Source of the DNA: a virus
Lineage: Duplodnaviria; Caudoviricetes
Length of the DNA stretch: 64,000 nucleotides
Virus record (IMG/VR): IMGVR_UViG_3300033069_000690
Location: 1-64,000 of that record
Reading direction: 5' to 3' (one strand)
The translations under genes and the position numbers were made by a program. Positions 1 through 64,000 of this stretch are shown piece by piece; the first letter of the stretch is position 1, and each line of letters opens with the position of its first letter. Below the pieces are notes generated by a model that was given only the letters and a program-made list of their open reading frames with translations, had not been told where the DNA came from and did not search any database.

Positions 1-81
1 GATGTTATCACTAATTATCATCCTTTAGACAATTTAGGTGATAAGTTACATTTGGTAATAGTACCATTTGTGAACTACTAA
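1..81 (+). CDS. 3' end of an upstream gene (partial, DVITNYHPLD...VPFVNY*)
   Basis: Open frame from position 1 to TAA at 79-81, followed by an A/C-rich spacer and the next ATG at 93. Confidence 0.45.
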   Translation, partial: DVITNYHPLDNLGDKLHLVIVPFVNY

Positions 82-92
82 TACCTAACACA

Positions 93-329
93 ATGAGCTC
101 ATTAAGCCCAATCACAAAGTGCTTACTATACCCAATAGTAATAGCATTCTTATTAGTATTCTACGCATTAGTAGATTACTCATTAACCTTGTTCTTTGCA
201 TGGTTATTTGAAGCAACACTAATTAGTACAGCAACCTTCCCACTGATGGTTGTATTATACGTATGTAGTGCTGTTGGTGCATTTGCTTCAATACTTACAT
301 CATGTGAGTACATAGAAAAAGAATTTTAA
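93..329 (+). CDS. small membrane protein (2 hydrophobic segments)
   Basis: 78-aa ORF with an A-rich start context and hydrophobic stretches. Confidence 0.65.
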   Translation: MSSLSPITKCLLYPIVIAFLLVFYALVDYSLTLFFAWLFEATLISTATFPLMVVLYVCSAVGAFASILTSCEYIEKEF

Positions 330-332
330 GCA

Positions 333-1019
333 ATCCTAGTTAATTCACCGATAAAATCAGCTTAGACTACTGATTTCCTATTCTAGGTAAGGTTCTTATT
401 GCTCACGCCAGTGATTTGCGTGTAATAAATTAGGATAATCTTATGAAAACCAATAACTTAACACCTTGAACTATGCTAGAGGTGGTGCGTAAAGCATTGA
501 ACAGCAAACTTGTAAGCCTTGAAGCCAGAGATGGTGGAGCTGTTAAGCAAGTAAATTCAATGCATAGTTGTGGTACAAAGCAGTCTTCGAGCAACCTAGA
601 AATAGGCCAATACCTTGATGTAAAGGCGACTGAAATAACTGAGTATCACAGCTATTGCATTAACATTATGAAAATCAATACTTAATTAAATGAGGGTGGA
701 GTAAATGTAGTTACTGCTCCAGACCCTTCCTACGCGAGAATGCAGAAATCTGGTTGATACTTACTTAAACCAATTTCCACCTATCAGTACTCAAAAAGAG
801 AGATTGTTAAACTGATAATTAAAAAGGTGTAAGACAGTCCCATACAAAGTCCTGGGCTAAATGAATCCAGGCATACTAAACAATCAAAAGAAGCTTTGCA
901 CCGCTATTACTTGTAAGTAATACCAGGTGTAGAAAAAGAGAGATGCGCATTCTACTTGAGCAGGTAGAACTCAATGATGGTAGTCAAACCATTGAAATTA
1001 GGTAAAACTATCCCTAATT
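333..1019 (+). ncRNA. candidate large multi-domain structured non-coding RNA
   Basis: About 690 nt without a credible ORF. Nested helices 333-341/428-436, 461-467/824-830, 480-485/777-782 and 559-572/647-661, many local hairpins, and GNRA loops (CCTA-GAAA-TAGG 595-606, CCA-GAGA-TGG). Confidence 0.6.
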
Positions 1020-1044
1020 ACGTATAACTAAAATAACAAACATC

Positions 1045-1293
1045 ATGGCAATAAAATGCATAGTAATAGGTGAACAACCACCAGATACAAGAAAACGAAT
1101 CACATTCGAACACGTTCTTTTAGTTGATCTCGTTGTAACAAAGACTAATATTAGACCTGAGCATTCTAAGTACATAGAATTAATCTGTAAAAACTATATA
1201 CCTGGTAAAGACTTAATGTTTGCTTATAATAACCCAAGTAACAGAAGTCAAGGATCATTAATAATTGGTCAATGGAATGATGGTGTAGCATAA
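1045..1293 (+). CDS. hypothetical protein
   Basis: 82-aa ORF preceded by the A-rich leader aaaataacaaacatc. Confidence 0.65.
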   Translation: MAIKCIVIGEQPPDTRKRITFEHVLLVDLVVTKTNIRPEHSKYIELICKNYIPGKDLMFAYNNPSNRSQGSLIIGQWNDGVA

Positions 1294-1303
1294 AATAACT
1301 AAT

Positions 1304-1326
1304 CACATCTCGTAAGATCTGTGGTT
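1304..1326 (+). repeat. 23-bp direct repeat, copy 1 (CACATCTCGTAAGATCTGTGGTT), hairpin with GTAA loop
   Basis: Exact second copy at 1744-1766. Confidence 0.9.
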
Positions 1327-1360
1327 GGGGCATTTATTACCATCTAATACTTACCACATC

Positions 1361-1639
1361 ATGACAACACCGGAAATAATACAGAGACTATCTGATCTCA
1401 AGCCACTTGTTGGTAAAACAGACAAGGTAGCTATTGATGAGGCTATTGCTTTATTATCTGCAGCACAATTACTAGAAAGTAGTGCAAATGCTCTTGACAT
1501 GTTAAAAGGTCTTATAGATACTAATGATAGAATGATTGTAAAAGTTAGCAAAGATCGATTAATGGCAACTGAACCGCATATGAAATCTTTTCATGAAGGA
1601 GCTGCTACAATTTTACACGCTAGAGGAATAACATATTAA
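1361..1639 (+). CDS. hypothetical protein (start moved from TTG 1325 to ATG 1361, MTTPEIIQRL...)
   Basis: The TTG start overlaps the repeat hairpin; ATG 1361 is in frame. Confidence 0.65.
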   Translation: MTTPEIIQRLSDLKPLVGKTDKVAIDEAIALLSAAQLLESSANALDMLKGLIDTNDRMIVKVSKDRLMATEPHMKSFHEGAATILHARGITY

Positions 1640-1743
1640 AAGGTATAAAACCCTAATTAAAACGAAACAGTATAACCACTAAATAATTACACAACGGGCA
1701 AAAGCTCTCACAGCAATTTATCCGTCAGTTAAATGTACTCAGC

Positions 1744-1766
1744 CACATCTCGTAAGATCTGTGGTT
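1744..1766 (+). repeat. 23-bp direct repeat, copy 2
   Basis: Identical to 1304-1326. Confidence 0.9.
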
Positions 1767-1789
1767 AGTTAATAATTCATACCAATTCA

Positions 1790-2230
1790 AAGGTACATGA
1801 CAATTGTCAGTTGGTAGAGAATTGTAAAGCATACTTGAAAACACAAGACGATTCTAGTGATTAGTTTTTGTACTTGTAATATAATCTAAGTAAAGTATGT
1901 GGTGGCAGCATTTGAAAAGCGGGTGTGTAAGAAGAAATTCTGATAACGATTAGTAAAATGCCTCAACAATAGTAATATTGTTGTAGTAGTTGTTTGAAGA
2001 TTGCCAAGAATCGAGGCTATATAACAACATTGTGCAACTGGGGTGATTACCAGTAACATCATGAAGATGAAATACAAGTACCTAATGGTTTAAAGAGGGG
2101 ACTTATGTTGTGATATGATAATAAATACAAAAACACCAATGGGAAACCTGCTAGGACATGGTGGTATGAAACAGAAAACGTAGACTGTGATTGTATGTTT
2201 ATTGTCTAAGTAACAAAGTAATTAAGGCTG
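1790..2230 (+). ncRNA. candidate structured non-coding RNA region
   Basis: No credible + ORF. Stems GTACA/TGTAC (1793-1797/1869-1873), ACAATT/AATTGT, CAACAATA-GTAA-TATTGTTG (1964-1983), GTTGTT/AACAAC and ACTGG/CCAGT. Confidence 0.4.
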
Positions 2231-2272
2231 AACACGCTTGTATTTATTTAATTAACTAAAAACTAACACATT

Positions 2273-2476
2273 ATGATTTACTTATACATATTAGGATTTA
2301 TAGTATCTTATGTCTTAATAAAAAGATTAAGAGGTAAAAAGGAAACTAACAATACTTGGGGAGATGTATTTCTTACAGTATTTTGTTCTTTATTGAGTTG
2401 GGCAACAGTAATACTAATTATCCTTATTTACCTAATAGTGGTTGTAAAGTTACCTAAACCTCCTAAATGGTTATAA
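2273..2476 (+). CDS. small membrane protein
   Basis: 67 aa, two hydrophobic segments, A-rich start context. Confidence 0.7.
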   Translation: MIYLYILGFIVSYVLIKRLRGKKETNNTWGDVFLTVFCSLLSWATVILIILIYLIVVVKLPKPPKWL

Positions 2477-2532
2477 AATAATATACCATATTTGGTGTGA
2501 AAGATAATAAAAATCACTTGCTTGAAGATATT

Positions 2533-2564
2533 TTTGGTAATTTAAAGTATTTATTGTATATTTG
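2533..2564 (+). promoter_or_regulatory. Bacteroidetes-type housekeeping promoter (-33 TTTG / -7 TAnnTTTG)
   Basis: TTTG at 2533-2536, a 20-nt spacer and TATATTTG at 2557-2564 match the known Bacteroides/Flavobacterium consensus. Confidence 0.7.
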
Positions 2565-2568
2565 TATT

Positions 2569-2673
2569 ATGAATGTAGTATACATATATATTTTAAAAGA
2601 CCAAGATTCTAATATAAAACACCAATGGGAAAGCGAAAGTTCGATTCTTTCCTTAGTTACTAACAACAAATAA
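2569..2673 (+). pseudogene. truncated GIY-YIG homing-endonuclease-like N-terminus fused to a tRNA 3' remnant
   Basis: MNVVYIYILKDQDSNIK resembles GIY-YIG N-termini; the frame then runs into a tRNA T-arm (GAAAG-TTCGATT-CTTTC, 2635-2651) and stops at 34 aa. Confidence 0.45.
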
Positions 2674-2679
2674 AAATAT

Positions 2680-2958
2680 ATGAAACCAATTTTAGATCAA
2701 ACACGACAGATTCATTATGTAGATAGTAGTGATATGATTGATTTTATTGCAACTAACTCAAAGATGGAGTGGAATAATGTATGTGATTTTGTTAAAGAAA
2801 ATAACATTTGTAATGGAGAATATGGCCCATCGTTTTGGGAAAAAGAAGATTTAATTAAAAAATCTCACGAATTCAATGAAGAACAAGTTTATTGGGTTAG
2901 TGCGTTTTTTGAAGCACATCCTTGGATTGAAAGAATGATGATTGTATTTGATGATTAA
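2680..2958 (+). CDS. hypothetical protein
   Basis: 92-aa ORF, A-rich start context. Confidence 0.75.
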   Translation: MKPILDQTRQIHYVDSSDMIDFIATNSKMEWNNVCDFVKENNICNGEYGPSFWEKEDLIKKSHEFNEEQVYWVSAFFEAHPWIERMMIVFDD

Positions 2959-3003
2959 AAAAAATCACTATTGGATTGATCAAAACTTATAACAACCTAA
3001 CAC

Positions 3004-3267
3004 ATGAAAAAGAATACTCTCTTAACTATCTATATGATAGTATTAGTGCTCCTGAAGCTCGGAGCATGGATAGGCGTGCCATTAGCCTCTAAGATGGATG
3101 ACGACATAGTTATTGTATTAATATTCATGTCCTCATTATCCTTATTTATAATTTATAACCTTTCTGAAGGCATTAAATTTAACCGTTTAATTGAGCTATA
3201 TGAGCACGATTATGACGAGCATTATATGGTTGCTCATAATAGGAACCATAGCTCAAATCCAAGCTAA
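3004..3267 (+). CDS. small membrane protein
   Basis: 87 aa, two hydrophobic helices. Confidence 0.65.
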   Translation: MKKNTLLTIYMIVLVLLKLGAWIGVPLASKMDDDIVIVLIFMSSLSLFIIYNLSEGIKFNRLIELYEHDYDEHYMVAHNRNHSSNPS

Positions 3268-3349
3268 ACAAGATGATACAAGGATTAATTCTAGGATTAG
3301 CAGTCATAATAGCAGCGATCCTCAACGAAGACGATAATATTAACCTATC

Positions 3350-3658
3350 ATGACAGCACTCGAACAATACATAGAGGATATGCGTAAAAACATGTCCTCT
3401 AATCAATTAGAGATGAAGGAGTATTTCATCCAACTAGCTAAAGCACTTGATGCTGATTTAAAAGGAAAAAAAGAACCTGATAACAGTTATATACAAGGTG
3501 TATTACCTGATACAGCATTAAAAACTGTGTGTGAACTATTAGAGTTAAACCACGAAATAATTTATGCTGATATCCATGGTGCATTAAGAATTCAAAAAAT
3601 ATCTGAACCTCCCTCATCAAAAGGACATTATAAATATCCTTCTCTTGGGGTAAAATAA
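3350..3658 (+). CDS. hypothetical protein
   Basis: 102-aa ORF. Confidence 0.7.
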   Translation: MTALEQYIEDMRKNMSSNQLEMKEYFIQLAKALDADLKGKKEPDNSYIQGVLPDTALKTVCELLELNHEIIYADIHGALRIQKISEPPSSKGHYKYPSLGVK

Positions 3659-3682
3659 AAAATAATCTAACACAAATAACTC

Positions 3683-4237
3683 ATGAAGAAATTCATCACA
3701 TTACTCTCATTATTCCTTCTAATAGGAATTACATCTCAAGCTGATAGTATAACTACTAAAGCTAAGGAGATGGCTCAAACTGCTGTTAATACAGCTGATA
3801 GTGCTATTACTGCTGTTGATACTAGCAGTACGTTTAAAACGTTCTACAATGACCTAAAATCAGGTGTTGGTGCGCTATCATCATCACTTAAAGTTGGTGC
3901 AACTGAGGTCTTTAAAATCCTTATTAAGCAACAATTAGTACAATCTATAAGCTGGTTACTAATTATAATTGTATTATTAGGTCTAGGATTTTATGCGTTA
4001 TCTTGCGGTAAAAAAGCTGTTGATAAAGCAAATAGTAAGCGAACACAAAATGAAAATTATGGTAGAAACTATTCAATAGGAGATTCAGAATTCTTAGAGT
4101 ATATGATAGCTTCAATATTCCTAATAGGAGGAGGTCTTGGTATGCTTTGTGTATTATGTACTGATATTGTAACAGGATTCGTTAATCCAGAGTATGGAGC
4201 CATTATGGACGTAATGAATATGATTAAGAAATTTTAG
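3683..4237 (+). CDS. exported/membrane protein (signal peptide plus 2 TM segments)
   Basis: MKKFITLLSLFLLIGITSQA-D signal-peptide pattern and two further hydrophobic segments. Confidence 0.8.
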   Translation: MKKFITLLSLFLLIGITSQADSITTKAKEMAQTAVNTADSAITAVDTSSTFKTFYNDLKSGVGALSSSLKVGATEVFKILIKQQLVQSISWLLIIIVLLGLGFYALSCGKKAVDKANSKRTQNENYGRNYSIGDSEFLEYMIASIFLIGGGLGMLCVLCTDIVTGFVNPEYGAIMDVMNMIKKF

Positions 4238-4325
4238 TAGTAACACCATTGCCAATTTGGCTCTACTACTTAAATAAAGGTGTACTGCATAGCAGTTCTC
4301 ACAGTAGCTCCTTTAAGGCTACTTT
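4236..4325 (+). other. compact intergenic RNA structure (three hairpins, possible pseudoknot, T-run)
   Basis: AGTAGTA/TACTACT stem around a GCCA-ATT-TGGC hairpin; ACACC (4243-4247) is complementary to GGTGT (4279-4283); AGTAGC/GCTACT hairpin followed by TTT. Confidence 0.4.
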
Positions 4326-4350
4326 TATATTCACCTAACACTAAAAAAAC

Positions 4351-4995
4351 ATGCTTAAACAAATTAAAAAGTTACCAAAGCTAAATAAGCGAGAGGAACA
4401 AATTGTCCTATACTTAAGAAAATTTTACAGTTCTATAATCACATTGTTTCGTTATGACAGAACTAGTAACGAAGAATGTAAGGAAGTAGTAAATAATGTC
4501 GAAGTATTTGCAGCCATCCCTATGTACGAAAGTATTGTTCTTGTATTGTTTTCTCTTAGAAAAGCTCTAGGAGAAGAACGTATAAGATTTATTGACGTAG
4601 GAGCTGGTAAGGGTAACATATTAATGCTTGCTCGAACTATATGGACTTGTGCTACTAAGAATACAAGTTGGGATGATTTTGTTGGTATTGAATTTAATAA
4701 AGCTTATTGTAGAATATTATCACAATTAGATGTTATAATATTGTATAATGATGCTTTTGAAATACGTAATAAGCAACTATATAATGGGGATTCTTCCATA
4801 CGTAGAGTATTCCATATCTATCAAATAGTAAAAGATCCAGACAAACTAAAAGAGCTATATCAACTCTACATTAAATTAATGAAGTCTGGTGATATACTAA
4901 TTGTTAGTGGATTAGCTTATGAAAGTTGGTTTAAGGAGTTAAATCTAATAAGCCCAGGAAAACAAATGGGTGTAATGGTATACATAAAACCATGA
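4351..4995 (+). CDS. class I SAM-dependent methyltransferase
   Basis: Motif I FIDVGAGKGN, then acidic motif II GIEFN and YNDAF. Confidence 0.8.
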   Translation: MLKQIKKLPKLNKREEQIVLYLRKFYSSIITLFRYDRTSNEECKEVVNNVEVFAAIPMYESIVLVLFSLRKALGEERIRFIDVGAGKGNILMLARTIWTCATKNTSWDDFVGIEFNKAYCRILSQLDVIILYNDAFEIRNKQLYNGDSSIRRVFHIYQIVKDPDKLKELYQLYIKLMKSGDILIVSGLAYESWFKELNLISPGKQMGVMVYIKP

Positions 4996-5312
4996 CAGCT
5001 CCACACTTCTCACACGATCAGTGGGTGTTATTAGGCTTTATTATAGTAGTATTCATACTATTAGTAATAATGTCAGTAGTTGTTAATGAAGTAATATTAG
5101 CTCATGAAGAGTATGATCTAATTAAACTACCTAATGGTGACTACCAATACACACACCCAACTAAAGGTGTAATCATCTGCAAAAGCAATGATTTCCCAGC
5201 AATGTGTATTATCCATAGAGACTTAGCTTCTAGACCTGATGCAAAAATCAAGGATGAGGTTAGAGTCTTATTCTACAAAGAATTTAACGAATTGGTCCAC
5301 ATGGATCTATAA
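4992..5312 (+). CDS. membrane-anchored hypothetical protein
   Basis: ATGA overlap with the upstream gene; N-terminal TM helix. Confidence 0.7.
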   Translation: MTAPHFSHDQWVLLGFIIVVFILLVIMSVVVNEVILAHEEYDLIKLPNGDYQYTHPTKGVIICKSNDFPAMCIIHRDLASRPDAKIKDEVRVLFYKEFNELVHMDL

Positions 5313-5318
5313 AAACCA

Positions 5319-5367
5319 GTGTTAGGTTAGGGTTGGTGGGAGCGATCTCACCTTCCCTTCTTAATAC
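5319..5367 (+). other. long intergenic hairpin with GCGA tetraloop (processing site or terminator)
   Basis: GTGTTAGG/CTTAATAC, AGGG/CCCT and GGTGGGA-GCGA-TCTCACC. Confidence 0.55.
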
Positions 5368-5382
5368 ATAATCCATACTCAA

Positions 5383-5589
5383 ATGGGTATTAACACAATC
5401 TTAGTATTTCTACTCATTATTTCCTTCGCAATAGGAGTAAATGGGGTAGCCCATCTAATGTATTGGTCATGGTTATCAAAAAAACCAGTAGAAACAGTTA
5501 ACTTCCACTGTAATAAAGCGAAGAATCTCATAATAACAGCATTCGTGCTGTGCTCAGTATTCTTACTGATCCTAATAATCTTACCTTAA
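5383..5589 (+). CDS. small membrane protein
   Basis: 68 aa, two hydrophobic segments. Confidence 0.65.
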   Translation: MGINTILVFLLIISFAIGVNGVAHLMYWSWLSKKPVETVNFHCNKAKNLIITAFVLCSVFLLILIILP

Positions 5590-5601
5590 TAAGGCTTAAA
5601 T

Positions 5602-5681
5602 TGTGACATAGCATAAGGTTAACACAATCCTTGAAATTGTAATGATGGGCTAATATGGAGGTTCAAATCCTGCTGTCGCCA
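5602..5681 (+). tRNA. degenerate tRNA-like gene (anticodon loop CCTTGAA, i.e. UUG/Gln register with C33)
   Basis: Acceptor TGTGACA/TGTCGCC with a 1-72 mismatch, perfect ACAAT/ATTGT anticodon stem, T-loop GTTCAAATC; D-arm is incomplete and the variable region is long. Confidence 0.5.
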
Positions 5682-5689
5682 CTAAAGTA

Positions 5690-6129
5690 GCGTAAGTTTA
5701 GCATTATAATTTCTAAAATCCTAGTGGTAACATTAGGCGTGTTGTTACCCTTGAGAAAGGAAAAGTATTAAATAGATATAAACCCTGTTGGTTAATCTTA
5801 TCTACAACACGAATGAGTTCTCAGCAAAGTAGTTAATGACCATGAAACGTAACTAAATCAACTAAAAGTTCCCTCGGTAGTACATGGATCAGGAACTTAA
5901 TTAACTACGTGACCCTACTCTTATTATAGACTGCTAAAAGTCCTGCAATAATAAGACAAGAGGGTGCTAAATCGTATATTTACATTTACATCGGAGAACC
6001 CTCTACGTGAAGAACGTGGTTGATAATTACCGGCAGGGTAATCAATAAGTATCCGCTAATAGTAGTAAGGGGTTGGGGTGAGGAATGGATTTTAAATCCT
6101 ATCTCGTTAAAACTCTGACCCCATATTAC
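5690..6129 (+). ncRNA. candidate large structured ncRNA directly 3' of the tRNA-like gene
   Basis: Stems CGTGTTGT/ACAACACG, GTAGTTAAT/ATTAACTAC, AAGTTCC/GGAACTT, TCTTATTAT/ATAATAAGA and TGGGGT/ACCCCA; GNRA hairpins CCTAGTG-GTAA-CATTAGG and CCTT-GAGA-AAGG; no credible ORF. Confidence 0.6.
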
Positions 6130-6145
6130 ACAATTCAAATCTAAC

Positions 6146-6304
6146 ATGAACAAAATAATTAACTTCGAAAACAAATCAGAGATGCATGTAAAGAATGCAT
6201 TTCTAAACTTAAAGGAACGTTACAGGGATGTACGATTTCCTAAAGTACACATGAGGGCTAGCCTCTGTACAGGATTCTTTGTTGTTGGTAAACAAAAACT
6301 ATAA
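6146..6304 (+). CDS. small hypothetical protein (52 aa, MNKIINFENK...; not in the ORF track)
   Basis: ATG 6146 in an A-rich context; TAA 6302-6304 lies 2 nt before the next ATG. Confidence 0.6.
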   Translation: MNKIINFENKSEMHVKNAFLNLKERYRDVRFPKVHMRASLCTGFFVVGKQKL

Positions 6305-6306
6305 CC

Positions 6307-6711
6307 ATGGAAAAGAACATCATTGGCGAGGTTAAAATACCTCTATTAACTAGGGAACAGTTTACTAAAGAAAAATGGGAAACAGGTGATTACATTTTAT
6401 TAGACTATTATAACAGAGAAGTAACTATTGTTAAAGAAGATTACACACATAGTTATCATAGAATTGATGGTTATTATATATGTCCTGTCCATGGTACTGT
6501 AATGGGAGTTGTACTTTATGTTCTTACTAAAAATGATAGTCAAAGACCGTATCTAAAAAAGAAAAAGGAAATTAGCCCTCGTACATTAGTTAGCTCGTAT
6601 AAGTATATACATTTTATACGTAGATATGGAGATGATGAAGTAAATTATTCCGCTGTACTATCGAATCAAGAAACTCTAGCTGGATCTACGTTCAGTCTAG
6701 AAATAAAGTAG
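6307..6711 (+). CDS. hypothetical protein
   Basis: 134-aa ORF. Confidence 0.7.
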   Translation: MEKNIIGEVKIPLLTREQFTKEKWETGDYILLDYYNREVTIVKEDYTHSYHRIDGYYICPVHGTVMGVVLYVLTKNDSQRPYLKKKKEISPRTLVSSYKYIHFIRRYGDDEVNYSAVLSNQETLAGSTFSLEIK

Positions 6712-6772
6712 TTTCTGTATAAGGAACGGATTCTACTTCATTTATATTAGTAGTAATATTAGTGCTCTGAAG

Positions 6773-6801
6773 GGCTAAGCTAACCCTTATAATGCTTAGC
6801 C
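6773..6801 (+). other. hairpin immediately upstream of the tmRNA (GGCTAAGC/GCTTAGCC)
   Basis: Perfect 8-bp stem; TATAAT lies in the loop. Confidence 0.45.
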
Positions 6802-6815
6802 TATAGGAGTTTAAT

Positions 6816-7139
6816 GGGGCTAAATTGGAATCGACTGGAGTTGATGTAGTAATCTCGCATGTAGAGCAAGTTTGGAGCCTCTTAAAACCTCTATTCATCT
6901 TCGAAATGACAATGATCTTTCAACAACAACGTTTGCTGATGTAATGGCTTCTATTGAAGCTAACACAGCTGAACCAGTTCTTATTGCTGCCTAATAAGTG
7001 TCTGTGTGGACATTAAACACACTGGTGGAGGTCTGGAAAGACCCTAATAGTACGAGTGAAATGGTGGTAATCCACTAAACATGTAATCCGAGGTTACAAC
7101 ACGATTAGCAGCACGTGGGTTCGAAACCCACTAGCTCCA
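6816..7139 (+). ncRNA. ssrA: tmRNA (transfer-messenger RNA); tag (A)DNDLSTTTFADVMASIEANTAEPVLIAA**
   Basis: 5' GGGGCTA...GGAATCGAC; 3' T-arm GTGGG-TTCGAAA-CCCAC and acceptor TAGCTCC-A with the G3:U70 alanine identity pair; internal frame 6908-6991 ends LIAA TAA TAA; CCA is not fully encoded. Confidence 0.93.
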
Positions 7140-7157
7140 CAATTAAAACATTTAACA

Positions 7158-7535
7158 ATGGTAGAAATTAAAGAATTACTAGGTAAAGTTATTACTAAAA
7201 TTGATCAAAGTAATAACGAATTAACCTTTCTTATTGAAGATGGTACTAAGTACAAAATGTACCATGAACAAGATTGTTGCGAAGATGTAACAATCGAAGA
7301 TATAAATGGTGACTTAGAAGATCTAATAGGATCTCCAATATTACAAGCTGAAGAAGTTTCAGACTACAAACCTATCCTAGAGGAAGATGTTAAGAAAACA
7401 AATGAAATCTTAGAATGGGGTTCTTGTACTTGGACTTTTTATAAGTTAGCTACAATTAAAGGTTATGTAACCATTCGTTGGTTTGGGGAATCAAATGGCT
7501 ATTATTCTGAATCAGTAACTTTTGCAAAAGTATAA
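7158..7535 (+). CDS. conserved phage hypothetical protein (YHEQDCCEDV motif)
   Basis: 125-aa ORF with a motif common in large phages. Confidence 0.8.
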   Translation: MVEIKELLGKVITKIDQSNNELTFLIEDGTKYKMYHEQDCCEDVTIEDINGDLEDLIGSPILQAEEVSDYKPILEEDVKKTNEILEWGSCTWTFYKLATIKGYVTIRWFGESNGYYSESVTFAKV

Positions 7536-7538
7536 CAC

Positions 7539-7739
7539 ATGAGAATATTTGAAAAAGTACAACTAATAGATGGTGGTCCTAATGATAGAGGTAAAGTAAT
7601 AGGTTATGTGAGTACTAAACACATGACTGCTGAGCCTAAATCAAATGATGGTTTTATAGTCTTCAGAGAAATCTCCATCAGAGAGTATAACAAACGTAAA
7701 AACGAAGCTCTTAGAGCTCTAGACCTATTCATAATATGA
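7539..7739 (+). CDS. hypothetical protein
   Basis: 66 aa, tightly packed in the operon. Confidence 0.65.
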   Translation: MRIFEKVQLIDGGPNDRGKVIGYVSTKHMTAEPKSNDGFIVFREISIREYNKRKNEALRALDLFII

Positions 7740-8302
7740 AACCATTAGAATTAACAGAAGAGCATAGATCTAAGCTATTAGAGATGTGCAAGGAATTGTT
7801 TCCTAATTATGATTTTATGATTAGAGATTTTGTAGAAAAGAATCCTAGTATCAGTCTTGGAAAGAAATCTAAAAAACTCTATGAATGTCATATCCATTGG
7901 TACGAGTTCTGTATTGAACACTTATCCAAAAAAATATATACAATTGATAACCAAGTAATGTCTGGTTATGAGTATTTTGTAAATAATTTTAGGTATAAAA
8001 AAGAACACCCAGTAGATTATCTATATGCAGACTACAAAAAGCGAGTTCAAATTTCTCCTATCATGAAGACTCTATTAGAGATCATTAAGGATAAGTTTGG
8101 AGTTAGTGTTAATATCACTCCTCAATCTACTATCCAAGATGATTGCGGATTAGATTCTCTGGATCAAGTTGAGCTTATTATGGAACTCGAAGTTAGGTAT
8201 AAAATTTCTATACCTGATGAAGATGTAAATATAAAGTTCAATCACCTATCTACATTACAAGATGTAGAAAACTATTTAATTTCAAGAAATGTTACAAAAT
8301 AA
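7736..8302 (+). CDS. two-domain protein: unknown N-terminal domain plus C-terminal acyl carrier protein (ACP) domain
   Basis: Residues 110-188 are ACP-sized and acidic, with GLDSLDQVELIMELE...ISIPDED; phosphopantetheine site Ser141 (8156-8158). Confidence 0.85.
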   Translation: MKPLELTEEHRSKLLEMCKELFPNYDFMIRDFVEKNPSISLGKKSKKLYECHIHWYEFCIEHLSKKIYTIDNQVMSGYEYFVNNFRYKKEHPVDYLYADYKKRVQISPIMKTLLEIIKDKFGVSVNITPQSTIQDDCGLDSLDQVELIMELEVRYKISIPDEDVNIKFNHLSTLQDVENYLISRNVTK

Positions 8303-8699
8303 CATCACTCTACTTGAGTTAATTGCCATTTTATTTATTCATTGGGTAGCTGATTTTGTACTTCAAACAGATTATCAAGCTAAGAATAAGAGTAAGAGCT
8401 TAAAAGCTTTATTAAGCCATACCACAGTATATAGCTTATGTACTGGTCTTTATTACTTTGCATTTTTTCCTACATCATTTCATTTACCTAATATCACTCA
8501 ATGTGATCCGGGATATCTAAATATTATAATGTTTACTCTTATAACATTTGGATGTCACACTATTACTGATTACCTAACTAGTAGGTTAAATACCTATCTA
8601 TGGGATAAGGGAGATGTACATAACTTCTTTGTATCTGTAGGATTTGATCAGTACTTACATTACCTTCAATTGCTTATCACTTACTCGTTATTAAGATGA
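8289..8699 (+). CDS. DUF3307-family membrane protein
   Basis: HWVADFVLQT, HTTVY, HTITD and DQYLH motifs with TM segments. Confidence 0.8.
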   Translation: MLQNNITLLELIAILFIHWVADFVLQTDYQAKNKSKSLKALLSHTTVYSLCTGLYYFAFFPTSFHLPNITQCDPGYLNIIMFTLITFGCHTITDYLTSRLNTYLWDKGDVHNFFVSVGFDQYLHYLQLLITYSLLR

Positions 8700-9640
8700 A
8701 AACATTAAATTTAGTAGATCCTGATAATTCTAATGTAAGGTATATTATCCAAAATATGCCTGATGGTCAACATAATGTTGTTATTAAAGAAGAAGACTAC
8801 TATTCTCTTGACTTATTAGAAGGGCAGTATATTCAAATCAAATCCCGTCTAAACAACTGGATAGATCTTGAAATTATCATCTGTGCTGTAGCCTCATTAC
8901 GTGAGCTAGGTGTAGAAGAAATTCATTTATACGTTCCTTACATATTAGGAGCTCGTAGTGACCGTAAATTCGAAGAGGGTGGTAATAACTACCTACGCGA
9001 TGTTATTTGTCCTATAATTAACTCTATGGGCTTTAAAACAGTAACTTGTATTGACCCACATAGTGATTGTTTAGAAATGGGTATTAGAGGATTTAGAAAG
9101 CAATCTAATTTAGCATTAATTAAATTTGCTTTAAATCGTTTGTACCCTAAAATTATTCCTAAACAAGATACTAAACCAACAGATTTTATATTAGTATCAC
9201 CAGATGCAGGTGCAAGTAAGAAAATCTACAAACTAGCCGAACAAATAGGTTATAAAGGAGATATTATTACTTGTAGTAAAGAAAGAGATGCTGAAGGTAA
9301 GCTGACTAAAACTGTATTTCCTTTTGAAACTCATAAATACAATGGTGAAGACTTCATTATCATTGATGATATTTGTGATGGGGGAGCCACTTTCATTAAT
9401 ATCGCACGAAGAATTAAAGATTGTTTTGCTATTCGAGGAGCCAATCAAAACATTAAACCAGGTAAAATCTACCTCATAGTAACTCATAGTGTATTCTCTA
9501 AAGGATTTAATGAGTTAAGTAAGTACTTTGATGGTATTTACTGTACTAATAGTTATTCAGAAACTAGACCAGCTAATATACTGGATAGTACTGAAACTAT
9601 CACCGCTTTGAAGAAAGTAAAACAACTAAATGTCTTTTAG
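8696..9640 (+). CDS. prs: ribose-phosphate pyrophosphokinase-like protein (probable Adps of an NARP1-type pathway)
   Basis: PYILGARSDR, DPHSD, VSPDAGA and IIIDDICDGGATF (PRT motif). Confidence 0.9.
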   Translation: MKTLNLVDPDNSNVRYIIQNMPDGQHNVVIKEEDYYSLDLLEGQYIQIKSRLNNWIDLEIIICAVASLRELGVEEIHLYVPYILGARSDRKFEEGGNNYLRDVICPIINSMGFKTVTCIDPHSDCLEMGIRGFRKQSNLALIKFALNRLYPKIIPKQDTKPTDFILVSPDAGASKKIYKLAEQIGYKGDIITCSKERDAEGKLTKTVFPFETHKYNGEDFIIIDDICDGGATFINIARRIKDCFAIRGANQNIKPGKIYLIVTHSVFSKGFNELSKYFDGIYCTNSYSETRPANILDSTETITALKKVKQLNVF

Positions 9641-9905
9641 TATGAAAATCAGACTAATTAAACAAGAAACACTAAAAAGTGCTCCATATCCTCAAGAGGA
9701 TAAATACCCTTCTAAAACAACAGTAAGAGAGGGTTATATGTTTGCTCATACTAAACCTAGAGTAGGATATCCTTTTGTAGTTTACGCTTCTAAATTAGCT
9801 CCTATATTTCATACATCAAATGTACAGAAAATAGAACATTTAGATGCTCTTACGATGACTCTGACTACCACAAATAGTGTATACCAATTACAAATACTAG
9901 AATGA
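9630..9905 (+). CDS. hypothetical protein
   Basis: 91 aa, overlaps both neighbours. Confidence 0.7.
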   Translation: MSFSMKIRLIKQETLKSAPYPQEDKYPSKTTVREGYMFAHTKPRVGYPFVVYASKLAPIFHTSNVQKIEHLDALTMTLTTTNSVYQLQILE

Positions 9906-10360
9906 GCATAGCAGGTGATATAGTAGAAGAATTTTATTACAATCGCATGAGAAAATATATTGACCGCTTAGTTGCGGAATGGCGACAACATGAAAATATC
10001 ATTATAGGAGTAGATTATGATGATACTATCTATCCTTATCGTGAGGGATTCACTAACATTCAAGATGTTATAGATACACTAAAAGAGGCTCATAAACATG
10101 GAGCAGTATTAGTTATCTTTACAGCATCTAAAGAAGAGCGTTATCCTGAGATTGAGGAATACTGTAAAGGAGTAGGTCTTGAAATAGCTGGTATTAATAC
10201 TAGCATTATCTCACCATTTGGTGATAACAGAAAGATCTATGCTAATATCTATCTTGATGACAGATCAGGATTGAATGAGTCGCTTGAAATACTCAAAGCG
10301 GCTATATACTCCATTAAAGGAGACCAAAACACTAAATCAACATTACAACAAGCATTCTAA
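9902..10360 (+). CDS. HAD-superfamily hydrolase
   Basis: Motif I GVDYDDT, motif II FTAS and motif IV YLDDR. Confidence 0.8.
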   Translation: MSIAGDIVEEFYYNRMRKYIDRLVAEWRQHENIIIGVDYDDTIYPYREGFTNIQDVIDTLKEAHKHGAVLVIFTASKEERYPEIEEYCKGVGLEIAGINTSIISPFGDNRKIYANIYLDDRSGLNESLEILKAAIYSIKGDQNTKSTLQQAF

Positions 10361-10932
10361 TGGCAACAGCAACCAAAAAAACAGTAACTCGTAGAATACC
10401 AAAAGCAAGCATTCAGCCTGCTCCAGCTGCTAAAGTTAATACAGTAGTAAACAAGAAATTCCCTCCTAGCTCTACTGAAAATTTTTTTACAGCAGAAATA
10501 AATAATAGAGATTTTAGTATTGGGGGTATAGAAAAAATTATGCCTACTATCATAGATAGTAATGATGACTTTCAATTACCTACTGATGATGATTCCTATG
10601 AGATAAGCATTAATCAAGGAAAAGGAAATAAGTTTAGAGAGATTTCAATGTTTGTAGACGGATTCCCCCATTGTTGCGGAATTTGTGTAATAGGAAGTTT
10701 TAATTTCGGAACTTCTCAATGGTCTAAGGAAGAAGTTCGTACTATCTTAGATGGTATAGTTACTTCTAAAGAAACAAGGGGAATAACCTTACAAATTACA
10801 ACAGCTCAAGGAAGAACTTGTAAAGTAGTAGCTGCTGCCTTAGCTACATCTTCTTGCTGGACAGCAGTAAAAACATTTAAAAACAAAAACTCAGGTAACG
10901 AAGTTACCATTTGGGTTTCAAATAACGAATAA
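10360..10932 (+). CDS. hypothetical protein with a Lys/Pro/Ala-rich leader; paralogue of 15839 and 18907 (possible GNAT-like fold)
   Basis: VDGFPHCCGICVIGSF and FKNKNSGN motifs are shared with the paralogues. Confidence 0.75.
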   Translation: MATATKKTVTRRIPKASIQPAPAAKVNTVVNKKFPPSSTENFFTAEINNRDFSIGGIEKIMPTIIDSNDDFQLPTDDDSYEISINQGKGNKFREISMFVDGFPHCCGICVIGSFNFGTSQWSKEEVRTILDGIVTSKETRGITLQITTAQGRTCKVVAAALATSSCWTAVKTFKNKNSGNEVTIWVSNNE

Positions 10933-10933
10933 C

Positions 10934-12532
10934 ATGGGGTTCAAAGTAAATAGTCTTTACCTTACAGATGGTTATAAGGTAGGACACAAAGCAATGTTAG
11001 CTCCAGGTACAACTCGTTTATATGGTACTTGGATACCTAGAAGTACTAAACATGCACCAAAAGGTGTGACTAAGATAGTATCCTTTGGTCAACAATTAGT
11101 TTGGAAATGGTTACATGATGAGTTTGAAGAGAATTTCTTTTTTACTAAACAAAGAAATATTGATTTTAATCATAAACATGCTAATCAAGAATTAAATAAA
11201 GCATTAAAAAATCAAGCACTTCAATTTGTTAAAGATATGTCTTTATACTTAGGTATGGAGTATGATGGTAAACACTTCGAAGAGCTATGGGATTTAGGTT
11301 ACTTACCTATCAAAGTAAAAGCCTTACCTGAAGGTATTGAAACTCTTCCTAACATTCCTCATATGACTTTTGTAAACACAGTTGATGGGTTTGCATGGCT
11401 TACTCTGTACCTTGAAACAATAGTTAGTAGCTTAGCTTGGAAACCAAGTACAGCAGCTACTATTGCTAAATTGTATCGTAGACAAGCTGAGGAATGGGTA
11501 GCTAAAACTGATCCTGCTAATATGTGGTTAATTGACTGGATGTGTCATGATTTCTCTGCTAGAGGATTAGATCCAATGAGTCAATATCTTATTGGTTTAG
11601 GACATGCTACTAGCTTCAAAGGGAGTGATACATTACCTGTAATCCCGGCTTCTCGTTATTTCTATGGAGTAGGTGAGAACGAAATGCCCATTGGATCAGT
11701 TAATGCTTCAGAACACTCTGTAAGCACTACCAAGATCTTCACAGTAGGCGAACAGCAAATGATTGCTGATTGGTTAAAGATCTTCCCTAAAGGAATCTTA
11801 TCAATCGTATCAGACACGTTTGACTTGTGGAAACTGATTACTGAATATTTACCTGCAAATAAAGAAGCTATTATGGCTCGTGAGGGTAAGCTAGTAATTA
11901 GACCTGATAGTGGAGATCCTGTAGATATTATTTGTGGTTTAAATTCTAAATCTATTTCTAATAGACCTAATGTTCAAAATAGAGCAGAATATAAAGGAGT
12001 AATAGAACTTCTTTGGGATATATTTGGGGGTACTATTAATGAACAAGGTTATAAAGTATTAGACCCTCATATTGGTGCAATCTATGGTGATTCTATCACT
12101 CCTGAACGTCAAGTACAAATCTATCGAAGATTAGCAGCTAAAGGCTTTGCAGCTACTAATATTGTATTAGGCGTAGGTTCATTTACTTACCAATACAATA
12201 CCCGTGATACCTTAGGATTTGCAGCTAAAGGTGCTTGGTTTGAGGTATTAGAATGTAAATGTACTCTAGGATTAGCAAACGGTTGTCAAAATGAGAACTG
12301 TAGAAAAGCTTACAACATCTACAAAGACCCAGTAACAGATGATGGTACTAAAAAATCATTAAAAGGGTTATTACAAGTTGAAGAACACATTTCAGGTAAT
12401 ATACTAGTATTTGAAGAGGCAACTCCTGAAATGGAATCAAGAGGGATACTTCAATTAATCTACGAAGATGGTAAGTTCTATAACTTTACTCATCTTGAAC
12501 AAGTTCGTGAACGTTTAAAACAAACAGTATGA
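10934..12532 (+). CDS. nadV: nicotinamide phosphoribosyltransferase-like protein (NadV/Nampt; probable Namat of NARP1)
   Basis: TDGYKVGH, HDFSARG, ASEHSV, SIVSDTFD, VIRPDSGDP, IYGDSIT and KSLKG motifs. Confidence 0.92.
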   Translation: MGFKVNSLYLTDGYKVGHKAMLAPGTTRLYGTWIPRSTKHAPKGVTKIVSFGQQLVWKWLHDEFEENFFFTKQRNIDFNHKHANQELNKALKNQALQFVKDMSLYLGMEYDGKHFEELWDLGYLPIKVKALPEGIETLPNIPHMTFVNTVDGFAWLTLYLETIVSSLAWKPSTAATIAKLYRRQAEEWVAKTDPANMWLIDWMCHDFSARGLDPMSQYLIGLGHATSFKGSDTLPVIPASRYFYGVGENEMPIGSVNASEHSVSTTKIFTVGEQQMIADWLKIFPKGILSIVSDTFDLWKLITEYLPANKEAIMAREGKLVIRPDSGDPVDIICGLNSKSISNRPNVQNRAEYKGVIELLWDIFGGTINEQGYKVLDPHIGAIYGDSITPERQVQIYRRLAAKGFAATNIVLGVGSFTYQYNTRDTLGFAAKGAWFEVLECKCTLGLANGCQNENCRKAYNIYKDPVTDDGTKKSLKGLLQVEEHISGNILVFEEATPEMESRGILQLIYEDGKFYNFTHLEQVRERLKQTV

Positions 12533-12595
12533 AAAAATTATTATTTATCTTAATAAGTACACTAAAGGCGCATTAATAGATAAACAAAAACTTCG

Positions 12596-12799
12596 ATGAC
12601 TACAATCGTAAAATGTACTTGTAAATCAGCATTCCAGGATGATCTCTATGGTAAAGGAAACCGTGTGCATAACATTGGTGGAAAAGACCCTAAGAAAGCA
12701 CCTAGACTATACTGCACAGTGTGCAGCCCATCGCGTAGATTAGCTCGTATAGACGCAGCTAAAGTGTTAGATGGAAACAGACTTAGTTCGGCTAAGTAA
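12596..12799 (+). CDS. small Cys-rich, probably zinc-binding phage protein
   Basis: CTC...FQDDLYGKGNRVHN...CTVC. Confidence 0.75.
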   Translation: MTTIVKCTCKSAFQDDLYGKGNRVHNIGGKDPKKAPRLYCTVCSPSRRLARIDAAKVLDGNRLSSAK

Positions 12800-12814
12800 C
12801 CAGAGTTAGCCCTT

Positions 12815-12916
12815 GGAAGTGGGGTTACGTTCTTTATGATGACCATTATCACTACTAAAAACAGAGGTTTTTATTGCGATTGGACAAAAATGGTCAAAGA
12901 GGGAGCTTCCACTTCC
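12815..12916 (+). ncRNA. candidate ~100-nt rod-like structured RNA or leader
   Basis: Nested GGAAGTGG/CCACTTCC, TGACCATT/AATGGTCA and AAAAAC/GTTTTT stems. Confidence 0.4.
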
Positions 12917-12949
12917 TCTTTAAAATTACTCACTACTTAAAAACAACTT

Positions 12950-13237
12950 ATGGAAAAAGTAACCAATTACTTCAGAATAATTTTGGTGTTCTTCACATCA
13001 TTCTTATTAACATTCATCTGCTTCACTGTTCTAACAGCAGTTGTAACAGCATTTGCAGGTATCCTACTATTTGAAGTAATGAAGGAGATGTACTCATTGT
13101 ACACAATCATTACATTAGTAATTAGCATTCTTGTGTCCTATAAATATGCAACGCATTCTCATATAATTGAACCTTTAGAATTATTTACTCATGAAGAAAC
13201 TCCTTCTCTTCCTCCTCGTAATCACGAGTCTAACTAG
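12950..13237 (+). CDS. membrane protein
   Basis: 95 aa, two TM segments. Confidence 0.7.
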   Translation: MEKVTNYFRIILVFFTSFLLTFICFTVLTAVVTAFAGILLFEVMKEMYSLYTIITLVISILVSYKYATHSHIIEPLELFTHEETPSLPPRNHESN

Positions 13238-13249
13238 TTGTTATGTTGA

Positions 13250-13331
13250 GCAATCACCTCGTAGAGAATATGATTGCTGGAAACACCGTACTAGAGTACA
13301 AAAGCAATTAAAACGGGATTTCGCTGATCCC
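13250..13331 (+). other. intergenic hairpin cluster
   Basis: GCAATCA/TGATTGC, GTAC-TAGA-GTAC and GGGAT/ATCCC stems. Confidence 0.35.
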
Positions 13332-13373
13332 ACATTCAGATAAACTATTATTAACCCTTAAAAACAAGTAACT

Positions 13374-13787
13374 ATGAAAAATCTCATTAGTTCTTTGCTG
13401 CTACTCATCATGTGTAGTACAGCGGTCGTGGAGGCTAGTTCCCCACCAGTATTAACTTTAGCGGTTAGCGATCACCAGGTGGTCTCTCCGTACCAGCAGG
13501 AATTATTCACTCCTGTCGTATTAGAGAATACAATTATTGAAATGCCGGTTATCCCTTACCTTACAGGGGAAAGTGCTGTAGCTTACAGCGTTAGTAAAGC
13601 TGTGCTAAATGACATGCGTCATTACTATGCACAATTAGATAATAGTACAAAAGCTTCTTATAAGGAATTAGCTCCTAATAGGCAGTTGAAGTATGACTAT
13701 ATCAATGTAGAAGAAGAATTAAATAGTGCAATTAGTACAGTAGGTAGCCGGGCTAAACGAGTAACGTTTCGAATACGTCAGCTATAA
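13374..13787 (+). CDS. exported protein (signal peptide)
   Basis: MKNLISSLLLLIMCSTAVVEA-S signal-peptide pattern. Confidence 0.7.
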   Translation: MKNLISSLLLLIMCSTAVVEASSPPVLTLAVSDHQVVSPYQQELFTPVVLENTIIEMPVIPYLTGESAVAYSVSKAVLNDMRHYYAQLDNSTKASYKELAPNRQLKYDYINVEEELNSAISTVGSRAKRVTFRIRQL

Positions 13788-13815
13788 TCAACCCAATGGT
13801 TATTAGTTGAATATC

Positions 13816-13889
13816 GCCTCTAGTAGCTTAAGTGGTAGAGCGTCTGTCCTGGTGACGGCGAGGTGGGGGTTCGAATCCCCTCTAGAGGC
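13816..13889 (+). tRNA. atypical tRNA: His-type 8-bp acceptor (G-1:C73) with non-canonical loop CCTGGTG (UGG register)
   Basis: GCCTCTAG/CTAGAGGC, D-arm GCTT-AAGTGGTA-GAGC, T-arm GGGGG-TTCGAAT-CCCCT, canonical spacing; C33 and U37 are abnormal. Confidence 0.8.
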
Positions 13890-13925
13890 ACTAAGATTAG
13901 TGTTATTAATTTAAACCAAGTAGTA

Positions 13926-14183
13926 ATGAGAACAACCACCTCAGCTCATACTGATCACTATGGTCAGTTTCCAGTTCTTTCAGAAAAGAAAGACAACAAA
14001 GGTAGAGTTATTGTACAAGAAGGTACATTAGCTGCAAATCGTGTTATACTCCCTAAGGGGCGTTCTGTGTGCGTGATGACCACTAAGACCACAGATGAGA
14101 GAATCGCTCTTAAACAGGCTAAAAAGGACTTTAAACGTAATCCTTTAGTCCTAGGAGTACATTCATCTAATAAATTATCGTGA
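13926..14183 (+). CDS. basic hypothetical protein (start moved to ATG 13926; the GTG at 13863 lies inside the tRNA)
   Basis: In-frame ATG downstream of the tRNA. Confidence 0.65.
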   Translation: MRTTTSAHTDHYGQFPVLSEKKDNKGRVIVQEGTLAANRVILPKGRSVCVMTTKTTDERIALKQAKKDFKRNPLVLGVHSSNKLS

Positions 14184-14533
14184 TGAAGATCGTAAATGGC
14201 ATTATAAGACTAGTCTTAGCCATTTTAGCAATGATTGGGGCTACAAACATGGGGTATAAATACTTACCTGAAAATCTTGTAGACGGTATCAATGTCGTAT
14301 TTTGTATCATAATCATTTTGATGGCTATGGGCTCATTCTTAATTGATGAAGATGAGAAAGAAGCTTTGGATAGGGAGATAACTGATATCTACTCTATGGG
14401 ACTAAGTAGTAAACCCTACAAATTTAAGTCCACTAAGTTCAAAGCACCAGAAGTAAAAACACCAGCGAAAGTAATAGAATTTTCAACAACAGAGAGAAAT
14501 GAGCTACCAAAAGAAACGTCAAAACCTGTTTAA
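14180..14533 (+). CDS. membrane protein
   Basis: Two N-terminal TM segments. Confidence 0.7.
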   Translation: MMKIVNGIIRLVLAILAMIGATNMGYKYLPENLVDGINVVFCIIIILMAMGSFLIDEDEKEALDREITDIYSMGLSSKPYKFKSTKFKAPEVKTPAKVIEFSTTERNELPKETSKPV

Positions 14534-14786
14534 ACTTTACAAAAAGTACGCAGATCAAACAAAACAGTTGAATAACTTGTTTTCATGGAAACAGTTTTAC
14601 AACCAAGGAGTTGAAAAAATAGATTCCTTCCGTTCTTCTAACAAAACAGAACAGGACTTGTACGATAAGTACCATCCTGAAGAAAAGAGATATCTACGCT
14701 CTAACAAGTGTCAAGAACAGATTGATGCTTTAAAAGTAGAAATTGAACTAACCAAACAACAAATCCACGAATTAAAAGAAGCCTAA
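14499..14786 (+). CDS. hypothetical coiled-coil protein
   Basis: 95-aa ORF. Confidence 0.7.
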   Translation: MSYQKKRQNLFKLYKKYADQTKQLNNLFSWKQFYNQGVEKIDSFRSSNKTEQDLYDKYHPEEKRYLRSNKCQEQIDALKVEIELTKQQIHELKEA

Positions 14787-14792
14787 TCACGT

Positions 14793-15173
14793 ATGGAAAC
14801 CACATCAACATTTAATGTGAAAGAACACTCACAAACCGCTATTAATGCTGTATTTGAATTTGAACGCCGTAGCAAACGCTGGGGTAAAACAAATCCAAAA
14901 GCAGTAGCTGATCTTACATTAGAAGAGCTCAAGAAAGCTCTCAAGTTAGTAAAGAACAATTATAAAGGTAAGGCTCATACTTACTGGTATTTCCCATTGA
15001 TGCTTGAATTAAAGTACCGTACTGCTTTGGGAGTTAGTGCTACTTCTAATTTGAAGGGTACAACAAAAGATATCTTATTATCCTCTTCCTTAGAAGATGC
15101 TATGAAAGATACAGATAACCTAGTTGATGGTCTACAAAACCAAGAAGCAACTAGAGCAGAAACTTCGATTTAG
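14793..15173 (+). CDS. hypothetical protein
   Basis: 126-aa ORF. Confidence 0.7.
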   Translation: METTSTFNVKEHSQTAINAVFEFERRSKRWGKTNPKAVADLTLEELKKALKLVKNNYKGKAHTYWYFPLMLELKYRTALGVSATSNLKGTTKDILLSSSLEDAMKDTDNLVDGLQNQEATRAETSI

Positions 15174-15180
15174 TAACCCA

Positions 15181-15213
15181 GGGGCTTGAGTGCTTTTTAC
15201 TCTTTCAAGCCCC
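15181..15213 (+). terminator. strong hairpin, terminator-like
   Basis: GGGGCTTGA/TCAAGCCCC 9-bp stem followed by TTATTT. Confidence 0.55.
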
Positions 15214-15227
15214 TTATTTAACTCCTT

Positions 15228-15530
15228 ATGGCTATATTAACCAAAGAACAAAGACAGCTTATCGAGAAAATTCGTAAGCAAAACGGTAAAGTTTATAACT
15301 TCCATAAAACCTCAGAAGAGCTTCAAGAGTTAGCTTTGGTATTAAACCAAAAGCTATTAAAACCTACTAAGGTTAGCGATCAAGCAATTATCGAAGAAAT
15401 TGGTGATGTAATTATCCGCTTAGAAACTTTAAAACCGTATTTCAACCAAGGTCTTATCTTAGACCGCATAAAATATAAATTAGGAAAGTACAAAAAGTAC
15501 GATGACCACAAACGATACAAACAAATTTGA
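15228..15530 (+). CDS. MazG-like nucleotide pyrophosphohydrolase
   Basis: EELQEL...EEIGDV dimetal-binding motif of the all-alpha NTP-PPase superfamily. Confidence 0.75.
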   Translation: MAILTKEQRQLIEKIRKQNGKVYNFHKTSEELQELALVLNQKLLKPTKVSDQAIIEEIGDVIIRLETLKPYFNQGLILDRIKYKLGKYKKYDDHKRYKQI

Positions 15531-15626
15531 TAGTTTCTTAAGTAGAAACTTAATTCACTACATAGTATTATCAGCATTAGCAGGATACCTAATTGCTGTT
15601 AATTTATTATTACCAAACTTAAAATA

Positions 15627-15839
15627 ATGGTAACCAATGAATTTTTAAATGATTACTTGTTCCATTTAAATCCTTACGAAAACAGATGGTATGGTTTTAA
15701 AAGAGAACATGCAACTCTCTATTTTAATAATAGAGAAGGTATACCAAAAGGTGAATTATATTCAGCATTATCTTCTTGGGAAGTAAAATATCTGATTATT
15801 AATCACCACACATCACCGAAGAAAGCACGTGTAATATAA
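15627..15839 (+). CDS. hypothetical protein
   Basis: 70 aa, TAATG coupling to the next gene. Confidence 0.65.
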   Translation: MVTNEFLNDYLFHLNPYENRWYGFKREHATLYFNNREGIPKGELYSALSSWEVKYLIINHHTSPKKARVI

Positions 15840-16630
15840 TGAGTACTCAAGAATTAGATACTTCAACAATCACCATTAATGTTCGTCACCCAAGAACTCA
15901 GTATTCAGATAAAGAAAGAGAACTCCTAAGAAGTAAATTAGCTATTGCTTTAAGATGGTTAGATTCTTTTAGTTTAGCTGTTTATAACGATCATGTACCA
16001 GTAGAACCTTTCTTAAATAAATTAAATTTTGATCGTTTTGCAGATGCCTTTTCTTTTACAGCATTAGGAGCTTCAGGATTATTTGCAATAAATGGTATGA
16101 ATATCAGTTGTGGTGAAGCTACAATAGGACCATTCCAAATGGGATTCCGTGATGGTAGTTCATATACTATTGTTAGAAATCTAAAATCTGATTTAGGTCG
16201 TCCTACCATTAGTGTTGTTCCTGTTAGATTAAGTATGGATGCTTTAATCAAAGCTAATCTAATCCCTAGTAAAGATACAATTTACTCTCATGAATTATTA
16301 GCTAAGTATTTACTTACTTTCTATATCTATAGAGCAGTGTACTCAGCACACCTTCCAGGTGGTCAAGGAGTATATATATCGTCTTTCTTAAATCAATATG
16401 ATTTCTATTTTAAGTACTTACAATACTTAAACATTTACGTTACTGAATTAGAGTTTAATAACCCTAATACAGGAAACGCAATGACTCAAGTAGTGTGGGA
16501 GTCACGTGATTTTATTCTAAAGTTACTACAGAATGAAATGGATTTAGAAAGATTCTTCTTTGATACGGCTAGTTACATCAAAGAATTACAAGGCTCTACA
16601 AGAGCAGTTGCAGCAGTTAAGTCTAATTAA
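15839..16630 (+). CDS. hypothetical protein, paralogue of 10360 and 18907
   Basis: INGMNISCGEATIGPF and FNNPNTGN motifs. Confidence 0.75.
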   Translation: MSTQELDTSTITINVRHPRTQYSDKERELLRSKLAIALRWLDSFSLAVYNDHVPVEPFLNKLNFDRFADAFSFTALGASGLFAINGMNISCGEATIGPFQMGFRDGSSYTIVRNLKSDLGRPTISVVPVRLSMDALIKANLIPSKDTIYSHELLAKYLLTFYIYRAVYSAHLPGGQGVYISSFLNQYDFYFKYLQYLNIYVTELEFNNPNTGNAMTQVVWESRDFILKLLQNEMDLERFFFDTASYIKELQGSTRAVAAVKSN

Positions 16631-16644
16631 AAAACTACAATACA

Positions 16645-16998
16645 ATGTTAAAAGTTAATGCAGGAAACACAAGTTTCCGTTTTACTTGGTCACATACCAA
16701 CGACCGTAAGGACAAAACAACTGGTAAAGTGGTTGTTCCTGAACAAAAGCGTACTACTATTAAGATGGAAATCTCTCAAGGAGATGCCCCTACTGAAACA
16801 GTAAGTGCTCAAACCTTATTAGGAGCAAAAGATCAGTACAGTAAAGAAGTTGGTCGTAAAATCACCTTAGCTCGTGTACTTCACATGCGCCCATTCGCGA
16901 AAGAGATCCGTAAGGCTATCTGGGAAGCTTACTTAAACCGTGAGCGTCCTAAAAATGTTGAGCACAAAGCAGCAGTACGGGAGCTACAAGTAGCTTAA
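16645..16998 (+). CDS. conserved phage hypothetical protein (DQYSKEVGRKITLAR motif)
   Basis: 117-aa ORF. Confidence 0.75.
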   Translation: MLKVNAGNTSFRFTWSHTNDRKDKTTGKVVVPEQKRTTIKMEISQGDAPTETVSAQTLLGAKDQYSKEVGRKITLARVLHMRPFAKEIRKAIWEAYLNRERPKNVEHKAAVRELQVA

Positions 16999-17008
16999 TT
17001 AAAACATA

Positions 17009-18904
17009 TTGAAAAACGTATTCGTAGTAGGACATAACCCCTTTTTTAATGATTCTTTTTGGAAACCTGCTACAGTAGAACAAGTATTAGAATACTTTAA
17101 AAACAAAGATTCAATTGCGGTGGATACCGAAACAAGCGGAAGAGATCCCCACGTTAAGAAGTTACTGACTTTACAACTTGGGGATGCTTCTGCACAATTT
17201 GTAATAGATCTTAGACATATAGATGTTAAGCTGTTTAAACCTCTATTAGAGGAAAAACTGTTACTTCTACATAACTCTAAGTTTGACTACAAATTCTTAA
17301 AGGCTGCTGGTATTTATATCGAGAAGATATATGATACTATGTTAGCTGAGTGCGTTATCTATAACGGTTATTTTAAATTTGGATATGGATTAGCAGCATT
17401 AGTAAAGAGATATTGTAATGAAGAAATGTCTAAGGAGACTCGTGGAGACTTCTTTAAGCTTTCCTCTAACTATCTAACTGATGAGCAGATAAGATATGCT
17501 GCAAAAGATATCCAACATTTACATGATATTAAAGCACAACAAGAAGCTAATTTAAAATTATACGATCTTGAGTATTGTGCTAACCTAGAATTTGAAGCTG
17601 TAAAGGCTTTAGCTGATATTGAGTGGAATGGTATGTACTTAGACAAAGAAGAGTGGTCTAAAATAGCTGAGAAATATACCGAACTATGCACGAACTTAGA
17701 GTTCGAACTTGACTCAATACTAATAGGAGACAAAGGTAAAAAATTTAAAGCCAATGGGGTTCTAAGCCTCTTTGACGAACAGGTAAGACAGTTACATTAT
17801 AACTACTCATCTCCAACACAAGTACTCTCAATTCTACACAAATTAGGGTTTAAAGTTGATGATACGAACGATCGTACTCTCACTAAATTACTAGGTCAAC
17901 ATCCTTTTATAGATAAATTACAAGAGTATAGAGGAGCTATAACAATAGTTAATCGCTATGGCTATGGTTTCCTTGACTACATTAATAAACATACTGGTAG
18001 GGTTCATACGGACTTCTGGCAGGTACTTAATACAGGACGTGTGTCATCAGGTAATGATGATATGAATGCTCCTAACTTACAAAACATTCCAGCTGATAAC
18101 AAGTTCAGGAATTGCTTCAAAGCAAGACCAGGATTTCTGTGGGTATCCATAGATTATTCCTCACAAGAGCTTAGATTGATGGCTGATGGTAGTAAGGAAG
18201 AAGGCTTTATAGATGTCTTAAACAGAGGAGAAGATTTGCATTGCTATGCAGGTTCTATGATGTTTAAAAGACCTATCACTAAAGCTGATAAAGACCTTAG
18301 AAATAAGGCGAAAACTATTAACTTTGGAAAACCATATGGGATGGGGCCTCCAAAGTTAGCTGATACCTTATCTATACCTATTGAAGAAGCTGAAGAGCTT
18401 TTTAGGGAGTATGGTAAAGCTTTCCCCAAATTAAATAAGTGGCTGGATGAGCAAGCAGCATTTGCTAAAAAGAATGCTTATTCAGTCACTTTCGCACCGT
18501 GTAAAAGACGTAGATGGTATCCTGATATGAAGGAAGCTAGAGAACTACGGGCTTTAGGACGAGACAAACTCTCTAAAGATGACTGGAGGCATATATTACA
18601 AATAGAAGGACAAACAGAAAGGAATGGTATGAACATGCCTATTCAAGGAAGTGGTGCTGATATTTGTAAAGAAGCCTTAGTCGGGGTTAGAAACCTCATT
18701 AGAGATTACAATACAAAATACAATGAAACAGTGGCTTATTTAATATGTACAGTCCATGATGCTATTGATGTAGAAGTTAGAGAAGATCTAGCTGACCAAT
18801 TCTCTGAGGAGATGGCTAAGATTATGATTGAGGCTGGTAATAAATACGTTAGTACAGTAGAAATGGGTGTAGATGTTACAATAACCCCTGTATGGGTCAA
18901 ATAA
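17009..18904 (+). CDS. polA: family A DNA polymerase with 3'-5' exonuclease
   Basis: ExoI DTETSG, ExoII HNSKFD, ExoIII YAAKD; motif A DYSSQELR, motif B KTINFGKPYG, motif C VHDAI. Confidence 0.95.
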   Translation: MKNVFVVGHNPFFNDSFWKPATVEQVLEYFKNKDSIAVDTETSGRDPHVKKLLTLQLGDASAQFVIDLRHIDVKLFKPLLEEKLLLLHNSKFDYKFLKAAGIYIEKIYDTMLAECVIYNGYFKFGYGLAALVKRYCNEEMSKETRGDFFKLSSNYLTDEQIRYAAKDIQHLHDIKAQQEANLKLYDLEYCANLEFEAVKALADIEWNGMYLDKEEWSKIAEKYTELCTNLEFELDSILIGDKGKKFKANGVLSLFDEQVRQLHYNYSSPTQVLSILHKLGFKVDDTNDRTLTKLLGQHPFIDKLQEYRGAITIVNRYGYGFLDYINKHTGRVHTDFWQVLNTGRVSSGNDDMNAPNLQNIPADNKFRNCFKARPGFLWVSIDYSSQELRLMADGSKEEGFIDVLNRGEDLHCYAGSMMFKRPITKADKDLRNKAKTINFGKPYGMGPPKLADTLSIPIEEAEELFREYGKAFPKLNKWLDEQAAFAKKNAYSVTFAPCKRRRWYPDMKEARELRALGRDKLSKDDWRHILQIEGQTERNGMNMPIQGSGADICKEALVGVRNLIRDYNTKYNETVAYLICTVHDAIDVEVREDLADQFSEEMAKIMIEAGNKYVSTVEMGVDVTITPVWVK

Positions 18905-18906
18905 TT

Positions 18907-19419
18907 ATGGAAGTAACAATTCCTCAATCAACACTTTCCTATGGAAATCCACTACAATTTACTAAAATTGGTAAATTAACTTATCCAGCAACAGTTTGGA
19001 TAAATGGAGATAGTTCTAACTGTAAATTATCATATATTCATGGTATAGGAGCTCTAGGAATACTTACTAAAGAAGAATTAAAACAAGTAGTAAACAGATG
19101 TTTACAAGATTGTAAAGGAGCTGTTTATATAAACAGTACAAACAAACAAGTAATTTCATACCTAAAGGAACTTTACCCTACTTACTCTTATACTGAAGTA
19201 CCAATTGGTTATAATACAGGATTTCAATACCATATTCTAATTAAGAATACAGTAAAAGTTAATGATAACTGTAGAAACCCAACAGCTCCAGTTGCTGCTG
19301 CACCACAAATACCTGCTTCAGCTATATCTCATAATTACGTTCGAACGAAGTTAACTGAACTTTTAAAGAAGAAGCGTCGTAAAACAGATATAGTTGAAGA
19401 ATTTATTAAAATGTTGTAA
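18907..19419 (+). CDS. hypothetical protein, paralogue of 10360 and 15839 (start moved to ATG 18907)
   Basis: INGDSSNCKLSYIHGI motif. Confidence 0.7.
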   Translation: MEVTIPQSTLSYGNPLQFTKIGKLTYPATVWINGDSSNCKLSYIHGIGALGILTKEELKQVVNRCLQDCKGAVYINSTNKQVISYLKELYPTYSYTEVPIGYNTGFQYHILIKNTVKVNDNCRNPTAPVAAAPQIPASAISHNYVRTKLTELLKKKRRKTDIVEEFIKML

Positions 19420-19420
19420 A

Positions 19421-19909
19421 ATGGTATTAGATAAAAAAAACCAAGAACAATACGTAGAAACTGTTAAGAATTACACCACACTTGATGAATTCGCTGCGGA
19501 AATTTTCTTCCTGCCTAGAACAAAATCTATAGGATTGATCTATTTCCAGTCAAACAATTTTCTATTACTATATGATCTTGTAGAAAAAGATTTCAAAGAA
19601 TGTTTTGATAAAGAATTAATTCGTATTAGAAAAACTGCTAGTTCTCACTCTGTTAAGATTGAGGATTTAGACAATTATCTTAAGAAGTTAGATATGAAGT
19701 ATAAAGCTGATATAGGATTTTCTATAACAGAACTTACCTCTAGAACATCTAAGAAGGCAAAAGTTAAAGAAGAGAAAAAATACGACTGGGACCAAATGCC
19801 TTCGTATGGCTACAGAATGTACACCAGAGCAGGAGTAGGTTCTGCTGCTCAGATGCTCGGTATAGATCCACAACCTTTAGGTGTAGAAATCCCTCCTCCA
19901 AATGGCTAA
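19421..19909 (+). CDS. hypothetical protein (start moved to ATG 19421)
   Basis: In-frame ATG 1 nt after the upstream stop. Confidence 0.7.
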   Translation: MVLDKKNQEQYVETVKNYTTLDEFAAEIFFLPRTKSIGLIYFQSNNFLLLYDLVEKDFKECFDKELIRIRKTASSHSVKIEDLDNYLKKLDMKYKADIGFSITELTSRTSKKAKVKEEKKYDWDQMPSYGYRMYTRAGVGSAAQMLGIDPQPLGVEIPPPNG

Positions 19910-20804
19910 ACAAATAAAAATGAAAAGAGTCTTCAGATGTAATTTCTGTTTTGACTCTAAAGAAATCTGGGATGGTATTAAAAAACAATACTATCCTTGT
20001 ACTAAGTGTAGTAGAGATGATAATCATCTTGAAAATGCAGTAGGAGCTGGAAGAGGCGGTATAAGATTCCAAATCCAAGATCCTCCTCCAGGTTTTATGG
20101 GAAGAGCCCGAAGAGATGCTTATGTTAGACTGTTTCGTCCAGGAGGATTTCATACAAAGCTTTACTATTCTCAAGGTCGAAGATTTGAAAATAATGCTCC
20201 TATAGTAGCTTTAATTAGGGTTCAGAATAATAATATGGAATATTTAAAAGCAGGTAATACATATCTACAATTGACTGATAATACTTCTGTATTATTAGGA
20301 ACTCCTAATGATCAACTAGCAATCCATATGCATAGTATTATTGTACCTAGATTAGGTGAAAATGGGGTTAATCATGATATACTAAGTACTAGGGTAACTC
20401 CTCGGGAAGATTTAGAAACTTTTGCTAGGAATTTCCATGCTGAAAAAAATGTACACATCGCTATAATGAGTAATGATGTATTTGCAGCAAGTGAAGCCTT
20501 ACAACCTTTTCAACATTTCCAACCTGCATTTAATTTAGGAAGTCCTGCTTATCTTATGCAACTTAATCAATTCTCTGAGATGTTTAATGCATTAGCTGAT
20601 AATCCTGATGCAGGTGTAATACCTGCTGATGGATTAGATGGTGCTGATGCCCCTGTACGAGATCGTGAGCCTTTACCTGAAGAGATTGAAAGACTTAGAA
20701 TGGAAGAATTAGTTGAGCCTTTAACATTTGATAATGTAGTTATCGAAGGCGAAGACCTTGATGAGGATGATGCCTTAAACATGGATTTCGAAGAGGAGGA
20801 TTAA
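19902..20804 (+). CDS. hypothetical protein with N-terminal CxxC...CxxC and a strongly acidic C-terminus
   Basis: CNFC and CTKC; ends EGEDLDEDDALNMDFEEED. Confidence 0.75.
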   Translation: MAKQIKMKRVFRCNFCFDSKEIWDGIKKQYYPCTKCSRDDNHLENAVGAGRGGIRFQIQDPPPGFMGRARRDAYVRLFRPGGFHTKLYYSQGRRFENNAPIVALIRVQNNNMEYLKAGNTYLQLTDNTSVLLGTPNDQLAIHMHSIIVPRLGENGVNHDILSTRVTPREDLETFARNFHAEKNVHIAIMSNDVFAASEALQPFQHFQPAFNLGSPAYLMQLNQFSEMFNALADNPDAGVIPADGLDGADAPVRDREPLPEEIERLRMEELVEPLTFDNVVIEGEDLDEDDALNMDFEEED

Positions 20805-21355
20805 TGAATTTTCTAATAAACACAACAAAGCTTGATAAACTCGATGTAACGCCCAATCAATACACAATTATTTGGGCTATCGCGAACAACAAGATTGAGC
20901 AGATTATGCAAGTATATAAACCTGATGAGGTTGATATTGCTGTATTAGTAAGTAGAGGGTATTTATTACCCCCTACTAGCTCCTCTGGTATATTTGCGTT
21001 TGAAGAAGAGAATATTAAGCTGTGTCAAAAACACATAGGTACAGACCTTGACTTTGTTGAGGACTGGATTAAATTATTTCCTGAAAGCATTAAGAGTGGA
21101 GGCTATTATGTAAGATCTTCAGAGAAAGGAGTAAAGAAGAAGTTTATAACTTTCTTCAATCAGTATGATTTCTCACCCGAAGAAGTATTGCGAGCTACTG
21201 AAAAGTATATCGAAGAAATGCGAAGTAAAGGTTGGAGAGGCATACAATTAGCTGTTAATTTTATAGAGAAAGACGGAAACAGCAACTTAGCAAACTACTG
21301 CACAGAGATGGGAAAAGAACCTGATTCTGATGCGGACTTTTCACGAAATGCCTAA
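20804..21355 (+). CDS. putative replication initiator / helicase-associated winged-helix protein
   Basis: Located just before DnaB; N-terminal wHTH-like segment and a C-terminal region resembling initiator domains. Confidence 0.55.
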   Translation: MNFLINTTKLDKLDVTPNQYTIIWAIANNKIEQIMQVYKPDEVDIAVLVSRGYLLPPTSSSGIFAFEEENIKLCQKHIGTDLDFVEDWIKLFPESIKSGGYYVRSSEKGVKKKFITFFNQYDFSPEEVLRATEKYIEEMRSKGWRGIQLAVNFIEKDGNSNLANYCTEMGKEPDSDADFSRNA

Positions 21356-21363
21356 ACTAATAA

Positions 21364-22449
21364 ATGTTATTTGATCGCGCGTGGAGTAAGATTGAGGAGA
21401 ATAGAAAAAACGAGATCAATTGTATTCCATTTGGCTTCCCTCGATTTGAGGAGTACTTACCAGGAATTGAGCAGAAGATGTATTACATCATGACAGCCAA
21501 TAGCGGCGTTGGTAAGAGCCAAATAACTGATAACATGTTTCTCTATGCACCTTATAACTTTTACTTACGCTCCTTTAAGGAAGGTAAAATAGATTTAAAA
21601 ATCTTTTATTTTTCCTTAGAAATGGATGCAGAAAGTAAGGTTATTCAAGGAATGAGTAAACACTTATACAGTCGATACGGAATTAAAACAGACGTAAAAC
21701 AAATTCTTAGTAAAACTAAAAATAGTTTACCTGAAGAAACATATCAAGCATTATACAAAACGAAACAGTATTTTGACCATCTAGAGAGTGTAGTAACAAT
21801 CATTGATGATCAGTTAAGTCCATTAGAGATCAATAAGATCGTGACTAACTATGCATTAAGAAATGGAAAAGAAGTTATGCACCAAGGAAAAGATGGGAAA
21901 GAATACTTCTCACATTACGAGCCTAACAATCCTAATAAGTACACAATATTTATTACGGATCACTTGGCTGAGTTATCTCTTAGTAGAGATCCTGCTACAG
22001 GAAGAACGTTGGACATTAAGGCTACCATAGAGCAGCATAGTGATTTCAATAGGATAAACAGGAATAAGTATGGATACACTTTTGTCGATGTACAACAGCA
22101 GGCTGCTTCGAAAGAAGACCAGGAGTTCTATCAAGGACTATCCATTACCACTAAGCTTGAGCCTTCATTAGCAGGGCTAGGTGAAAGTAAATTAACTCAA
22201 AGAAAAGCCAATGTAGTGTTAGGGTTATTTGCGCCTAATAGATTTGAGCTGCCTTCGTATCGCGGTTACAATATCAAAGCGTTAAATGATAACTTCAGAA
22301 GTCTTTCTATTCTTAAGAACAGAAATGGAGCTTCTAATATTCATGTGGGATTATATTTTGATGGTGCTGTCAACTATTTTCAAGAATTACCAAGAGCTAA
22401 CGAAATGGCCGCTAGCCAATACGAATATTTCACAAATAAAGCTAGGTAA
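21364..22449 (+). CDS. dnaB: DnaB-like (SF4) replicative helicase
   Basis: Walker A ANSGVGKS, FSLEMD, ITDHL, VQQQA and LKNRNG. Confidence 0.88.
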   Translation: MLFDRAWSKIEENRKNEINCIPFGFPRFEEYLPGIEQKMYYIMTANSGVGKSQITDNMFLYAPYNFYLRSFKEGKIDLKIFYFSLEMDAESKVIQGMSKHLYSRYGIKTDVKQILSKTKNSLPEETYQALYKTKQYFDHLESVVTIIDDQLSPLEINKIVTNYALRNGKEVMHQGKDGKEYFSHYEPNNPNKYTIFITDHLAELSLSRDPATGRTLDIKATIEQHSDFNRINRNKYGYTFVDVQQQAASKEDQEFYQGLSITTKLEPSLAGLGESKLTQRKANVVLGLFAPNRFELPSYRGYNIKALNDNFRSLSILKNRNGASNIHVGLYFDGAVNYFQELPRANEMAASQYEYFTNKAR

Positions 22450-22757
22450 TGGAAAAAGATAGAGCAGACAGATATAATGAAGGTAAACTACAGTGGCATC
22501 TAGTAGATTGGAAGTCACTTGAACCAATGGTAGAAGTGTTAATGTTTGGTGCTAAGAAATATGCGCCTAACAATTGGAAACGTGGGTTAGACCCAGATGA
22601 AATTCTTGACAGTACAATGCGGCATTTAACTGCTATAATGAACAGTCAGGAGTATGATGAAGAGTCTAAAAAGCATCACATGGGTCATGTCATGTGTAAT
22701 GCTATGTTCTATTTACACTTCTACAATAAAACCAAAAAAGCTAATGAGATTCATTAA
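22449..22757 (+). CDS. dATP/dGTP diphosphohydrolase domain protein (DUF5664-like)
   Basis: RYNEGKLQWHLV, FGAKKYAPNNW, STMRHL and HMGHVMCNAMF. Confidence 0.85.
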   Translation: MEKDRADRYNEGKLQWHLVDWKSLEPMVEVLMFGAKKYAPNNWKRGLDPDEILDSTMRHLTAIMNSQEYDEESKKHHMGHVMCNAMFYLHFYNKTKKANEIH

Positions 22758-23127
22758 GCAACCGTCTTACGGTAAGCATTGCATTCTTGTAAAAGAAGAA
22801 TGTATCGAAGTACGTCTGATGAAAAAACCAGACGAAGAGCCTACAATTATGAATACTATCCTTAAGAAAGGAAAGTTAGAAAACATTGAACAGGCATTAG
22901 CACATTTAACCCGTTTTGAGGTACTCAATAGCGGGAAGACCTTCAGTACCATGAAGGAATTTAACATGGAACTACGCGAGCAGTTTAGAAAGGTAGCAGA
23001 AGAGTATGAAGCTGATACCAGTGGAGAAGAAGAAGTAGAGCATGAGCAACACGATACTGCTGCCAACGGAGAAGACCAAGGCAACCCGGAAGTCGCCGAG
23101 GGTCCTGTTGGTTTACAGCAAACCTAA
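22744..23127 (+). CDS. hypothetical protein (start moved to ATG 22744)
   Basis: In-frame ATG overlapping the upstream stop region. Confidence 0.6.
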   Translation: MRFIKQPSYGKHCILVKEECIEVRLMKKPDEEPTIMNTILKKGKLENIEQALAHLTRFEVLNSGKTFSTMKEFNMELREQFRKVAEEYEADTSGEEEVEHEQHDTAANGEDQGNPEVAEGPVGLQQT

Positions 23128-23776
23128 GGTTGGTAAAACAACCATTTTATCTCATCTAGAGAATTGTTTAATCCTTGATTTTGAAAAGGGTACAGAGTTC
23201 GTAGATAGCATGGCGATTCAAGTAGAATCGTTAGACCAACTACGAGCTATAGGAGAAGCTATTAAAGAGAAAGGCTACCCGTACAAATACATTGCAGTAG
23301 ATACTGTAACTAAACTAGAAGATTTATGTTTAGGATTAGCACTAAAACTGTATAAACAAACACCACTAGGAAAATCGTTTTCGGGGGAGAGCGTATTGAC
23401 CTTACCAAATGGTGCTGGTTATTACTGGCTAAGACTAGCGTATGAGAAGATTATTACTTACATTGAGACATTTGCTCCTAATGTGATACTAGTCGGACAC
23501 GTTCTAGATAAGATTACAGAAGTTAGCGGTAAGGAAGTAAACTCACAAGATATAGATTTGACTGGAAAGATCAAACGTATAGCTTGTCAGGATGCTGATG
23601 CTATCGCTTATATGTTTAGAGAAGGTAACAACACCTATTTAAATTTTGCAAGCTCTGATACTATTGCTTGCGGCGCACGTCCTGCTCACTTGAAAGGTAA
23701 GAAAATTCTTATCGCTGAAAGTAATGATGCAGGAGAAATTACCAGTACACATTGGAATCAAATTTTTATCGACTAA
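23042..23776 (+). CDS. AAA_24/Sak4-like P-loop ATPase (recombination/annealing)
   Basis: YSKPKVGKTT Walker A, ILDFEKG, AVDTVT and ILVGH. Confidence 0.85.
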   Translation: MSNTILLPTEKTKATRKSPRVLLVYSKPKVGKTTILSHLENCLILDFEKGTEFVDSMAIQVESLDQLRAIGEAIKEKGYPYKYIAVDTVTKLEDLCLGLALKLYKQTPLGKSFSGESVLTLPNGAGYYWLRLAYEKIITYIETFAPNVILVGHVLDKITEVSGKEVNSQDIDLTGKIKRIACQDADAIAYMFREGNNTYLNFASSDTIACGARPAHLKGKKILIAESNDAGEITSTHWNQIFID

Positions 23777-24153
23777 TGAAAAATACCACTAAGACACCAA
23801 AAGATACATTTTTTACAACTAAGACAACTATGCGTAAAACGACACGAACTAGTCAACCTTCGATTCAACCCCTCCGTCACGGGCAAATCAGTGCAATGAT
23901 TCGTGATGTTCTAAACACTAACCCGAATGCTTCTACTACTGAAGTGTATGCGTCTATGTTACGTAAAATGGGAGTTTCATTACGTAATACCTCTTTAGAA
24001 AGCTATTTACGTCGTATGAGTTCATATCCTAACTATTCTTCTGTAGAGAAGATTTATACGGCTATGAAGCGTGTTAAAACACCTGTGCCTGCAAAAACTA
24101 TTTCAGGGACGGTAAAACAAGTTACAGTACACGTAAAGCGTAACAAATCCTAA
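23776..24153 (+). CDS. basic, probably DNA-binding protein (start moved to ATG 23776)
   Basis: TAATG coupling; Lys/Arg/Thr-rich with helical repeats. Confidence 0.6.
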   Translation: MKNTTKTPKDTFFTTKTTMRKTTRTSQPSIQPLRHGQISAMIRDVLNTNPNASTTEVYASMLRKMGVSLRNTSLESYLRRMSSYPNYSSVEKIYTAMKRVKTPVPAKTISGTVKQVTVHVKRNKS

Positions 24154-24215
24154 CTTATAATTAAGTAAATCATCACTTTTTAAATACCCCTTTTTCAACT
24201 TAATTAAGATTAAAC

Positions 24216-24767
24216 ATGTTTGATATTGAAAACATTAAAGAGTCATCTGGAAATGGCTCTAACTCGAAATACCTAAGTAAAGGTATTAACCAGAACGTAA
24301 CAATCGGTACAATTTTAGGAGTAACGCCTGGTGAAGGTCGTTCCCCTTACATTTCTATCACCCTCTTTAAGTCTAATTCCACTGAGGAAGAAGGCGGACG
24401 AGATTTTAAACTTTATATGAGTGATAAGGCTAAAACTGGCTCACTCACAAAGCTATTACACTTAGCTGGTAAAGTTGTACCTAAAGAAGCTGTTGTAGCT
24501 GCTGATAAACAATCTAAGACATTAGAAGACTTTTGTGTGGAATTAAACCGCCTTATGAAAGGAAAAACTATTGACTGGTTTAAATTAGCTGCTGAGCAGT
24601 ACATGAACGCTAACCAAGAAATCAAGGATAGAGTTCAAATCGGATTTGTACCTTTCGCTGAGCAAGGCGAGAAGTGTACATTAACCTATGATGAGTCTAA
24701 AGAAGCTGATTACAAAAAGCTTCCTGTACCAGAAGTATCTGAAGGTACAGATGACTTACCATTCTAA
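24216..24767 (+). CDS. ssb: single-stranded DNA-binding protein
   Basis: Acidic C-terminal tail EGTDDLPF; sits between the ATPase and the primase. Confidence 0.7.
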   Translation: MFDIENIKESSGNGSNSKYLSKGINQNVTIGTILGVTPGEGRSPYISITLFKSNSTEEEGGRDFKLYMSDKAKTGSLTKLLHLAGKVVPKEAVVAADKQSKTLEDFCVELNRLMKGKTIDWFKLAAEQYMNANQEIKDRVQIGFVPFAEQGEKCTLTYDESKEADYKKLPVPEVSEGTDDLPF

Positions 24768-24780
24768 TAAAAAACAAAAT

Positions 24781-24801
24781 GGGGGCTTCGGCCCCCTTTT
24801 T
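24781..24801 (+). terminator. intrinsic terminator
   Basis: GGGGGC-TTCG-GCCCCC followed by TTTTT. Confidence 0.85.
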
Positions 24802-24805
24802 ATCT

Positions 24806-26017
24806 ATGGCACTATTCGGATTAGAAAATCTAGATACTAGAATTAACGCGTATGAGGTGGATAGAAGAGTTACACAAGAGGAGCTATGGACCTATTACTT
24901 AGGTCATTGTCAAGTAGGAAAAAGAATAAAAATTCCTTGGGATAAGGATGATAATCCTTCAGCCTCTTTATTCAGATCTTCCTCAACTAACGACATCTTA
25001 TTACAAGATCATAGAAGCGCACAAACCTTTAATATCTATCATTTTCTTATTAAGATGGGAAAAGTAGATAGTTACAGAGAAGGTTTAAGCCTAATTAATG
25101 AGGATTTTAATTTAGGATTAGGTAAACTAAACACTTCACAAACACCCTTTAGAAAAGAAAAACCAATGGTAGTAACTGTTGATCCTAAAACTAAGTTTAG
25201 GAAAGTTATTAAAATAATACCGAAGAATTTTACAGTTGAGGGTTATAGATATTGGGCACAATATGGTATTAAACCGTCAACATTAAGATTCTTTAATGTA
25301 CAACAGATCCATGGGTATCATATACAACATGGACCACAAGAAGATTTCTGCACCCATACTTTCCCTACAGAATTAGTATTCTCGTATGAATTCTTCGATC
25401 CAGATGTGTATGAACGTAAGGGTATACTGGAACATGTTGGTTTCAAAATATATCGTCCAGAACATTCAGGAGAAAGAAGGTGGATCTCTAATGTGGGTAA
25501 GAATGTTATTCAAGGACATCTTCAGCTCAAGAAATACTTAGAAATGTATGATATCCTTAGACTTAAGGATAAGACACTGCATAACTACAAATTACTTGAT
25601 ATGAAGTATAAGGCAAACCATATGTGGAAGGCTTTAAATGAAGACTTTCATAAAGGTTTTAAAACTTGTTTACTTACTAAATCATTAAAAGACATAATGG
25701 TTTGGTATGAAATGGGTATTATTAGCTTTGCTCCACAGAGTGAAACTCCTATATTTCCCTCACCATCACTATTATACGATATGAACATGTGGTTTGATGA
25801 TATTATAGTTAACTATGATAACGACATCACAGGAATTCGTAACGCAAAAGAACTAATTAGGGATAATTCCAATAGATTACATGAAAAAGTTCTTCTCACT
25901 ACGCCGTGTAAAGATATTTCTGACTACGTTAAGGAATTTGGTATGCATAATGCTGTTATTAAATACAAAACTTTCCTCCAGAATATTGAGGAGTTTGAAA
26001 AAAGAAGGGTGGTATGA
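24806..26017 (+). CDS. dnaG: DNA primase (DnaG-like TOPRIM; start moved to ATG 24806)
   Basis: DDNPSASL N-terminal motif, TKSLKD, PQSE, YDNDITG and KDISDY. Confidence 0.85.
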   Translation: MALFGLENLDTRINAYEVDRRVTQEELWTYYLGHCQVGKRIKIPWDKDDNPSASLFRSSSTNDILLQDHRSAQTFNIYHFLIKMGKVDSYREGLSLINEDFNLGLGKLNTSQTPFRKEKPMVVTVDPKTKFRKVIKIIPKNFTVEGYRYWAQYGIKPSTLRFFNVQQIHGYHIQHGPQEDFCTHTFPTELVFSYEFFDPDVYERKGILEHVGFKIYRPEHSGERRWISNVGKNVIQGHLQLKKYLEMYDILRLKDKTLHNYKLLDMKYKANHMWKALNEDFHKGFKTCLLTKSLKDIMVWYEMGIISFAPQSETPIFPSPSLLYDMNMWFDDIIVNYDNDITGIRNAKELIRDNSNRLHEKVLLTTPCKDISDYVKEFGMHNAVIKYKTFLQNIEEFEKRRVV

Positions 26018-27215
26018 AAGGTACACGCTGAATGAAACGTTTCTAAGACTCTTCATGGAGAAATTTGGTCCTAATGGATTTGATAAGGATATTATTACTG
26101 CTTACCTTAGAAATAATCGTAGTTTTAGGAATGGTTTTATAGAAGTATATCAAACAAAAAAATACGCCTATTTACATTTAGGGCAAAATGTATTTAGAGC
26201 AAAACGGAAAGTTATAGAGCATTTAATAGTTACTAGAGGAAGACCTACTCCTTGTGTTAATAGCCATGCTAATAAGGATTTTAGAGAATATTATTTTAAA
26301 TTTCCCTATTATATAGCTGTAATAATTACTTACTATCAAGATGCTTTAAACTCAACTTTCTTTAGTGTTGAAGTACCAGGAGTACCTCTATCTAATTCAT
26401 TTACATTACGTAACCAAGAAAACCAAGACGATTCTTCTCCACAACAAAATCTAAAAAGTATGATTCAAAAAGAACATATAGTTGGAGCCGTGACTAAAAA
26501 TCCTGTTAATGTGGTAGTTACAGGAGCAAATAAAAAAGATCAGAGAAATATTGTAGGGTTACCTGTCCTAGATGACAAAGGTAATGTTAAGATTTTCTGT
26601 AAAAGATCTCCTTTACTAGGACTTAGTAAGAACGGTAAGAAAAGTAAAGATAACAAGCCAAAATGGTATATCTTTTCTTATGAAGATCTTTTAATTAATG
26701 ATTTAGACAACTTATCTAAATCTAGAGTAACAGAAAGTTCATCTGTTAAGCTCATTAATAGTTCTTCTAATTGCTTTAACTTAGAATTCAAAGTGAACTC
26801 CTTGAAAGATGAGCAAACAAATGAGGTTCTAACAGGCATTAAAGCTAAGATATTAGAAGAAAAATCTATTTGCAAATTAAAAGGCATCCTTGTTCAAAGA
26901 AACGAAAAAGAAGGACGGACACTATTCTTAACTGAGTATGCTGGTCTTCCTATAAGTTTCCTATCGACCAATTGTGAGCTGTTTAAACCTTCTTTAAAAG
27001 GCTTTAATATTCCTAAAAACAGGAATAAAGTTGAGGGTATAACCTGTAAAATTGTTCGTAATAAACAGACCATATTCAATATGGATGAGAGGGTTAAAAT
27101 CCTCAAGTTTGAGAAAAACTCAAAAACACCACAAAGACACTATTTCACTGTACAATCACTAGAAACTCCTAGCAAAATCAGTACAGTTTACTCGCATAAC
27201 TTAAAAGTAATCTAA
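25881..27215 (+). CDS. large hypothetical protein (true start uncertain; TTG 25995 or ATG ~26056 are possible)
   Basis: 444-codon frame; TAATG coupling to the ATP-grasp gene. Confidence 0.7.
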   Translation: MKKFFSLRRVKIFLTTLRNLVCIMLLLNTKLSSRILRSLKKEGWYERYTLNETFLRLFMEKFGPNGFDKDIITAYLRNNRSFRNGFIEVYQTKKYAYLHLGQNVFRAKRKVIEHLIVTRGRPTPCVNSHANKDFREYYFKFPYYIAVIITYYQDALNSTFFSVEVPGVPLSNSFTLRNQENQDDSSPQQNLKSMIQKEHIVGAVTKNPVNVVVTGANKKDQRNIVGLPVLDDKGNVKIFCKRSPLLGLSKNGKKSKDNKPKWYIFSYEDLLINDLDNLSKSRVTESSSVKLINSSSNCFNLEFKVNSLKDEQTNEVLTGIKAKILEEKSICKLKGILVQRNEKEGRTLFLTEYAGLPISFLSTNCELFKPSLKGFNIPKNRNKVEGITCKIVRNKQTIFNMDERVKILKFEKNSKTPQRHYFTVQSLETPSKISTVYSHNLKVI

Positions 27216-28162
27216 TGACAAAGGTAATTACTCGTCGAATCAAACCAGTAGCTAAAGAAGTTGCACCAGTAGTAGCTAAAAAGGAAGCTGCTAAAGCACC
27301 AGTTGCTGCTAAGCCCAATTTTCCCACTTCAACTAGTGGTAAAAATTATACTCAATTTCGTCCGCAAATTCGTAGTAGACATCCCAGCCATAGCTGTTTG
27401 CGTAATGCTTTACCTCGCCTTCCTTTCCCTTCAGTTATTCGCTTTGGTTCTACTACCGTTCTCCCGGATGTGGTATCTAAAGGAGGTCGTCGTGTTGAAG
27501 TTAATACTGTGGAAGCTGTTACTAAGTCGGCCAATAAGTTATTAATGAAACAAGCATTTGCTGAGAATGATGTAAAAACAGCAATTTGGACTCGTACAGC
27601 TAATGCTGAAGAGCTTCGTCGTTTCTTTAACGAACATGGTCAAATCGTGGCTAAATCCTTCTTTGGAAGTCGTGGTGAGGGTAATACCTTTATTAGCTCA
27701 ATGGATGCGTTAAATCGCTTTATTTTAGCTAATACGATCAATAATTTCGTGTTTGAGAAGTACTACAACTACGTACGTGAATACCGCTTACACGTAACAG
27801 CTGAAGGCGTGTTCTATACATGTCGTAAGATGTTAAAGCGTGACACTCCTGAAGCAGAACGTTGGTATCGTAATGATAGCAATTGTGTGTGGATCTTAGA
27901 AGAGAACCCAGACTTCGATCGTCCTCTATGTTGGGATGCTATTGTAGAGCAATCTGTAGCAGCTCTTAATGCAGTAGGATTAGATATTGGTGCTGTGGAC
28001 GTAAAAGTACAATCTAATACTAAGGGCGGAAACCGCCGTCAAACCGTAGATTTCATCATTCTTGAAATCAATTCTGCTCCAGCGTTTGGAGAACTTACCG
28101 AAACTCTTTATAAAGAAGAGTTGATGAAAGTTTTAAAGGCAAAACATAATGCAAATCAATAA
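27215..28162 (+). CDS. ATP-grasp (RimK-like) amide ligase
   Basis: NKLLMKQAF, IVAKSFFGSRGEG, FEKY, REYRLHV, GAVDV and ILEINSAP. Confidence 0.9.
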   Translation: MTKVITRRIKPVAKEVAPVVAKKEAAKAPVAAKPNFPTSTSGKNYTQFRPQIRSRHPSHSCLRNALPRLPFPSVIRFGSTTVLPDVVSKGGRRVEVNTVEAVTKSANKLLMKQAFAENDVKTAIWTRTANAEELRRFFNEHGQIVAKSFFGSRGEGNTFISSMDALNRFILANTINNFVFEKYYNYVREYRLHVTAEGVFYTCRKMLKRDTPEAERWYRNDSNCVWILEENPDFDRPLCWDAIVEQSVAALNAVGLDIGAVDVKVQSNTKGGNRRQTVDFIILEINSAPAFGELTETLYKEELMKVLKAKHNANQ

Positions 28163-28997
28163 TTTATTAATTGGATCTGATCCAGAGGCGATGATTATTC
28201 ATCAAGAATCTGGTAAGATGATCAGTGCTGTAGGATTAATTCCGGGAACTAAAGAAGAACCAGTAAGTATTGGTAATGGATGTTATATCCAAGCTGATAA
28301 TGTTAATGTAGAATGGTGTTTACCACCAAGCAACGATCCTGTTGATTTTACTAAAAATCTTAAGTATTGTGTTGACTACACTAACAAAATATTACCTCAA
28401 GGACATAGAGTGTTGTTAAAGAGTAGTCACATCTTTGATGGTGACCAGCTATTAACACCAGAAGCCCTTGAATTTGGTTGTGATCAAGATTATTGTATCT
28501 ATAATGTAGATACTGGTAGTCCTAATCCTAAACCTGCTGCTGCCAATCCTAATTTAAGAAGCTGTGGAGGTCATATCCACTTTGGTTCTATCAACTTGAT
28601 TAATCAACAAGATGCAATCTACTTCTTAAAGACGCATGTAGAGCCTATCTTAGGAATCGCTCTAGTTGCTTTAGATCCAGATCAACGTCGTAAGGAATTA
28701 TATGGTAAAGCAGGAGCTTTCCGTTATAAGCCTTATGGTATTGAGTATCGTACACCATCAAATTTCTGGTTAACTACTCCTGAACTAATCCACTTTGTAT
28801 TTGAGCTAATCTATACAAGAATGGTTGGTGTTAGACCTGAGGACTTACCATATCGTGTCCTATTCAAAGACATGGGACCAGAATTTGCAGCACCTGCTTT
28901 CATTCAATCAGTCATTAATGAAAATAAGGTAGAACAAGCAACGAAAATCATGTCTGTTCTAGACATCAAATTACCAGTATTAACAACAAATAATTAA
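28149..28997 (+). CDS. phiEco32-like COOH-NH2 ligase type 2 (glutamine synthetase-like)
   Basis: IGSDPE, DNVNVE, FGCDQD, RSCGGHIHFG, YGKAGAFR and GIEYRTPSNFW. Confidence 0.88.
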   Translation: MQINNLLIGSDPEAMIIHQESGKMISAVGLIPGTKEEPVSIGNGCYIQADNVNVEWCLPPSNDPVDFTKNLKYCVDYTNKILPQGHRVLLKSSHIFDGDQLLTPEALEFGCDQDYCIYNVDTGSPNPKPAAANPNLRSCGGHIHFGSINLINQQDAIYFLKTHVEPILGIALVALDPDQRRKELYGKAGAFRYKPYGIEYRTPSNFWLTTPELIHFVFELIYTRMVGVRPEDLPYRVLFKDMGPEFAAPAFIQSVINENKVEQATKIMSVLDIKLPVLTTNN

Positions 28998-29001
28998 AAC
29001 T

Positions 29002-30519
29002 ATGTGTGGAATAGTAGGATTTGTAGGCACTAATAATGCTCAATTTGATCTTAACACAATTAAGATATTAATGTATGTAAACTCTAAACAAAGAGGTACA
29101 GACGCATGTGGGGTATTTACTCCAGAATTGGGTATATTAAAGTCTACAGGGGAAGCATATGATTTCCTCTATAAAAACGAGGATAAAATTGTTCCTTCTA
29201 GTATTTTCATAGGTCATGTTAGAGCTAAGACTAAGGGTGTTAACTCTGATGAAAATGCTCACCCATTTCAATATGAAAACATTGTAGGAGTTCATAATGG
29301 GACTCTAACAAACAATGATGACCTTATAAAACAAGTTGGTGGAAATCCACTTGATTTTAAAGTTGATAGTCAGGCTATCTTCTACCGTTTAGGTAAAGAT
29401 AAGAAAGCCACAGTATTATCAGATTTAAAAGGCCCAGCAGCAGTTCTATTCCAAGATACAACTGATCCTGATGTCTTATATGCTTTCAGAAATGATGAAA
29501 GACCATTGGTATTTGGTAAGCGTCCAGAAGGTCTTTATATTTCTTCTATTGCAGATCCTTTGGAATGGGTTAATTGTACAGAAATTGAACATGCTCTTCC
29601 TGGTTACATTTACCGAATTCGTGATGGTAAATTAGAGAAGAAATGGAGAATTCGCTATCATAAGGCTACTGAGAACATCTTGGATGTAAAGTATATTGCT
29701 AATGTTCCCTCTGCATGTTTGGCTGGGCTTATCTTATATGTGAATGGTGGAAATGCTATTCCCTATTCTAGCTTTCAGAACATAAAGCCTGGTTATTATC
29801 GTATTAAACACACAACAGTTGAAGACCAACTTCAACTTTATAGTGTTGAAAACTTTAATGATAAAATATATGAACAGACAAGTAAGACTAACGTCAACTT
29901 AGCTTCTGTAAAATCTTTGTTCATTAAAGGTAGCTTCGTAGTAGCTAACTACAACCTTACAGCTGGTAGCAAGAAGAAACAAAAGCGTACAGTAGCTTCT
30001 AAGGGAGATCTATTGAAGATAGAAGGACCTATGAAAACCTTTGCGCAAGAAACAATTAAGGTTAGACACTTAAAAAGTGGTAGAACTGAAACTGTTCAAG
30101 TTTCTGATGTATTACCATTGTTTGAGACTCATGAAGTCTTAAGAATTGCTCGTGAGCAAGGTATTAAGCTACAACACAACGAATTACCAGTTAGTACCTT
30201 TACTAAGGATCAATTGATTCAACGAGTAAAGAACTTGACAAATAAATTTATCTCTGGTACACCACTTGATAATTTTACAAACCTGGATATTGATCCATCA
30301 GAAAGACCTATAGATATGGCATTTGAAATTGAAAGTCAACCAGCAAAAATTCACAGTTTAATCGTTAAAGCACAATCTGTCTTTACTAAGATAGCTATAA
30401 AGTTTCCAGAAGAAACAGAATTAGTTGCTGAGATTAATGAATTTAATAAAGAAGCAGAAGAGTGTAAAAACATTCTTATTGCTATGGAAGACGATATCAC
30501 CGAATCAGAAACCGTTTAA
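29002..30519 (+). CDS. class II (Ntn) glutamine amidotransferase with a long C-terminal extension
   Basis: MCGIVG (catalytic Cys2), RGTDACG, GHVRAKT, NAHPF, HNGTL and VDSQ. Confidence 0.9.
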   Translation: MCGIVGFVGTNNAQFDLNTIKILMYVNSKQRGTDACGVFTPELGILKSTGEAYDFLYKNEDKIVPSSIFIGHVRAKTKGVNSDENAHPFQYENIVGVHNGTLTNNDDLIKQVGGNPLDFKVDSQAIFYRLGKDKKATVLSDLKGPAAVLFQDTTDPDVLYAFRNDERPLVFGKRPEGLYISSIADPLEWVNCTEIEHALPGYIYRIRDGKLEKKWRIRYHKATENILDVKYIANVPSACLAGLILYVNGGNAIPYSSFQNIKPGYYRIKHTTVEDQLQLYSVENFNDKIYEQTSKTNVNLASVKSLFIKGSFVVANYNLTAGSKKKQKRTVASKGDLLKIEGPMKTFAQETIKVRHLKSGRTETVQVSDVLPLFETHEVLRIAREQGIKLQHNELPVSTFTKDQLIQRVKNLTNKFISGTPLDNFTNLDIDPSERPIDMAFEIESQPAKIHSLIVKAQSVFTKIAIKFPEETELVAEINEFNKEAEECKNILIAMEDDITESETV

Positions 30520-30528
30520 ATTTAGTAA

Positions 30529-32097
30529 ATGGCAACTCAAAGAAGAAGACCTGGATTAGAGGAAGCGAAAAACGTTAAGCCTCAAAGAAAGACAGTTTTA
30601 AATTCTGTTATAAAATTCAGTAAAACTGAAAGTGAGCCTCTTGAAATTGTAGAGAACTTAATAAAACTAGAACTAGTTAAAATAGCAGAACTTGATGCTA
30701 CTCCTAATCCTGGATTGAGTGAAAAGAAAATAAAGGATTTAAAGGAAGAGGGCTACGAGTTTGTATATGGTGGATGGGCTAAAGGAAAAGACTTGATTAA
30801 GTGTGCTATTACTGGTACACGATTCAAGAATGGTGGACAGGTAGGAAATGTAGTTACTAAAATAACTCATTTGAAAGGAAGTAATAACTTATCTTTTCAG
30901 CAAACTGTTGAAGTTCACCCATTGATCTATCCATTATTACCTATCATGTTTTATAAAGGATCTAGCTATAAAGTAAGTTTAGATGCTTTATTAAGCGTAG
31001 CAGATCTAGTAGTAGAAGTACCTCTAAGAGGTATTTATGCAATGGAAGAAGATGCTGCAAATTATGAATACCAAGATTATTATAAGTTTAATAATTGTAA
31101 ATTTGAAAGCACAGGTGACTTATCCTTAGATTTCTTCTATGGGTTAAATTCACCAACATTCTCCACTACCCACCAGATGAGATACTCTTTTGGTGTAGAA
31201 ATTGAATGTGTAACAAGCTACTTAGCTCCTAATATTACAAAAGCATTTAATGCTGCGTGTGTAAGAGATGGTAGTATTGGAGGAAGTCGTACACAGGGTG
31301 GTCCTGAGTATGTTACTGGTATCCTAAAGGGTGATGCGGGTATGCTACAGCTTCAAAAGCTAGTAAATTTCCTATCCCCTCGATCTTCCATTGACCGTAC
31401 TTGTGGTATTCACGTACATATTGGCGGTTTTAAAGTAAATAAACAATTTGCATTAGCAATCCATAAGTTAGGATTATTAGTACAAACTGACTTACTTAAA
31501 ATGTTACCAGTTTCTAGACGCTCTAATGAGTACTGTCGTCCTATGAAAGATATTGGTATTCAGTTACCAGATCTAACTAAATTAGGAAGTAACGTATTAT
31601 TAGACAAAGAATTTGATAAGCTTGTAAATTACATTGGTTGTGTGGATGCCGCACGTCCAGTTAAAACAGGTTCATTAAATAAGCGTACTCAACACCCTAT
31701 GGGTAAGAAGTGTGGTTATAACCATTCCACACCTCGTTATGAGTGGATTAACTTTGTACCATTGTTATTCGATGATAAGGGTATTCAGAGTTATACCATA
31801 GAATTCCGCCCTCATAGTGCTAGTTTGAACTATGAGAAGATTAAGAACTGGGTACTGATTTGTATGGCTCTAGTCAAATTTGCTGAAGAGAACTACGATT
31901 TAATTCGTGTTAGTAAATCTTTAACAATTGAGGAGATAATCAATTTAGTAACCAACAACAAAGCTTCTAGTTTAATTAATTACATTAATAACAGAAAAGC
32001 TTTATTCACAAGTAATTCAGCGGAAGGAGAAGAGTATTCGAAAGACTCCTTCAATGAAAATATATCACAATTATCTTTAAAAGAACTATGTGCATAG
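30529..32097 (+). CDS. amidoligase (Amidoligase_2 / COOH-NH2 ligase type 1)
   Basis: FGVEIEC, RDGS, PEYVT, TCGIHVHIG, RY.WINF and TIEFR. Confidence 0.88.
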   Translation: MATQRRRPGLEEAKNVKPQRKTVLNSVIKFSKTESEPLEIVENLIKLELVKIAELDATPNPGLSEKKIKDLKEEGYEFVYGGWAKGKDLIKCAITGTRFKNGGQVGNVVTKITHLKGSNNLSFQQTVEVHPLIYPLLPIMFYKGSSYKVSLDALLSVADLVVEVPLRGIYAMEEDAANYEYQDYYKFNNCKFESTGDLSLDFFYGLNSPTFSTTHQMRYSFGVEIECVTSYLAPNITKAFNAACVRDGSIGGSRTQGGPEYVTGILKGDAGMLQLQKLVNFLSPRSSIDRTCGIHVHIGGFKVNKQFALAIHKLGLLVQTDLLKMLPVSRRSNEYCRPMKDIGIQLPDLTKLGSNVLLDKEFDKLVNYIGCVDAARPVKTGSLNKRTQHPMGKKCGYNHSTPRYEWINFVPLLFDDKGIQSYTIEFRPHSASLNYEKIKNWVLICMALVKFAEENYDLIRVSKSLTIEEIINLVTNNKASSLINYINNRKALFTSNSAEGEEYSKDSFNENISQLSLKELCA

Positions 32098-33593
32098 TTG
32101 AATATTTCCCACCTGGTGTTGATAAGGACACAGAATTTGTAAAGGAAAGTATCAGACAAGGAGCAGCATCTAATAGTATGGGTCTAGGATTTGCTTTTAA
32201 GAAGAAGGGTAAGCTTTACTTACATAAAGGATTCGAATCAAATCGGGTGAATGACCTTATAAAAGAGATCGAATCTCATGCGTTAACGAAAGATGACGAA
32301 TTAGTATTTCACGCTCGTATCGCCACATCAGGAGGAACTCGTCCAGAAATGACTCATCCATTTGTATGTAGTAACGACATTGAAGAAGTAGGTATCTTAA
32401 AAGGATATGTAGAAAAGCCAGTATTAGCTCATAATGGAGTGTTTCCTAAATTAGGAAATACTAAATACAGCGATACTTTCGAATTTGCACATCAAATTTT
32501 AGGAGATTCTGCTGCATTAGCTCTATTAAAGTTAGACCAAGAAGCTTTCTCTGAGAGCGTTAAGGATATCTGGGGCTGGAGTAAAGTAGTAGTTATGTTT
32601 CCCGGGGATGAGAAAACCAAAGTATTAGGTGAATTCATTACTGATAAAGACTGTAAGTTTTCCAACAATGGCTACAAAACTTATGTAAGGAACGTAGGAG
32701 GCGTTGAAAGACGAGACAACTTTCAAGGGCGTGCTTATGCTTACGGAGGGAGACAAGGGAGAATCGACGACGTTGACTCCAGAGACGGATTTGAAGACGA
32801 ATACGACCACAGTTGTGGGGCAGGCTGTTTCCCCTCTCAGGGAGCGCGAATTGGCCAGTCGCGTTCGAGTATCCAGAGGGGGATCCACCCTTTTAAACTT
32901 GATGAGAGCTTTGTTCATAGTGGGATGTTCCATTCTTGGCCTGTTATTTATAGCAACACTGCTCTTGTCCCTAATATTTTTAATTATGACATGTTGGTAG
33001 GAACATGTAATAATGACATTGCTAACTTCAGAAAAGGAGAAAAAATCTTCCTAAACTCTTATGACCCATTTGCTGGCGCAGCTATTTGCAATAGCGTAGA
33101 AGACACTAGTAACATACTATCATGTTTTGAGGAAATAAAAGATTTAGTAAAGAATTGTACATTCGTCCCTAAAGCAGTAGATGGTCCTTTCCTAAAGGAA
33201 TACTCAAAAATTAACGAGATACTCTGGAATATAAGAGTAGATAACGACAGACCTTTATATGATACAGATACGGACTTACCGATATCTAAAGGCAAAATGA
33301 AGGACATCTTCAAATTCGTTATGGATGAGGCTACAGAAACTGTTGGAGGTAGACTATACTTAAAGGCTAATAAAAGCAAATACAGTCTAGTAGACTCTCC
33401 TCGAAAAGGCAGCATAGCATTAGCTTCTATTGTTAGTACAGCAGCGTTAGTGCTTTGGTATGCAGAAAGACAACATCTCTTCCCTAAAACCTATCAATTC
33501 TCTCACACAACAGTGGGTTACTTGATTGGTAAGAAGAACAGTTTCTTCTCTGAATTCGGAGCAGGATTTACAACAACAGGCGGAGTCCTATAA
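32088..33593 (+). CDS. second class II glutamine amidotransferase (YafJ-like) with a C-terminal extension
   Basis: MCIV (Cys2), N.MGLGFA, FHARIATSG, THPF, AHNG and SDT. Confidence 0.85.
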   Translation: MCIVEYFPPGVDKDTEFVKESIRQGAASNSMGLGFAFKKKGKLYLHKGFESNRVNDLIKEIESHALTKDDELVFHARIATSGGTRPEMTHPFVCSNDIEEVGILKGYVEKPVLAHNGVFPKLGNTKYSDTFEFAHQILGDSAALALLKLDQEAFSESVKDIWGWSKVVVMFPGDEKTKVLGEFITDKDCKFSNNGYKTYVRNVGGVERRDNFQGRAYAYGGRQGRIDDVDSRDGFEDEYDHSCGAGCFPSQGARIGQSRSSIQRGIHPFKLDESFVHSGMFHSWPVIYSNTALVPNIFNYDMLVGTCNNDIANFRKGEKIFLNSYDPFAGAAICNSVEDTSNILSCFEEIKDLVKNCTFVPKAVDGPFLKEYSKINEILWNIRVDNDRPLYDTDTDLPISKGKMKDIFKFVMDEATETVGGRLYLKANKSKYSLVDSPRKGSIALASIVSTAALVLWYAERQHLFPKTYQFSHTTVGYLIGKKNSFFSEFGAGFTTTGGVL

Positions 33594-33603
33594 AAATTAA
33601 TAC

Positions 33604-33626
33604 GGGGGTAGCAATACCCCCTTTTT
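33604..33626 (+). terminator. intrinsic terminator
   Basis: GGGGGTA-GCAA-TACCCCC followed by TTTTT. Confidence 0.85.
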
Positions 33627-33629
33627 ACT

Positions 33630-33833
33630 ATGCTTAGAGGAACAGAAACCAGATTTAAAAGAGGGTCTCACAAAGAGACTTTTCATGAGTACCCTGTCTT
33701 ATATGTAGTACAATACTTACCTAAGTACAATCAAGTAGAGGTTAGTAAGAAAGAAGATTTAAGTAATCCCTTCTTTGTACATATAGAAGACTTAGAAGCG
33801 GAGGATGATTCTCCAGCTGAAAGAACCCCTTAA
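33630..33833 (+). CDS. hypothetical protein
   Basis: 67-aa ORF. Confidence 0.6.
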   Translation: MLRGTETRFKRGSHKETFHEYPVLYVVQYLPKYNQVEVSKKEDLSNPFFVHIEDLEAEDDSPAERTP

Positions 33834-33838
33834 TTAGG

Positions 33839-34138
33839 ATGATTTATTTAAAAATATTTTTGTTAGTTTTTTTACAAAACGCTAGCTTTACTTTAGTTAG
33901 TAGAGCACGAACAGGTAACAATATGTGGTATCACATGTGCGCATCTGTTCTATCTAATGGTATATGGTTACTTGTTATCCGTCAAGTAGTCTTAAACCTA
34001 GAAAGTCCTGGCTTTCAACTATCCTATTTAATAGGAGCAGTTACAGGCTCAGTACTAATGCACTACATTGCATTACATCATATTGAGGAGAAAGAGATAT
34101 GGAAGAGGCTAAAAGCGAAGTTACTACAAGGGAGATAA
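33839..34138 (+). CDS. small multi-pass membrane protein
   Basis: Three hydrophobic segments; FLQNASFTLVSRAR motif. Confidence 0.75.
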   Translation: MIYLKIFLLVFLQNASFTLVSRARTGNNMWYHMCASVLSNGIWLLVIRQVVLNLESPGFQLSYLIGAVTGSVLMHYIALHHIEEKEIWKRLKAKLLQGR

Positions 34139-34803
34139 AAGTAGGAGATATTTATTTGGTAGGAACCAATAGATATGCTTTACCAAATAAATACATTGTT
34201 AAGGAGATTCTCCCAAACAATAGAGTTATAGGAACACCTACTAAATCACATTTCGGAGGTCTTACAGAACTTATACATTCGTATTCTGAAATTATTTTAG
34301 ATAAGGAAGTAGAAGGATTTGGTAAGGAATATCCTAAATATCTTAGAATTGATGATACTCTATATTGGTTTACAGAAATTTTTCCTGTAACTAACTTTGA
34401 AGGAGATCGTTTATTAGGAATGTACTATAGAGCAACGTACAGATGTAAAGAAGATGGTTATAAGAGCTTCAAGAGCATAAACTATAATGATCCTATCTTA
34501 ATAATTAATTCAATTGAGGAGTCTGAAGTAGATACTAAACAACATAATTATCAAGACTTAATAGATGAACATGAAGAATTATTAGGGCAAAAAGTAGTTA
34601 TTTCTAATAGAATCAGAGATATCAAAGAAGAACTACTTGAAACCCAACGTAACTGTAAACATCAGTATAGTGGAGAAACCTTTGAATTATCAGATAATTA
34701 CAATGGTAGTTACGATTTTGCAGAAATAATTTATACTAAAACATGTATTAAATGTTTACACGAATCCCAAGAAGTAATTAGTATAAGTTCTGACGATGAC
34801 TAG
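34099..34803 (+). CDS. hypothetical protein (coiled coil plus C-terminal C-x-H...CxxC)
   Basis: 234-aa ORF. Confidence 0.7.
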   Translation: MEEAKSEVTTREIKVGDIYLVGTNRYALPNKYIVKEILPNNRVIGTPTKSHFGGLTELIHSYSEIILDKEVEGFGKEYPKYLRIDDTLYWFTEIFPVTNFEGDRLLGMYYRATYRCKEDGYKSFKSINYNDPILIINSIEESEVDTKQHNYQDLIDEHEELLGQKVVISNRIRDIKEELLETQRNCKHQYSGETFELSDNYNGSYDFAEIIYTKTCIKCLHESQEVISISSDDD

Positions 34804-35278
34804 ACCACTGAGACGGAAACCAAAGATTAGAGATGACACCAAAAAGAATAGAAGAGTGGCCTTAAAAATTAGAAAAAAGAAAGGAGCTAATAAGAAGATA
34901 AAGAATGCTGTTTCACTAGAAGTGGATGGTATTAAATTTCGTTCTAAACTCGAAGTATATGCTTACAGAGCATTACGAGAAGCTAATATTCCTTTCGAGT
35001 ACGAAAAGCATAAGTTTGACCTATTACCATCATTCGTCTACAAAGATGAAAAAATTCGGGGAGCCTCCTATAAGCCCGATTTTGTAGGTGACGGATGGAT
35101 CATAGAAACCAAAGGTTATGCTACTGACGTTTTCAATTTACGTTGGAAACTTTTCAAGTTCAAGCTCTTTAGTGAGGGGAAAGACATTGATTTGTACCTC
35201 CCAAAAACTCATGAGCAAGTTAACAATGCTATTGCAAAAATAATGGAAAAGAATGCTGCAAGACCCAACGATTCGTAA
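34796..35278 (+). CDS. PD-(D/E)xK endonuclease (T7 endonuclease I / resolvase-like)
   Basis: FRSKLE, YEK, YKPDF and IIETKG. Confidence 0.85.
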   Translation: MTRPLRRKPKIRDDTKKNRRVALKIRKKKGANKKIKNAVSLEVDGIKFRSKLEVYAYRALREANIPFEYEKHKFDLLPSFVYKDEKIRGASYKPDFVGDGWIIETKGYATDVFNLRWKLFKFKLFSEGKDIDLYLPKTHEQVNNAIAKIMEKNAARPNDS

Positions 35279-35543
35279 AGAATTTTTCAATGCCTTTAAA
35301 CACTGTTCTAATATCAATGATCTTATGACAGCTGTAGAAAAAGGCTACATCAACAATCTTCGATGGGAAATAGAAGAAGCTCTCACTGAACACTTAAATA
35401 ACCATTTACTTGTTACTTATGAAGAAGGTGAATGGAGTATGCACAATGCTAAACTAAATGTCTTCCGAGAAATGAAAAGGTTAGAAGCTCTCGTAGAAGA
35501 CCTAATAGAAGCAAAAGAAACAGTAGCTGAGCGATCTTTATAA
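35253..35543 (+). CDS. hypothetical protein
   Basis: 96-aa ORF. Confidence 0.65.
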   Translation: MLQDPTIRKEFFNAFKHCSNINDLMTAVEKGYINNLRWEIEEALTEHLNNHLLVTYEEGEWSMHNAKLNVFREMKRLEALVEDLIEAKETVAERSL

Positions 35544-35546
35544 ACC

Positions 35547-36293
35547 ATGATAGCATTAATAGATGCAGATTTTTTATTGTACTATTGTACACACCAGCGC
35601 AAAGATGCGCCTGAAATAACCTTTGACTCTGTTTGTAACTCAGCAGACAGCTTTTTAGAGAAAATTTTTCACCGAGTTAAAGCTACAGAGTATTTAGCTT
35701 TCTTTAGTGCTCCCCCGCTCTTTAGGAAACAAGCTAATACTACGTACAAAGAGAATAGATTAAAGCTTGAAAAACCACGCTTCTTCTATGAGCTAAAAGA
35801 ATATCTAATTGGTAAGTGGGGAATAATTATTGTTTCTCCTTACGAAGCAGATGATCTTGTAGTAATTTATAGAAATCATATTAAAGAACCATCAGTAATT
35901 GTCTCTCCTGATAAGGATTTATTAAACCTAAGAGGTTATAATTATAATCCTGTAAAAGACATTGAATTTAATATTAGTAAACAACAGGAAGAGGAATACT
36001 TTTGGAAGAGTATGATTATAGGAGATAGAGCAGATAATATTCTAGGATTACCTGGTAGAGGCCCTGCATTTGCAGATAAGTTCTTTGCAGAACATCATGA
36101 TCACCATCGTTACCCAACGTTAGTGTTTGATCTCTACCTAGCATCACTAGGAGCTCATGAAGGTATCAAGTCATTCTATTCTAATTACACATCATTAAAA
36201 ATACTAGAAAAGCCGCTGGATGTTGCATTCGAGTTTAATACACCAATTAAACTTTCAAATGAAATCCCAGATGACGAAAGTATTTTATTTTAA
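35547..36293 (+). CDS. 5'-3' exonuclease / flap endonuclease (PIN-like)
   Basis: LIDADF, YKENR, EADD, SPDKDL and GDRADNILGLPGRG. Confidence 0.9.
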   Translation: MIALIDADFLLYYCTHQRKDAPEITFDSVCNSADSFLEKIFHRVKATEYLAFFSAPPLFRKQANTTYKENRLKLEKPRFFYELKEYLIGKWGIIIVSPYEADDLVVIYRNHIKEPSVIVSPDKDLLNLRGYNYNPVKDIEFNISKQQEEEYFWKSMIIGDRADNILGLPGRGPAFADKFFAEHHDHHRYPTLVFDLYLASLGAHEGIKSFYSNYTSLKILEKPLDVAFEFNTPIKLSNEIPDDESILF

Positions 36294-36304
36294 TATTAGT
36301 TTAT

Positions 36305-36904
36305 ATGAATAAAAGGACAGTTAAAGAAGATTGTAATAAATCATTTCTTTTTATCTTGCCCTTTTTAGGACTCACTATCCGCAATTCCCCCGATCCAATA
36401 CTGAACTACTGTTCAGGAGTGTATATTGGAGATGCTAGTGATTCAGAGTTACAAAATAAGATCCTCATATTATTTGAGGACATTAGAGATCCTCTTTCTG
36501 ATGACATAGAAAACACCTTTACCAAGAATGAATGGTATAGAGGTCAATATGTCCCTAAAGAAGGGTATGTTATGTATATCTTTGAAGTACCAGATTCATA
36601 TAAAAAAGATTATGATCACTTTATGAACGGGAGATACTCCCAATTTAGTGAATCATTAAAAAGAGCCATTGTTAAGTACCACTGTAAGAAACTAGATGTT
36701 AACTCACCTATTTACGGTGTACTATACAAGACCGAACAAAGAAGAGAGTATTTGGAGAAACTACTTTCTTATGACCCACAAGGAAACTTCGTTTCAAGTG
36801 TTACTATATCTCCTAGTGCAGAGTACGCCTCTATTATAAATCTTGACGAAGAAGTCTTTGATAAAAATCAATTAAAAGACATAGATAGTGTTGAAAAATT
36901 ATAA
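36305..36904 (+). CDS. conserved crAss-like hypothetical protein
   Basis: 199-aa ORF (FMNGRYSQFS motif). Confidence 0.7.
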   Translation: MNKRTVKEDCNKSFLFILPFLGLTIRNSPDPILNYCSGVYIGDASDSELQNKILILFEDIRDPLSDDIENTFTKNEWYRGQYVPKEGYVMYIFEVPDSYKKDYDHFMNGRYSQFSESLKRAIVKYHCKKLDVNSPIYGVLYKTEQRREYLEKLLSYDPQGNFVSSVTISPSAEYASIINLDEEVFDKNQLKDIDSVEKL

Positions 36905-38756
36905 AGAGAAGGAGATAGGAATAAGTCTTTTATCAGATTTGAATATATTTAACAAGTATGCAAAATACATAGACAGACTAAAGAGACGAGAAACATGGGA
37001 TGAGATTTGTAATAGGTATGAAAATATGATGGTAGAGAAGTATCCTGCTCTATCAGCTGACATCATAACTAATATGAAGCTTGTTCGTGAGAAAAAAGTA
37101 TTACCATCAATGAGGGCCTTGCAGTTTGCAGGGCCTGCAATTGATAGGAATCCTAGTCGTATCTATAACTGTGCTTACATGCCCGTAGATTCGATCTATG
37201 CGTTTAGTGAAGCTATGTTTTTGCTACTTGGTGGTACTGGTGTGGGTTATTCTGTACAGAAAGCCCACATCAACGAATTACCTGAAATAACGCGTCCTAC
37301 AAAGAAAAGACGTTATCTAGTAGGAGATAGTATAGAAGGATGGGCTGATGCCGTTAAAGCCTTAATGAAGGCTTATTTAGACCATAAAAGCCTACCTGAA
37401 TTTGATTTCTCAGATATACGTCCTAAAGGAGCGCGTTTAGTTACAGCTGGTGGTAAAGCACCAGGGCCAGAACCTTTAAAGAAAGCTCTATTCTTAATTA
37501 ACTTAATCTTAGAGAAGAAGGAAAATGGTAGTAAGTTAACATCTATTGAATGTCATGATATCATGTGTCATATAGCTGATGCTGTATTAGCAGGTGGTAT
37601 ACGAAGGGCAGCAATGATCTCATTGTTCTCATTCGATGATAGAGATATGATGACCTGTAAGTCAGGTAATTGGTGGGAATTAAACCCACAGAGAGGTAGA
37701 GCTAATAACTCAGTAGTACTCTCTCGTAATAGGATTACAAAGGAAGACTTTGATGGTGTGTGGAAACTAATGAAGGACAGTAATGCTGGCGAACCTGGTA
37801 TTTACTTTACTAATAACACTGATTGGGGAACCAATCCTTGCTGTGAGATTGGTTTACGTCCTTATCAATTCTGTAACCTTTGTGAGCTCAATGTAAGTAA
37901 TATTGAAAACCAAGAAGATTTGGAAAGACGAGTAGTCGCAGCTACGTTGTTTGGTACTCTTCAAGCTGGTTTCACTAACTTCCATTATCTCCGTCCTATA
38001 TGGGAAGCAACTACTAAGAAAGATGCTCTACTAGGTATTGGTATGACAGGAATAGCATCAGGAGCAACTGATGGTTTAAATCTAAGACAAGCAGCTACTG
38101 TAGCTGTGGAAGCTAACAAACACTTTGCTTCAATTATTGGTATTAATCCAGCAGCTCGTGTTACTACTGTTAAACCTAGTGGTACTACTTCTTGTGTATT
38201 AGGAACTAGTAGTGGTATTCATGCATGGCATAATGATTTCTTCATTAGAAGATCTCAGTTATCTGGTAGTGATCCATTGGTAGCATACTTTAAAAGCATC
38301 AATTCTAGTGCTTTAAAGGAGCTTGGATGGTCACCTGGAGACTATGTATTCGAAACTCCTGTTAGAGCCCCACAAGGAGCTATTACGCGTCATACAGAGA
38401 CTGCTACAACATTACTAGAACGTGTTAAACGCTTTAGTGATGAATGGGTACGTCCTGGTCATAGACGTGGAGACAACACCCACAATGTTTCATTAACTAT
38501 TAATGTTAAGGAAGATGAGTGGGATCAAGTAAAAGAATGGTTATGGGACAATAGGAATAACTTTAATGGTGCAGCTATCTTACCACATGATGGTGGTAGC
38601 TACACACAAGCTCCTTTTGAAGACATAACCGAAGATCAATATAATACGTTAGTAGAACAACTATTAACTGAGAATATTGATTTCACCCAAATAACAGAAA
38701 ATGAAGATAGTACTTCTTTCACACAAGAATTAGCTTGTGCGGGAGGTAATTGTTAA
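36888..38756 (+). CDS. nrdJ: class II (B12-dependent) ribonucleotide reductase, monomeric type
   Basis: PSMRALQFAG, YNCA, NPCCEI, CNLCE, VKPSGTTS and C-terminal CAGGNC. Confidence 0.93.
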   Translation: MLKNYKEKEIGISLLSDLNIFNKYAKYIDRLKRRETWDEICNRYENMMVEKYPALSADIITNMKLVREKKVLPSMRALQFAGPAIDRNPSRIYNCAYMPVDSIYAFSEAMFLLLGGTGVGYSVQKAHINELPEITRPTKKRRYLVGDSIEGWADAVKALMKAYLDHKSLPEFDFSDIRPKGARLVTAGGKAPGPEPLKKALFLINLILEKKENGSKLTSIECHDIMCHIADAVLAGGIRRAAMISLFSFDDRDMMTCKSGNWWELNPQRGRANNSVVLSRNRITKEDFDGVWKLMKDSNAGEPGIYFTNNTDWGTNPCCEIGLRPYQFCNLCELNVSNIENQEDLERRVVAATLFGTLQAGFTNFHYLRPIWEATTKKDALLGIGMTGIASGATDGLNLRQAATVAVEANKHFASIIGINPAARVTTVKPSGTTSCVLGTSSGIHAWHNDFFIRRSQLSGSDPLVAYFKSINSSALKELGWSPGDYVFETPVRAPQGAITRHTETATTLLERVKRFSDEWVRPGHRRGDNTHNVSLTINVKEDEWDQVKEWLWDNRNNFNGAAILPHDGGSYTQAPFEDITEDQYNTLVEQLLTENIDFTQITENEDSTSFTQELACAGGNC

Positions 38757-38759
38757 CAC

Positions 38760-39476
38760 ATGTTAGACAAAATATTTAAGGAAGAGGGTCAGCAAATCGC
38801 TGGCCCTATTCTATATGAAAAAATCTTAGAGGAACTCTCAAGAGATAAAATTCTTGAACAACTTAGACAACTTCCTATTATCGAGAAAAGACAATCTGAT
38901 CTACAGCACTTAGTTACATTAGCATTGAAGAAATGGAGGTCTTTAATCGGTGTAAGAATTACAGACTCTTCTGTAGTAGAATTCATAGGAGGTGGGGATA
39001 GTTATACACCTTCTACTAAATCATTATTTAGTCTTAATCATGATTTCTACATAAAACCTAATAGAACTAGGGGTAATGATCCTACTATATATGTACATCA
39101 TATTCAATGCTTAACACCACCTCCTAGTGTAAAAGATAGAGAAATAGGATTTCGTAATGTATTTAGAGCTCCTTTAGATACTGTAAAATTTGAATTTATA
39201 CCTATACAGAAGTATTGTAAAAAAGATAATGAGGATCTTTTGGATGACTTCATTATAGATATGTATAATAAGTATCTAGATGAGTTAATTGATCCTCCTA
39301 AAGATGCTGTGAAAAGATTCTTTCCTGTTATTTACAAGACAGAAGATAAAAAGCAGTTCTTAGAAATGTACAAGCACCACAACACTCAGGGGATATTAGA
39401 TTATCTCGTGAGTAAAAAAACAGCAGATCCCTCTACTGAGGAATTAAGAACGATTATAAATGAGAAAATCTCGTAA
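38760..39476 (+). CDS. hypothetical protein
   Basis: 238-aa ORF. Confidence 0.7.
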   Translation: MLDKIFKEEGQQIAGPILYEKILEELSRDKILEQLRQLPIIEKRQSDLQHLVTLALKKWRSLIGVRITDSSVVEFIGGGDSYTPSTKSLFSLNHDFYIKPNRTRGNDPTIYVHHIQCLTPPPSVKDREIGFRNVFRAPLDTVKFEFIPIQKYCKKDNEDLLDDFIIDMYNKYLDELIDPPKDAVKRFFPVIYKTEDKKQFLEMYKHHNTQGILDYLVSKKTADPSTEELRTIINEKIS

Positions 39477-39939
39477 AAATAGAGTTTATGATTCTATTAT
39501 TCATAAATTGTATGCTCTTGAAGCAACTATTCATTACTTTCTTACTAATTATAGTAAGGATAATTTAGTAACTACAGAAGAGTACATTAAGTACTATAAC
39601 AATACCTCTAGCAAAGGAAAGTTAAAAGAGTCCGTTAGAGAGATGTTTAAAAGCAATAAATGCATTTCACGTGTAACTGTTCACCACTCTATGATGGGGG
39701 CTGTTAACATTGATTTCAATCGCCTAGAAAATATTGATGGGCACGCTAATCCGGATATTCCTGTAGCTAAATGGTTTTTTGATATGACTGTACAAAAGCT
39801 TATGATAGAACTTGATGCAGAAATGGAGGAAGCTTTCTCTACTCTTGCATTAGCAACTACTGAAAGAAAAGCTAAGTCTATTCTAAAATCACTAGAAAAA
39901 ACTTTATTAGAAAAATACATTTACTTCTATCATGTCTGA
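39460..39939 (+). CDS. hypothetical protein
   Basis: 159-aa ORF. Confidence 0.7.
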   Translation: MRKSRKNRVYDSIIHKLYALEATIHYFLTNYSKDNLVTTEEYIKYYNNTSSKGKLKESVREMFKSNKCISRVTVHHSMMGAVNIDFNRLENIDGHANPDIPVAKWFFDMTVQKLMIELDAEMEEAFSTLALATTERKAKSILKSLEKTLLEKYIYFYHV

Positions 39940-40210
39940 TAACATCGCGCAACGAACACAAAGTGGTTACTACCACATTGAAGAAGTTCAAAAAGAAATA
40001 GAAGGTTCAGTAATTTTAAAAATTACTTTTGATCCAGAGCTCTTAACTAATTTCGAGAATGATGATAGTGGCCACCCTACTATAGTCGTAATTAAAGAGA
40101 AGACTCTGGAAAAAGGAGAGAAGTTTGGGCCTTACGTGATCACTGATCTCGTATGGGCTACTGCTATCAATCCTAATGCCGCTTTGATTATTACAGCAGA
40201 GAGGCGATAA
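39932..40210 (+). CDS. hypothetical protein
   Basis: 92-aa ORF. Confidence 0.7.
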   Translation: MSDNIAQRTQSGYYHIEEVQKEIEGSVILKITFDPELLTNFENDDSGHPTIVVIKEKTLEKGEKFGPYVITDLVWATAINPNAALIITAERR

Positions 40211-40231
40211 AAAAAGGGAGCCTAAGCTCCC
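40209..40231 (-). terminator. intrinsic terminator for the minus-strand cargo operon
   Basis: GGGAGC-CTAA-GCTCCC preceded on + by an A7 run (a U-run on -). Confidence 0.75.
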
Positions 40232-40249
40232 TGATTGTTTGTGTGAGTA

Positions 40250-40280
40250 ACGTGGGGAAGCAATTCCTCACGTTTTTTTT
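40250..40280 (+). terminator. intrinsic terminator for the plus-strand replication block
   Basis: ACGTGGGGAA-GCAA-TTCCTCACGT followed by a T-run. Confidence 0.8.
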
Positions 40281-40287
40281 AGCCGTT

Positions 40288-43200
40288 TTATCTGGCTCTT
40301 CCAGCATTAGCAGAACTCTTATCCCACCAAGGATCTTGTATGTTCTGCATATAACTGTTACCAGCAAATGGTATATTCTTAATTAAGTTCTTAGTACCAG
40401 GCATATCACCATTACGCATACGCTCACCATTAATGATGCCTTTAAACACTACATCATTAGTACCTTCAACTATCTCAAGTAAGCTAGGAAGGAGTACAGT
40501 AGGTTTATTAAGGAAACGTAATAGCTCAAGCGCGTTACCCTCAGCAGTTAAGTCATTTTTAATGTTAGCTATCCTACGTTTTAATGGGTCACGTGGATCG
40601 TCATCATCATCTCCATATACGGCTATCATAGCACCTGTAATACCTACCCATAGAGCCCAGCTCAATAGTAAACTAATTACATTTTGCTTCTGCTCTGGTG
40701 ATAACTTTTTCCATTCCTTACCACCATTCATTGAGTCTAATTTAATAGCTTCTCCAGCATATAGAGCACGTACCATGAGTTTCATGTGGCGTATACCTGG
40801 GGCATCACCAATCACTTTACTAGCTAGTAGCATACTACCTTTATCTAATCTGCTCTCCCAACGAAGTAATGGGTTACCATCCTCATCAAGTACAGTCTTA
40901 CCTGTTTCATTATCTAGTACTTCTACAAGCTTACCAAGTGATGCATTCTCAAAGTCTCCTTTCCATCCTTGCCATCCACGTTCCATTACGTTAGGTAGGT
41001 ACTTATGGAATTGTAGGAAGATAGATAATAAAGCATTTCCTTCCATCTCTCTCTTACGACTCTTATCATACTCACCCATGATCCTAGAGTTTGCTTTCTT
41101 AATAGAAAAGATCTCTTGAGCTGATAAGCCTTCGATAACATCTCCATTCTCAGTTCTACCTCTAGTACCACCATTCCACTTCAGTTCACCATTCTCAAAT
41201 GAGTAACTATCCCATATAGACAAGCCTGTCTTAATATTCTTTTTCCTCATTAAAGTAGCTATAGTAGTTATAGAATAACCAACATCATCACCAATACCAT
41301 AAGTGAGGTAAGCCCACTTAACATCTAATGCTCTGTTACTAGCTACTGCTAAGTTCTCTTTGCTTTTATTATAATTGAACTGACGTTGAGTAAAGTCATA
41401 GATCTGATTAATCTCTTCCCACTTATCTTTCTTTCCTAATACATTCTTATTGTAGAGATGCTGAAAATAAATACCATGGGCTTTAACTAAGTCACTTACA
41501 GTCCAGTCAATATCAGATGGATCTAATCCTACTAAATCTTTAGCTATGGAACCTTTAACAGCTTCCTTAGTAACATACAAGTAGTTAAGTACAGCATTAC
41601 TAGCTGCTCCTAATGTAGACCATGATAGTTTAGCAGCTGTGACTACTCCCATTGCTGCATAGGTTAACTTACCTAATTGTACTTTTTTATTACCTACTTT
41701 AATTTCCGTACCCATACCAAACCGGTGATCATTATAAATCTCAGCTATGTTATTGTTTACAAAGTTCTTAACCCAAACAGCTGAGTTCTCTTCAGTTCCT
41801 GAGTTACTAGTACCATAAGCTAATACATCATGTAATGCTTGTCCATATACAGCTATATCATCGTAGTGTTGTTTAGCCTTCATATTCTGTACAAACATCT
41901 TGAAGGTAGCCTCTGCATGTAAGCTATGTCCCTTAGCACCATAACTAAATGGTGATACTAAGTACTTAACAGGTACACCAACAGGTTTTAATCCAAACAA
42001 GTCTTTGTTCTTAGCTTTAAAGTCTGTATAAGTAAGGTTACTCCAGAACCAGTCTTTAATTTGTCCTGTCTTTTCTCTGAAGCCTTTAAGCTCAGCAGGT
42101 AACTTAGGAATGTAAGGAGTCATATCCTCTTGATATTCTCTTCCCTTTCCTAACTCATCTACCCACTTCTCAACTTCAGGTAATCCTTTAAAGTAAGCTA
42201 TTCTTTCCTCATACTTGGCTCTTAACTCATCTTTAGAATAGTATTTTAATAACTCATCTTTACTTAGGTTATCTAACTTCTGCTTGTAGTACTCTATACC
42301 ACGCTTAGTAGATAATGCTGCAAACATAGTATCACGTATACCATCTCTATAGAAAATGTTATATTCTCTCTCATCTGGGCTAAGCTCTTTAAATCTTTTA
42401 TCATACTCAGTCAATATCTTACGTCCTGAGACATTATCTCCCTCCCACATGAATCTAAATACCTCTTCATAATCAATGAGGTTTAAAGCTCCTCTAGTGA
42501 GCTTATCAAGCAACATCTTACCTTGGTTGTTTCCGTAGTAAGCCTTTAATAATTTATTTACCAACTCATCACTTTTCTTATAAAGATCGTGACGCTCCTT
42601 AGTCATTAAGTTTTTAGCTTCCTCATACATCTTATTGAACATCTTAAGGAGAGGATTCTTTACATTATAACCAACACTAGTTAAACGTTCCATGAACCCC
42701 ATATCAGTACCCATACCAGATAGGTAATCACCAAATTCATTTCCTTCTAACTGTGCTATCTTTAAGATTAAGCTTTCTTCTGTATCCCTAACACGCATAT
42801 TGTTTTGAACATACTCATCAGTTAATGGGCGTTTACCATCAATACCTGACTTACGCAACTTCTCTAATGCTTTCTTTAATCTAAGTAAGAGTATATCTCT
42901 AGCTTGGAATACATTCTTAACACCACCTTCTTTCATTACCTCATCTAGATCAGCTGATAAAGAACGGCTTAATGCTACGTACTCTTTATGGTTGAATAAG
43001 TAAGGTTTCTTTTCTAATAGTGCAGGATTGTTCTCTCTGAAGTACTCTTGTAAAGTACCTAAGAACCTATCTCTATCTACACGTAATATCTCTATATCAT
43101 ACTGTGATGGTTTGATAATACCTATATCTCTAAAACGGATATTAGGATATTTATTCTTTAACATTAAAGCATAGAAAGTTTGCTGTAGTTTATGTCTATC

Positions 43201-46200
43201 AGCTAATGACCAGTGAATACCAAAGCGTTCACCGAACTTCATGTAAGCCGCCTGCTCATTTTCTTTTAATGAACCAGTCTTGAAGTCATAGATGGAATAA
43301 GAACCATCCTTATGCTTTATAAGTAAGTCAATAGTACCACCTAATCCTGTTTCAGGGTCTAATACAGTAAACTCTGTGTAGACTGTATCAGTGCTATTGA
43401 TTCCTAAGTAATCTCTAATCTCTTCTAGCTTCTTTGAGTTTAACCATTGGAAGGTAAAGGGACTATCATCATATTGGTTATATTCTGCTTTTAAAGCTGC
43501 TAACTCCCCATCAAGTTGAGCATACTTAGGATTAGAAGGATCTGTGAAGTACTTCTCAAATATTTTGTGGATTACCTTACCCTTAATTCTATTCTGTTCT
43601 GATGTAGATTTAAAATATTCTTTAGCTTGATCAAAATCCATCATAGTATTGTTCAACGAGATTTTGCCTCCATTAACATTCTGATGTTGTACTTTAAACT
43701 CTCTTTTAGCTAAGTATGCTTCATACCCATCACTCTTATAAGGGTTAAAGATCTTATCAATCAATGGGGTAACCCTCTTTAATAGGTTCATAGCACCACT
43801 AGGACTTCTCATTTGATATGTCTCATCATCAGTAGCAATAGCAGCTTCTTGAGTAACATCTACACCGTTATTCCAGAACCTCAACTCATGCGAACCAGTC
43901 AGATCGCTATCCAAATCAAATAACTGTCTACCATTAAACATCATTGATGCTAACTCAAACATAGTTGTTGTAGGACTAAGACCATCTACCTCCACTGAAG
44001 TATCAATGCCTACTAGCTTTCCTAAGGAAACAAAGAAGCGTTTAATAGCTTTAACTAACATGGTAGGTAATGAGCTAACTAACCCAGCTCCATATCTACC
44101 AATAGCAGTCACTATGGCTTCATCTAAGACATCCTTTTCACTTAAGTCAGGGTAGAGTGCTTTAACTTCTGTTAATACGTCAGAAGTCTTTATTTGCTCT
44201 ACTAGGTTATTGTAGAGTACCTTGTTCTTCTGCTCAATAACTTTAAGGAAAGCATGTGCAAATTCATGGACAGGAGCTTCAGCTGATAACCTATTCTTAT
44301 TTATCAGTACCTTACCGTTTAAATAAAGACCAGCATTATTTCTATACTGTGATGTACGAGGATCTTCATTGAAGTCTACTACCTCGTAATCAAGCTTAAT
44401 AGCTTTAGCTAAAGCATGTAGAATATGGTCCACTAATACTCTACCAATTCTTTTGTTTTGTGTAGAGCGTAACTCTTTAGTATTGTTATTAGTAGTACTG
44501 AAGTTACCATTATTACTAATTGACTTAACCTGATTAGGATCATAAACTACTACTTCTCTATTACGATCAACAATGGCATCAAAGGAATTAGCTGTACGTT
44601 TATAAACCTTACGCATAATATCCTTCCAATTCTCATGTGCCTTATCAGGGTTATTTGTTTTCTCAACAACTAGCGGTTTTTGAATACGTAAGAAGTATCC
44701 TTCTGCTGAAGGAGTACCTGGTTTACCTTCCATGTTAGCTACATCAGTTGTATAAGCAAAGTAATTACCTTTACCATAAGTGTTAGTAGGAGAGCTTAAT
44801 TCAGCATTAAACTCCCCAACTACATCACCTTTATGCCAAAAGATCCTAGGCTCCCCATTCTCATCGAGAGCTTCTGGAGATACTTCTTGTTGTTTTTGTT
44901 GTAAAAGAGTATTTAAATCTTTTATCTTCTTATCAAAAAAGGAAGTATCATTACTTGTAAATGTACCAGTTGTAGGATCAAACTCTCCTTTATATTTAGA
45001 ATAAGAATCTAAAGCTTTTTGTTTTTCAGACTTAAAAAAGTTTATTACATTTTGAATATCAACATCTTTTACTACAGACCAGAATTTATTAAAATCTTTA
45101 TTATTAATAGTTTCTCTTGTGCCTATTAAAGAATCTGTATTTGCAATTCCTTCATTAGCTAATCTTTTCCAAACTTGATCTATAATGATATTTGAGTATT
45201 CTTTTTGTAAACTATTAAACTCTGAAGCTTCATTAGACTTTTTAAATGCTTTAAAACCTTCTATATCTTGTTTAGAACCTAATTTTATAGCATTTTTAGG
45301 ATTAGTTATTGCTATTACTTCAGACCAAGTTTTATTATCTCTTATTCTTCCAAAGTCTATAGCATCATAATTTCCTTCTATACCAGCAAAAATTCCTTCA
45401 TCTATTCCAGGATGAACGCCTTCTCCTATCTTTTCTCCAGCACTAAATTGTAGAGTTTTTGGTGTTTTTAATCCCCAACTTCCTATAAATTTACGTTTAG
45501 ACATAAACTCCTCAGTTAAAGGCTTCTTAACAAGGAATACTATATCATCTAATTTAGGAATATATCTGTTTTTCTTTTTTAACTCTTTTTGAAAATATCT
45601 TTCTGATGAACTTGTAAATTCACTTATATCTTCTTCTGAATGGTGATAGGCAATATTAGTTACTCCTATACTATCGAGATATTGAGAGTATAGTTCTTGA
45701 GCTTGTTGTTTTTGTTGTGGAGTTAATTGGTTGCTATAATTTAAAACTCTAAAATTATCTCCTTGTTCAGTGTCAATTATTCTTTTAACACTTCCCTCTT
45801 TTTCTAAAGAGTCCCACATTTTTTTTGCAGAATCTGAATTAGCAATAGCTCCTTCGTTCCATTCCTGAACCTCTACATTAAATTTACTTGAAATTAGTTT
45901 ATATAAATCTTTACCATATCCTTTATTAGTAACATTTAATTTAGGGTGCAATATAACAGTTTCATTTCCTCTATATTCAACAACAACAGTTCCTATATTA
46001 TCACCACTTTCATTTAAAACTTCATATTGTTTAAAAGATTTTAATCTACTTTGTGGCACATAAGGGTCTTTATATTCAAGTTCTTTTCCTAAAGTAGTTT
46101 TTAATTTATTTTTAAACCCTAAAGCTTCATATACAGCATTAGCTAATTCAGGATTAGAGTCAAACAACTCTTTAACTCCTTCTTTTATATAAGAAGAATT

Positions 46201-46380
46201 ATCCCACTCGCCGAACCAAGCTTTAAAGTTATCTGTGTAAACTCTAGCCCAAGCTTTAAGAGCATCATTACTATTACCTAATGTGTTCTTTAAAGTTTGA
46301 TAGAGTATAGACTCATTTCCATTAGGAGCATTTACCCTATTAACGTTACCGTGCTTATCGTATTTAATTTGACAACTCAT
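40288..46380 (-). CDS. giant polyvalent virion cargo protein (GNAT, 2 ART-like, zincin, PD-(D/E)xK nuclease)
   Basis: KGYGKDLY at aa ~153; IAYH at ~243; DENGEPRIFWHKG...YDPNQVKS at ~515; HEFAH at 705; GTIDLL...YDFKTG at 1018-1032. Confidence 0.85.
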   Translation of the reverse strand: MSCQIKYDKHGNVNRVNAPNGNESILYQTLKNTLGNSNDALKAWARVYTDNFKAWFGEWDNSSYIKEGVKELFDSNPELANAVYEALGFKNKLKTTLGKELEYKDPYVPQSRLKSFKQYEVLNESGDNIGTVVVEYRGNETVILHPKLNVTNKGYGKDLYKLISSKFNVEVQEWNEGAIANSDSAKKMWDSLEKEGSVKRIIDTEQGDNFRVLNYSNQLTPQQKQQAQELYSQYLDSIGVTNIAYHHSEEDISEFTSSSERYFQKELKKKNRYIPKLDDIVFLVKKPLTEEFMSKRKFIGSWGLKTPKTLQFSAGEKIGEGVHPGIDEGIFAGIEGNYDAIDFGRIRDNKTWSEVIAITNPKNAIKLGSKQDIEGFKAFKKSNEASEFNSLQKEYSNIIIDQVWKRLANEGIANTDSLIGTRETINNKDFNKFWSVVKDVDIQNVINFFKSEKQKALDSYSKYKGEFDPTTGTFTSNDTSFFDKKIKDLNTLLQQKQQEVSPEALDENGEPRIFWHKGDVVGEFNAELSSPTNTYGKGNYFAYTTDVANMEGKPGTPSAEGYFLRIQKPLVVEKTNNPDKAHENWKDIMRKVYKRTANSFDAIVDRNREVVVYDPNQVKSISNNGNFSTTNNNTKELRSTQNKRIGRVLVDHILHALAKAIKLDYEVVDFNEDPRTSQYRNNAGLYLNGKVLINKNRLSAEAPVHEFAHAFLKVIEQKNKVLYNNLVEQIKTSDVLTEVKALYPDLSEKDVLDEAIVTAIGRYGAGLVSSLPTMLVKAIKRFFVSLGKLVGIDTSVEVDGLSPTTTMFELASMMFNGRQLFDLDSDLTGSHELRFWNNGVDVTQEAAIATDDETYQMRSPSGAMNLLKRVTPLIDKIFNPYKSDGYEAYLAKREFKVQHQNVNGGKISLNNTMMDFDQAKEYFKSTSEQNRIKGKVIHKIFEKYFTDPSNPKYAQLDGELAALKAEYNQYDDSPFTFQWLNSKKLEEIRDYLGINSTDTVYTEFTVLDPETGLGGTIDLLIKHKDGSYSIYDFKTGSLKENEQAAYMKFGERFGIHWSLADRHKLQQTFYALMLKNKYPNIRFRDIGIIKPSQYDIEILRVDRDRFLGTLQEYFRENNPALLEKKPYLFNHKEYVALSRSLSADLDEVMKEGGVKNVFQARDILLLRLKKALEKLRKSGIDGKRPLTDEYVQNNMRVRDTEESLILKIAQLEGNEFGDYLSGMGTDMGFMERLTSVGYNVKNPLLKMFNKMYEEAKNLMTKERHDLYKKSDELVNKLLKAYYGNNQGKMLLDKLTRGALNLIDYEEVFRFMWEGDNVSGRKILTEYDKRFKELSPDEREYNIFYRDGIRDTMFAALSTKRGIEYYKQKLDNLSKDELLKYYSKDELRAKYEERIAYFKGLPEVEKWVDELGKGREYQEDMTPYIPKLPAELKGFREKTGQIKDWFWSNLTYTDFKAKNKDLFGLKPVGVPVKYLVSPFSYGAKGHSLHAEATFKMFVQNMKAKQHYDDIAVYGQALHDVLAYGTSNSGTEENSAVWVKNFVNNNIAEIYNDHRFGMGTEIKVGNKKVQLGKLTYAAMGVVTAAKLSWSTLGAASNAVLNYLYVTKEAVKGSIAKDLVGLDPSDIDWTVSDLVKAHGIYFQHLYNKNVLGKKDKWEEINQIYDFTQRQFNYNKSKENLAVASNRALDVKWAYLTYGIGDDVGYSITTIATLMRKKNIKTGLSIWDSYSFENGELKWNGGTRGRTENGDVIEGLSAQEIFSIKKANSRIMGEYDKSRKREMEGNALLSIFLQFHKYLPNVMERGWQGWKGDFENASLGKLVEVLDNETGKTVLDEDGNPLLRWESRLDKGSMLLASKVIGDAPGIRHMKLMVRALYAGEAIKLDSMNGGKEWKKLSPEQKQNVISLLLSWALWVGITGAMIAVYGDDDDDPRDPLKRRIANIKNDLTAEGNALELLRFLNKPTVLLPSLLEIVEGTNDVVFKGIINGERMRNGDMPGTKNLIKNIPFAGNSYMQNIQDPWWDKSSANAGRAR

Positions 46381-49300
46381 TAACAGCCTGTATTATTTTT
46401 AATTATATCTTGTATTTGTGCATTCTCTTCATCAGAGAAATTTACTTTACTCTTTTCTTGTTTCTTCAAAGTATAAGTTACATCTTTTAAGTTAGTATAT
46501 GTTTCACCGTATCTAGTTATCTCTTCCTTACCTCCTTGCTTAACCTCAGTAACTTCATAGTACTCTAAGTTATTATTGTAGAAGTCAGTGTAATCGTGTA
46601 CAAATACTGTGTCACCTACCTTAAGTAATTGATGTGGACTTACCTTATCAAGTTTATACGTTAGTTCAGGATTACCCGCTTCAGTTGGGGGTACTCCTAA
46701 AATCTCATGTGGTAAATTGAAGTGATCATTAATATAGTAACCTGTAGTTAGATAAGATAAGTTAGCATCATAACCTCTACTTTTTTTATTAACTCTAGTT
46801 ATTGTTCTATAATAAGCTACTTTACCCTCATCTTTGATTTTTACGGCTAAAGATTCTTTACCATTTACTTTATTAGTAGTACGTAAGAACACAGGAGGTT
46901 TAGCATACTTAATAGTTTTCTCTTCTTTAGATTTTTTATCCTCATACTTAACATCATTATAATCTAAAATGAAATCAGCTTCATGTGGATTAGTAATACC
47001 ATACGTCGTCATATTCTTTACAGATAACCATTTAATTGCTGGTAAGTATCTTTCTTGTTGTCCTTGATGTTTAGCAATTTGAGAAGGGTTATTTAAAGCA
47101 AATGAGATAGCAAAGTGATCTTTTATTTTATCAAACAAGGGACCATCTTTAATGAACGATTTCAATAAAGCATTATAAGTCTTAGCTTGTTCGGCTATAT
47201 CTAAAGGATCTAGTAATTGTGAGAAGCTCTTAAGACCATACTCATGACCATTTTCTAATGCGGAATACTTTACCAGTTGTTCAATAAAGAAAGGAGGTAA
47301 TAAGCTTAGATCATGTTTTAATTGAGCAGATACTGTACTATCATTTAGATTTGTACCAGCATTCCACTTAATTCTATATAGGCCTTTAGACTTAACAGCT
47401 GTTAACTTCTCTAAGAAAGCATTATGAGCATATTCACTATTAGAAGCTAAATCATTGATTACCTTTCCAAAGTGTTGAATCCAAGCATCCGCACCAGTCA
47501 CATAGAAACTCTTATCACCATTCTTTATTTCTAAAGGCTGCTTCCATATTGCATCAATCTCACTAGAATTAGATGCACTTGTAATAAGATAACGAGTGAA
47601 CTCTCTTCTTATTGTACTATCTATATTTTCTGTCTCGATACCATCTTCTGTATAAGCAGTTTTCTTCATATAAGACGTAATAAGATTTGCTAGTTTAGAG
47701 ATCAATTTAGGATTATAAATATCCACAGCATTATTAACCAAATCAAATGAGGTAATAAAAGCATCCTCAGCACTTGAGAATTGAGGCAATGACATGAAGC
47801 TACCATTAGCAAATCCAGTGTACTCTTTAGATTTATTAATCTTATCAATCATCTGTTGACCCTCTTCAAAAGTAACTTCAAAATCCTTAGTTAAATTAGC
47901 TACACTAGCTGCATTGCTCATAGCATCTACAACTGGTTGTAACTTATTGAACTCTCTAAATACCTTAACCTGAGTTAGCTTAGCTTTATGTGATAGCTTA
48001 GAATACTCATTACCTACCTTAGTAGATTCTTCTAAAGCTAAGATTAGATCTTCAGTAGTTAAAGGAGATCTCAATTCCTTTTTAGTAAACTTTTTAGCTT
48101 CTTCAGTAACCCATTTAGTTCTTTGCTTTCCTCTTAAGGACACTAAGTCACGTACAAGTACTGGTTGTCTCATGAACAATGTGATGTCATTTAAAGGAAC
48201 TCCTAATCCAACCATCAAAGCAATAGTAGGTCCTGTCTGGTTAGTAGCATTAATAATCTCTAATGCTTGTTCTTTCACGTTATCAATCGCACCATTGATG
48301 AGAGTATCTAATACTTCCCATACCTTTCTACCAGTAAAGCCTTTACTCTTCTCAGTCTTAGAGATAGAGTTGTAACCTTCATTTAGCTTAAGAGTAACTG
48401 CTTTACCTTCCTTATCAACCATGTGAGATCCTTGACTAACATAGTTAACATAAGCTAAAGCCTTAACGAAGTTAGCAAATGCTCCTGTTAATGCTACCCC
48501 AGCAAAGTTATCATTGTAAGTCTTTAACTGATCTAATAGATTGTTAGGATTACGTGTCTCATTCATATCAGCTCTTCCGTAGATAAGCTTCAACTTAGTA
48601 ATAACACCAATTGAGTTATCCTTGAAGATATTATTTTTTATTTCCTTATTAGTAATCTTGAATGTATTAGCTTCAGGATCAATAGCAATTACCTTACTGA
48701 TGTTCTCAGCAGTAATTCCCCACTCCTTAAACTTCTGTACAATCTCTATATCAGGACTATCTTGCTTCATTAAGTCTATAAACTCTGGAGTAACTGAACC
48801 ATCTTTACCATACACTTTAATAGATTTAGACGGATGATATAGTTCTAGATCTAAATCAAAGAAATCTTTCTTGATAGGGTCGAAAGAGATAGGTTGTCCC
48901 ATATCCTTTTCATTTCTATCATGCAATAACATATAAATCATTGCATAAGCTTTCTTATTCTTTAGTGTACCCTCATAAGCTTCATAAGCTAATTTATAAT
49001 TAGCTGTATATTCTTTTTTAATATCACGATCTATATCTTTACTATTCATAAGATCTTCATATTTTTTCATGAGTTCTTTATAAGTAGTTAGTTGCTTATC
49101 AAACTCATTAAACTTTAATTCAGTATCAGTACTACCCTGAATCATATTCATTTGTTCAAAATTATCAATTTCAAATCCATGGGGCCATCCTAATCTTTGT
49201 CCAGGCTCAACTACAATAGTACCATCAGGATTCTTTAAAGTTAATAATCTTTTAATACCACCTTCTTTCTTAAATAAAATCTCTGTACGTACAGCAAACA

Positions 49301-52300
49301 AACTATCCACGTCAAAGTCAGATCCATGCAAAGCTACAAGCTCTTCAGGAGCAATAATGATGTTACTACTAGAATTAGTAGACGCTACCACTTTAAAAGG
49401 AATAGCAGAGTGAATACCCGTTGTAGGGATACGCACTGCATATTGTAGTTTAGTTAGGAAGTCAGGATATACTATTTCACCATCCTTATAACCTTTCATA
49501 TTTAACCACCAAGCAGGAGCAATAACCTCAGCTACCCTTCCTGTGTAAGAGTTTACATCTGATTTCATTAGAAGCTTAGTAGGAACCATGTAAACAGATT
49601 CATCATTGATATCGTCTACCATTTCCTTCTCAGCATCAGTTAACTGTGAGTAATCTCTAATGAACTTTTTGTTCTCTTCCCATGTAGTAAAGTTATTGTT
49701 CAAAGCATATGCACCAAACTTAGCACGTAAGCCACGTTGAACAGAATGAGGTAATGTGTAGAACTTATCTACCATCTTCTTCTGTGCTTCAGAGAGTTGT
49801 TTATAAGTAAGGACTTGTCCACCTACTCTATGTACACCTACACCCTTAGGTGTCTGTAGTACAAGCTTACTACCTCTACCATGTACAGCTTTAATGCTTT
49901 TCTTAGAAGCAGATGACATAAAGCTAATATGAACCTTACCTACTAATGCGGGGAAGTTCAAAGGAACTACATACTCATTATTTTCTTTAGCCCCAAGTAA
50001 TTCAGCAAATCTTTCACTACCAGGTACATCACTAATAGATTCAATAATAAGTCTTCTAACTTCTTTCTCATTATAAGTAAATGTACCATCAGGATTCTTA
50101 ACATAATTTAAACGCTTTTTAAACTTATCAAATGATAGATTTGTAAGTAAACCATCTATCTCATAGATAGCTTTAGCTACATCAGCATTCTGACCATTCA
50201 CATTAATAAAGTAAGTCAACTGACTAAAGTTAGTAATCTCCCCCTCAGTAGAACGTGGATTAGATTGGATTGAATAATGTTTAGTAGGTACTATTACAAC
50301 ACCATTATGATCTTTATTAGATTCTAAGTGCTGGGAAATAGTCTCACCATTCTTTAATGTTCTTGCAGGTCTTCCTACCTTAAATGCAGAAGCCATATGC
50401 AATTCCATAATATTATTCTTTTCCATTTCTTGAGCTAACTCCTTAAGCTCAGGGAACATTTCCTGTAGAGCTGGTGTTAATTCAATACCCGCATTCTTAG
50501 AGAATCTAGAGATACCAAACTTATCAATGAAGTAGAGTACAGGCTTAATAACATCTCCTAACTGGTAGAAATGACTATAACCAGCCTCTAAGTGATTTCT
50601 CCATTTAGGAAGATAAAACATTTGAGCATCTGTTAATTTATAGTCAATTCCATATATACCTTCTAGACCTTTTGCAAAGTCATTCCATTTATTAAAATAA
50701 TGAGAATCATCATCTGCAACCATAATAGCAATCTCAGTAGGCATACCAATAACATCATTAGCCACTCCTAATTGTCCCGGAGATACAGGACCACTAGCAC
50801 GTTTAGTTAAGTCAGCATTATGTTTGTATTGTCCTATATCACCTGTGTAAAATTGGTTAATGAAATGACCATTCACATAGTTGAGTTTATAGAATTCTTG
50901 TACCGCTATATAAGTATGTAACATTTGATGATACTTATATTGAGGGTACTCTATATCACGTTTCTTTAACTGGGATTTAAATTGTTCTTCGTAGTTTTTA
51001 TAAGCACCATCATTAATGAGCTCATAAGTTTCTAATTTTCTAATTAGAGCTGCCATTAATGTTGGTGAGTTATGTTCAATATCTTCACCATGTTCTCTTG
51101 TAGAGAAAGCTTTATTTGAGTCTAAGTAAAAGAAAGCTTCATTAGCATCATGATTAAATCGGTTCTTAACCATATTTAGCAACTGCTTACGACCTTGATC
51201 TGTTTTTAACTTCTCAGCTATTTCTTTATCAGGTAACCCATCAAAGAATCTTAAAGTAGCTTGTTCCTTATCACCAGCTATCTTCATACCATCAGCATAC
51301 TTTCTCCCATTGGTTTCCACAGGATGACTAGCTAAGCTATCCATCCATTCTCTTCTCTCTATTTGTTGTGTTAGAGCTGCTATAATATGAGCATCTGTAG
51401 CACTATGAGAACTAATAGGAATCTCATGTCCATAAATCTTAGGCTTATTAGAAAGAGTATAACAGAATTGAATATACTTACCCTCTTTTAAGTTTTTAGT
51501 ATTTAACATAGCTTCAAAACCATAACTAAACATACGAGTAACCCACCCAATTGTTTGCTCGTTCTTATACTTAGTTGATATACTATCATCACTATGTGTT
51601 ACACCGTTAATTCTTAATTGGGTCTTATGAGAATCATGTTCTATTAATCTACCTAGACCTATTTTTAAGTAAGGATTATGCTTAAAGAATTTATATCCTA
51701 AGTTTTCCTTACGTAAGAAATCAGGCATTTGGAAAGCACCACCACGAGATTCCCTTACCTTAGTTAAGTACTCATGAATACGTGTTAACCAACTACCAGT
51801 TACAAACATATAATTACGTTGCTTATCTCCTGTAATATAACTAGTGTTACCTCCAAAGTTTCTAGTGGTAGCAATTATATCTACAATAGCTCCTACATAA
51901 CCATTAATGTCATTTAATAGCTCATCTTTTTTTCCATTAGTTGATAAGTCGTTATTTTTCACCAATTGGAATATATTTTTTAAAGAAGCTAGTATAACCT
52001 CACCTTGGTTCTCAGTACCAAAGAATTGTGAGAAGTTCTTTACATCTAGTAACTTAAATATTGACTGTACCTTGTTAACAGATCTCATATCCTTATTACC
52101 TATAATAGAAAGTACAGCATCTGCTTTATCTTTTCTAGTTTCATAATTAGACTCAACTACTTTAATAACTGATTCTTTAATACGATCATCAACAGATTCC
52201 TGAGCACCTATTGCACGATTCTTTATATACCTATGATACATCCTATATATAGGATTAGTATTCTCATCTGTTTCCCCATCCTCATTTTCTAAACGGGTAA

Positions 52301-55300
52301 TACCTACAAAAGGATCTCTAGTAATTAGGCTACCAATACCAGAACGTAATCCAGCAATGAAATCTGCTGCATGTCCTTTTCTATAAGTAACAAGTAATAA
52401 GTTATACAATTGCTCATTACTCATATCAGCTGTAGACTCTTTACCAATCATAACTGGATGAGCTTTGAGTTGTTTAGCTGCTTGATAAATAAATTTACCT
52501 GTATCTTGCTTTCTACCATCGCGCATAGAAACTTTAGAGTATCTATGGATGATATCACCATTCTCATTAAAGATTAATAACTTATTGTTAGTCATCTTTA
52601 TTAAAGGAGATATTCCTCTTATTTCCTTCTTTCCTTCCTTAGATATAAATTCGTACCTTCTTGAAGAAAAAGCTAAAGTATACATCTCCGATAAGAAATT
52701 AAATACAGCTTGAGCTTGAATATTATTTTTACCACCAATCTGATCTGCATTATAAGCTAGTTGTTTTAAGAAATATTCTGATGAGAAATCTGTACCAACT
52801 AACATTTGTTTAGCTAACATGAATACTACTGATCGTGGTATATGATGTATTACCTCTGTTTTAGTAATAGGTAAACCAGATTTGCTAATCATAGGTTCTC
52901 CCTTACTATTAAGTACAGGAACTTCTTTAGTTACAAACAATGTACTCAATAAGTTCTTTACATTTTCTAATAAGGAAGATGAAAAGTCAAGTTGATTAGT
53001 ATCTAAGATCTCATCACGTAATGATGGGTCTTGTAACATCTCCTCCTCTTCCATGGTTAGTTTATTACCTGAAGAAATAACTAAACTACGATAAACTTCC
53101 TTGAATACATCTAGCTTACCGTTATAAGTAAGCAACTTAGAAAGCCATGCAGGTACTTCTTTTCCTTCTCTAGTAAGTTGTAGCATCTGGTCTATGAAGT
53201 CTTGTCTAACAGCATCTTCAGCTTCTTCAATTGTTAAAGGTACATTGAATAAATCAGTAGTTGTTGCTTTAACTTCTTTACCATCTTTAGTAGCTTTTAC
53301 TTCTCTTACTCTTACATCTACTCCTCTAAAGGAACCATCCTTATTTGTGATAGGAGGCCATATCTTAACTCTAATAGCTTTTAATATAGCTTCTGTAGCT
53401 TTATTAAAGTTATCAACATGATCACCATATTCTTGTCCTCTAGTACCAAACCACTCTTTAATTTGAACTAAGTCAGCAGCACCTTCACCATTTAATTGAG
53501 CATTCTTATCAAAGTTATATACACCCTCGTCAATAGCTTCAAATAATTCATTTAACTGTTTCATTTGCTTATATTTAAAGCTGATAATACTTCTTAAGTA
53601 AATAAAGAATTTATGCAATGCTTTAGCTACAAAATTCATATCTTGATTAAAAGCTTGATACTGTCTAGCTAACCATTCCTCTATTTCCCTATCAGGGCTA
53701 AATTGGTCCCCCATAATATCTCTAGCTGTCTCCAACATACTAGAATACTCTTGGGCTGTTAAATAAGTTTTAGCTACTCTATGGAATGCCTCATGTCGTA
53801 GGATACGTGAATAGATAGTACCATCATCATTCGTTTGTAAGTAGATTATACCTCTCTCATAACGTCCCCAACGTGATCCTCCAAAACGACGGATCATATC
53901 TTCCCTAGTTAAGAATACAATGTTCTCTGGGTTAGAAGCAAACTTTTCACCAAATATCTTAGTAGCTGCTTTGATGATAGTATCTCTACTAACAGCAGGA
54001 CCTAAATCTTCCACACTTACAACTTCTTCTGCTAAATCATATCCATTAATATCTTCATCATCATCTGTATTAGAAGAGTTATTGTCAATATGTTCATCAT
54101 CAATATTAATTACAGAATCATTTACAGTATCTTCAGAAGCCCTCTGAGCTGGTTCTTCTTCACTTGTATAACCTGGAACTTCTGATGGAGTAGCTTGGTC
54201 TAGTATAATCTCAGTAGGCTCAATAGATTCTAAATCAGTTTCAAATTCCTCTGCCATGGCTTCCCAGGTATTTCTACGTTCAGCATCATCTTTATTAGGC
54301 ATACGGATCTCATCCATATTAGTTGGCATACGTAATCCAAATCCATCATTAACATTACTCTCTCCCTCAGATGTAAATGCTTGATCTCCAATCATCATCT
54401 CTAAGGTTTCTGTTGTTAGCGGTAATGATGTATGGTGAGTTATATTACCTTTATTATCTTTATGAGCATAAGCTGGTAGTCTACCACGCTTACCTGTATT
54501 AACCCAATCTTGAATGTCTTTAGCACCTAAAGCAGCTAATAAAGAAATACCAGTAAAGTACTCTCTACCTGAATCAGGTTTTCTTTTATTAACACGAATG
54601 AACTGACGCTCTCCTGTCTTAGTATTAAAGAAAGAAGAGTTAGCTTGTGCTATCCTATTAAATGTTTTTTCAGCAGGACCGCTAGCTCTTGAGTTCAAGA
54701 CCATGTTGTTACTAATGAAATCAATCATAAAATCAGTAGGATTAATATCAGCATTAGTTACTTGTCCTCTAGTTATTAAAGAACCGCTTTTCTTAAAGTT
54801 TTTATAAACACGTCCTTGATCATCCACAAGTTCTTTTACGTGAATGTCATAATTAGCTGGTCCACCTTCTTTAGGCATATCAATCTTGACATGGAGATTA
54901 TTATAATCAAATACCTTTCTCCATACTTGGCTTCCATCAGTTTTCTCTATTAAGAAGTACCCAGGATAATTTGGATGCTCTGTATACTTCTTACCATCAA
55001 TAGTTTTATTTCCTTCTACTACCTTACGGCTTCCTTTAGTTCCAGTAATTAAATACTTACTTAAGTAAGCACCATTACTCTCATCTACATTAACAGGAGC
55101 TTTAGTTTCATCTAATCCAATCTCATTACCTGTAATAGATTCATATACAGCTTCTCTAATAGCTTTGATTAAGTCTAGTACTTTAGCCGTATCTTCCTTA
55201 GCATCAGATAGCTTAGCCATGATATCATCATGAACTTTAGAACCCGTATTAAGGAAATGGGTAAACACCTCAGATTGCGTACGTTGGAATGTCTGACCAT

Positions 55301-58300
55301 CCTTAGTAGTATAATCAAAGTCCTCAACGAAATCTAACCCACCCATGATGATAGGATTACCACCAATAGTAATCTTCTCTAATATACTTTGTAGTTCCTT
55401 AACATCACCTAAGAACTTCTGTAATGGTGCTAAGAAGTTAGCATCAGTACCTTTATTAATTCTACGACGAGATAATGGTACATGTATAGTTTCTGTGTTA
55501 CCAGATACATGTTGAATATGTTGTACGTAGTAAGCAATACCAGGTTTAACAACTTTAGGATTAAAGCCCCTATCTCTTACTTCCTTAGCAGTGTAAATAG
55601 CTAAATCCCAAGACTCTCCTTTAGTATTAGAGTTACCTTTCATTAGGTATTTAACTATAAGGTCATTACGTTTAGATTTTAGGAACTCTGCAAAGTTTGT
55701 TAGAGCTCCCCAATTAAGTCTCTTGTTCTTTATAGTATTTACTCTAGCTCTACCTAAGATAGCGTCAGGATGAATAGCGATTTTTACTTTAGTAGTAGTA
55801 ACTCCTTTAAAAACTGTAGTTTCTTCTAATTCTGTAAAAGTTTCTGTATCCCATTCAGGATCATTTAAACGCTCTTTAAGGAAATCAGGAAGCTGATGTA
55901 CATCAGCACTGTTAACTTCGTTCTTACCAATAACACCTACCTTAGTAATAGTACCATCAGAATTTATCTTTAGAATAGTAACACCAAAAGCTACATTACC
56001 ATTAGGTAGATCATATCTAGTGCGTACATATAAAACCTCATCTCCCTGCTTAAGCATAGGAGCATCATCTTTAGATTGCTTAGTAGCGTAGGACTGTGGA
56101 TAACGAATGTTATGAACAGATCCTTGTATATCAATAGGTAGAGATTCTTCTACTATACTCTCTTCTTTTATAGATTCATTTATCTCTTCTTTATTCTCTT
56201 CTCTTACTTCCTCATCAGCATCTTCAGTAATTTCTGTATCTGTCTCATCCTCAGTTGTTGTAGTAGGAGTAGCTTGAGATTGTGCTGAAGCTTGAGAAGG
56301 GTTTGGTGTTAATCCAAACTCAGCTTTCTTCAAAGCTTCTAATTGATCTTCTAATGTTTTAACGAATGCATCTATCTCTTCTTGAGTAGGGGCATTACGA
56401 ACTTCATTAGGTAATAAGTTTTTACTGGAATTAGTAAATCTTATGTTATTACTAGCTACAGCTACAAAGCTAGTAGCACGTGATGTAGCTACATACATAG
56501 CTTCATTAAATCTAGTAAAATCTACTTTACCATTATTTAATGATCCTGGAGCAGCAGCTAGATCCCCAATTGGTTCTAAAAGTATATAAGCCTCATCAAC
56601 TGTGTGACTCTGTGCTTCTAGATAATTGAATACCTTAACATCAGTAATACCAAGTTTAGTTAACTGTGTTCTCATAGCTTCTGCTACCTGATCGTTGTTA
56701 ACAATTAATAACTTAGTACGCCCATTGTTCTTAGACTTCTCCATTAAGGTGATTAGCTGTTCAGCAGTTTGTACACCAGTAGTACCGAAAGAGTGATTAT
56801 CTCTATCAGTCATAGAGTACATAGCAACAGCATCAGGTATTTCTCCTTTGCCTTTGAACTCTTTCTGTAAGGAAATAATATCAACATCATCTGTTCTATA
56901 AGTAACAGTTAATGGATCAATCATAAACGTATTTACTAATGATGTAGACTCAGTGAAGGAAATAGTATCTCCTCTAGTAATCTGTGAAGGATCTCCTAGC
57001 ATTAGTAATTTTATAGGCTCAGATCTTAAAGCATTTACTTTAGCTATCTTCTCATTAATTTTTGTTAAAGTATCAGCAGTAACTAATCCTGCTTCGTCTA
57101 ATATGATTAAATCTTTTTTAGCTAATTCCGCCTCATCTGTAGCTAGGAACTTCTGTATAGGATTTTCCTCATCTATACCAGTAGTTTCACCAATAGAGTT
57201 AAGCAAAGTATTATTAGCAGACTTAGTAGGAGCTAATGCAATTACATTGTCTTTAGTAATGTTTAATACTTTAAATAATAACTTGATAGCTACTTGTGTC
57301 TTACCACTACCTGCAAAACCAACAAGAGAAGCGTTCTGTTGTCCAGAGTAGAACCAATCTACTAGCTGACGTAGAGCTATAATTTGTTGCTTAGTTGGGA
57401 TAAGATTAAAACTTTTAAACGCTGCAATCTCATTCTGTAGATGAGTAATAGTATTGAATTTAGATTCCACACGATTACGTAAAGCAGACAGAGCTACCAT
57501 ATCTTGATGTGTGTTTAATAGGTGATCAAAGAAAGCTATTTGTTGTCCCTCATCTACTCCTTCAAATCTACCTTCCGTCTGTACTATCTTCTCTAATCCT
57601 TTTATAAGGACAGATAAATCTGTTGACTTCCTATAATCAGAGATGATTGATTTACCATCGAATGCAATCTCAGGGTAGATAGCCATTAACACCTTACTAA
57701 AGAAACGCTTAGGATTACTTAGATAACCTACAATACCATTATTACTAACCCCATCTGTTTGAGTGGAACTAGTAGCTCTTAGAAATTCCACAACATCTAA
57801 CATCATAGAGTTATAAGTTGTTTTTAATTCCTCATTAATTTTATCAGTTAATGCTTTCTTATCAGAAGTATTATTAATCATACTCTCTAAAGCACCTAAA
57901 GCATATCCATGTTCTAAGTAATAAACACCATTAGCATCTTGTACTAGTAGTTTTCTTAATTCTTCTATAATCTTCTCTACTAAATCATCAGAGAACATTC
58001 CTAAATTATTACCAAGCACCTGATTAATATTTTCTGATGGCTCATAACTAATACCCATCTGATTTGCAATCGCTTGGGTACTTGTAGTATAACTCTTTTG
58101 TTGAGCTAAGTCCTTATCAGCAATACGTTTCTTTACTGCTTCTTGGGCTTCAGTTAACTTCTCTTTTAATTCATTAATAGTTTCACGAACATTCTTAAAT
58201 GACTTATCAGAAGTAGTCTGTAAATGCTTGTGATCATTCAATACATTCTCAAGCCACTTTAATCTCTTCTCTAAGTAAGAAAGATTAGATGTAGCTAAAT

Positions 58301-60986
58301 AGTCATCATCATTAATAGCTTGGTTTGTTTCCTTAGCTACTTCGTTTAAATAGTGGTCATGTACGAACTCAGCCTCTACCTCATTACGAGTTCTTGATTG
58401 AGCTACATGTGGAGCAGTAATTTTATCTGTATTATCTCTCACATCACTATCTACTTTATCTAAGCGAGTGATATTATTTTTAATCTCTTGGAGCTTATCA
58501 GCATATTCAGTCTCATTCTCTCCACGAGCTTGTTTCATTAACTGATCTAACTCATCAACTGTATTAGCTTCTGAGGATTCTCCTATACTATCTTGAATGT
58601 CCTTAACCTTATTAAGTTCTCCTCTACGGCGATCCTCAATACGGTTATGGATTTCAGTAACATCATCTTCTTCTAACTTAGCATCAGCCGTACGAACATA
58701 AGCCACAACATCTAAGATGTCATGACCTAATGCTAACATACGTTTAGCCATGTTTGTTTTCTCACGTTGTCTAAGTAAAGAAGTAGAGTAGATATCTGCA
58801 AGGTGATCTGCTCCAGCTGTCTCTCCTATACCGCGAGTCATCTCTCCGATTCCTTGCTTATAAGCTAGTACATTCTTCTGAGCTTCTGTACCTTCCTTCC
58901 ATATCTTTTCGTTAGCCTTACGTTCTCTAGTGAACTCCCCACTAGCAATTTTCTTATTCTCTTCTAGTAACCTAGATATCTGTCTTTGTTTGAGTGCAGT
59001 AAATATCTCGAAGTCATCGTAGATCTCGTTTAAAGATTGCTTAGTCTTTTCAGGATCTAATAATTCTTTAAACAATTTAGTACGTCTACGTTCCTTTCTT
59101 TCCTTTTCTCTAACACTATCGTTGAGAGGATCTTCAGCATTCTTAATAGAAGTAGGTGATGATGTTCTTCCTAACTCATCTGCTTCAGATGCCATGTTAG
59201 CAGCTGTAGCTTCGAATAGTTGTGACTCTAACTCATTCACCATTAAACTATTTCTGATAGCTTGTTTCCTATCATTCCTTGATATACCACGGAAGTCAAA
59301 TAACTCTAACACACCACCTAGGTAGTTAGCATCATCTATCTTCTCATACTCTTTCTTAGCGGCTTTAAACCTAGCAATCTCCTGTGCAGCTGTTTGAGGT
59401 GTGAACCCATTAGTTCCCATCTCTCCCATCTTCCTTACATGATCTACGAAGTAATCTTCCTTACCCTTATTTAGGATGTCCTCATACACACCATACTTGT
59501 ATTGCATGTAATCAAACTCATTACCTAAACTAGATGCAGAACCTAATAGGTTACCTGCTTTATGGTATCCATAGAAGTCACTTACTATTGAGATAGGATG
59601 CATGAATGATAAAGCCCCAGTAGCAATAGCACCAGCATTAACTGATGATCTAAACTCTGAATCTGCATATAGGTTTCTATCTCCTTTATAGAACATAGCT
59701 TTCTCTACTTCCCAACGATCTTCACCTACTTGTCTAGACACATCAAGACCAGGTAAATTAGTTTCTTTAGACCAGTCTATACCTTTTACATTATCTTTAA
59801 ATCTAGGTTTGTTTCCTAATACACCATCTAAGTATTGTTGAGTAAATAAGAACTGACTACCTTCTTCATTCATCTCTGAATTGAGAGTTAACCCCATAGT
59901 ACCAGCCTTCATAGCTGTACGTGCCCAACGGTTACCCATGCCAATAGTCTCAGCTAATTTAGTATAAGGGGTTACTGCTAATCCTACCTCTAACATATCT
60001 CCATACATTAGGGCCATGTTCTTAGCACGTAATCTATCCATACCCTCATCAGCTTTTAAACGCATTTGACGTAAAGCTTTCTGATGCTCAGGCTTTTGTA
60101 GATCCTCTTGTGTAAGCTGGTTCTGTTCCATGTACTTACCTATCTGAGTTTGGTATGCCTCATTCCAAGCATCTCCCATCTCAGACTTTGTTTCAAGATC
60201 TCTAGACTTCCATGTAGCAGCTAACTCTCCAAGAGTAAATCCTATTGTAGTAGCAGCTTGGTATTGCTTAGGAATAGGTAAAGCAGAACTTGCAGCCATA
60301 CGTTCTAAAGCTTTTTTAGCAACCCATGGAGCTATGATCTGTGTCATTTGTATACCAAGCATACTAGCACTACTACCTACATCTGTACCAGCTTCATACT
60401 TTAAGTAATCAGCAATATTAGTATTAGGTTCCTGTGCATAGATTTGTTGCATGATCTTATCTGGTAAGTCGAGATTACGTTTAGCCATCTCTTCTACACC
60501 TCCACCAATCATTCCTGTTAAACCGCTACCATGTTTTATTTCCTCCTCTAATCTATTCTTCTCAGCTAGAGAGTCAGCAATATACTTTTCTTTCTTAGCT
60601 AATGTTAACTCTAACTTCTTACTAAGCATATCAGTAAGATATTGATTGTTTGAGTCTTGAGCAACTTGCAATTGCGAACGAACGTCATCTGCATAGTTAT
60701 CAAACTCATCTACCTTCTTATCTATCTGACGTATCTGATGTTGGGTAGAGCTTACACCTGCTTGAGCCATAGCATTAAGGAAACTGTTTACAGTAATACC
60801 ATTACCGTAACTGGTTTGCATTAAGTTAGGACTTAAGGAAAGCTTAGGGTCATTGTGTAATAGTACAGGAGTATCTGTAACTCCCTTTAAGAAATTCTGC
60901 TCTGATGCAAAACTACTTGATGGGGCTATTCCCTGTAAGGCTTGGAATCTTTCTGTGAATGATGTAGGATTATTTCCTTCTGGCAT
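46380..60986 (-). CDS. giant crAss-like virion RNA polymerase with SF1 helicase and zincin domains
   Basis: RIPTTG...HGSDFDVD (D3890-D3894, 49305-49319); GFAGSGKT at 1223, LDEAG, LGDPSQ, EAQS.T and YVATSRA; HEAFH at 2398. Confidence 0.9.
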   Translation of the reverse strand: MPEGNNPTSFTERFQALQGIAPSSSFASEQNFLKGVTDTPVLLHNDPKLSLSPNLMQTSYGNGITVNSFLNAMAQAGVSSTQHQIRQIDKKVDEFDNYADDVRSQLQVAQDSNNQYLTDMLSKKLELTLAKKEKYIADSLAEKNRLEEEIKHGSGLTGMIGGGVEEMAKRNLDLPDKIMQQIYAQEPNTNIADYLKYEAGTDVGSSASMLGIQMTQIIAPWVAKKALERMAASSALPIPKQYQAATTIGFTLGELAATWKSRDLETKSEMGDAWNEAYQTQIGKYMEQNQLTQEDLQKPEHQKALRQMRLKADEGMDRLRAKNMALMYGDMLEVGLAVTPYTKLAETIGMGNRWARTAMKAGTMGLTLNSEMNEEGSQFLFTQQYLDGVLGNKPRFKDNVKGIDWSKETNLPGLDVSRQVGEDRWEVEKAMFYKGDRNLYADSEFRSSVNAGAIATGALSFMHPISIVSDFYGYHKAGNLLGSASSLGNEFDYMQYKYGVYEDILNKGKEDYFVDHVRKMGEMGTNGFTPQTAAQEIARFKAAKKEYEKIDDANYLGGVLELFDFRGISRNDRKQAIRNSLMVNELESQLFEATAANMASEADELGRTSSPTSIKNAEDPLNDSVREKERKERRRTKLFKELLDPEKTKQSLNEIYDDFEIFTALKQRQISRLLEENKKIASGEFTRERKANEKIWKEGTEAQKNVLAYKQGIGEMTRGIGETAGADHLADIYSTSLLRQREKTNMAKRMLALGHDILDVVAYVRTADAKLEEDDVTEIHNRIEDRRRGELNKVKDIQDSIGESSEANTVDELDQLMKQARGENETEYADKLQEIKNNITRLDKVDSDVRDNTDKITAPHVAQSRTRNEVEAEFVHDHYLNEVAKETNQAINDDDYLATSNLSYLEKRLKWLENVLNDHKHLQTTSDKSFKNVRETINELKEKLTEAQEAVKKRIADKDLAQQKSYTTSTQAIANQMGISYEPSENINQVLGNNLGMFSDDLVEKIIEELRKLLVQDANGVYYLEHGYALGALESMINNTSDKKALTDKINEELKTTYNSMMLDVVEFLRATSSTQTDGVSNNGIVGYLSNPKRFFSKVLMAIYPEIAFDGKSIISDYRKSTDLSVLIKGLEKIVQTEGRFEGVDEGQQIAFFDHLLNTHQDMVALSALRNRVESKFNTITHLQNEIAAFKSFNLIPTKQQIIALRQLVDWFYSGQQNASLVGFAGSGKTQVAIKLLFKVLNITKDNVIALAPTKSANNTLLNSIGETTGIDEENPIQKFLATDEAELAKKDLIILDEAGLVTADTLTKINEKIAKVNALRSEPIKLLMLGDPSQITRGDTISFTESTSLVNTFMIDPLTVTYRTDDVDIISLQKEFKGKGEIPDAVAMYSMTDRDNHSFGTTGVQTAEQLITLMEKSKNNGRTKLLIVNNDQVAEAMRTQLTKLGITDVKVFNYLEAQSHTVDEAYILLEPIGDLAAAPGSLNNGKVDFTRFNEAMYVATSRATSFVAVASNNIRFTNSSKNLLPNEVRNAPTQEEIDAFVKTLEDQLEALKKAEFGLTPNPSQASAQSQATPTTTTEDETDTEITEDADEEVREENKEEINESIKEESIVEESLPIDIQGSVHNIRYPQSYATKQSKDDAPMLKQGDEVLYVRTRYDLPNGNVAFGVTILKINSDGTITKVGVIGKNEVNSADVHQLPDFLKERLNDPEWDTETFTELEETTVFKGVTTTKVKIAIHPDAILGRARVNTIKNKRLNWGALTNFAEFLKSKRNDLIVKYLMKGNSNTKGESWDLAIYTAKEVRDRGFNPKVVKPGIAYYVQHIQHVSGNTETIHVPLSRRRINKGTDANFLAPLQKFLGDVKELQSILEKITIGGNPIIMGGLDFVEDFDYTTKDGQTFQRTQSEVFTHFLNTGSKVHDDIMAKLSDAKEDTAKVLDLIKAIREAVYESITGNEIGLDETKAPVNVDESNGAYLSKYLITGTKGSRKVVEGNKTIDGKKYTEHPNYPGYFLIEKTDGSQVWRKVFDYNNLHVKIDMPKEGGPANYDIHVKELVDDQGRVYKNFKKSGSLITRGQVTNADINPTDFMIDFISNNMVLNSRASGPAEKTFNRIAQANSSFFNTKTGERQFIRVNKRKPDSGREYFTGISLLAALGAKDIQDWVNTGKRGRLPAYAHKDNKGNITHHTSLPLTTETLEMMIGDQAFTSEGESNVNDGFGLRMPTNMDEIRMPNKDDAERRNTWEAMAEEFETDLESIEPTEIILDQATPSEVPGYTSEEEPAQRASEDTVNDSVINIDDEHIDNNSSNTDDDEDINGYDLAEEVVSVEDLGPAVSRDTIIKAATKIFGEKFASNPENIVFLTREDMIRRFGGSRWGRYERGIIYLQTNDDGTIYSRILRHEAFHRVAKTYLTAQEYSSMLETARDIMGDQFSPDREIEEWLARQYQAFNQDMNFVAKALHKFFIYLRSIISFKYKQMKQLNELFEAIDEGVYNFDKNAQLNGEGAADLVQIKEWFGTRGQEYGDHVDNFNKATEAILKAIRVKIWPPITNKDGSFRGVDVRVREVKATKDGKEVKATTTDLFNVPLTIEEAEDAVRQDFIDQMLQLTREGKEVPAWLSKLLTYNGKLDVFKEVYRSLVISSGNKLTMEEEEMLQDPSLRDEILDTNQLDFSSSLLENVKNLLSTLFVTKEVPVLNSKGEPMISKSGLPITKTEVIHHIPRSVVFMLAKQMLVGTDFSSEYFLKQLAYNADQIGGKNNIQAQAVFNFLSEMYTLAFSSRRYEFISKEGKKEIRGISPLIKMTNNKLLIFNENGDIIHRYSKVSMRDGRKQDTGKFIYQAAKQLKAHPVMIGKESTADMSNEQLYNLLLVTYRKGHAADFIAGLRSGIGSLITRDPFVGITRLENEDGETDENTNPIYRMYHRYIKNRAIGAQESVDDRIKESVIKVVESNYETRKDKADAVLSIIGNKDMRSVNKVQSIFKLLDVKNFSQFFGTENQGEVILASLKNIFQLVKNNDLSTNGKKDELLNDINGYVGAIVDIIATTRNFGGNTSYITGDKQRNYMFVTGSWLTRIHEYLTKVRESRGGAFQMPDFLRKENLGYKFFKHNPYLKIGLGRLIEHDSHKTQLRINGVTHSDDSISTKYKNEQTIGWVTRMFSYGFEAMLNTKNLKEGKYIQFCYTLSNKPKIYGHEIPISSHSATDAHIIAALTQQIERREWMDSLASHPVETNGRKYADGMKIAGDKEQATLRFFDGLPDKEIAEKLKTDQGRKQLLNMVKNRFNHDANEAFFYLDSNKAFSTREHGEDIEHNSPTLMAALIRKLETYELINDGAYKNYEEQFKSQLKKRDIEYPQYKYHQMLHTYIAVQEFYKLNYVNGHFINQFYTGDIGQYKHNADLTKRASGPVSPGQLGVANDVIGMPTEIAIMVADDDSHYFNKWNDFAKGLEGIYGIDYKLTDAQMFYLPKWRNHLEAGYSHFYQLGDVIKPVLYFIDKFGISRFSKNAGIELTPALQEMFPELKELAQEMEKNNIMELHMASAFKVGRPARTLKNGETISQHLESNKDHNGVVIVPTKHYSIQSNPRSTEGEITNFSQLTYFINVNGQNADVAKAIYEIDGLLTNLSFDKFKKRLNYVKNPDGTFTYNEKEVRRLIIESISDVPGSERFAELLGAKENNEYVVPLNFPALVGKVHISFMSSASKKSIKAVHGRGSKLVLQTPKGVGVHRVGGQVLTYKQLSEAQKKMVDKFYTLPHSVQRGLRAKFGAYALNNNFTTWEENKKFIRDYSQLTDAEKEMVDDINDESVYMVPTKLLMKSDVNSYTGRVAEVIAPAWWLNMKGYKDGEIVYPDFLTKLQYAVRIPTTGIHSAIPFKVVASTNSSSNIIIAPEELVALHGSDFDVDSLFAVRTEILFKKEGGIKRLLTLKNPDGTIVVEPGQRLGWPHGFEIDNFEQMNMIQGSTDTELKFNEFDKQLTTYKELMKKYEDLMNSKDIDRDIKKEYTANYKLAYEAYEGTLKNKKAYAMIYMLLHDRNEKDMGQPISFDPIKKDFFDLDLELYHPSKSIKVYGKDGSVTPEFIDLMKQDSPDIEIVQKFKEWGITAENISKVIAIDPEANTFKITNKEIKNNIFKDNSIGVITKLKLIYGRADMNETRNPNNLLDQLKTYNDNFAGVALTGAFANFVKALAYVNYVSQGSHMVDKEGKAVTLKLNEGYNSISKTEKSKGFTGRKVWEVLDTLINGAIDNVKEQALEIINATNQTGPTIALMVGLGVPLNDITLFMRQPVLVRDLVSLRGKQRTKWVTEEAKKFTKKELRSPLTTEDLILALEESTKVGNEYSKLSHKAKLTQVKVFREFNKLQPVVDAMSNAASVANLTKDFEVTFEEGQQMIDKINKSKEYTGFANGSFMSLPQFSSAEDAFITSFDLVNNAVDIYNPKLISKLANLITSYMKKTAYTEDGIETENIDSTIRREFTRYLITSASNSSEIDAIWKQPLEIKNGDKSFYVTGADAWIQHFGKVINDLASNSEYAHNAFLEKLTAVKSKGLYRIKWNAGTNLNDSTVSAQLKHDLSLLPPFFIEQLVKYSALENGHEYGLKSFSQLLDPLDIAEQAKTYNALLKSFIKDGPLFDKIKDHFAISFALNNPSQIAKHQGQQERYLPAIKWLSVKNMTTYGITNPHEADFILDYNDVKYEDKKSKEEKTIKYAKPPVFLRTTNKVNGKESLAVKIKDEGKVAYYRTITRVNKKSRGYDANLSYLTTGYYINDHFNLPHEILGVPPTEAGNPELTYKLDKVSPHQLLKVGDTVFVHDYTDFYNNNLEYYEVTEVKQGGKEEITRYGETYTNLKDVTYTLKKQEKSKVNFSDEENAQIQDIIKNNTGC

Positions 60987-60987
60987 G

Positions 60988-61635
60988 TTAATTGTCTAAG
61001 TATTTGGCAAATGTTGTAAGGTAATCGAATACTGTACTGTTCTTTGGCAGTACACCTTTATTATGTTTCTTAATGAATTGATTTAAAACATGTTGTGCTG
61101 CTCCATGTGCTGTTGTAACATCTAGGTTAGCATCATGTAGTTTACTCTTAAAGGTACTTAAATATACCTTAGCACCCCCCACTCCTTGGAAGTGGACTAG
61201 TGCTGTTAATAAGTCGTCTTCAATGAAATTATATTGTTGTTTCAGCTTAGCTACAATAGGTTTATAATCTGTATTAAATACATACTCTGCATATTGTTCT
61301 TGAGCTTGTGGTGAATTTAAAAACTCATTTTTAGTTTTAACCCCAGTTACTTCTTGGATACGTTTCCAATGCCCACTAGTTTTACCATCTTTCCTATTTA
61401 AATCTCTAATAGGATCTCCATAAAGAAATTGAAATTTACCAGCAGCTGTAGAATTAGGATTAGTAGCTTTGTAAGGATCTGGTACGTTAGACTCTACCCT
61501 ACCAATAGCTTTAGAAAACTTTTTAAACTCTGTACCAGCGTCACTTACCGTTTCCTTCGTATCCCCATTGAGTTGCTGGTTGTTGCTCCCTGGGGCTGAT
61601 AGGGGTTTGAGGTAGTAGTACCGTCTAATAATGCT
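60988..61635 (-). CDS. lysozyme/transglycosylase-like domain in a 215-codon frame without a usable start codon (probably a -1 frameshift extension of the upstream gene)
   Basis: Manual translation gives AIGRVES...YKATNPNSTAAGKFQFL...FLNSPQAQE...HFQGVGGA with no Met; the ORF track captures only the last 64 aa; the stop lies 1 nt before the RNAP ATG. Confidence 0.8.
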   Translation of the reverse strand, partial: SIIRRYYYLKPLSAPGSNNQQLNGDTKETVSDAGTEFKKFSKAIGRVESNVPDPYKATNPNSTAAGKFQFLYGDPIRDLNRKDGKTSGHWKRIQEVTGVKTKNEFLNSPQAQEQYAEYVFNTDYKPIVAKLKQQYNFIEDDLLTALVHFQGVGGAKVYLSTFKSKLHDANLDVTTAHGAAQHVLNQFIKKHNKGVLPKNSTVFDYLTTFAKYLDN

Positions 61636-63854
61636 TTAAAGGTATCTTTAGAATAAAGACGTCCTCCTGCATAGTTTTCTAATGCTTGTTGGAATGTTAC
61701 CAAGTCTTTAGCCGTTTCCTTATTAGGATGTTGTGTGTAAGCATTTACTAAAGTACTAAAGGCTTGTGATGCAGATGTTCTAATATCTTTATCTATACTA
61801 TTAGTATTAAGAATAAAGTTATTTATACCTGTAACAAAGTTTGTAGCTAGTTTAGGGTTATCAACTATTCTAGTAGTAAGCTCATCAAGATTCTCTTGAG
61901 CCCTATTAGCTGCGTAGTTCTGTTCCCATGGTCCTAAGTTCTTTCCTAATAAAGCATCACTTCCTGCCATATCCCTATTGTACCTAGATACTGTAGCGGG
62001 ATTATTCATTGGTACTTCTATACTTGTAGGGATAGTAATATATTTTTGTTCATCACCTTTAGTATTTACAACAATAGGTTCTATATCTAATATACCAGCA
62101 GCTTTCATACGTTCTACAACCCTATTTATCTCATTAGATTCATATGCCCAAGAAGGCCATATAGCTCCTACATCCAATCTCTGATCATAAGCTCCTATAT
62201 CTGTATTACCAGCAGCTTCTAAAGCATTCTGAATTGTAGTGTAACCTTCTTCAGTAGCAGGTATCATGATCTTACCTTTAATAAATTTACGATCTCCTAT
62301 GTTATAAGTATTATCCGCCCCAACAAATGGTTGCCATGTTGCTGAAGACATTCCTATTAAATTCTTACCTAATTGAACTGTTTGATTCTTAGCTAGATCC
62401 ATTTGAGCTTTATCATAATCTGTTACTAGTTTAGTTAATCCCTCAGTAGTAGAAATATCTATCCCAGCTTTTAGTGCTTCTCTTTGCACAGCTAAGAAAC
62501 TTGGGTCTTCTTTAAATTGAGACAATTGAGATTTTATATCTGCTAGTATAGAAGCTTCTCCCTTATGTAAATCTGTAGATCTCTTAGCAGCATCACCTGC
62601 TACAGCGGTAGCAAATTTACCTGGCGTTAATCCTGAAGTAACATTTCCAACAATATCTCCAAACATAACCTCTGGTTTATACCCAGGAGTTTTTCTTAAT
62701 TCTCCTAAAGCTTTAAGAGATCTCCCTAAAGAACTATTCGTATTAGCTATTGATTCATAGATAGAAGCAGTTACACCCATTTCTGGTGAACTATATTCAG
62801 CTATAGTAGCAGGAGAATTAAATGTAGCTTTAGGGTCAATACTAACTCCAGTAAAGGCATGTAACCTATCATCCCATTGGCTCATATCTAAACCAACAGA
62901 AGATACGATCTCCTTAATGCTAACTGATTTAGACTTTTTAAATACTGCAAAAGGTTCTACTACTTTATCAGAATCAGCTCCTGGTCCTTTAGGATTACCT
63001 GATGGCCCAGCTAATTTGCTACTATCCATTGTTAATTGTTTTGCTCCTCTAAACATAATCATTGCTTTAGCCTGATCCATATTAGAGAGCTCCTCGAACT
63101 TCTTACCACCAAATGTCTGAACAAATCCAGGAGTATCTTTTAAGATGTCATCTGGTCTTATTCCTTTATAGTCTCCTTGCCATTGAGCGAAGACAGGTAA
63201 AGTCATTAGTCCTAATGCTTGTGTTTTTCCTAAGTTTTGTAACCCAGCAAAATCTCTACCATCTACTGTAATAGTAGAAGTTTTTCCATCAGCTCCTACT
63301 ACCTCTCTAGTTTGTAATTGAGTTTTTTCCCAATCATCTATTAAAGGTTTAATAACAGGTTCTAAACTTGTTCGTGACTTATAATTTAATTGGCTGTAGT
63401 CAGTATTCTTCTCAGAGTCCCAGTTGTAAGTATCAGGACCACTAACATACTCATTAGTAGCAGACCATGTAGCATTTCCCTCATTCTTCATCTTCTCTGT
63501 AAGAGCAGTAGTATGTAATGTGTAAGCATCGTTGTATTTATTTAAACGAGGCTGTATCCTATTTACTAATCCGTTAGCCCTAACACTTAATTGTTCTGCT
63601 GTCATAGAAGGATCGCTAACTAGTTTAGATAACTCATTATTAAACTCTTCCCTGATGGCTGGTAAGTGCACACGCTCATCTACTGAGCCGCTAATAGCTT
63701 TAGCTTTAGAGAAGACATCATTAAAGTTCTCTTGTGCTGTACCCACAGCTTTATCCCAACGTTGTTGTTTCATATCCGCAGCTTTCATTACCAAGTCATA
63801 TGGTAAGATAGGTGGGTTGTATTGCGGTATATGTTCGTACCTATTGATTCCCAT
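61545..63854 (-). CDS. virion cargo (ejection) protein
   Basis: 769 aa, directly upstream of the vRNAP gene; N-terminal YNPPILPYDLVMKAA followed by a coiled coil, typical of crAss-like cargo proteins. Confidence 0.75.
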   Translation of the reverse strand: MGINRYEHIPQYNPPILPYDLVMKAADMKQQRWDKAVGTAQENFNDVFSKAKAISGSVDERVHLPAIREEFNNELSKLVSDPSMTAEQLSVRANGLVNRIQPRLNKYNDAYTLHTTALTEKMKNEGNATWSATNEYVSGPDTYNWDSEKNTDYSQLNYKSRTSLEPVIKPLIDDWEKTQLQTREVVGADGKTSTITVDGRDFAGLQNLGKTQALGLMTLPVFAQWQGDYKGIRPDDILKDTPGFVQTFGGKKFEELSNMDQAKAMIMFRGAKQLTMDSSKLAGPSGNPKGPGADSDKVVEPFAVFKKSKSVSIKEIVSSVGLDMSQWDDRLHAFTGVSIDPKATFNSPATIAEYSSPEMGVTASIYESIANTNSSLGRSLKALGELRKTPGYKPEVMFGDIVGNVTSGLTPGKFATAVAGDAAKRSTDLHKGEASILADIKSQLSQFKEDPSFLAVQREALKAGIDISTTEGLTKLVTDYDKAQMDLAKNQTVQLGKNLIGMSSATWQPFVGADNTYNIGDRKFIKGKIMIPATEEGYTTIQNALEAAGNTDIGAYDQRLDVGAIWPSWAYESNEINRVVERMKAAGILDIEPIVVNTKGDEQKYITIPTSIEVPMNNPATVSRYNRDMAGSDALLGKNLGPWEQNYAANRAQENLDELTTRIVDNPKLATNFVTGINNFILNTNSIDKDIRTSASQAFSTLVNAYTQHPNKETAKDLVTFQQALENYAGGRLYSKDTFKALLDGTTTSNPYQPQGATTSNSMGIRRKR
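61602..61608 (-). promoter_or_regulatory. predicted -1 ribosomal frameshift heptamer A_AAC_CCC with a downstream stem
   Basis: X_XXY_YYZ in frame (codons N750-P751), 6-nt spacer, then a CCCCA/TGGGG stem (61595-61591 / 61567-61563). Confidence 0.55.
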
Positions 63855-63858
63855 TATT

Positions 63859-64000
63859 TTACTCTTTGCCTCCTTTCTTATATCCTCTTGGATACGCTTT
63901 CTTCATGTAGTTATTAATGTAATCTTTTTGTAATCCGAATGCTCCTATCTTTCCGATATCCTCAAAGCCTGAATTGATGTAATCAGTTTTCATAGCTTTG
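63859..64000 (-). CDS. 3' end of a structural/cargo gene (partial, ends YPRGYKKGGKE*)
   Basis: Open frame from the window edge to TAA at 63861-63859, 4 nt before the next ATG. Confidence 0.7.
   Translation of the reverse strand, partial: KAMKTDYINSGFEDIGKIGAFGLQKDYINNYMKKAYPRGYKKGGKE

Follow-up and report, generated by a model that had tools for sequence, protein, structure and literature searches.

A modular array of local hairpins in the early region of a distant crAss-like phage, read as a candidate family of structured RNA

The phage, its early region and the relatives of tract 1

The window, that is, the whole stretch of DNA analyzed here, comprises the first 64 kb of a 90.5-kb IMG/VR record with a CheckV completeness of 59%. 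It has a G+C content of ~32%, and its genes run rightward up to ~40 kb, where giant leftward ORFs take over. One of the latter, of 4868 aa, has a DFDVD motif at residue 3890, the mark of the crAss-type virion RNA polymerase (Drobysheva et al., bioRxiv 10.1101/2020.03.07.982082). The PolA protein (window 17009-18904) has its nearest relative in the Leptolyngbya phage Lbo-JY46 (32% identity), followed by gut crAss-like phages, all at ~30%. Such low identity to both suggests a distant crAss-like phage of uncertain host, and since Lbo-JY46, the nearest cultured relative by PolA, is a cyanophage, a Bacteroidetes host is not certain.

The early region of the window carries at least three gene-free tracts: tract 1 (333-1019), with which this study is mainly concerned, tract 2 (1640-2272) and tract 3 (5590-6145). 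The sole gathering-threshold Rfam matches in the window are a tmRNA (6816-7142) and one tRNA, the latter being the single tRNA call of ARAGORN and Rfam, at 13816-13891. A tRNA-like identity was considered for tract 1 and rejected, as neither ARAGORN nor Rfam calls a tRNA there. Proteins encoded next to tract 1 gave no Pfam match and one uninformative PHROG match (membrane protein). At many gene starts (93, 2273, 3004, 3683, 4351, 38760) the heptamer CTAACAC is found at most 15 nt before the ATG, and a Shine-Dalgarno sequence is absent.

The place of tract 1 in the early region can be read from L015, an identical 10.6-kb contig that reaches 8.2 kb further left (L015 1-8186) than window position 1; the IMG/VR record thus begins in the middle of the early region. 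On L015, leftward genes end at 7304 and rightward genes begin at 7386, and from this divergent gene-block boundary it follows that tract 1 begins ~1.1 kb into the rightward early block.

Relatives of tract 1 were reached via its flanking proteins, namely the 82-aa gene product and the cREC_REC protein (whose gene lies upstream of the tract 1 homologue in some relatives), and via the members of their 90% clusters. Logan and ENA contigs supplied six further lineages (L009/L010, L011/L012, L039-L043, L044/L045, L047 and L014), which are 84-100% identical to the window in the shared parts or core, and a contig, L013, on which only the last hairpin, H11, is present. As the independent lineages number only about six and the core is this similar among them, the covariation described below rests on few events. 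The search for more distant homologues was negative: blastn in “distant” mode with 300-1050 gave no match in the phage database, pattern scans of IMG/VR for H6, H11 and H3 (three gap ranges) returned the identical contig only, and pattern scans of JGI metagenomes and GTDB genomes for tract 1 found none. Distant relatives of the 82-aa gene (L004-L008, ~49% amino acid identity) and cREC_REC relatives (L017-L030) have dense coding DNA without the tract. The covariance models R1 and R2 had no match elsewhere in this genome, and none in phi14:2, Lbo-JY46 or a 230-kb relative.

Coding potential and local hairpins of tract 1

An earlier sequence-only reading of the window had described tract 1 as gene-free, and this holds under table 11 as well as after readthrough of the stop codons: reading TAG as Q, TGA as W or TAA as Q opens no frame across the tract. 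The only ORF of at least 60 aa, 473-685 (70 aa), is not conserved. It is shortened to 44 aa in the nearest relative, L009, and the L009 version is its only relative among 5.8 billion proteins. No ORF is common to all seven lineages of tract 1.

The same reading had pointed out a 21-nt motif that occurs twice, and there are indeed only two copies in the 64 kb (441-461 and 666-685), where 0.11 would be expected. Copy 1 (441-461, + strand) is part of the D2 domain and opens a mini-ORF of 8 codons (443-469). Copy 2 (taken with its surroundings, 662-689, + strand) presents a gene-start-like context, resembling those of the early genes of this phage, and then a mini-ORF of 5 codons (668-685). It lies directly 3' of hairpin H3, whose 3' arm ends 7 nt before the gene-start-like ATG. 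Copy 2 is kept in L009, L011 and L039 and is missing in L047; in L044 and L014 its start is kept, but other short ORFs follow. The start and the first 3-4 codons after H3 are retained in five of six lineages, while the remainder of the mini-ORF differs. Taken together, the mini-ORFs vary in sequence and in length (5, 6, 8 and 13 codons). Copy 2 could be a translation start of the leader type that is coupled to H3, or else a relic of cassette recombination.

Taken as a whole, tract 1 folds more stably than its shuffles, as had been anticipated, with z = -3.67 on the + strand (only 20 shuffles) and -2.14 on the - strand. The signal is unevenly distributed, which speaks against the claim that the tract folds almost end to end. 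With 200 shuffles for each domain on the + strand, z is -2.0 for 333-436, 0.0 for 437-555, where the anticipated excess of folding energy is missing, -4.6 for 556-664, -1.5 for 688-836, -2.3 for 837-940 and -2.2 for 936-1030. In every domain, z is better on the + strand than on the - strand.

The helices and motif copies that had been quoted from the sequence all lie exactly at their quoted positions; what does not stand is the architecture that was built from them. The four words of the two supposed nested long-range helices also form two local hairpins, 462-466/480-484 and 778-782/825-829. The second of these is kept in four lineages that do not have 461-485, and an adjacent pair covaries, which leaves the long-range pairing, conceivable only in the window and L009, without comparative support. 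A proposed contact between the loops 365-368 and 982-985 amounts to a 4-nt complementarity at chance level, and 333-436, from which one partner would come, is absent from most lineages. Instead of one RNA of ~690 nt, the comparison suggests modular local hairpins, with a core of ~470 nt (556-1025) and a lineage-specific 5' third.

The conserved core, ~556-1025, is made up of local hairpins H3 to H11 in fixed order. Its structure was taken from the MFE fold of the window itself and laid on a structure-blind MAFFT alignment of ~686-1030 from seven lineages. For the region 689-1030, 98.3% of 412 cells pair and 9 pairs are changed on both sides, a count that none of 500 shuffles reaches, so that the covariation among homologues predicted earlier is present. 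In a control with the partners slid by 1-3 columns, 0-1 both-side-changed pairs and 29-45% pairing were left. An alignment fitted to model R1 (689-836) has 8 pairs changed on both sides (0/500 shuffles reach this count), and for 928-1030 alone the observed number of such changes is reached by 78 of 500 shuffles.

The earlier claim of selection on a + strand RNA is upheld by the compensatory changes, the changes compatible with G.U pairing and the invariant loops. In 689-1030, four pairs are G.U in every lineage, and a change on one side of a pair mostly leaves a G.U pair. Since these pairs and changes would be A.C mismatches on the - strand, they point to an RNA from the + strand. An automatic count over all MFE pairs gave 19 G.U versus 10 A.C changes for the + strand and 13 versus 20 for the - strand, but this count is noisy, as variable regions misalign, and the strand argument is based on the curated helices.

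All domains and hairpins of tract 1 are described here for the + strand. At the 5' end, the accessory domain D1 (333-436) is closed by a 9-bp helix (333-341/428-436) and has z = -2.0 on the + strand and -1.8 on the - strand. It is found only in the window and in L009, nearly identical in both, and so offers no variation in which covariation could be seen; elsewhere unrelated sequence takes its place. D2 (437-555), restricted to the same two lineages, has a local hairpin (462-484) in the MFE fold, and the rest of it has no structural support.

The core begins with H3 (556-664), a long hairpin whose basal stem of ~12-18 bp has one bulged U and whose top is hypervariable. Basal stem and bulged U are kept in all lineages, and in L044 an inserted A pairs with the bulged base. 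The top has been replaced three times and is cut to a 6-nt loop in L047; three alternative versions of H3 fold with z of -4.3, -3.4 and -4.2. In the five distinct rows, 95.5% of cells pair and 2 pairs are changed on both sides, which 88 of 500 shuffles reach, so that the pair statistics are no more than suggestive. H4 (692-728) has a two-part stem and an invariant 11-nt loop. With both-side changes in 6 of 10 pairs of the model-fitted alignment and in 4 of 9 pairs of the structure-blind one, it is, judging by the aligned lineages, the clearest helix of the set. H5 (745-777) consists of a 10-bp stem and an invariant 12-nt loop, with one both-side-changed pair and 98.3% of cells pairing. H6 (778-830) combines the local hairpin 778-782/825-829 with an inner stem; one of its pairs occurs as three pair types, and its invariant interior holds a purine-rich word (793-804). 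Stem variation in H4, H5 and H6 thus contrasts with invariant loops in the first two and an invariant interior in the third. In H7 (849-872), 2 pairs are changed on both sides and 100% of cells pair. H8 (895-933) is variable, with an outer helix of 4-8 bp and an inner A/U-rich hairpin. The version in the window has z = -3.4, other versions retain the inner hairpin with z near 0, and the sequence is not alignable between lineages, so H8 is weakly supported.

Immediately downstream, at 933-944, lies a 12-nt exact copy of the purine-rich word. Both copies are in tract 1, there is none elsewhere in the window, and the core of the word is retained in all lineages. The 3' domain (950-1019) is composed of H9 (950-969), H10 (976-993) and H11 (996-1019), and is found in every lineage (on the L013 contig as H11 alone). 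H9 has one pair changed on both sides, whereas H10 and H11 never vary and hence give no information on covariation. The helix that would close the H9-H11 junction is weak, and broken in two lineages. The sequence 936-1025 is 93-100% identical to the window, compared to 80-90% for the adjacent 82-aa gene. A heptamer that is invariant in all rows (1018-1024) marks the 3' boundary of the module.

Modularity and comparison with known systems

The segment 333-555 occurs only in the window and in L009, almost identical; 351-550 is identical between the two, and they have diverged on either side of it. In L011 and L039 an unrelated module of ~210 nt stands in its place, and in L044 a short one. In L014, 76 nt with two small hairpins of their own stand in for 674-882. 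Between H3 and H4 of L047 lies ~200 nt of unrelated sequence, which ends, a few bases upstream of the H4 homologue, in a perfect intrinsic terminator (L047 225-257: an 8-bp G+C-rich stem, a GAAA loop and a T run). Because of this terminator, the core may be more than one RNA. From the comparison of lineages, the H3 top, like 333-555, is an accessory that can be exchanged.

The neighbours of the module change as well. What follows 3' of the heptamer is, depending on the lineage, the 82-aa gene, a 290-nt insert, a 148-aa gene, an 89-aa gene or, directly, tract 2, and the upstream context varies too. The 290-nt insert is non-coding and sits right after the H11 homologue of L011 (1305-1615), with a heptamer of the 1018-1024 type on both flanks. 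The 148-aa gene, with a weak DUF6847 match, follows right after the H11 homologue of L013 (40-750), and in L044/L045 tract 2 lies directly 3' of tract 1 with no gene between. Since neighbours and modules change in this way, the module does not serve any single gene as its dedicated leader, and its parts may be spread over more than one RNA. Overall, the lineages show tract 1 to be non-coding, modular and independent of neighbouring genes at the sequence level. Further downstream, an exact 23-nt direct repeat that can form a hairpin (window 1304-1326 and 1744-1766) flanks the gene 1361-1639. L009, L010 and L014 have a single repeat copy and lack the gene, indicating precise insertion or deletion of a cassette.

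The sequence-only reading had suggested that tract 1 is a GOLLD- or ROOL-like RNA or else a new class. The first part is not borne out, since tract 1 has no match in Rfam 15, which was searched for GOLLD (RF01998), ROOL (RF03087), ribozymes, group I/II introns, RNase P, 6S and riboswitches; with the cutoff relaxed to E 10, the segment 1-2600 yielded just two chance matches, both outside tract 1, and no match for tract 2. The second part, a family outside Rfam, stands. Tract 1 is like GOLLD and ROOL in being large, multi-hairpin and phage-borne, in a genome with tRNA and tmRNA genes. It is unlike them in that its local hairpins follow one another in a line, with modules that can be exchanged, and do not build one closed multi-domain fold.

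The promoter-early stem-loop cassettes of T4-type phages are mobile regulatory cassettes, repeated units of ~50-70 bp with promoter and terminator. Tract 1 has in common with them that hairpin-bearing intergenic DNA lies at the borders of small early genes and coincides with indel breakpoints, but it is present in one copy, as a 470-nt array whose stems covary and whose loops are invariant. In the T7 early region, RNase III processing hairpins are found, one per gene junction. Long irregular hairpins between the early genes of a polycistronic transcript are a shared feature, and H3 resembles a T7 hairpin; here, however, nine hairpins stand in a row with no genes between.

Another comparison is with phi14:2. 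Close to where its rightward early genes begin, this phage has two long intergenic regions, the g004-g005 and g005-g006 junctions, and the RNAs to which they give rise are above most genes in abundance, appear early and persist (Drobysheva et al., bioRxiv 10.1101/2020.03.07.982082). We map these lncRNA regions to NC_021806 2904-4602. The virion RNA polymerase of phi14:2 accepts denatured DNA as a template, and no motif is known for its early promoters (Drobysheva et al., bioRxiv 10.1101/2020.03.07.982082). Tract 1 resembles the phi14:2 regions as a long gene-free tract a few kb into the rightward early block, and both phages have a virion RNA polymerase, the tract on the gene strand and several such tracts per genome. 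In sequence, tract 1 and phi14:2 have no detectable similarity (nhmmer and blastn, 300-1050 versus phi14:2 1-9000), and a further difference is that the phi14:2 RNAs are known to be expressed. Besides the phi14:2 preprint, we found no work on non-coding RNAs of crAss-like phages.

The sister tracts extend this comparison. Tract 3 (5590-6145, match ~5728-5948) is homologous, with conserved blocks, to NC_021806 3121-3315 (nhmmer E 5e-11). The match falls inside the g004-g005 junction of phi14:2, the source of an abundant early lncRNA. Tract 2 (1640-2272) matches gene-free DNA of Lbo-JY46 (PP438436 8588-9537; 97% identity over ~120 nt), and is 100% identical to L009 over ~1900-2100.

Interpretation and alternatives

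We consider it highly probable, from the pairing patterns across lineages, that tract 1 contains a conserved structured RNA element on the + strand. By analogy, it is best read as a new, narrowly distributed RNA family of the same kind as the phi14:2 lncRNAs. We propose the following model. The region 556-1025 would form a chain of nine local hairpins (H3-H11) joined by A-rich single-stranded linkers. The module would be co-transcribed with the early genes and would accumulate as one or more stable structured RNAs, as the phi14:2 lncRNAs do. By means of the invariant loops and the two copies of the purine-rich word it would then act in trans, most likely as a scaffold or decoy to which a protein binds. 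For the proposal as a whole, an autonomous + strand RNA that is transcribed, stable and trans-acting via protein binding, the chances seem to us somewhat below even. Counting against it are the missing similarity of tract 1 to phi14:2, the failure to recognize a promoter or terminator at the module ends, the terminator between H3 and H4 in L047, the small number of lineages, the lack of variation in H10 and H11, the weak statistics of H3 taken alone, and the mini-ORF with its gene-start-like context within the core.

If the model applies, the division into fixed and swappable parts might have a meaning of its own: a fixed platform (H3 base, H4-H7, H9-H11) could bind a factor of the host or the phage while the swappable parts serve as specificity cassettes, with the H3 top and the 5' modules acting, for example, as decoys or antisense sequences tuned to the defence or RNA machinery of host strains. 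This is speculative, and we think it unlikely. A search for antisense targets of tract 1 within the phage genome gave chance-level matches only.

Few known viruses are as abundant as the crAss-like phages, and phi14:2 is the one model system among them with transcriptome data, in which early non-coding RNAs outnumber most mRNAs in a role that is still unexplained. Tract 1 would be a second, unrelated RNA family of this kind, and it comes with a comparative structure map of fixed hairpins, invariant loops and exchangeable parts. With at least three such tracts in a single phage, and a direct link from one of them to a phi14:2 RNA, the question of RNA function could become more approachable, for example through shared protein partners, narrow as the tract 1 family is.

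The alternative that survives best is that the hairpins are cis-acting parts of an early polycistronic mRNA, namely processing sites (H3 being of RNase III type), 3' stabilizers or insulators between adjacent gene cassettes, with the mini-ORF start beside H3 as a translational control point. Tract 1 lies between small early genes of the same strand, other hairpins mark nearby cassette borders (the 23-nt repeat), and the spacing of H3 to the gene-start-like ATG fits such a control point. Moreover, no promoter or terminator of its own was found for the module. There is no terminator-like site on the + strand of 1-2600, sigma-70-like sites in 1-2600 occur at shuffle level, and nothing recognizable is seen at the module ends, although this test is weakened by the fact that the promoter motif of the virion polymerase is not known. 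On the other hand, nine ordered hairpins over 470 nt with invariant loops exceed what processing or stabilization needs, and the genes or tracts that follow the module are of at least four unrelated kinds. A stem longer than ~12 bp is needed for a classical RNase III site, and H3 of L047, at only ~12 bp, is too short for one. We regard a cis-acting role as possible, but doubtful.

It is quite unlikely, in our view, that tract 1 is mosaic debris, that is, decayed cassettes or recombination junctions kept for phage recombination, with hairpins that are incidental or old terminators. The strong mosaicism with breakpoints at motif edges would fit this idea, as would motif copies that look like gene starts, the repeated heptamer around the L011 insertion and the identity of 351-550 between the window and L009 amid diverged flanks. 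Debris would not, however, be expected to have both-side-changed pairs in a number that no shuffle reaches, invariant loops, a 3' domain that is better conserved than the adjacent coding gene, or an H3 base that is kept beneath four different tops.

Two further explanations have very little in their favour. The element could act as DNA, either as a replication origin or as hairpin promoters for the virion RNA polymerase like those of coliphage N4, which are single-strand hairpins. The phage does encode a giant virion RNA polymerase (DFDVD), tract 1 is near the start of the early block, and the phi14:2 enzyme, with its denatured template and early promoters that lack a known motif, would leave room for such an element. 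The invariant G.U pairs and G.U-compatible changes fit only the + (non-template) strand, however, and would be A.C mismatches on the template; stems of 6-18 bp with loops of 6-12 nt are unlike N4 promoter hairpins; and no iterons were found. It is just as improbable that tract 1 encodes small proteins or peptides from ORF 473-685 or the mini-ORFs 443-469 and 668-685. The ATG starts do have a context typical of this phage's early genes and the first codons after H3 are kept in most lineages, but the ORF is truncated in L009 and absent elsewhere, and mini-ORFs that differ in length and sequence would yield at most leader peptides and cannot account for 556-1025.

A Bacteroidetes-type -7 box (TAnnTTTG), an element of the phi14:2 middle promoters (Drobysheva et al., bioRxiv 10.1101/2020.03.07.982082), was found only at 47-54 and 2529-2536. 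The box at 47-54 is the only one upstream of tract 1 and precedes ORF 93-329; in L009 and L044, the segment that carries it sits upstream of inserted genes.

What the first reader, a model, noticed from the sequence alone, without database searches (positions are those of the whole stretch)
5690..6129. Candidate ~440-nt ornate ncRNA directly after a tRNA-like gene
Seen: a dense series of perfect stems: CGTGTTGT(5738-5745)/ACAACACG(5804-5811), GTAGTTAAT(5829-5837)/ATTAACTAC(5900-5908) enclosing AAGTTCC/GGAACTT, ACCCT/AGGGT enclosing TCTTATTAT/ATAATAAGA, and TGGGGT/ACCCCA. GNRA hairpins lie at 5720-5737 and 5749-5760, with an apparently unpaired GAATGAGTTCTCAGCAA. The only ORF is a weak antisense one. 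Known: GOLLD and ROOL RNAs are phage-associated and frequently adjacent to tRNAs. Inference: a member of one of those classes or an undescribed one. With 333-1019, this phage would devote more than 1 kb of its early region to large RNAs.
Basis: partly seen in the sequence, partly recalled or inferred. Interest (0 to 1): 0.75.

Follow-up and report, generated by a model that had tools for sequence, protein, structure and literature searches.

The report
Uncatalogued folded phage RNA gene
Bases 5714-5972 encode one copy of a roughly 260-base, tightly folded non-coding RNA found in well over a hundred uncultured phage genomes, usually just upstream of tRNA or tmRNA genes; it is missing from the RNA family catalogue and its job is unknown.

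Summary
Only 5714-5972 (+) has comparative support. It is one member of a family found in more than 100 IMG/VR phage contigs, a few MAG contigs and one cultured phage, Cellulophaga phage phi14:2.

Anatomy:
- a GNRA hairpin;
- a 7-bp helix closing a three-way junction;
- a hairpin with the near-invariant 9-nt loop CUUGAGAAA;
- a linker, AAUGAGUUCUCAGCAAG, that hardly varies;
- a second three-way junction ending in GCUAA.

Four helices covary at every pair. G.U outnumbers A.C 83 to 33, which sets the strand as +. The loop-linker pseudoknot has modest support. The type of the 5' tetraloop tracks one base pair in the 3' domain.

No Rfam family matches, so it is neither GOLLD nor ROOL. Nearby tRNA and tmRNA genes are all on the same strand (60 of 60) and mostly downstream. 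In about ten members a tRNA-shaped gene starts within 13 nt of the 3' end.

By my mapping, the phi14:2 copy lies in an intergenic region reported as abundantly transcribed, early and persistent.

Not supported: 5973-6129 has no homologue. The upstream "tRNA-like gene" is below threshold. 333-1019 is not a second copy.

Function is unknown. My best guess is a stable trans-acting RNA released by tRNA-processing enzymes. This scan found the family earlier on other DNA.

The parts
5602..5681 (+). Degenerate tRNA-like element upstream. It has a 6-bp acceptor-like stem (5602-5608 with 5674-5681) and a T-arm-like hairpin (5657-5673). Its status is uncertain.
   Evidence: Rfam tRNA model 18.9 bits, below the gathering score of 29. 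ARAGORN makes no call. Fold z +0.71. Not conserved in phi14:2.
5615..5632 (+). Possible degenerate copy of the family's upstream hairpin 'U1' (AAGG-UUAACACAAU-CCUU). The canonical loop UAAACAUUGA is absent.
   Evidence: No match to TAAACATTGA with up to 1 mismatch near here. 80 of 91 relatives carry the canonical hairpin 15-226 nt upstream. The resemblance was judged by eye only.
5714..5972 (+). The whole conserved RNA family member (core).
   Evidence: nhmmer with the 49-sequence family profile: E 1.3e-36, the only hit in the window. The minimum-energy fold matches the consensus.
5720..5737 (+). Pa: 7-bp hairpin capped by a GUAA tetraloop (5727-5730).
   Evidence: All 6 aligned pairs show changes on both sides. 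The loop is GNRA in 49 of 49 sequences. Loop type tracks alignment column 278, which is window 5919.
5738..5811 (+). Pb: the 8-bp helix 5738-5745 / 5804-5811, closing a three-way junction that holds Pc and Pd.
   Evidence: 7 of 7 aligned pairs covary and 99% of cells are paired.
5745..5764 (+). Pc: a short stem with the near-invariant 9-nt loop CUUGAGAAA (5750-5758).
   Evidence: 4 of 4 stem pairs covary. The loop is nearly invariant.
5774..5803 (+). Pd: a hairpin of variable length and sequence.
   Evidence: Present in the minimum-energy fold. This site holds an unalignable insert in all members.
5812..5828 (+). Linker AAUGAGUUCUCAGCAAA that hardly varies. UUCUCA (5818-5823) pairs with the Pc loop UGAGAA (5752-5757) as a pseudoknot. 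G5824-C5825 pairs with G5966-C5967 (Pe); A5823 could pair with U5968 instead of joining the pseudoknot.
   Evidence: Four IMG/VR scans, each asking for a change at one linker position. Four members have C to U, which keeps a G.U pair, and in L145 the loop changes G to A as well. One member (L180) has an uncompensated U to C. No member has a change at the other two positions.
5829..5908 (+). Pf: the 9-bp helix 5829-5837 / 5900-5908 with a variable tip that includes the inner hairpin 5866-5898.
   Evidence: 7 of 7 aligned pairs covary.
5909..5972 (+). GUG junction, then Pg (ACCCU 5912-5916 / AGGGU 5961-5965), an AC/CAAG internal loop, Pg2 (5919-5927 / 5948-5956), then the 3' end GCUAAAU.
   Evidence: Pg is nearly invariant; 2 of 5 pairs change on both sides. 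Pg2 covaries but is only about 70% paired in this alignment.
5973..6145 (+). Unassigned ORF-free tail with a long hairpin at about 6062-6129 (includes TGGGGT/ACCCCA). It could be a 3' extension, the 5' leader of ORF 6146-6304, or neither.
   Evidence: Fold z -2.14. No homologue in any fetched locus. No terminator-like site.
6816..7142 (+). tmRNA gene on the same strand, 844 nt downstream. This is context; tmRNA is the family's most typical neighbour.
   Evidence: Rfam RF00023, 64.7 bits, E 5.9e-23.

Best explanation
Window 5714-5972 (+) is a gene for a stand-alone structured non-coding RNA. It belongs to a phage-specific family that is not in Rfam.

Shown:
- The RNA has two multi-helix domains (Pa-Pb-Pc-Pd and Pe-Pf-Pg).
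- They are joined by a 17-nt linker that hardly varies.
- Variable hairpins are tolerated only at fixed peripheral sites.

Moderately supported: the linker pairs with the Pc loop, and the 5' GNRA tetraloop probably docks on the Pg internal loop. Together these would give a compact fold.

Inferred:
- It is transcribed rightward as the first gene of an early RNA operon that usually continues into tmRNA or tRNA genes.
- Where a tRNA-shaped gene follows within a few bases, RNase P cutting at that gene's 5' end would create the RNA's 3' end.
- The released RNA is stable and abundant.

Speculative: it acts in trans by binding a conserved host or phage macromolecule of the translation or RNA-processing machinery, and not as a cis regulator.

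My odds:
- real, conserved, structured RNA gene on the + strand: about 0.95;
- expressed as a stable RNA: about 0.75;
- matured by tRNA-processing enzymes in many members: about 0.6;
- trans-acting binder or decoy as its mode of action: about 0.35.
For: Family:
About 100 of these also carry the other conserved blocks.
- Six further members sit in MAG contigs. None is in a cultured bacterial genome.
- Among 50,697 GenBank phage records, only phi14:2 has it.

Structure, on 49 sequences:
- 92% of cells are paired, against 78.6% in shuffles.
- 226 cells show changes on both sides, against 51 in shuffles.
- 0 of 500 shuffles reach the observed value on any of the five measures. Sliding the 3' partners drops pairing to 35-47%.
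- G.U/U.G 83 against A.C/C.A 33, and 49 of 49 GNRA loops on the + strand.

Pseudoknot: linker variants are rare. The four members with a change at the pair G5755-C5820 all keep pairing, and one of them is compensated.

Tetraloop and receptor: GU[AG]A loops go with U at column 278 in 41 of 42 sequences. GA[AG]A loops go with another letter (or, once, a gap) in 6 of 7. In 15 of 2000 label shuffles, the best of 150 columns does as well.

Context:
- A tRNA or tmRNA lies within 1 kb downstream in 20 of 75 members. The figure upstream is 3 of 80.
- All 60 such genes within 3 kb are on the same strand.
- A tmRNA or tRNA-shaped gene starts 1-13 nt after GCUAA in about ten members.

Expression: Drobysheva et al. 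(bioRxiv 10.1101/2020.03.07.982082) report two long intergenic regions of phi14:2. They are transcribed rightward, above most coding genes, from the earliest time point, and do not decline. The numbering offset (their gp66 is GenBank gp077) places these regions at 2905-3589 and 3911-4601. The first holds the family copy at 3111-3364. The second holds the tmRNA.
Against: - No function, partner or reaction has been shown.
- No protein gene is a consistent neighbour. The commonest neighbouring cluster is in 26 of about 100 loci, at positions from -3.9 to +2.7 kb, and has no homologue in the window.
- In the window no tRNA-shaped gene abuts the 3' end, so the processing model does not define this copy's ends.
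- The mapping of the phi14:2 paper's gene numbers to coordinates is my inference. The supplementary tables are not held.
- The metatranscriptome contigs laid on the window are fragments and do not prove transcription.
- All members were collected with an exact linker word. The linker's invariance in the main alignment is therefore partly by construction. Only four of its positions were probed for variants.
- One linker variant (L180) breaks a predicted pseudoknot pair.
Confidence: 0.6

Rival explanations
1. It is a cis-acting leader of an early RNA operon. In this reading the folded RNA stays with, or acts on, the transcribing polymerase or the precursor. It would secure read-through, correct folding or processing of the downstream tmRNA, tRNAs and early genes, in the manner of processive antitermination RNAs such as HK022 put or EAR.
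For: It sits at the head of same-strand RNA genes: 60 of 60 on the same strand, and downstream 20 of 75 against upstream 3 of 80. It often lies only 1-13 nt before a tRNA-shaped gene. A dedicated conserved upstream hairpin precedes each copy.
Against: - Only about a quarter of members have a tRNA or tmRNA called by ARAGORN within 1 kb downstream.
- In the window it is followed by 170 nt of unrelated sequence and then protein ORFs.
- Tandem copies exist (L055, L080), and so does a copy with the 3' domain only (L022).
- The phi14:2 region stays abundant late in infection, when other early transcripts fall. That fits a stable product better than a leader.
- Known antitermination RNAs are far smaller (from memory).
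Confidence: 0.2
2. It is a new ribozyme. It would be either self-cleaving, defining its own ends or the 5' end of the following tRNA or tmRNA, or trans-acting on tRNA-shaped RNAs.
For: - About 45 near-invariant nucleotides are clustered by a pseudoknot and two junctions, while the helices covary freely and peripheral hairpins vary in length. That pattern is seen in RNase P, group I introns and glmS.
- There is a probable GNRA-receptor contact.
- It is close to tRNA-shaped genes.
Against: - No match to any Rfam ribozyme family at relaxed thresholds.
- The order of helices fits neither group I nor RNase P.
- Spacing to the next tRNA-shaped gene runs from 1 to more than 140 nt, which argues against precise cis cleavage.
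- No cleavage data exist.
Confidence: 0.12
3. It is a member of GOLLD or ROOL.
For: The context is similar: phage-borne, near tRNA genes, many helices.
Against: No GOLLD or ROOL match at gathering score on the window or at E up to 10 on 5300-6400. None in 13 relatives. The core is about 260 nt, against roughly 600-800 nt for those families (sizes from memory).
Confidence: 0.01
4. It is not an RNA gene. It would be a DNA-level element (origin, packaging site or protein-binding palindromes) or a small protein-coding region.
For: The conserved upstream hairpin could in principle be a DNA or promoter element.
Against: - G.U pairs outnumber A.C pairs 83 to 33.
- All tetraloops are GNRA on one strand only.
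- Helices keep pairing through changes on both sides while their sequence drifts.
- There is no ORF of 30 aa or more in 5590-5985.
- The phi14:2 region is abundantly transcribed.
Confidence: 0.03

Closest known systems
The unexplained abundant 'long non-coding RNA' of Cellulophaga phage phi14:2 (g004-g005 junction; Drobysheva et al., bioRxiv 10.1101/2020.03.07.982082)
   Same: phi14:2 bases 3111-3364 are a clear family member. They share the helices, the loop, the linker and the 3' domain, and a tmRNA lies 667 nt downstream, as in the window (844 nt). The region is reported as transcribed rightward, early, abundantly and persistently.
   Different: The paper gives no ends, no structure and no family. 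It treats the whole 685-nt intergenic region as one unit. My mapping of g004-g005 to 2905-3589 rests on a numbering offset, not on the paper's tables.
GOLLD (Rfam RF01998) and ROOL (RF03087) RNAs
   Same: They are large, many-helix RNAs of phages and prophages that tend to lie beside tRNA genes and have no known function. Both were recently shown to form RNA-only homo-oligomers (PMC12286853, abstract seen).
   Different: There is no covariance-model match. This core is much smaller, at about 260 nt. It has a different host range and habitat (phages of aquatic and wastewater samples; the one cultured member infects a flavobacterium). Oligomer formation has not been tested.
Group I intron core
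   Same: Both have a GNRA hairpin near the 5' end that probably docks on a distal helix. Both have a pseudoknotted strand that pairs first upstream and then downstream. Both have variable peripheral hairpins around an invariant core.
   Different: - The order of helices differs: there is no P3' segment between the P7-like and P8-like elements.
- There are no flanking exons that would join into a gene.
- The 3' end is A, not G.
- There is no Rfam RF00028 match at E up to 10.
RNase P-dependent 3'-end formation of a long RNA by a downstream tRNA-like structure (MALAT1/mascRNA; recalled from memory)
   Same: A tRNA-shaped element directly after a structured non-coding RNA would let RNase P set that RNA's 3' end. 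About ten family members have that arrangement.
   Different: That example is eukaryotic. Here the downstream elements are real tmRNA or tRNA genes in their own right, and most members, the window included, lack an abutting one.
Stable RNAs C and D (species 1 and 2) in the phage T4 tRNA gene cluster (recalled from memory)
   Same: They are phage-encoded stable RNAs of unknown function, co-transcribed with tRNA genes and matured by the tRNA-processing machinery.
   Different: No sequence relationship was tested or is expected. The T4 RNAs are smaller and confined to T4-like phages.

Membership tests
This uncatalogued phage RNA family (defined here from 49 aligned members) | A significant match to the family profile across both domains. 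| tested here: met
   nhmmer E 1.3e-36, profile positions 12-235 of about 239, window 5714-5972.
This uncatalogued phage RNA family (defined here from 49 aligned members) | GNRA hairpin Pa, helix Pb, Pc with the CUUGAGAAA loop, the linker AAUGAGUUCUCAGCAA, helices Pf and Pg, and the 3' end GCUAA, in that order. | tested here: met
   All are present at 5720-5972. The window's Pb differs from the consensus by a compensated C-G in place of U-A.
This uncatalogued phage RNA family (defined here from 49 aligned members) | The upstream hairpin with the loop UAAACAUUGA, 15-226 nt before the core (80 of 91 members). | tested here: not met
   No match with up to 1 mismatch near 5400-5714. There is only a degenerate look-alike at 5615-5632.
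GOLLD RNA (RF01998) | A covariance-model score at or above the gathering threshold. | tested here: not met
   No match at gathering score or at E up to 10.
ROOL RNA (RF03087) | A covariance-model score at or above the gathering threshold. | tested here: not met
   No match at gathering score or at E up to 10.
tRNA (for the upstream element 5602-5681) | Rfam RF00005 at or above 29 bits, or an ARAGORN call; cloverleaf with a D arm. | tested here: inconclusive
   18.9 bits. E is 0.63 over 4227 families, which is about 1.5e-4 for this one model. The D stem is unpaired in the alignment. ARAGORN is silent. Fold z +0.71.
Group I intron | An RF00028 match, the P3-P9 order of helices, flanking exons that restore a gene, and a terminal G. 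| tested here: not met
   No Rfam match. The flanks are unrelated between members and are often complete tRNA or tmRNA genes. The conserved 3' end is GCUAA.
Bacterial RNase P RNA | An RF00010 or RF00011 match, and a P4 pseudoknot built from the conserved regions CR-I and CR-V. | tested here: not met
   No Rfam match. No GAGGAAAGUCC or ACAGAA..GGCUUA motifs are in the consensus (motifs recalled from memory).

The most novel reading that the evidence does not exclude
The family is a new class of RNA machine that phages carry alongside their own tmRNA and tRNA genes. One version is a ribozyme acting on tRNA-shaped RNAs. The other is an RNA-only assembly, like ROOL and GOLLD but smaller, that captures or protects them. 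In either case the linker and pseudoknot core would be the active or binding site.
Probability: 0.15. Interest if true: 0.9.

Novelty: new variant of a known kind. Interest (0 to 1): 0.66.

Why it matters
Large, conserved, pseudoknotted RNAs with near-invariant cores have often turned out to be ribozymes, ligand sensors or parts of central machines. New ones with more than a hundred natural variants are rare.

This one has three practical advantages:
- It is phage-specific and linked to phage-borne tmRNA and tRNA genes.
- It probably corresponds to one of the most abundant transcripts of a culturable crAss-like model phage, phi14:2 on Cellulophaga baltica. Its function can therefore be tested by ordinary genetics and biochemistry.
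- It would also explain why such phages keep several hundred bases of gene-free DNA in a tightly packed early region.

Tried and rejected
- Rfam at gathering score on the window, and at relaxed E on 5300-6400, on 1-2300, on phi14:2 1-7214 and on 17 relatives. Only tRNA, tmRNA and chance-level hits appeared.
- Full covariance model of the 369-column alignment.
- Second copy in the window, including 333-1019. None was found.
- Conserved partner protein. Clustering ORFs within 4 kb of about 100 members gave no consistent neighbour. Profiles of the top six clusters find nothing in the window.
- Close relatives of the window phage, wanted to test 5973-6145 and the tRNA-like element. A search with the downstream 134-aa ORF found none. 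The one metagenome hit is a distant member.
- Lineage of the jumbo contigs that carry the RNA, tested with the window's 2029-aa protein. The query also failed on phi14:2, so the test says nothing.
- Metatranscriptome contigs of four studies. One contig spans the tmRNA (6835-7140). Short contigs from relatives cover the RNA's 5' domain and linker. Contig depth cannot rank expression, and uncovered parts carry no meaning.
- Upstream hairpin as a general early promoter. It occurs once per RNA copy and 1-3 times per complete genome, close to the backwards-read control pattern (0-2 per genome). The phi14:2 paper found no common motif upstream of early transcripts.
- T-arm-like hairpins as a regular flank. 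Only 6 of 91 upstream and 7 of 93 downstream have one, against 1-5 of 65-74 in control windows.
- Literature search for the linker sequence. No paper holds it. The catalogue of 8,495 IMG/VR candidate RNAs (PMC10690425) may list the family under a number, but its tables are not held.

Full report
**Observation**

The gap between ORF 5383-5589 and ORF 6146-6304 holds no ORF of 30 aa or more before 5986. The + strand of 5690-6129 folds better than all 100 shuffles (z -2.88). The - strand does not (z -1.17).

**What is conserved**

In phi14:2 the surrounding 250 nt are collinear with the window, and a tmRNA follows on the same strand.

About 100 of these also carry the other blocks: CCUUGAGAAAGG, GUGACCCUACUCUUAU and AGAGGGUGCUAA.

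A profile built from 49 aligned members finds one copy in the window, at 5714-5972 (E 1.3e-36). It finds nothing at 333-1019. Tandem copies occur in L055 and L080.

In 185,579 species genomes, the six real members all lie on MAG contigs and none in a cultured bacterium. Complete carriers include genomes of 92-100 kb with terminal repeats and genomes of 270 and 373 kb. More than one phage lineage therefore has it. The window's DNA polymerase is about 29% identical to those of crAss-like phages.

**Structure**

The order is:
- Pa, a GNRA hairpin;
- Pb, a 7-8 bp helix that encloses Pc and the variable hairpin Pd. Pc is a 4-bp stem with the 9-nt loop CUUGAGAAA;
- the linker AAUGAGUUCUCAGCAAG;
- Pe (GC with GC, possibly extended by an A-U pair), which encloses Pf and Pg, separated by GUG. 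Pg consists of ACCCU/AGGGU, an internal loop and Pg2;
- the 3' end GCUAA.

On 49 sequences, 92% of cells pair, against 78.6% in shuffles. There are 226 cells with changes on both sides, against 51. No shuffle of 500 reaches any of the five measures. Sliding the 3' partners by 1-3 columns drops pairing to 35-47%. Every pair of Pa, Pb, Pc and Pf covaries.

G.U outnumbers A.C 83 to 33, and all 49 Pa loops are GNRA. Both facts fix the + strand. The minimum-energy fold of 5714-5972 gives the same helices.

**Pseudoknot**

The Pc loop UGAGAA is complementary to UUCUCA in the linker. The bait word forced the linker to be invariant, so I scanned IMG/VR for members changed at each of four linker positions.
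- Four members have C to U at the position equal to window 5820. That keeps a G.U pair, and in L145 the loop partner changes G to A as well.
- One member, L180, has an uncompensated U to C at the pair next to the outer end.
- No member is changed at the other two positions.

This is modest support. It also shows that the linker is conserved beyond what pairing alone requires.

**A long-range contact**

Of 150 variable columns, the one most informative about the Pa tetraloop type is the first pair of Pg2 (window 5919). GU[AG]A loops go with U in 41 of 42 sequences. GA[AG]A loops go with another letter (or, once, a gap) in 6 of 7. In 15 of 2000 label shuffles, the best of the 150 columns does as well. 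Relatedness of the sequences is not controlled, so this is a lead for a tetraloop-receptor contact and not a proof.

**Context**

Among 102 distinct members, ARAGORN finds a tRNA or tmRNA within 1 kb downstream in 20 of 75. Of those, 11 are tmRNA and 9 lie within 150 nt. Within 1 kb upstream the figure is 3 of 80. All 60 such genes within 3 kb share the RNA's strand.
- tmRNA begins 4-7 nt after GCUAA in L045, L056 and L111.
- A tRNA-Met begins 13 nt after it in L114, and a tRNA-Leu abuts it in L135.
- In L005, L025, L089 and L095 a 120-135-nt tRNA-shaped gene with a 30-50-nt insert begins 1-7 nt after it; L008 shows a similar D-arm-like start about 4 nt after GCUAA, but ARAGORN did not call it.

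In such members RNase P would create the RNA's 3' end. That step is inferred. The window differs: 173 nt of unmatched sequence and two ORFs separate the RNA from its tmRNA at 6816-7142.

No protein family is a regular neighbour.

**Upstream hairpin**

In 80 of 91 members a hairpin with the loop YUAAACAUUGAA lies 15-226 nt upstream.
- Its stem is at least 4 bp in 94% of instances, against 63% when the two flanks are swapped between members, and there are 42 distinct stems.
- It occurs once per RNA copy.
- It occurs 1-3 times per complete genome, so it is not a general promoter.

Whether it is the RNA's 5' module or a dedicated promoter element is open. The window lacks the canonical form.

**The "tRNA-like gene"**

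5602-5681 scores 18.9 bits on the tRNA model. For that single model the score is unlikely by chance, but it is below the gathering score, and the D stem is unpaired. ARAGORN is silent and the fold is no better than shuffles. I treat it as a possible tRNA remnant.

**Expression**

Drobysheva et al. report two long intergenic regions of phi14:2 (the g004-g005 and g005-g006 junctions). These are transcribed rightward, above most coding genes, from the first time point, and do not decline later. The authors leave the function open.

Their gp66 is GenBank gp077, an offset of 11. Nine of the omitted ORFs are the tiny ones in the first 4.6 kb. That places the two junctions at 2905-3589 and 3911-4601. 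The first holds the hairpin and the family RNA. The second holds the tmRNA. This mapping is my inference.

**Known families**

No Rfam family fits, so GOLLD and ROOL membership is rejected. Group I intron and RNase P readings fail on the order of helices, on the flanks and on the motifs. No paper in the library holds the linker sequence.

**Verdict**

This is a real, widespread, uncatalogued phage RNA gene of about 260 nt.

The function is unknown. I favour a stable trans-acting RNA cut out of an early RNA operon (about 0.35 for the mode of action), over a cis leader (0.2) or a ribozyme (0.12).

Earlier reports of this scan reached the same family on other DNA (e1-5843627, e1-5361926). One of them gave me the lead to the phi14:2 paper, which I read and mapped myself.

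Noticed in passing
L001:2912-2945 and 80 of 91 related loci; the window has only a look-alike at 5615-5632: A conserved hairpin (loop YUAAACAUUGAA, covarying 4-9 bp stem) lies 15-226 nt upstream of nearly every family copy. It occurs once per copy. It has no Rfam family. It could be the RNA's 5' module or its own promoter element.
   Followed up: partly
L005, L025, L089 and L095, starting 1-7 nt after the family RNA's GCUAA end: tRNA-shaped genes of 120-135 nt with normal acceptor, D and T arms but a 30-50-nt insert in the middle. ARAGORN calls them only with its intron option. In L005, the one of these loci scanned, Rfam at gathering score has no hit at that spot.
   Followed up: partly
window 6816-7142 (+): A phage-borne tmRNA (Rfam 64.7 bits) that ARAGORN misses. 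A 307-nt contig in one metatranscriptome covers 6835-7140.
   Followed up: partly
window 13816-13891 (+): A tRNA that ARAGORN reports with a four-base anticodon (ggtg) and no amino-acid assignment. Rfam scores it 42.5 bits. It might be a frameshift-suppressor-like tRNA or an artefact of the call.
   Followed up: no
window 376-450, inside the ORF-poor stretch 333-1019: 80% identity over 75 nt to L057:9013-9085, about 2.6 kb upstream of that contig's family RNA. No Rfam match in 1-2300. It is not a member of the family studied here.
   Followed up: partly
L017:8755-9020 and L066, downstream of their family RNAs: Permuted (two-piece) tmRNA genes in phage contigs. L017 scores 64.6 bits on Rfam RF04321. 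ARAGORN marks both as permuted.
   Followed up: no
window 40288-60986 (-): Two adjoining giant ORFs of 2030 and 4868 aa. The 2030-aa one has no detectable relative in phi14:2 or in eight other carrier genomes.
   Followed up: partly

Follow-up and report, generated by a model that had tools for sequence, protein, structure and literature searches.

Acyl carrier proteins (ACPs) of phages are routinely annotated as auxiliary metabolic genes (PMC5463345; PMC13573597), and their function in phages was stated to be unclear (PMC5463345). In Flavobacterium jumbophages, they adjoin envelope and lipoprotein genes (PMC13573597). In E. coli, both growth and glycerol-3-phosphate acyltransferase are strongly inhibited by apo-ACP, and SpoT was reported not to bind apo-ACP (review, PMC3896788). 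The closest described system for the domain presented here is bacterial AcpP (PF00550; TIGR00517; Aquifex 2ehs/2eht and E. coli 1l0h), likewise a four-helix bundle of about 77 aa whose helix II begins at a DSLD motif and which has acidic residues in helices II and III. Stand-alone phage ACPs (PHROG 5934 and 4154) have the PP-binding domain and the occurrence in phages in common with it. Our literature search returned no paper on a fusion of an ACP with the N-terminal domain described below, on the family of this N-terminal domain or on serine-less phage ACPs.

The window, i.e., the whole stretch of phage DNA analysed here, corresponds to positions 1–64,000 of an IMG/VR contig of 90.5 kb, which is about 59% complete. 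Unlike the stand-alone phage ACPs, the ACP encoded in it forms the C-terminal part of a longer polypeptide. An ORF of 188 aa with an ATG start was found where it had originally been predicted and is made up as follows, the downstream gene being listed as well:

7736..8302, plus strand: whole fused gene, 188 aa plus stop, with an identical or near-identical ORF in independent assemblies
7736..8050, plus strand: N-terminal domain (N-domain), residues 1–105, no Pfam/PHROG match, 824 representatives at E ≤ 1e-3, AF2 pLDDT 81
8051..8062, plus strand: four-codon linker Q106–I109 (CAA ATT TCT CCT ATC region), delimited by alignments and AF2 helix ends
8063..8299, plus strand: AcpP-type ACP domain, residues 110–188 with Met110 as first residue, recognised by PF00550, NCBIfam ACP models, 2ehs and Foldseek
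8156..8158, plus strand: Ser141 codon TCT, predicted 4'-phosphopantetheine site in GLDSLD, from translation and alignment
8289..8699, plus strand: downstream gene for a DUF3307 / phrog_2470 membrane protein (PF11750 E 1e-7; phrog_2470 E 2e-18)

Genes overlap at both ends of the fused gene, whose ATG overlaps the TGA of the upstream gene (ATGA) and whose 3' end shares 14 nt with the DUF3307 gene, so that it forms part of a tightly packed run on the plus strand. The second gene before the fused one, at 7158–7535 of the window, encodes a strong DUF7448 / phrog_2650 member (E 4e-32 and 3e-50). According to the AF2 model of the full-length fusion protein (pLDDT 82, pTM 0.54), two well-folded domains are joined by a linker of three to four residues, as the helices stop at residue 104 and resume at 108. 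A predicted complex of the N-domain with the ACP domain scored 0.22, which is under the mark, and was weighed neither for nor against an interaction.

The proposal that residues 110–188 form a complete ACP with Ser141 in a DSLD motif was borne out by PF00550, PHROG 5934 and AF2/Foldseek alike. Residues 112–181 matched the Pfam PP-binding model PF00550 with 40.5 bits (cut-off 20.8; E 3e-10), and the ACP domain scanned alone reached 43.3 bits, again above the gathering score of 20.8, while PHROG 5934 "acyl carrier protein" matched the C-terminal part at E 8e-14. The helices predicted by AF2 (108–121, 141–155, 161–167 and 174–183) form the four-helix bundle of an ACP, Foldseek placed the C-terminal half on solved AcpP structures with TM 0.8–0.89 and an rmsd of 1.5–2.1 Å, and the nearest PDB sequence was the Aquifex ACP 2ehs (E 2e-10). 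In the window protein, which has the D-S-L signature, Ser141 is the GLDSLD serine where helix II begins. The NCBIfam AcpP models matched at E 1e-13 to 1e-16, all under their equivalog cut-offs (TIGR00517, 49.5–50.9 bits vs. 70.45; PRK00982.1-2, 58.5–60 bits vs. 71). Judged by the equivalog score, the window domain is AcpP-like and not an AcpP orthologue.

Its identity to AcpP of Bacteroidota and other bacteria of the FCB group amounts to 42–49%, and up to 56% in the core. Unlike AcpP, the window ACP is phage-encoded, stands behind a foreign domain of 105 aa and has no genes for fatty-acid synthesis or a PPTase nearby; it also has a 4-residue insertion before helix IV, stays below the equivalog cut-off (50 vs. 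70 bits) and belongs to a fused family in which members have lost the serine. In pairwise comparison, it shares 46–49% identity with stand-alone ACPs vs. 31–40% with the other fused ACPs and is by this measure more canonical than the latter. With Ser141 intact, the window copy may be phosphopantetheinylated by host AcpS. Among IMG/VR sequences, 61 ACP matches (59 loci) were examined, mostly in frames of 74–121 aa and all with the serine, and none of them adjoins an N-domain or DUF3307 gene. Two of these ACP domains lie in long frames (L086, 3635–5023, 463 aa; L132, 9–1247, 413 aa) and represent other, unrelated phage ACP fusions.

The N-terminal part had been called unrelated to the ACP, and in fact residues 1–109 gave no match to any Pfam or PHROG family, residues 1–105 belonging to an uncatalogued phage family. 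A profile search of 1.8 billion proteins with this N-domain yielded 824 cluster representatives at E ≤ 1e-3, and the window protein scored 128 bits against the family profile (E 2e-32; profile positions 1–108). Three motifs are common to the family (LTEEHKSKLLEMC, IHWFEFC and HPVDYLY), all of which are found in the window protein. About 99% of the family is unfused, and nearly all members are free-standing proteins of 100–150 aa ending in ...EFKKLK; the window protein departs from this ending, as it reads through into the ACP domain. In a second search, an ACP fusion was seen in only 7 of 649 N-domain clusters. The fold predicted by AF2 consists of a helix, three strands and three helices (pLDDT 81); fold searches with it returned nothing convincing (best Foldseek E 0.26; VIA-align Z ≤ 5.1), and the ESM Atlas search gave no usable match. 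Cys18, Cys59 and His91 are invariant in the alignment of the N-domain, fused forms included, which hints at a metal or catalytic site.

Among deposited phage genomes, the sole member of the N-domain family is XAI97299 of Leptolyngbya phage Lbo-JY46. It shares 38% identity with window residues 1–102, the same motifs and the same C-terminal end; unlike the window protein, it is free-standing (102 aa), with no ACP adjoining or within the flanking 14 kb. Some other members carry different C-terminal additions, either short tails that are rich in Cys and resemble zinc ribbons or an unrelated extension of about 100 aa (P0034, P0060, P0204 and P0111), and the N-domain thus seems, as far as its sequences tell, to tolerate assorted C-terminal modules.

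The fusion itself is genuine. Logan contigs from two public runs span 7400–8564 and 7400–8541 with 0 and 2 substitutions, respectively, and without any indel; the riverine runs X4 and X5 covered parts of the gene, the junction lying outside their coverage. A second 188-aa sequence from another assembly (P0014) differs by the single change K118E and keeps the frame open. Moreover, the architecture recurs in diverged phages: six more fused clusters at 33–41% identity (P0042, P0172, P0175, P0177, P0178 and P0187) were recovered by profile and word-based search, and the metagenome contig L033 carries a further copy, the diverged fused homologues being drawn from JGI, ENA and Logan data. Scans of viral contigs with the window protein, P0178, P0042 and P0187 added no further fused locus. 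The persistence of the same two joined modules over such a large divergence speaks for a functional connection. The original prediction had allowed for an internal start at Met110. For the window gene this is possible, since the ATG (8063–8065) coincides with the start position of stand-alone ACPs of 75–81 aa; it does not hold for the family, as a methionine at the domain boundary is absent from most of the other fused sequences, where the ACP part can only be produced within the fusion.

With regard to the origin of the fusion, the closest relatives of the window N-domain (50–56% identity) are unfused and end in ...HPVDYLYEEFKKLK followed by the stop codon. At the position of this stop, the window reads ...KKRV followed by CAA (8051–8053, codon 106), 12 nt before Met110, which suggests the loss of a stop codon. 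The sequence was probably changed from TAA to CAA at codon 106, ahead of an adjacent stand-alone ACP gene starting at Met110. In none of about 80 related loci were the two parts found split into an N-domain gene and a subsequent ACP gene. In the tree of the N-domain, fused forms appear in four separate places, and a single clade was rejected (AU p = 0.001, tested on a 44-row subset of the 195-row tree). Between fused lineages, the ACP parts share 28–34% identity vs. 43–47% for the N parts, and this stronger divergence of the ACP parts fits separate captures. The tree of the ACP domains branches without resolution and speaks neither for nor against one common origin of the fused ACPs. An alternative to separate captures is that the fusion may have spread by recombination: P0042, which is fused, hardly differs from the unfused P0176 in the first ~65 residues, after which the two diverge sharply, a pattern resembling intragenic recombination in which the 3' half was exchanged, either together with the ACP or without it. 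Such recombination may also have blurred the N-domain tree.

Across the fused family, the attachment column of the cofactor, read from an HMM-anchored alignment, holds serine in only 4 of 8 sequences (the window protein, P0042, P0172 and L033), aspartate in three (P0175, P0178 and P0187) and tyrosine in one (P0177). By comparison, control ACPs fetched with the same query have the serine in 61/61 stand-alone viral and 84/84 bacterial sequences, i.e., in 145/145, and the difference in serine loss between fused and control ACPs is significant (Fisher p = 3e-6). The serine-less domains show no decay and are under purifying selection. Identity between P0172 (Ser) and P0175 (Asp) reaches 69% over the ACP part but only 48% over the N part; for P0177 (Tyr) and P0187 (Asp), the respective values are 63% and 60%. 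Their acidic helix II is retained, and D140, L142, D143, E146, M149, E152, I157, I159 and D161 (equivalent columns) are invariant across the fused forms, which, as established for AcpP complexes, are the helix II and loop residues where ACP docks on its partner enzymes. The loss of the serine in half of the fused sequences, together with a conserved helix II, points to a family without need of the cofactor arm. Since the serine-less domains are, in addition, conserved at least as well as the N-domain, we regard the ACP part chiefly as a module for protein recognition that is coupled to the N-domain. In E. coli, ACP lacking its cofactor (apo or unmodifiable) is still able to bind partner enzymes (PMC3896788), and the fused proteins with Asp or Tyr at the site would be permanently "apo". 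The inhibition in E. coli, however, results from overexpressing a protein that belongs to the host itself, and the window copy does have the serine. To our knowledge, no phage protein is known to exploit apo-ACP inhibition.

The gene neighbourhood gave further hints. A PPTase (PF01648) was found neither in the window, as had been stated before, nor anywhere on the 90.5-kb contig of about 59% completeness, and the same holds for AMP-binding enzymes (PF00501), acyltransferases (PF01553) and ketosynthases (PF00109) on this contig. As the contig is incomplete to this extent, a PPTase or loading enzyme could sit outside of it, and host AcpS could serve as the modifying enzyme instead of a phage PPTase. 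The window also encodes an amide-ligase cassette of the phiEco32 type, a phage module known before, at 27–33 kb, 20 kb from the fused gene, for which the ACP had been suggested to act as tethering carrier. Co-occurrence speaks against this suggestion: of 30 phage records that are related and have an unfused N-domain, 15 encode Amidoligase_2, among them 4/4 complete ones, and a PP-binding domain occurs in 0/30; the cassette thus has no need for a phage ACP. In these relatives, the N-domain gene is located 4–25 kb from the amidoligase gene, i.e., in the same genome region, yet without tight linkage.

Of the fused loci, the window and L033 come with sequence context, and both contain a DUF3307 gene (in L033 at 7537–7905, 1.1 kb downstream of the fused gene) vs. 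1/30 unfused records, in which the gene is far from the N-domain gene (Fisher p = 0.006, at small numbers). The DUF3307 membrane protein may be a functional partner of the fused protein. At 3136–5244, L033 also encodes a RimK-like ATP-grasp protein (phrog_2599), a protein of 151 aa and a Peptidase_C26 / class-I glutamine amidotransferase, all of them 0.6–2.7 kb ahead of the fused gene.

In Lbo-JY46 (PP438436.1; L001, 7001–12534), the N-domain homologue is followed after a few kb by PncB-like and PrsA-like NAD-salvage genes, and the NAD-salvage genes of the window (8696–12532) are similarly close to the fused gene. A general linkage of the N-domain to NAD-salvage (NARP1-like) genes was nevertheless rejected, since NAPRTase occurs in only 2 of 30 related records. 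Within the Prs-like/Nampt-like operon of the window, positions 9902–10360 encode a protein of 152 aa matching phrog_1238 "phosphoheptose isomerase" (E 7e-22), with no Pfam match.

From these observations, we infer that the ACP module may serve as a protein-recognition surface coupled to the N-domain and independent of phosphopantetheine, and that the fused protein binds or blocks a putative ACP-dependent host protein, an explanation to which we give an even chance of being correct. The fused gene would belong to the early, host-takeover part of the genome, and the fusion would be selectively kept. The carrier domain would be retained for its acidic helix-II surface, the docking face of an ACP, over acyl carriage. 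The N-domain would partner an ACP surface, which in most phages would be that of the host's own ACP; phages with the fusion would bring a built-in surface, by which the protein could bind or block its target in the host. For the window copy, such a role predicts a function independent of phosphopantetheinylation at Ser141. The original prediction of a decoy engaging ACP partners thereby gains indirect support from the loss of the serine alongside a conserved helix II in the fused relatives. Its example of a damped stringent response via SpoT is not backed by any of our results and is weakened by the report that apo-ACP is not bound by SpoT. Counting against a binding surface is the window ACP itself, which has the serine and resembles ordinary ACPs more than fused ones, and since the N-domain tree rejects a single fused clade, the serine-less lineages may have arisen separately, so that conclusions on their biology do not necessarily apply to the window phage. 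The genes for the ATP-grasp protein and the glutamine amidotransferase upstream in L033 count weakly against it as well, being the only hint of a link to carriage.

The fused protein could alternatively be a true carrier, in which host AcpS makes Ser141 holo and an acyl or aminoacyl intermediate is handled by the N-domain (Cys18, Cys59, His91), the DUF3307 protein or the amide-ligase enzymes. Besides the intact DSLD, the AcpP-like helix II and the proximity to ordinary ACPs in the window copy, the serine retained by P0042, P0172 and L033, the invariant Cys and His residues, which could form an active or metal site, the membrane-protein gene overlapping the 3' end of the fused gene and the ATP-grasp and amidotransferase genes just upstream in L033 are all in line with carriage. 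We still consider it possible but rather unlikely, because half of the fused sequences, with Asp or Tyr, are unmodifiable and nonetheless well conserved, the contig encodes no PPTase, adenylating enzyme, acyltransferase or ketosynthase, and the amidoligase cassette, 20 kb off in the window, is found in half of the related phages (15/30) with an ACP in none of them. A joined protein that is functionless, arising incidentally from a recent stop loss, with a free ACP from Met110 and the N-domain as the working products, would explain why Met110 lies at the usual ACP start, why CAA stands at codon 106 where the relatives stop, 12 nt upstream, and why the nearest N-domain relatives are all unfused. 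This appears improbable given that no fewer than three other diverged lineages have preserved the architecture, usually with no methionine at the junction, that the split arrangement is missing from the ~80 related loci, and that two sequence variants of the window phage keep the frame open. The concern of an assembly artefact raised at the outset, taken here as a stop codon or frame lost by assembly or sequencing error in one contig, could, in turn, appeal to the occurrence of the exact gene on only one IMG/VR contig; it is refuted by the independent assemblies crossing the junction in two runs without indel, the one-residue variant P0014 with the same 188-aa ORF and the diverged homologues from three data sources.

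Beyond the window phage, the N-domain family of about 105 aa, with its more than 800 sequence clusters from uncultured phages, could as a whole represent phage effectors acting through ACP, with free members using or trapping host AcpP and fused ones carrying a built-in, often unmodifiable surface; at present, we regard this extension as tentative and rather doubtful. The fusion provides a first physical link of phage ACPs to another protein family, and the "Rosetta stone" argument then suggests joint action of ACP with a small phage protein that is very common yet has no name. The repeated loss of the serine in the fused family further indicates that what preserves at least some ACP domains of phages is the binding surface and not carriage, and the Ser, Asp and Tyr variants of the fused protein are at hand as natural controls. 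If the N-domain does act via ACP, it would define an unrecognised class of phage host-takeover proteins directed against ACP-dependent host machinery, e.g., lipid synthesis, possibly acting at the membrane together with the DUF3307 protein.

Follow-up and report, generated by a model that had tools for sequence, protein, structure and literature searches.

A predicted programmed −1 frameshift would add a lytic transglycosylase-like domain to a cargo-position protein of a crAss-like phage

How does a long open frame that has no start codon in front of its catalytic region, and that fills the space between two large phage genes, come to be translated? The window analyzed here is a 64,000-nt stretch (positions 1 to 64,000 of IMG/VR record IMGVR_UViG_3300033069_000690), and all of the features described below lie on the minus strand. 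ORF1 (61545–63854) encodes a zero-frame product of 769 aa and 84.4 kDa and ends at a TAA stop (61545–61547). From this stop to the ATG (60986) of a downstream gene of 4868 aa (46380–60986) there are 558 nt, where an earlier sequence-only reading of this DNA had counted 557. The frame in question, ORF2, runs stop-to-stop from 61635 to 60991 (215 codons), with a TAA at 60988–60990, one nucleotide short of the 4868-aa gene's ATG, and our coordinates were the same as those first reported. It is in the −1 frame relative to ORF1 and overlaps its last 30 codons, as had been estimated, the overlap measuring 91 nt. ORF2 contains no ATG. Of ATG, GTG and TTG codons it has just one, the GTG at 61182, which comes long after the catalytic Glu codon (61494–61492) and bears out the claim that the first GTG follows the catalytic region. 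In the public assemblies examined, the domain encoded by ORF2 was either missing from the gene calls or annotated as a catalytically dead fragment of 87–167 aa (575 aa once).

The genes around ORF1 are ordered as a muzzle gene, a gene of ~900 aa, ORF1 and a giant RNAP/helicase gene, which places ORF1 in the slot of crassvirus cargo protein 2. The muzzle gene (crAss_MUZ) is at 68846–72796 of the record, on the same strand as ORF1, and the order was the same in relatives. The 4868-aa product of the giant gene has an SF1 helicase domain (AAA_30 match, E 3.7e-13, residues 1203–1337), a HEAFH motif at 2398 and a DFDVD motif at 3890. The Atlas clusters nearest to ORF1 were crAss_CARGO2 (language-model score 0.92, 184/256 features), but the Pfam crAss_CARGO2 model (PF25712) gave no match at E values up to 1–10 in ORF1, in seven homologues or in the six-frame translation of the genome, and for this reason a virion or ejection role is drawn from synteny. 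By gene order and language-model resemblance ORF1 is a putative cargo protein; the “cargo/ejection protein” label it had been given fits its gene position and cluster resemblance, and lacks the PF25712 match. Cultured relatives of the phage were looked for and none were found.

The ORF2 product holds a lytic transglycosylase-like domain at residues 23–206 of the −1 frame (60991–61542), with Glu-Ser codons at 61494–61489. A profile built from 54 homologues matched phiKZ gp144 (PDB 3bkh) and 9xps_S at E 9e-10, the gp144 alignment covering the Glu-Ser, G-x-[YF]-Q-F and H-F-x-G-x-G motifs; a shallow 7-sequence ORF2 profile reached only E 0.4. Among the 54 homologues E39, S40, G57, Y59, Q60, F61, H139 and G142 were invariant or nearly so. 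In an AlphaFold model of ORF2 (pLDDT 85.9, with residues 1–22 below 50), E39 and S40, both at least 90% conserved, were found at the end of the first helix (residues 23–39), in register with the gp144 Glu-Ser. For this model the best Foldseek and VIA-align matches were lytic transglycosylases throughout (Foldseek probability 0.95–1.0), with structural Z scores of 10.2 for Cj0843, 9.8 for gp144 (over 145 residues at 3.5 Å) and 8–9 for MltF, MltE, MltC and Slt. The window's ORF2 had no Pfam or PHROG match, and PF06737 gave weak matches in 10/54 homologues (best E 2e-4). Judged by profile and modeled fold, ORF2 is a phiKZ gp144-like, family-1-type lytic transglycosylase (lysozyme-like) domain with predicted activity, in agreement with what had been read from its ES...AAGxYQF motif. 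The same domain was found in-frame at the C-terminus of 700–1300-aa phage proteins in a representative library, at the C-terminus of a 495-aa protein of the cultured Leptolyngbya phage Lbo-JY46, and as standalone versions with their own ATG in other phages.

The −1 overlap was kept in ten independent lineages from different samples. Loci homologous to ORF1 were L001, L002, L003/L004, L005, L006, L007, L026, L079 and L080, among which ORF1 identity drops to 21–30%; at L010 and L029 homology to ORF1 was undetectable, yet the −1 overlap architecture was present. Across loci ORF2 was always in the −1 frame, overlapping the last 19–36 codons of ORF1, and its distance from the start of the downstream giant gene in relatives lay between a 4-nt overlap and a 6-nt gap. 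Nucleotide identity rose from 43–74% in the last 300 nt of ORF1 before a slippery heptamer (see below) to 59–98% between the heptamer and the ORF1 stop. The dN/dS of ORF2 was 0.14–0.31, indicating purifying selection, the frame was open for 178–667 codons in every lineage, and its conservation exceeded that of ORF1. These values, together with the invariant catalytic motifs, argue strongly against ORF2 being the untranslated relic of a formerly separate lysin gene, and we hold that account to be extremely unlikely, even though a relic would explain the missing start codon and the lack of database matches to the window copy.

The same comparison bears on whether the two frames are an artifact. 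Single-base errors commonly split genes, and given the in-frame C-terminal fusions of this domain in other phages, an assembly or sequencing indel could have broken one continuous ORF of 955 codons. However, two overlapping frames were found in every one of at least 10 independent assemblies from different samples and pipelines, with the ORF1 stop and the conserved tail of ORF1 past the site retained in them; none of these relatives carries the single continuous ORF that the sequence-only reading had said would overturn it. ORF1 homologues were 752–772 aa long (n = 6) and none was ~955 aa, and only in L029 is the site a long homopolymer. An indel therefore receives almost no weight from us.

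A frame without an ordinary start might still be a separate gene, begun at a non-canonical codon or by re-initiation after ORF1, and would then yield a free transglycosylase of ~190–215 aa. The standalone versions in other phages give this a precedent, gene callers found no ordinary start, and the window, L001, L002 and L003 each have an ATT or ATC within a few codons upstream of the heptamer, in the −1 frame. Against it, in L080, L079 and L010 the stretch from where the −1 frame opens to the catalytic Glu is free of ATG, GTG, TTG, CTG, ATT, ATC and ATA, and in the remaining lineages no candidate start codon was kept at one position. The only candidate in L005 is a GTG one codon before the Glu, and the only one in L006 is an ATA four codons before it, in a frame that opens exactly at the heptamer. 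The first 22 residues of ORF2 make up a disordered linker and not a folded N-terminus, and in the window the ORF2 frame has no start codon near the ORF1 stop. On this evidence we regard a separate gene as improbable.

What the overlap does contain is the heptamer A_AAC_CCC (61602–61608), which is in the ORF1 frame at Ser749-Asn750-Pro751 and where we propose that tandem −1 slippage occurs. With the −1 frame opening at 61635, the heptamer lies inside the open overlap; heptamer, 6-nt spacer and CCCCA/TGGGG stem were all present as first described. ORF1 has only 3 in-frame X_XXY_YYZ sequences per 770 codons, giving a chance of ~11% that one hits the 30-codon overlap, and A_AAC_CCC was the sole one retained at its position among relatives. 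It was invariant in 8 loci (L001, L002, L003, L005, L006, L007, L026 and L080), including its seventh base, though the −1 codon there is Leu, Gln or His by lineage. When the ORF1 family is aligned, the Asn750 and Pro751 columns do not vary. The heptamer was replaced by A_AAU_UUU in L079, by G_GGA_AAG in L010 and by an A10 run in L029. We consider the heptamer non-random because its position is conserved and because other lineages have different slippery heptamers equally far from the stem. In L006 the −1 frame is closed by a TGA directly preceding the AAA, and in L080 it becomes open a single codon ahead of the heptamer; entry into the −1 frame must therefore take place at the heptamer or beyond it.

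The same frame could also be reached by two successive +1 (quadruplet) decodings at two CCCC tracts, maybe via a phage tRNA with an 8-nt anticodon loop. In the window, reading CCC-U and then CCC-A as quadruplets enters the ORF2 frame with no stop met, and ARAGORN drew a window tRNA with a 4-base anticodon. That anticodon, GGUG, would nevertheless read CACC, which is absent from the overlap; the second in-frame CCC is missing in L005, and the site lacks any CCC in L079 and L010. We find double +1 decoding scarcely credible.

Among the sequences that replace the window's heptamer, A_AAU_UUU and G_GGA_AAG rank among the efficient heptamer classes in E. coli (PMC4066793). In E. coli reporters the sister motif A_AA.C_CC.A, like two other heptamers, did not reach threshold despite a strong pseudoknot, and the C_CC.C tetramer was only moderately shift-prone (PMC4066793), therefore the shift efficiency at A_AAC_CCC may be low or dependent on host tRNA.

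The heptamer is followed by a 6-nt spacer (61596–61601; 4–6 nt across all lineages), which falls in the ~5–9 nt expected of a canonical cassette, and by a stem-loop (61563–61595) that we propose as the stimulator, made up of a lower stem CCCCA/UGGGG, a 2x2 internal loop, an upper stem GAG/CUC and a 13-nt loop. Its energy in the window was −12.3 kcal/mol (z about −2.4 versus shuffles), and those of relatives were −11.3 to −19.1 kcal/mol, with z ranging overall from −2.4 to −4.6; the window's stem is the weakest and most interrupted within the family. A related stem-loop was present 4–6 nt past the slippery site in nine lineages, and L029 has an unrelated weaker hairpin (−8.0 kcal/mol) at 4 nt. 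Lineages have conserved stem arms but differ in the loops and in both encoded peptides, and across 7 lineages 88.9% of cells were paired versus 24–68% with the partner slid. No double compensatory substitutions were seen in the hairpin across these 7 lineages and the arms also code in two frames, so the case for the hairpin is one of conservation, energy and position.

A sequence further downstream, GCUGGU (61534–61539), is complementary to ACCAGC in the loop (61580–61575) and could form stem 2 of an H-type pseudoknot. This duplex was estimated at −11.0 kcal/mol, a value equalled in 2% of shuffles. L003 has a compensated pair, ACCAAC/GUUGGU, and in L080 the complementary sequences are different and unrelated ones, AGGGCA/UGCCCU (p 0.01), while pairing was weak in L006, L079 and L010. 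We put the pseudoknot forward tentatively.

The conserved hairpin 4–6 nt downstream is a signature of ribosomal slippage, and in this it speaks against slippage by RNA polymerase, which would produce an mRNA sub-population with one extra base. Transcriptional slippage has been noted for A7 runs (PMC4066793), and the junction of L029 is an A10 run, a length well known for slipping; the site in the window and in most relatives offers no more than A3C4, U4 or G3A3, which are too short. Transcriptional slippage is for us a very unlikely source of the −1 frame.

The conserved overlap, slippery sites, stem and absent starts all support the programmed frameshift that the sequence-only reading had proposed, and we think it highly probable that the 3′ end of this putative virion (cargo-position) gene of a crAss-like phage carries a programmed −1 ribosomal frameshift cassette. 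The majority of ribosomes would end at the ORF1 stop, 61 nt 3′ of the heptamer, and release the 769-aa, 84-kDa protein. A fraction would stall at the stem-loop, or maybe pseudoknot, 6 nt downstream of A_AAC_CCC, where the P-site tRNA-Asn and the A-site tRNA-Pro would slip back by one base (AAC to AAA, CCC to CCC). Shifted ribosomes would go on through a flexible, low-complexity linker of ~20 residues (61543–61601), predicted to be disordered, into the lytic transglycosylase domain of 184 residues. This would give a fusion of 955 aa (105.1 kDa), with the junction ...TTSNPLSAPGSNNQ..., and both product sizes agree with those foreseen earlier (769 aa and ~955 aa, ~105 kDa). A sub-stoichiometric share of ORF1 copies would carry a peptidoglycan-cleaving head, and by analogy with T7 gp16 this head may open the cell wall locally as the internal proteins are ejected before the DNA. 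Frameshifting and its frequency are here predictions from the nucleotide sequence; both forms are presumably packaged, and the domain would be catalytically active and, if the analogy holds, act at entry. We found no published report of this arrangement in the literature.

Because a single nucleotide separates the ORF2 stop from the ATG that begins the 4868-aa gene, and the zero-frame stop is 558 nt upstream of this ATG, only frameshifted ribosomes would reach it. It is a doubtful but conceivable extension that, via termination-reinitiation coupling, the slip frequency sets the amounts of the wall-cutting form and of the giant virion polymerase that are made per cargo protein. If true, one recoding event would act as a stoichiometry dial for the ejected proteome.

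Crassvirales are the dominant human gut phages and are also widespread elsewhere. The crAss001 virion atlas lists cargo proteins without peptidoglycan-degrading activity (PMC10172136). The present locus offers a candidate for cell-wall crossing in one crAss-like lineage, namely a putative ejected protein of which a minority of copies would bear a lytic transglycosylase head. Since automatic gene calling systematically hides the domain, recoding-aware annotation of crAss-like genomes would be worthwhile. For the recoding field the lineages provide a natural series of interchangeable slippery sequences (A_AAC_CCC, A_AAU_UUU, G_GGA_AAG and the A10 run), three of the four preceding one homologous stimulator, in hosts largely without Shine-Dalgarno-based initiation.

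Cargo protein 2 of crAss001 (gp46, PF25712) shares with ORF1 the gene order of muzzle, cargo 1, cargo 2 and RNAP-associated giant (PMC10172136); members of the PF25712 family are ~540–580 aa long, compared with 769 aa for ORF1, which does not match their HMM. The crAss001 structure paper likens crassvirus cargo proteins to T7 ejection proteins and mentions neither a frameshift extension nor a peptidoglycan hydrolase (PMC10172136). The closest solved relative of ORF2, phiKZ gp144 (PDB 3bkh), differs in being a free endolysin with an N-terminal peptidoglycan-binding domain, and its identity to ORF2 is only 16–18%. A further relative in mechanism is the tail-assembly-chaperone frameshift G/GT of phage lambda (G_GGA_AAG), which tailed phages conserve widely. 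The likeness to it is that of a −1 slip on X_XXY_YYZ near the 3′ end of a virion-morphogenesis gene, giving a short and a C-terminally extended product in fixed ratio, here predicted from sequence. Both arrangements persist across lineages without sequence similarity, and L010 shares the lambda heptamer. The genes and their virion role are different, an enzyme domain takes the place of a tape-measure-binding domain, and a conserved downstream stem-loop is present here. Frameshift-extended structural proteins are also known from T7 10A/10B, from the capsid and tail of Listeria phages PSA/A118, and from SPP1 gp17.1*; of the earlier statement that T7 internal/capsid genes use frameshifts, the capsid part holds through gene 10A/10B, and we found no support for the internal genes. 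In these systems too, recoding puts an extra C-terminal module on a subset of copies, but the modules are external structural or Ig-like decorations and not an enzyme on an internal ejected protein. In the proposed job, local opening of peptidoglycan at entry, the fusion is most like T7 gp16, an internal core protein of a podovirus-type virion that is ejected ahead of the DNA and has a lytic transglycosylase fused to it. The gp16 domain is N-terminal, in-frame and on every copy, whereas the domain described here is C-terminal, would be reached by recoding only, and would be carried by a minority of copies.

The window makes up the initial 64 kb of an IMG/VR virus record of 90.5 kb. Upstream of ORF1 (63854-61545, minus strand; 769 aa, 84.4 kDa) and on the same strand, the record has a muzzle gene that matches crAss_MUZ (PF25731, E 1e-98). 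The order in relatives is muzzle, a gene of ~860-900 aa, the ORF1 homologue, a gap, and a giant gene of 3700-6300 aa. In the window the last position is held by a gene (46380-60986, minus strand, start at 60986) for a 4868-aa protein with an SF1 helicase domain (AAA_30, residues 1203-1337), a zincin-like HEAFH motif (2398) and a DFDVD motif (3890). All three are combined in a single chain, and one relative's version, of 6324 aa, has an extra PD-(D/E)xK match. In crAss001 the order is muzzle gp44, cargo 1 gp45, cargo 2 gp46 and RNAP-associated gp47 (PMC10172136). Because the gene order and the domains of the 4868-aa protein match this arrangement, we place ORF1 at the cargo-2 position; its nearest ESM Atlas clusters were crAss_CARGO2 (score 0.92). 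Pfam PF25712 had no match in ORF1, its homologues or the genome, and we therefore call ORF1 a cargo-2-position protein and not a family member. Pfam and PHROGs searches with ORF1 and ORF2 of the window returned nothing usable.

The 558 nt between the ORF1 stop and the start of the 4868-aa gene hold no called gene and are occupied by ORF2, which runs for 215 codons from stop to stop (61635-60991, with its own stop at 60990-60988, minus strand) and lies in the -1 frame of ORF1. ORF2 overlaps ORF1 by 91 nt, which is the final 30 codons of the latter. Inside this overlap, in the ORF1 reading frame, is the slippery heptamer A_AAC_CCC (61608-61602, minus strand), followed after a 6-nt spacer by a hairpin (61595-61563, minus strand). 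We propose that ORF2 is a lytic transglycosylase domain joined to ORF1 by a -1 programmed ribosomal frameshift. The computed product of a slip at the heptamer has 955 aa and 105.1 kDa, alongside the 769-aa, 84.4-kDa ORF1 protein, and its predicted tryptic junction peptide would start with ALLDGTTTSNPLSAPGS... and end with the Lys of ...NGDTK. The coordinates in the sequence-only reading all held to within 1 nt.

Comparison of the region's DNA with 50,697 phage records gave no matches; tblastn gave none with ORF1, and with ORF2 found Leptolyngbya phage Lbo-JY46 alone. IMG/VR scans with a single protein query recovered no relatives, whereas an alignment query did. Six database homologues of ORF1 (32-68% identity) were all of 752-772 aa. 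Their contigs came from different sequencing runs, and the junctions were re-read on them. In all six an ORF2 counterpart was found in the -1 frame without a usable start, overlapping the last 19-36 codons of ORF1. Querying IMG/VR and JGI metagenomes with an alignment, and 1.8 billion representatives with a profile, yielded ~630 domain-bearing proteins, most with ordinary starts. Further start-less -1 cases were traced through truncated gene calls: locus L026; L080 and L079, where ORF1 is homologous at 21-30% identity; and L010 and L029, whose upstream proteins (746 and 682 aa) showed no significant similarity to the ORF1-family profile. Two additional contexts share the arrangement at the level of gene layout. 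Among 160 domain-bearing proteins, no in-frame fusion of the domain to an ORF1 homologue was present. In L010 (3411-5411 of IMGVR_UViG_3300044678_001332) the -1 ORF runs to 667 codons and includes a 436-aa region, without a Pfam match, beyond the transglycosylase domain, so that a frameshift there would add ~70 kDa.

If the split were an indel artefact, the real gene would be a single continuous frame. No homologue of ~955 aa was found and the frames were split in all contigs; the error would have to be repeated in at least 10 assemblies, at a non-homopolymeric site, and we therefore do not consider it credible. The same comparison bore out the expected conservation of the overlap and, in most lineages, of the heptamer, with the split frame kept in those assemblies. 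On the contigs of the six ORF1 homologues, gene callers either missed the ORF2 counterparts or called them as fragments of 96-167 aa. The truncated public calls (P0008, P0009, P0010, P0053, P0067, P0104, P0112, P0113 and P0158) are of 87-167 aa (575 aa in one case) and begin no earlier than the catalytic Glu, at a Met, Val or Leu codon inside the frame; as a result, protein databases lack for this clade the half of the domain that holds the active site. The start-less domain was thus concealed from annotation in every assembly examined.

Exactly the window's heptamer, A_AAC_CCC, is present in L001, L002, L003, L005, L006, L007, L026 and L080, and the residues it encodes, Asn750 and Pro751, do not vary in the ORF1 alignment. 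Its seventh base is always C, though the -1 codon starting there is Leu, Gln or His, a sign that the nucleotide as such is constrained. This heptamer is the sole in-frame X_XXY_YYZ of ORF1 conserved in position; the chance of one such heptamer within a 30-codon overlap is, by itself, roughly 11%. Substitutes occupy the same place elsewhere, namely A_AAU_UUU (L079), G_GGA_AAG (L010), the heptamer of lambda G/GT, and a run of ten A (L029), and these variants form a natural heptamer-swap series. The -1 frame of L006 has a TGA directly 5' of the AAA, that of L080 opens one codon before the heptamer, and the -1 peptide 5' of the heptamer is not conserved at all among relatives. Frame entry must therefore lie at the heptamer or just 3' of it.

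Independent initiation of ORF2 at a non-AUG codon would provide the domain as a separate protein. As the sequence-only reading had it, ORF2 lacks a start of its own in the window, where there is no ATG and the sole GTG (61182) is far 3' of the catalytic motif, and its counterparts in relatives likewise lack a usable start. In L080, L079 and L010 no ATG, GTG, TTG, CTG or ATH occurs from the opening of the frame to the catalytic Glu, so that in these lineages an active enzyme cannot come from a start of its own, and we regard this explanation as improbable overall. Transcriptional slippage, in which the frame would be changed in the mRNA, is plausible only at L029 and is a still more remote explanation for the locus as a whole. 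At L029 (2796-2805 of Ga0181568_10032207, a marine-type contig) the ten-A run joins the 682-aa protein and a transglycosylase ORF; ribosomal slippage, transcriptional slippage and homopolymer sequencing error are all possible at this run. For the frameshift itself, an E. coli survey of all 64 heptamers placed G_GG.A_AA.G and H_HH.U_UU.Y among the most efficient classes, with C_CC.Y tetramers moderately shift-prone and A_AA.C_CC.A, the sister motif of the window's heptamer, poor (PMC4066793). From this survey, efficiency at the window's site may be modest or host-dependent.

The heptamer-spacer-stem layout claimed for the window is present there and is kept in relatives, with a hairpin 4-6 nt 3' of the heptamer in every lineage. 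In nine lineages the hairpins had energies of -11.3 to -19.1 kcal/mol (z -2.4 to -4.6), an arm consensus of about C-Y-Y-C-A-G / C-U-G-G-G-G and, in most, an upper G-G-A / U-C-C stem; the L029 hairpin is unrelated and weaker (-8.0 kcal/mol). The cassette of L010 was misaligned by MAFFT and was analyzed by hand and by script; its hairpin arms are common to the window, and the loop and both encoded peptides differ. In a seven-lineage alignment 88.9% of cells were paired, compared with 24-68% when the 3' partner was slid. No double compensatory change was seen among the pairs of this alignment, and support for the hairpin therefore comes from conservation, energy and position, not covariation. Within the loop, the bases ACCAGC are complementary to GCUGGU 22 nt beyond the stem (-11 kcal/mol, equalled by 2% of shuffles), and we tentatively suggest that the two may form a pseudoknot. 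This putative pairing is supported in the window, L001, L003 (a compensated pair, ACCAAC/GUUGGU), L005 and L080 (an unrelated complementary pair), and is weak and unsupported in L006, L079 and L010. From the heptamer to the stop of ORF1, nucleotide identity to relatives was 59-98%, up from 43-74% in the final 300 nt of ORF1 ahead of the heptamer; this rise fits dual coding together with an RNA signal. An Rfam search of 61450-61700 found no families.

The genome also encodes an odd tRNA (13816-13891, plus strand; Rfam tRNA, 42.5 bits). ARAGORN gave it an 8-nt anticodon loop, C-U-GGUG-A-C, with a four-base anticodon and the label Thr|His, whereas the Rfam alignment implies a loop of 7 nt (CCUGGUG). 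The tRNA may decode quadruplets, in the manner of a +1 suppressor, or may simply be odd. Double +1 quadruplet decoding would also reach the ORF2 frame; this and a role for the tRNA were rejected as not conserved, and the probability of such decoding is very small. CACC is absent from the frameshift overlap, and so no link of the tRNA to the proposed frameshift was seen. Separately, two ORFs at 24779-27215 (plus strand) have an apparent 137-nt overlap (25881-26017), the second being in the +1 frame. This was rejected as a second frameshift, since the second ORF most likely starts at an ATG overlapping the first ORF's stop, in an ordinary ATGA arrangement.

ORF2 is under purifying selection (dN/dS 0.14-0.31), and we give next to no weight to its being an untranslated relic. 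It is conserved beyond ORF1, for example with 91% against 52% amino-acid identity to L002. When 60988-61608 was compared with 61609-63854 among loci L001-L005, dS was 0.35 (ORF2) and 0.98 (ORF1) between the window and L002, and 0.009 and 0.60 between L002 and L003. These contrasts suggest module-exchanging recombination with a breakpoint near the frameshift cassette.

ORF2 of the window matched no Pfam model, and PF06737 matched weakly in 10 of 54 homologues. In the alignment of these 54 sequences Glu39-Ser40, Gly57, Tyr59-Gln60-Phe61, His139 and Gly142 (numbered in the -1 frame product) are near-invariant, and the profile matched the phiKZ gp144 lytic transglycosylase (PDB 3bkh, E 9e-10) with motifs aligned. 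A shallow seven-sequence AlphaFold model (pLDDT 67) with ambiguous Foldseek matches was replaced by one on the 54-sequence alignment (pLDDT 85.9, residues 1-22 disordered), whose top Foldseek matches were all lytic transglycosylases (probability 0.95-1.0). VIA-align gave Z 10.2 to Cj0843, 9.8 to gp144 (145 residues, 3.5 A) and 8-9 to MltF, MltE, MltC and Slt. The lysozyme-like transglycosylase first proposed from short motifs was thus upheld by profile, active-site residues and modelled fold. Elsewhere the domain stands alone, at the N-terminus of giant proteins, next to an M23-peptidase-like motif, or as the in-frame C-terminus of 700-1300-aa proteins, as is typical of virion-associated wall-degrading modules. 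In Lbo-JY46 (PP438436.1, 4912-6399; L081), the sole cultured phage with a detectable homologue, it is the in-frame C-terminus of a 495-aa hypothetical protein whose gene directly follows that of a very large protein; this phage could be an experimental handle on domain activity.

Genetic architecture, conservation, selection on ORF2 and fold are demonstrated here; expression, ratio, packaging and activity are proposed. Ribosomes translating ORF1 would encounter the hairpin with Asn-AAC in the P site and Pro-CCC in the A site, and a fraction would slip to AAA-CCC and read on, across a flexible linker, into the transglycosylase domain. The 769-aa and 955-aa forms would both be packaged with other cargo proteins and, at ejection, the few enzyme-bearing copies would cut glycan strands locally, letting channel-forming proteins and DNA cross the wall. 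The proposal is relevant to wall crossing by crAss-like phages. In the literature, of which our coverage was incomplete so that absence counts as weak evidence, we found no report of frameshifting or transglycosylases in Crassvirales, nor of a peptidoglycan hydrolase among crassvirus cargo proteins. Extension of a phage virion protein by -1 frameshifting is well known. In T7 the same wall-opening job is done by gp16, which opens the cell wall through its N-terminal transglycosylase.
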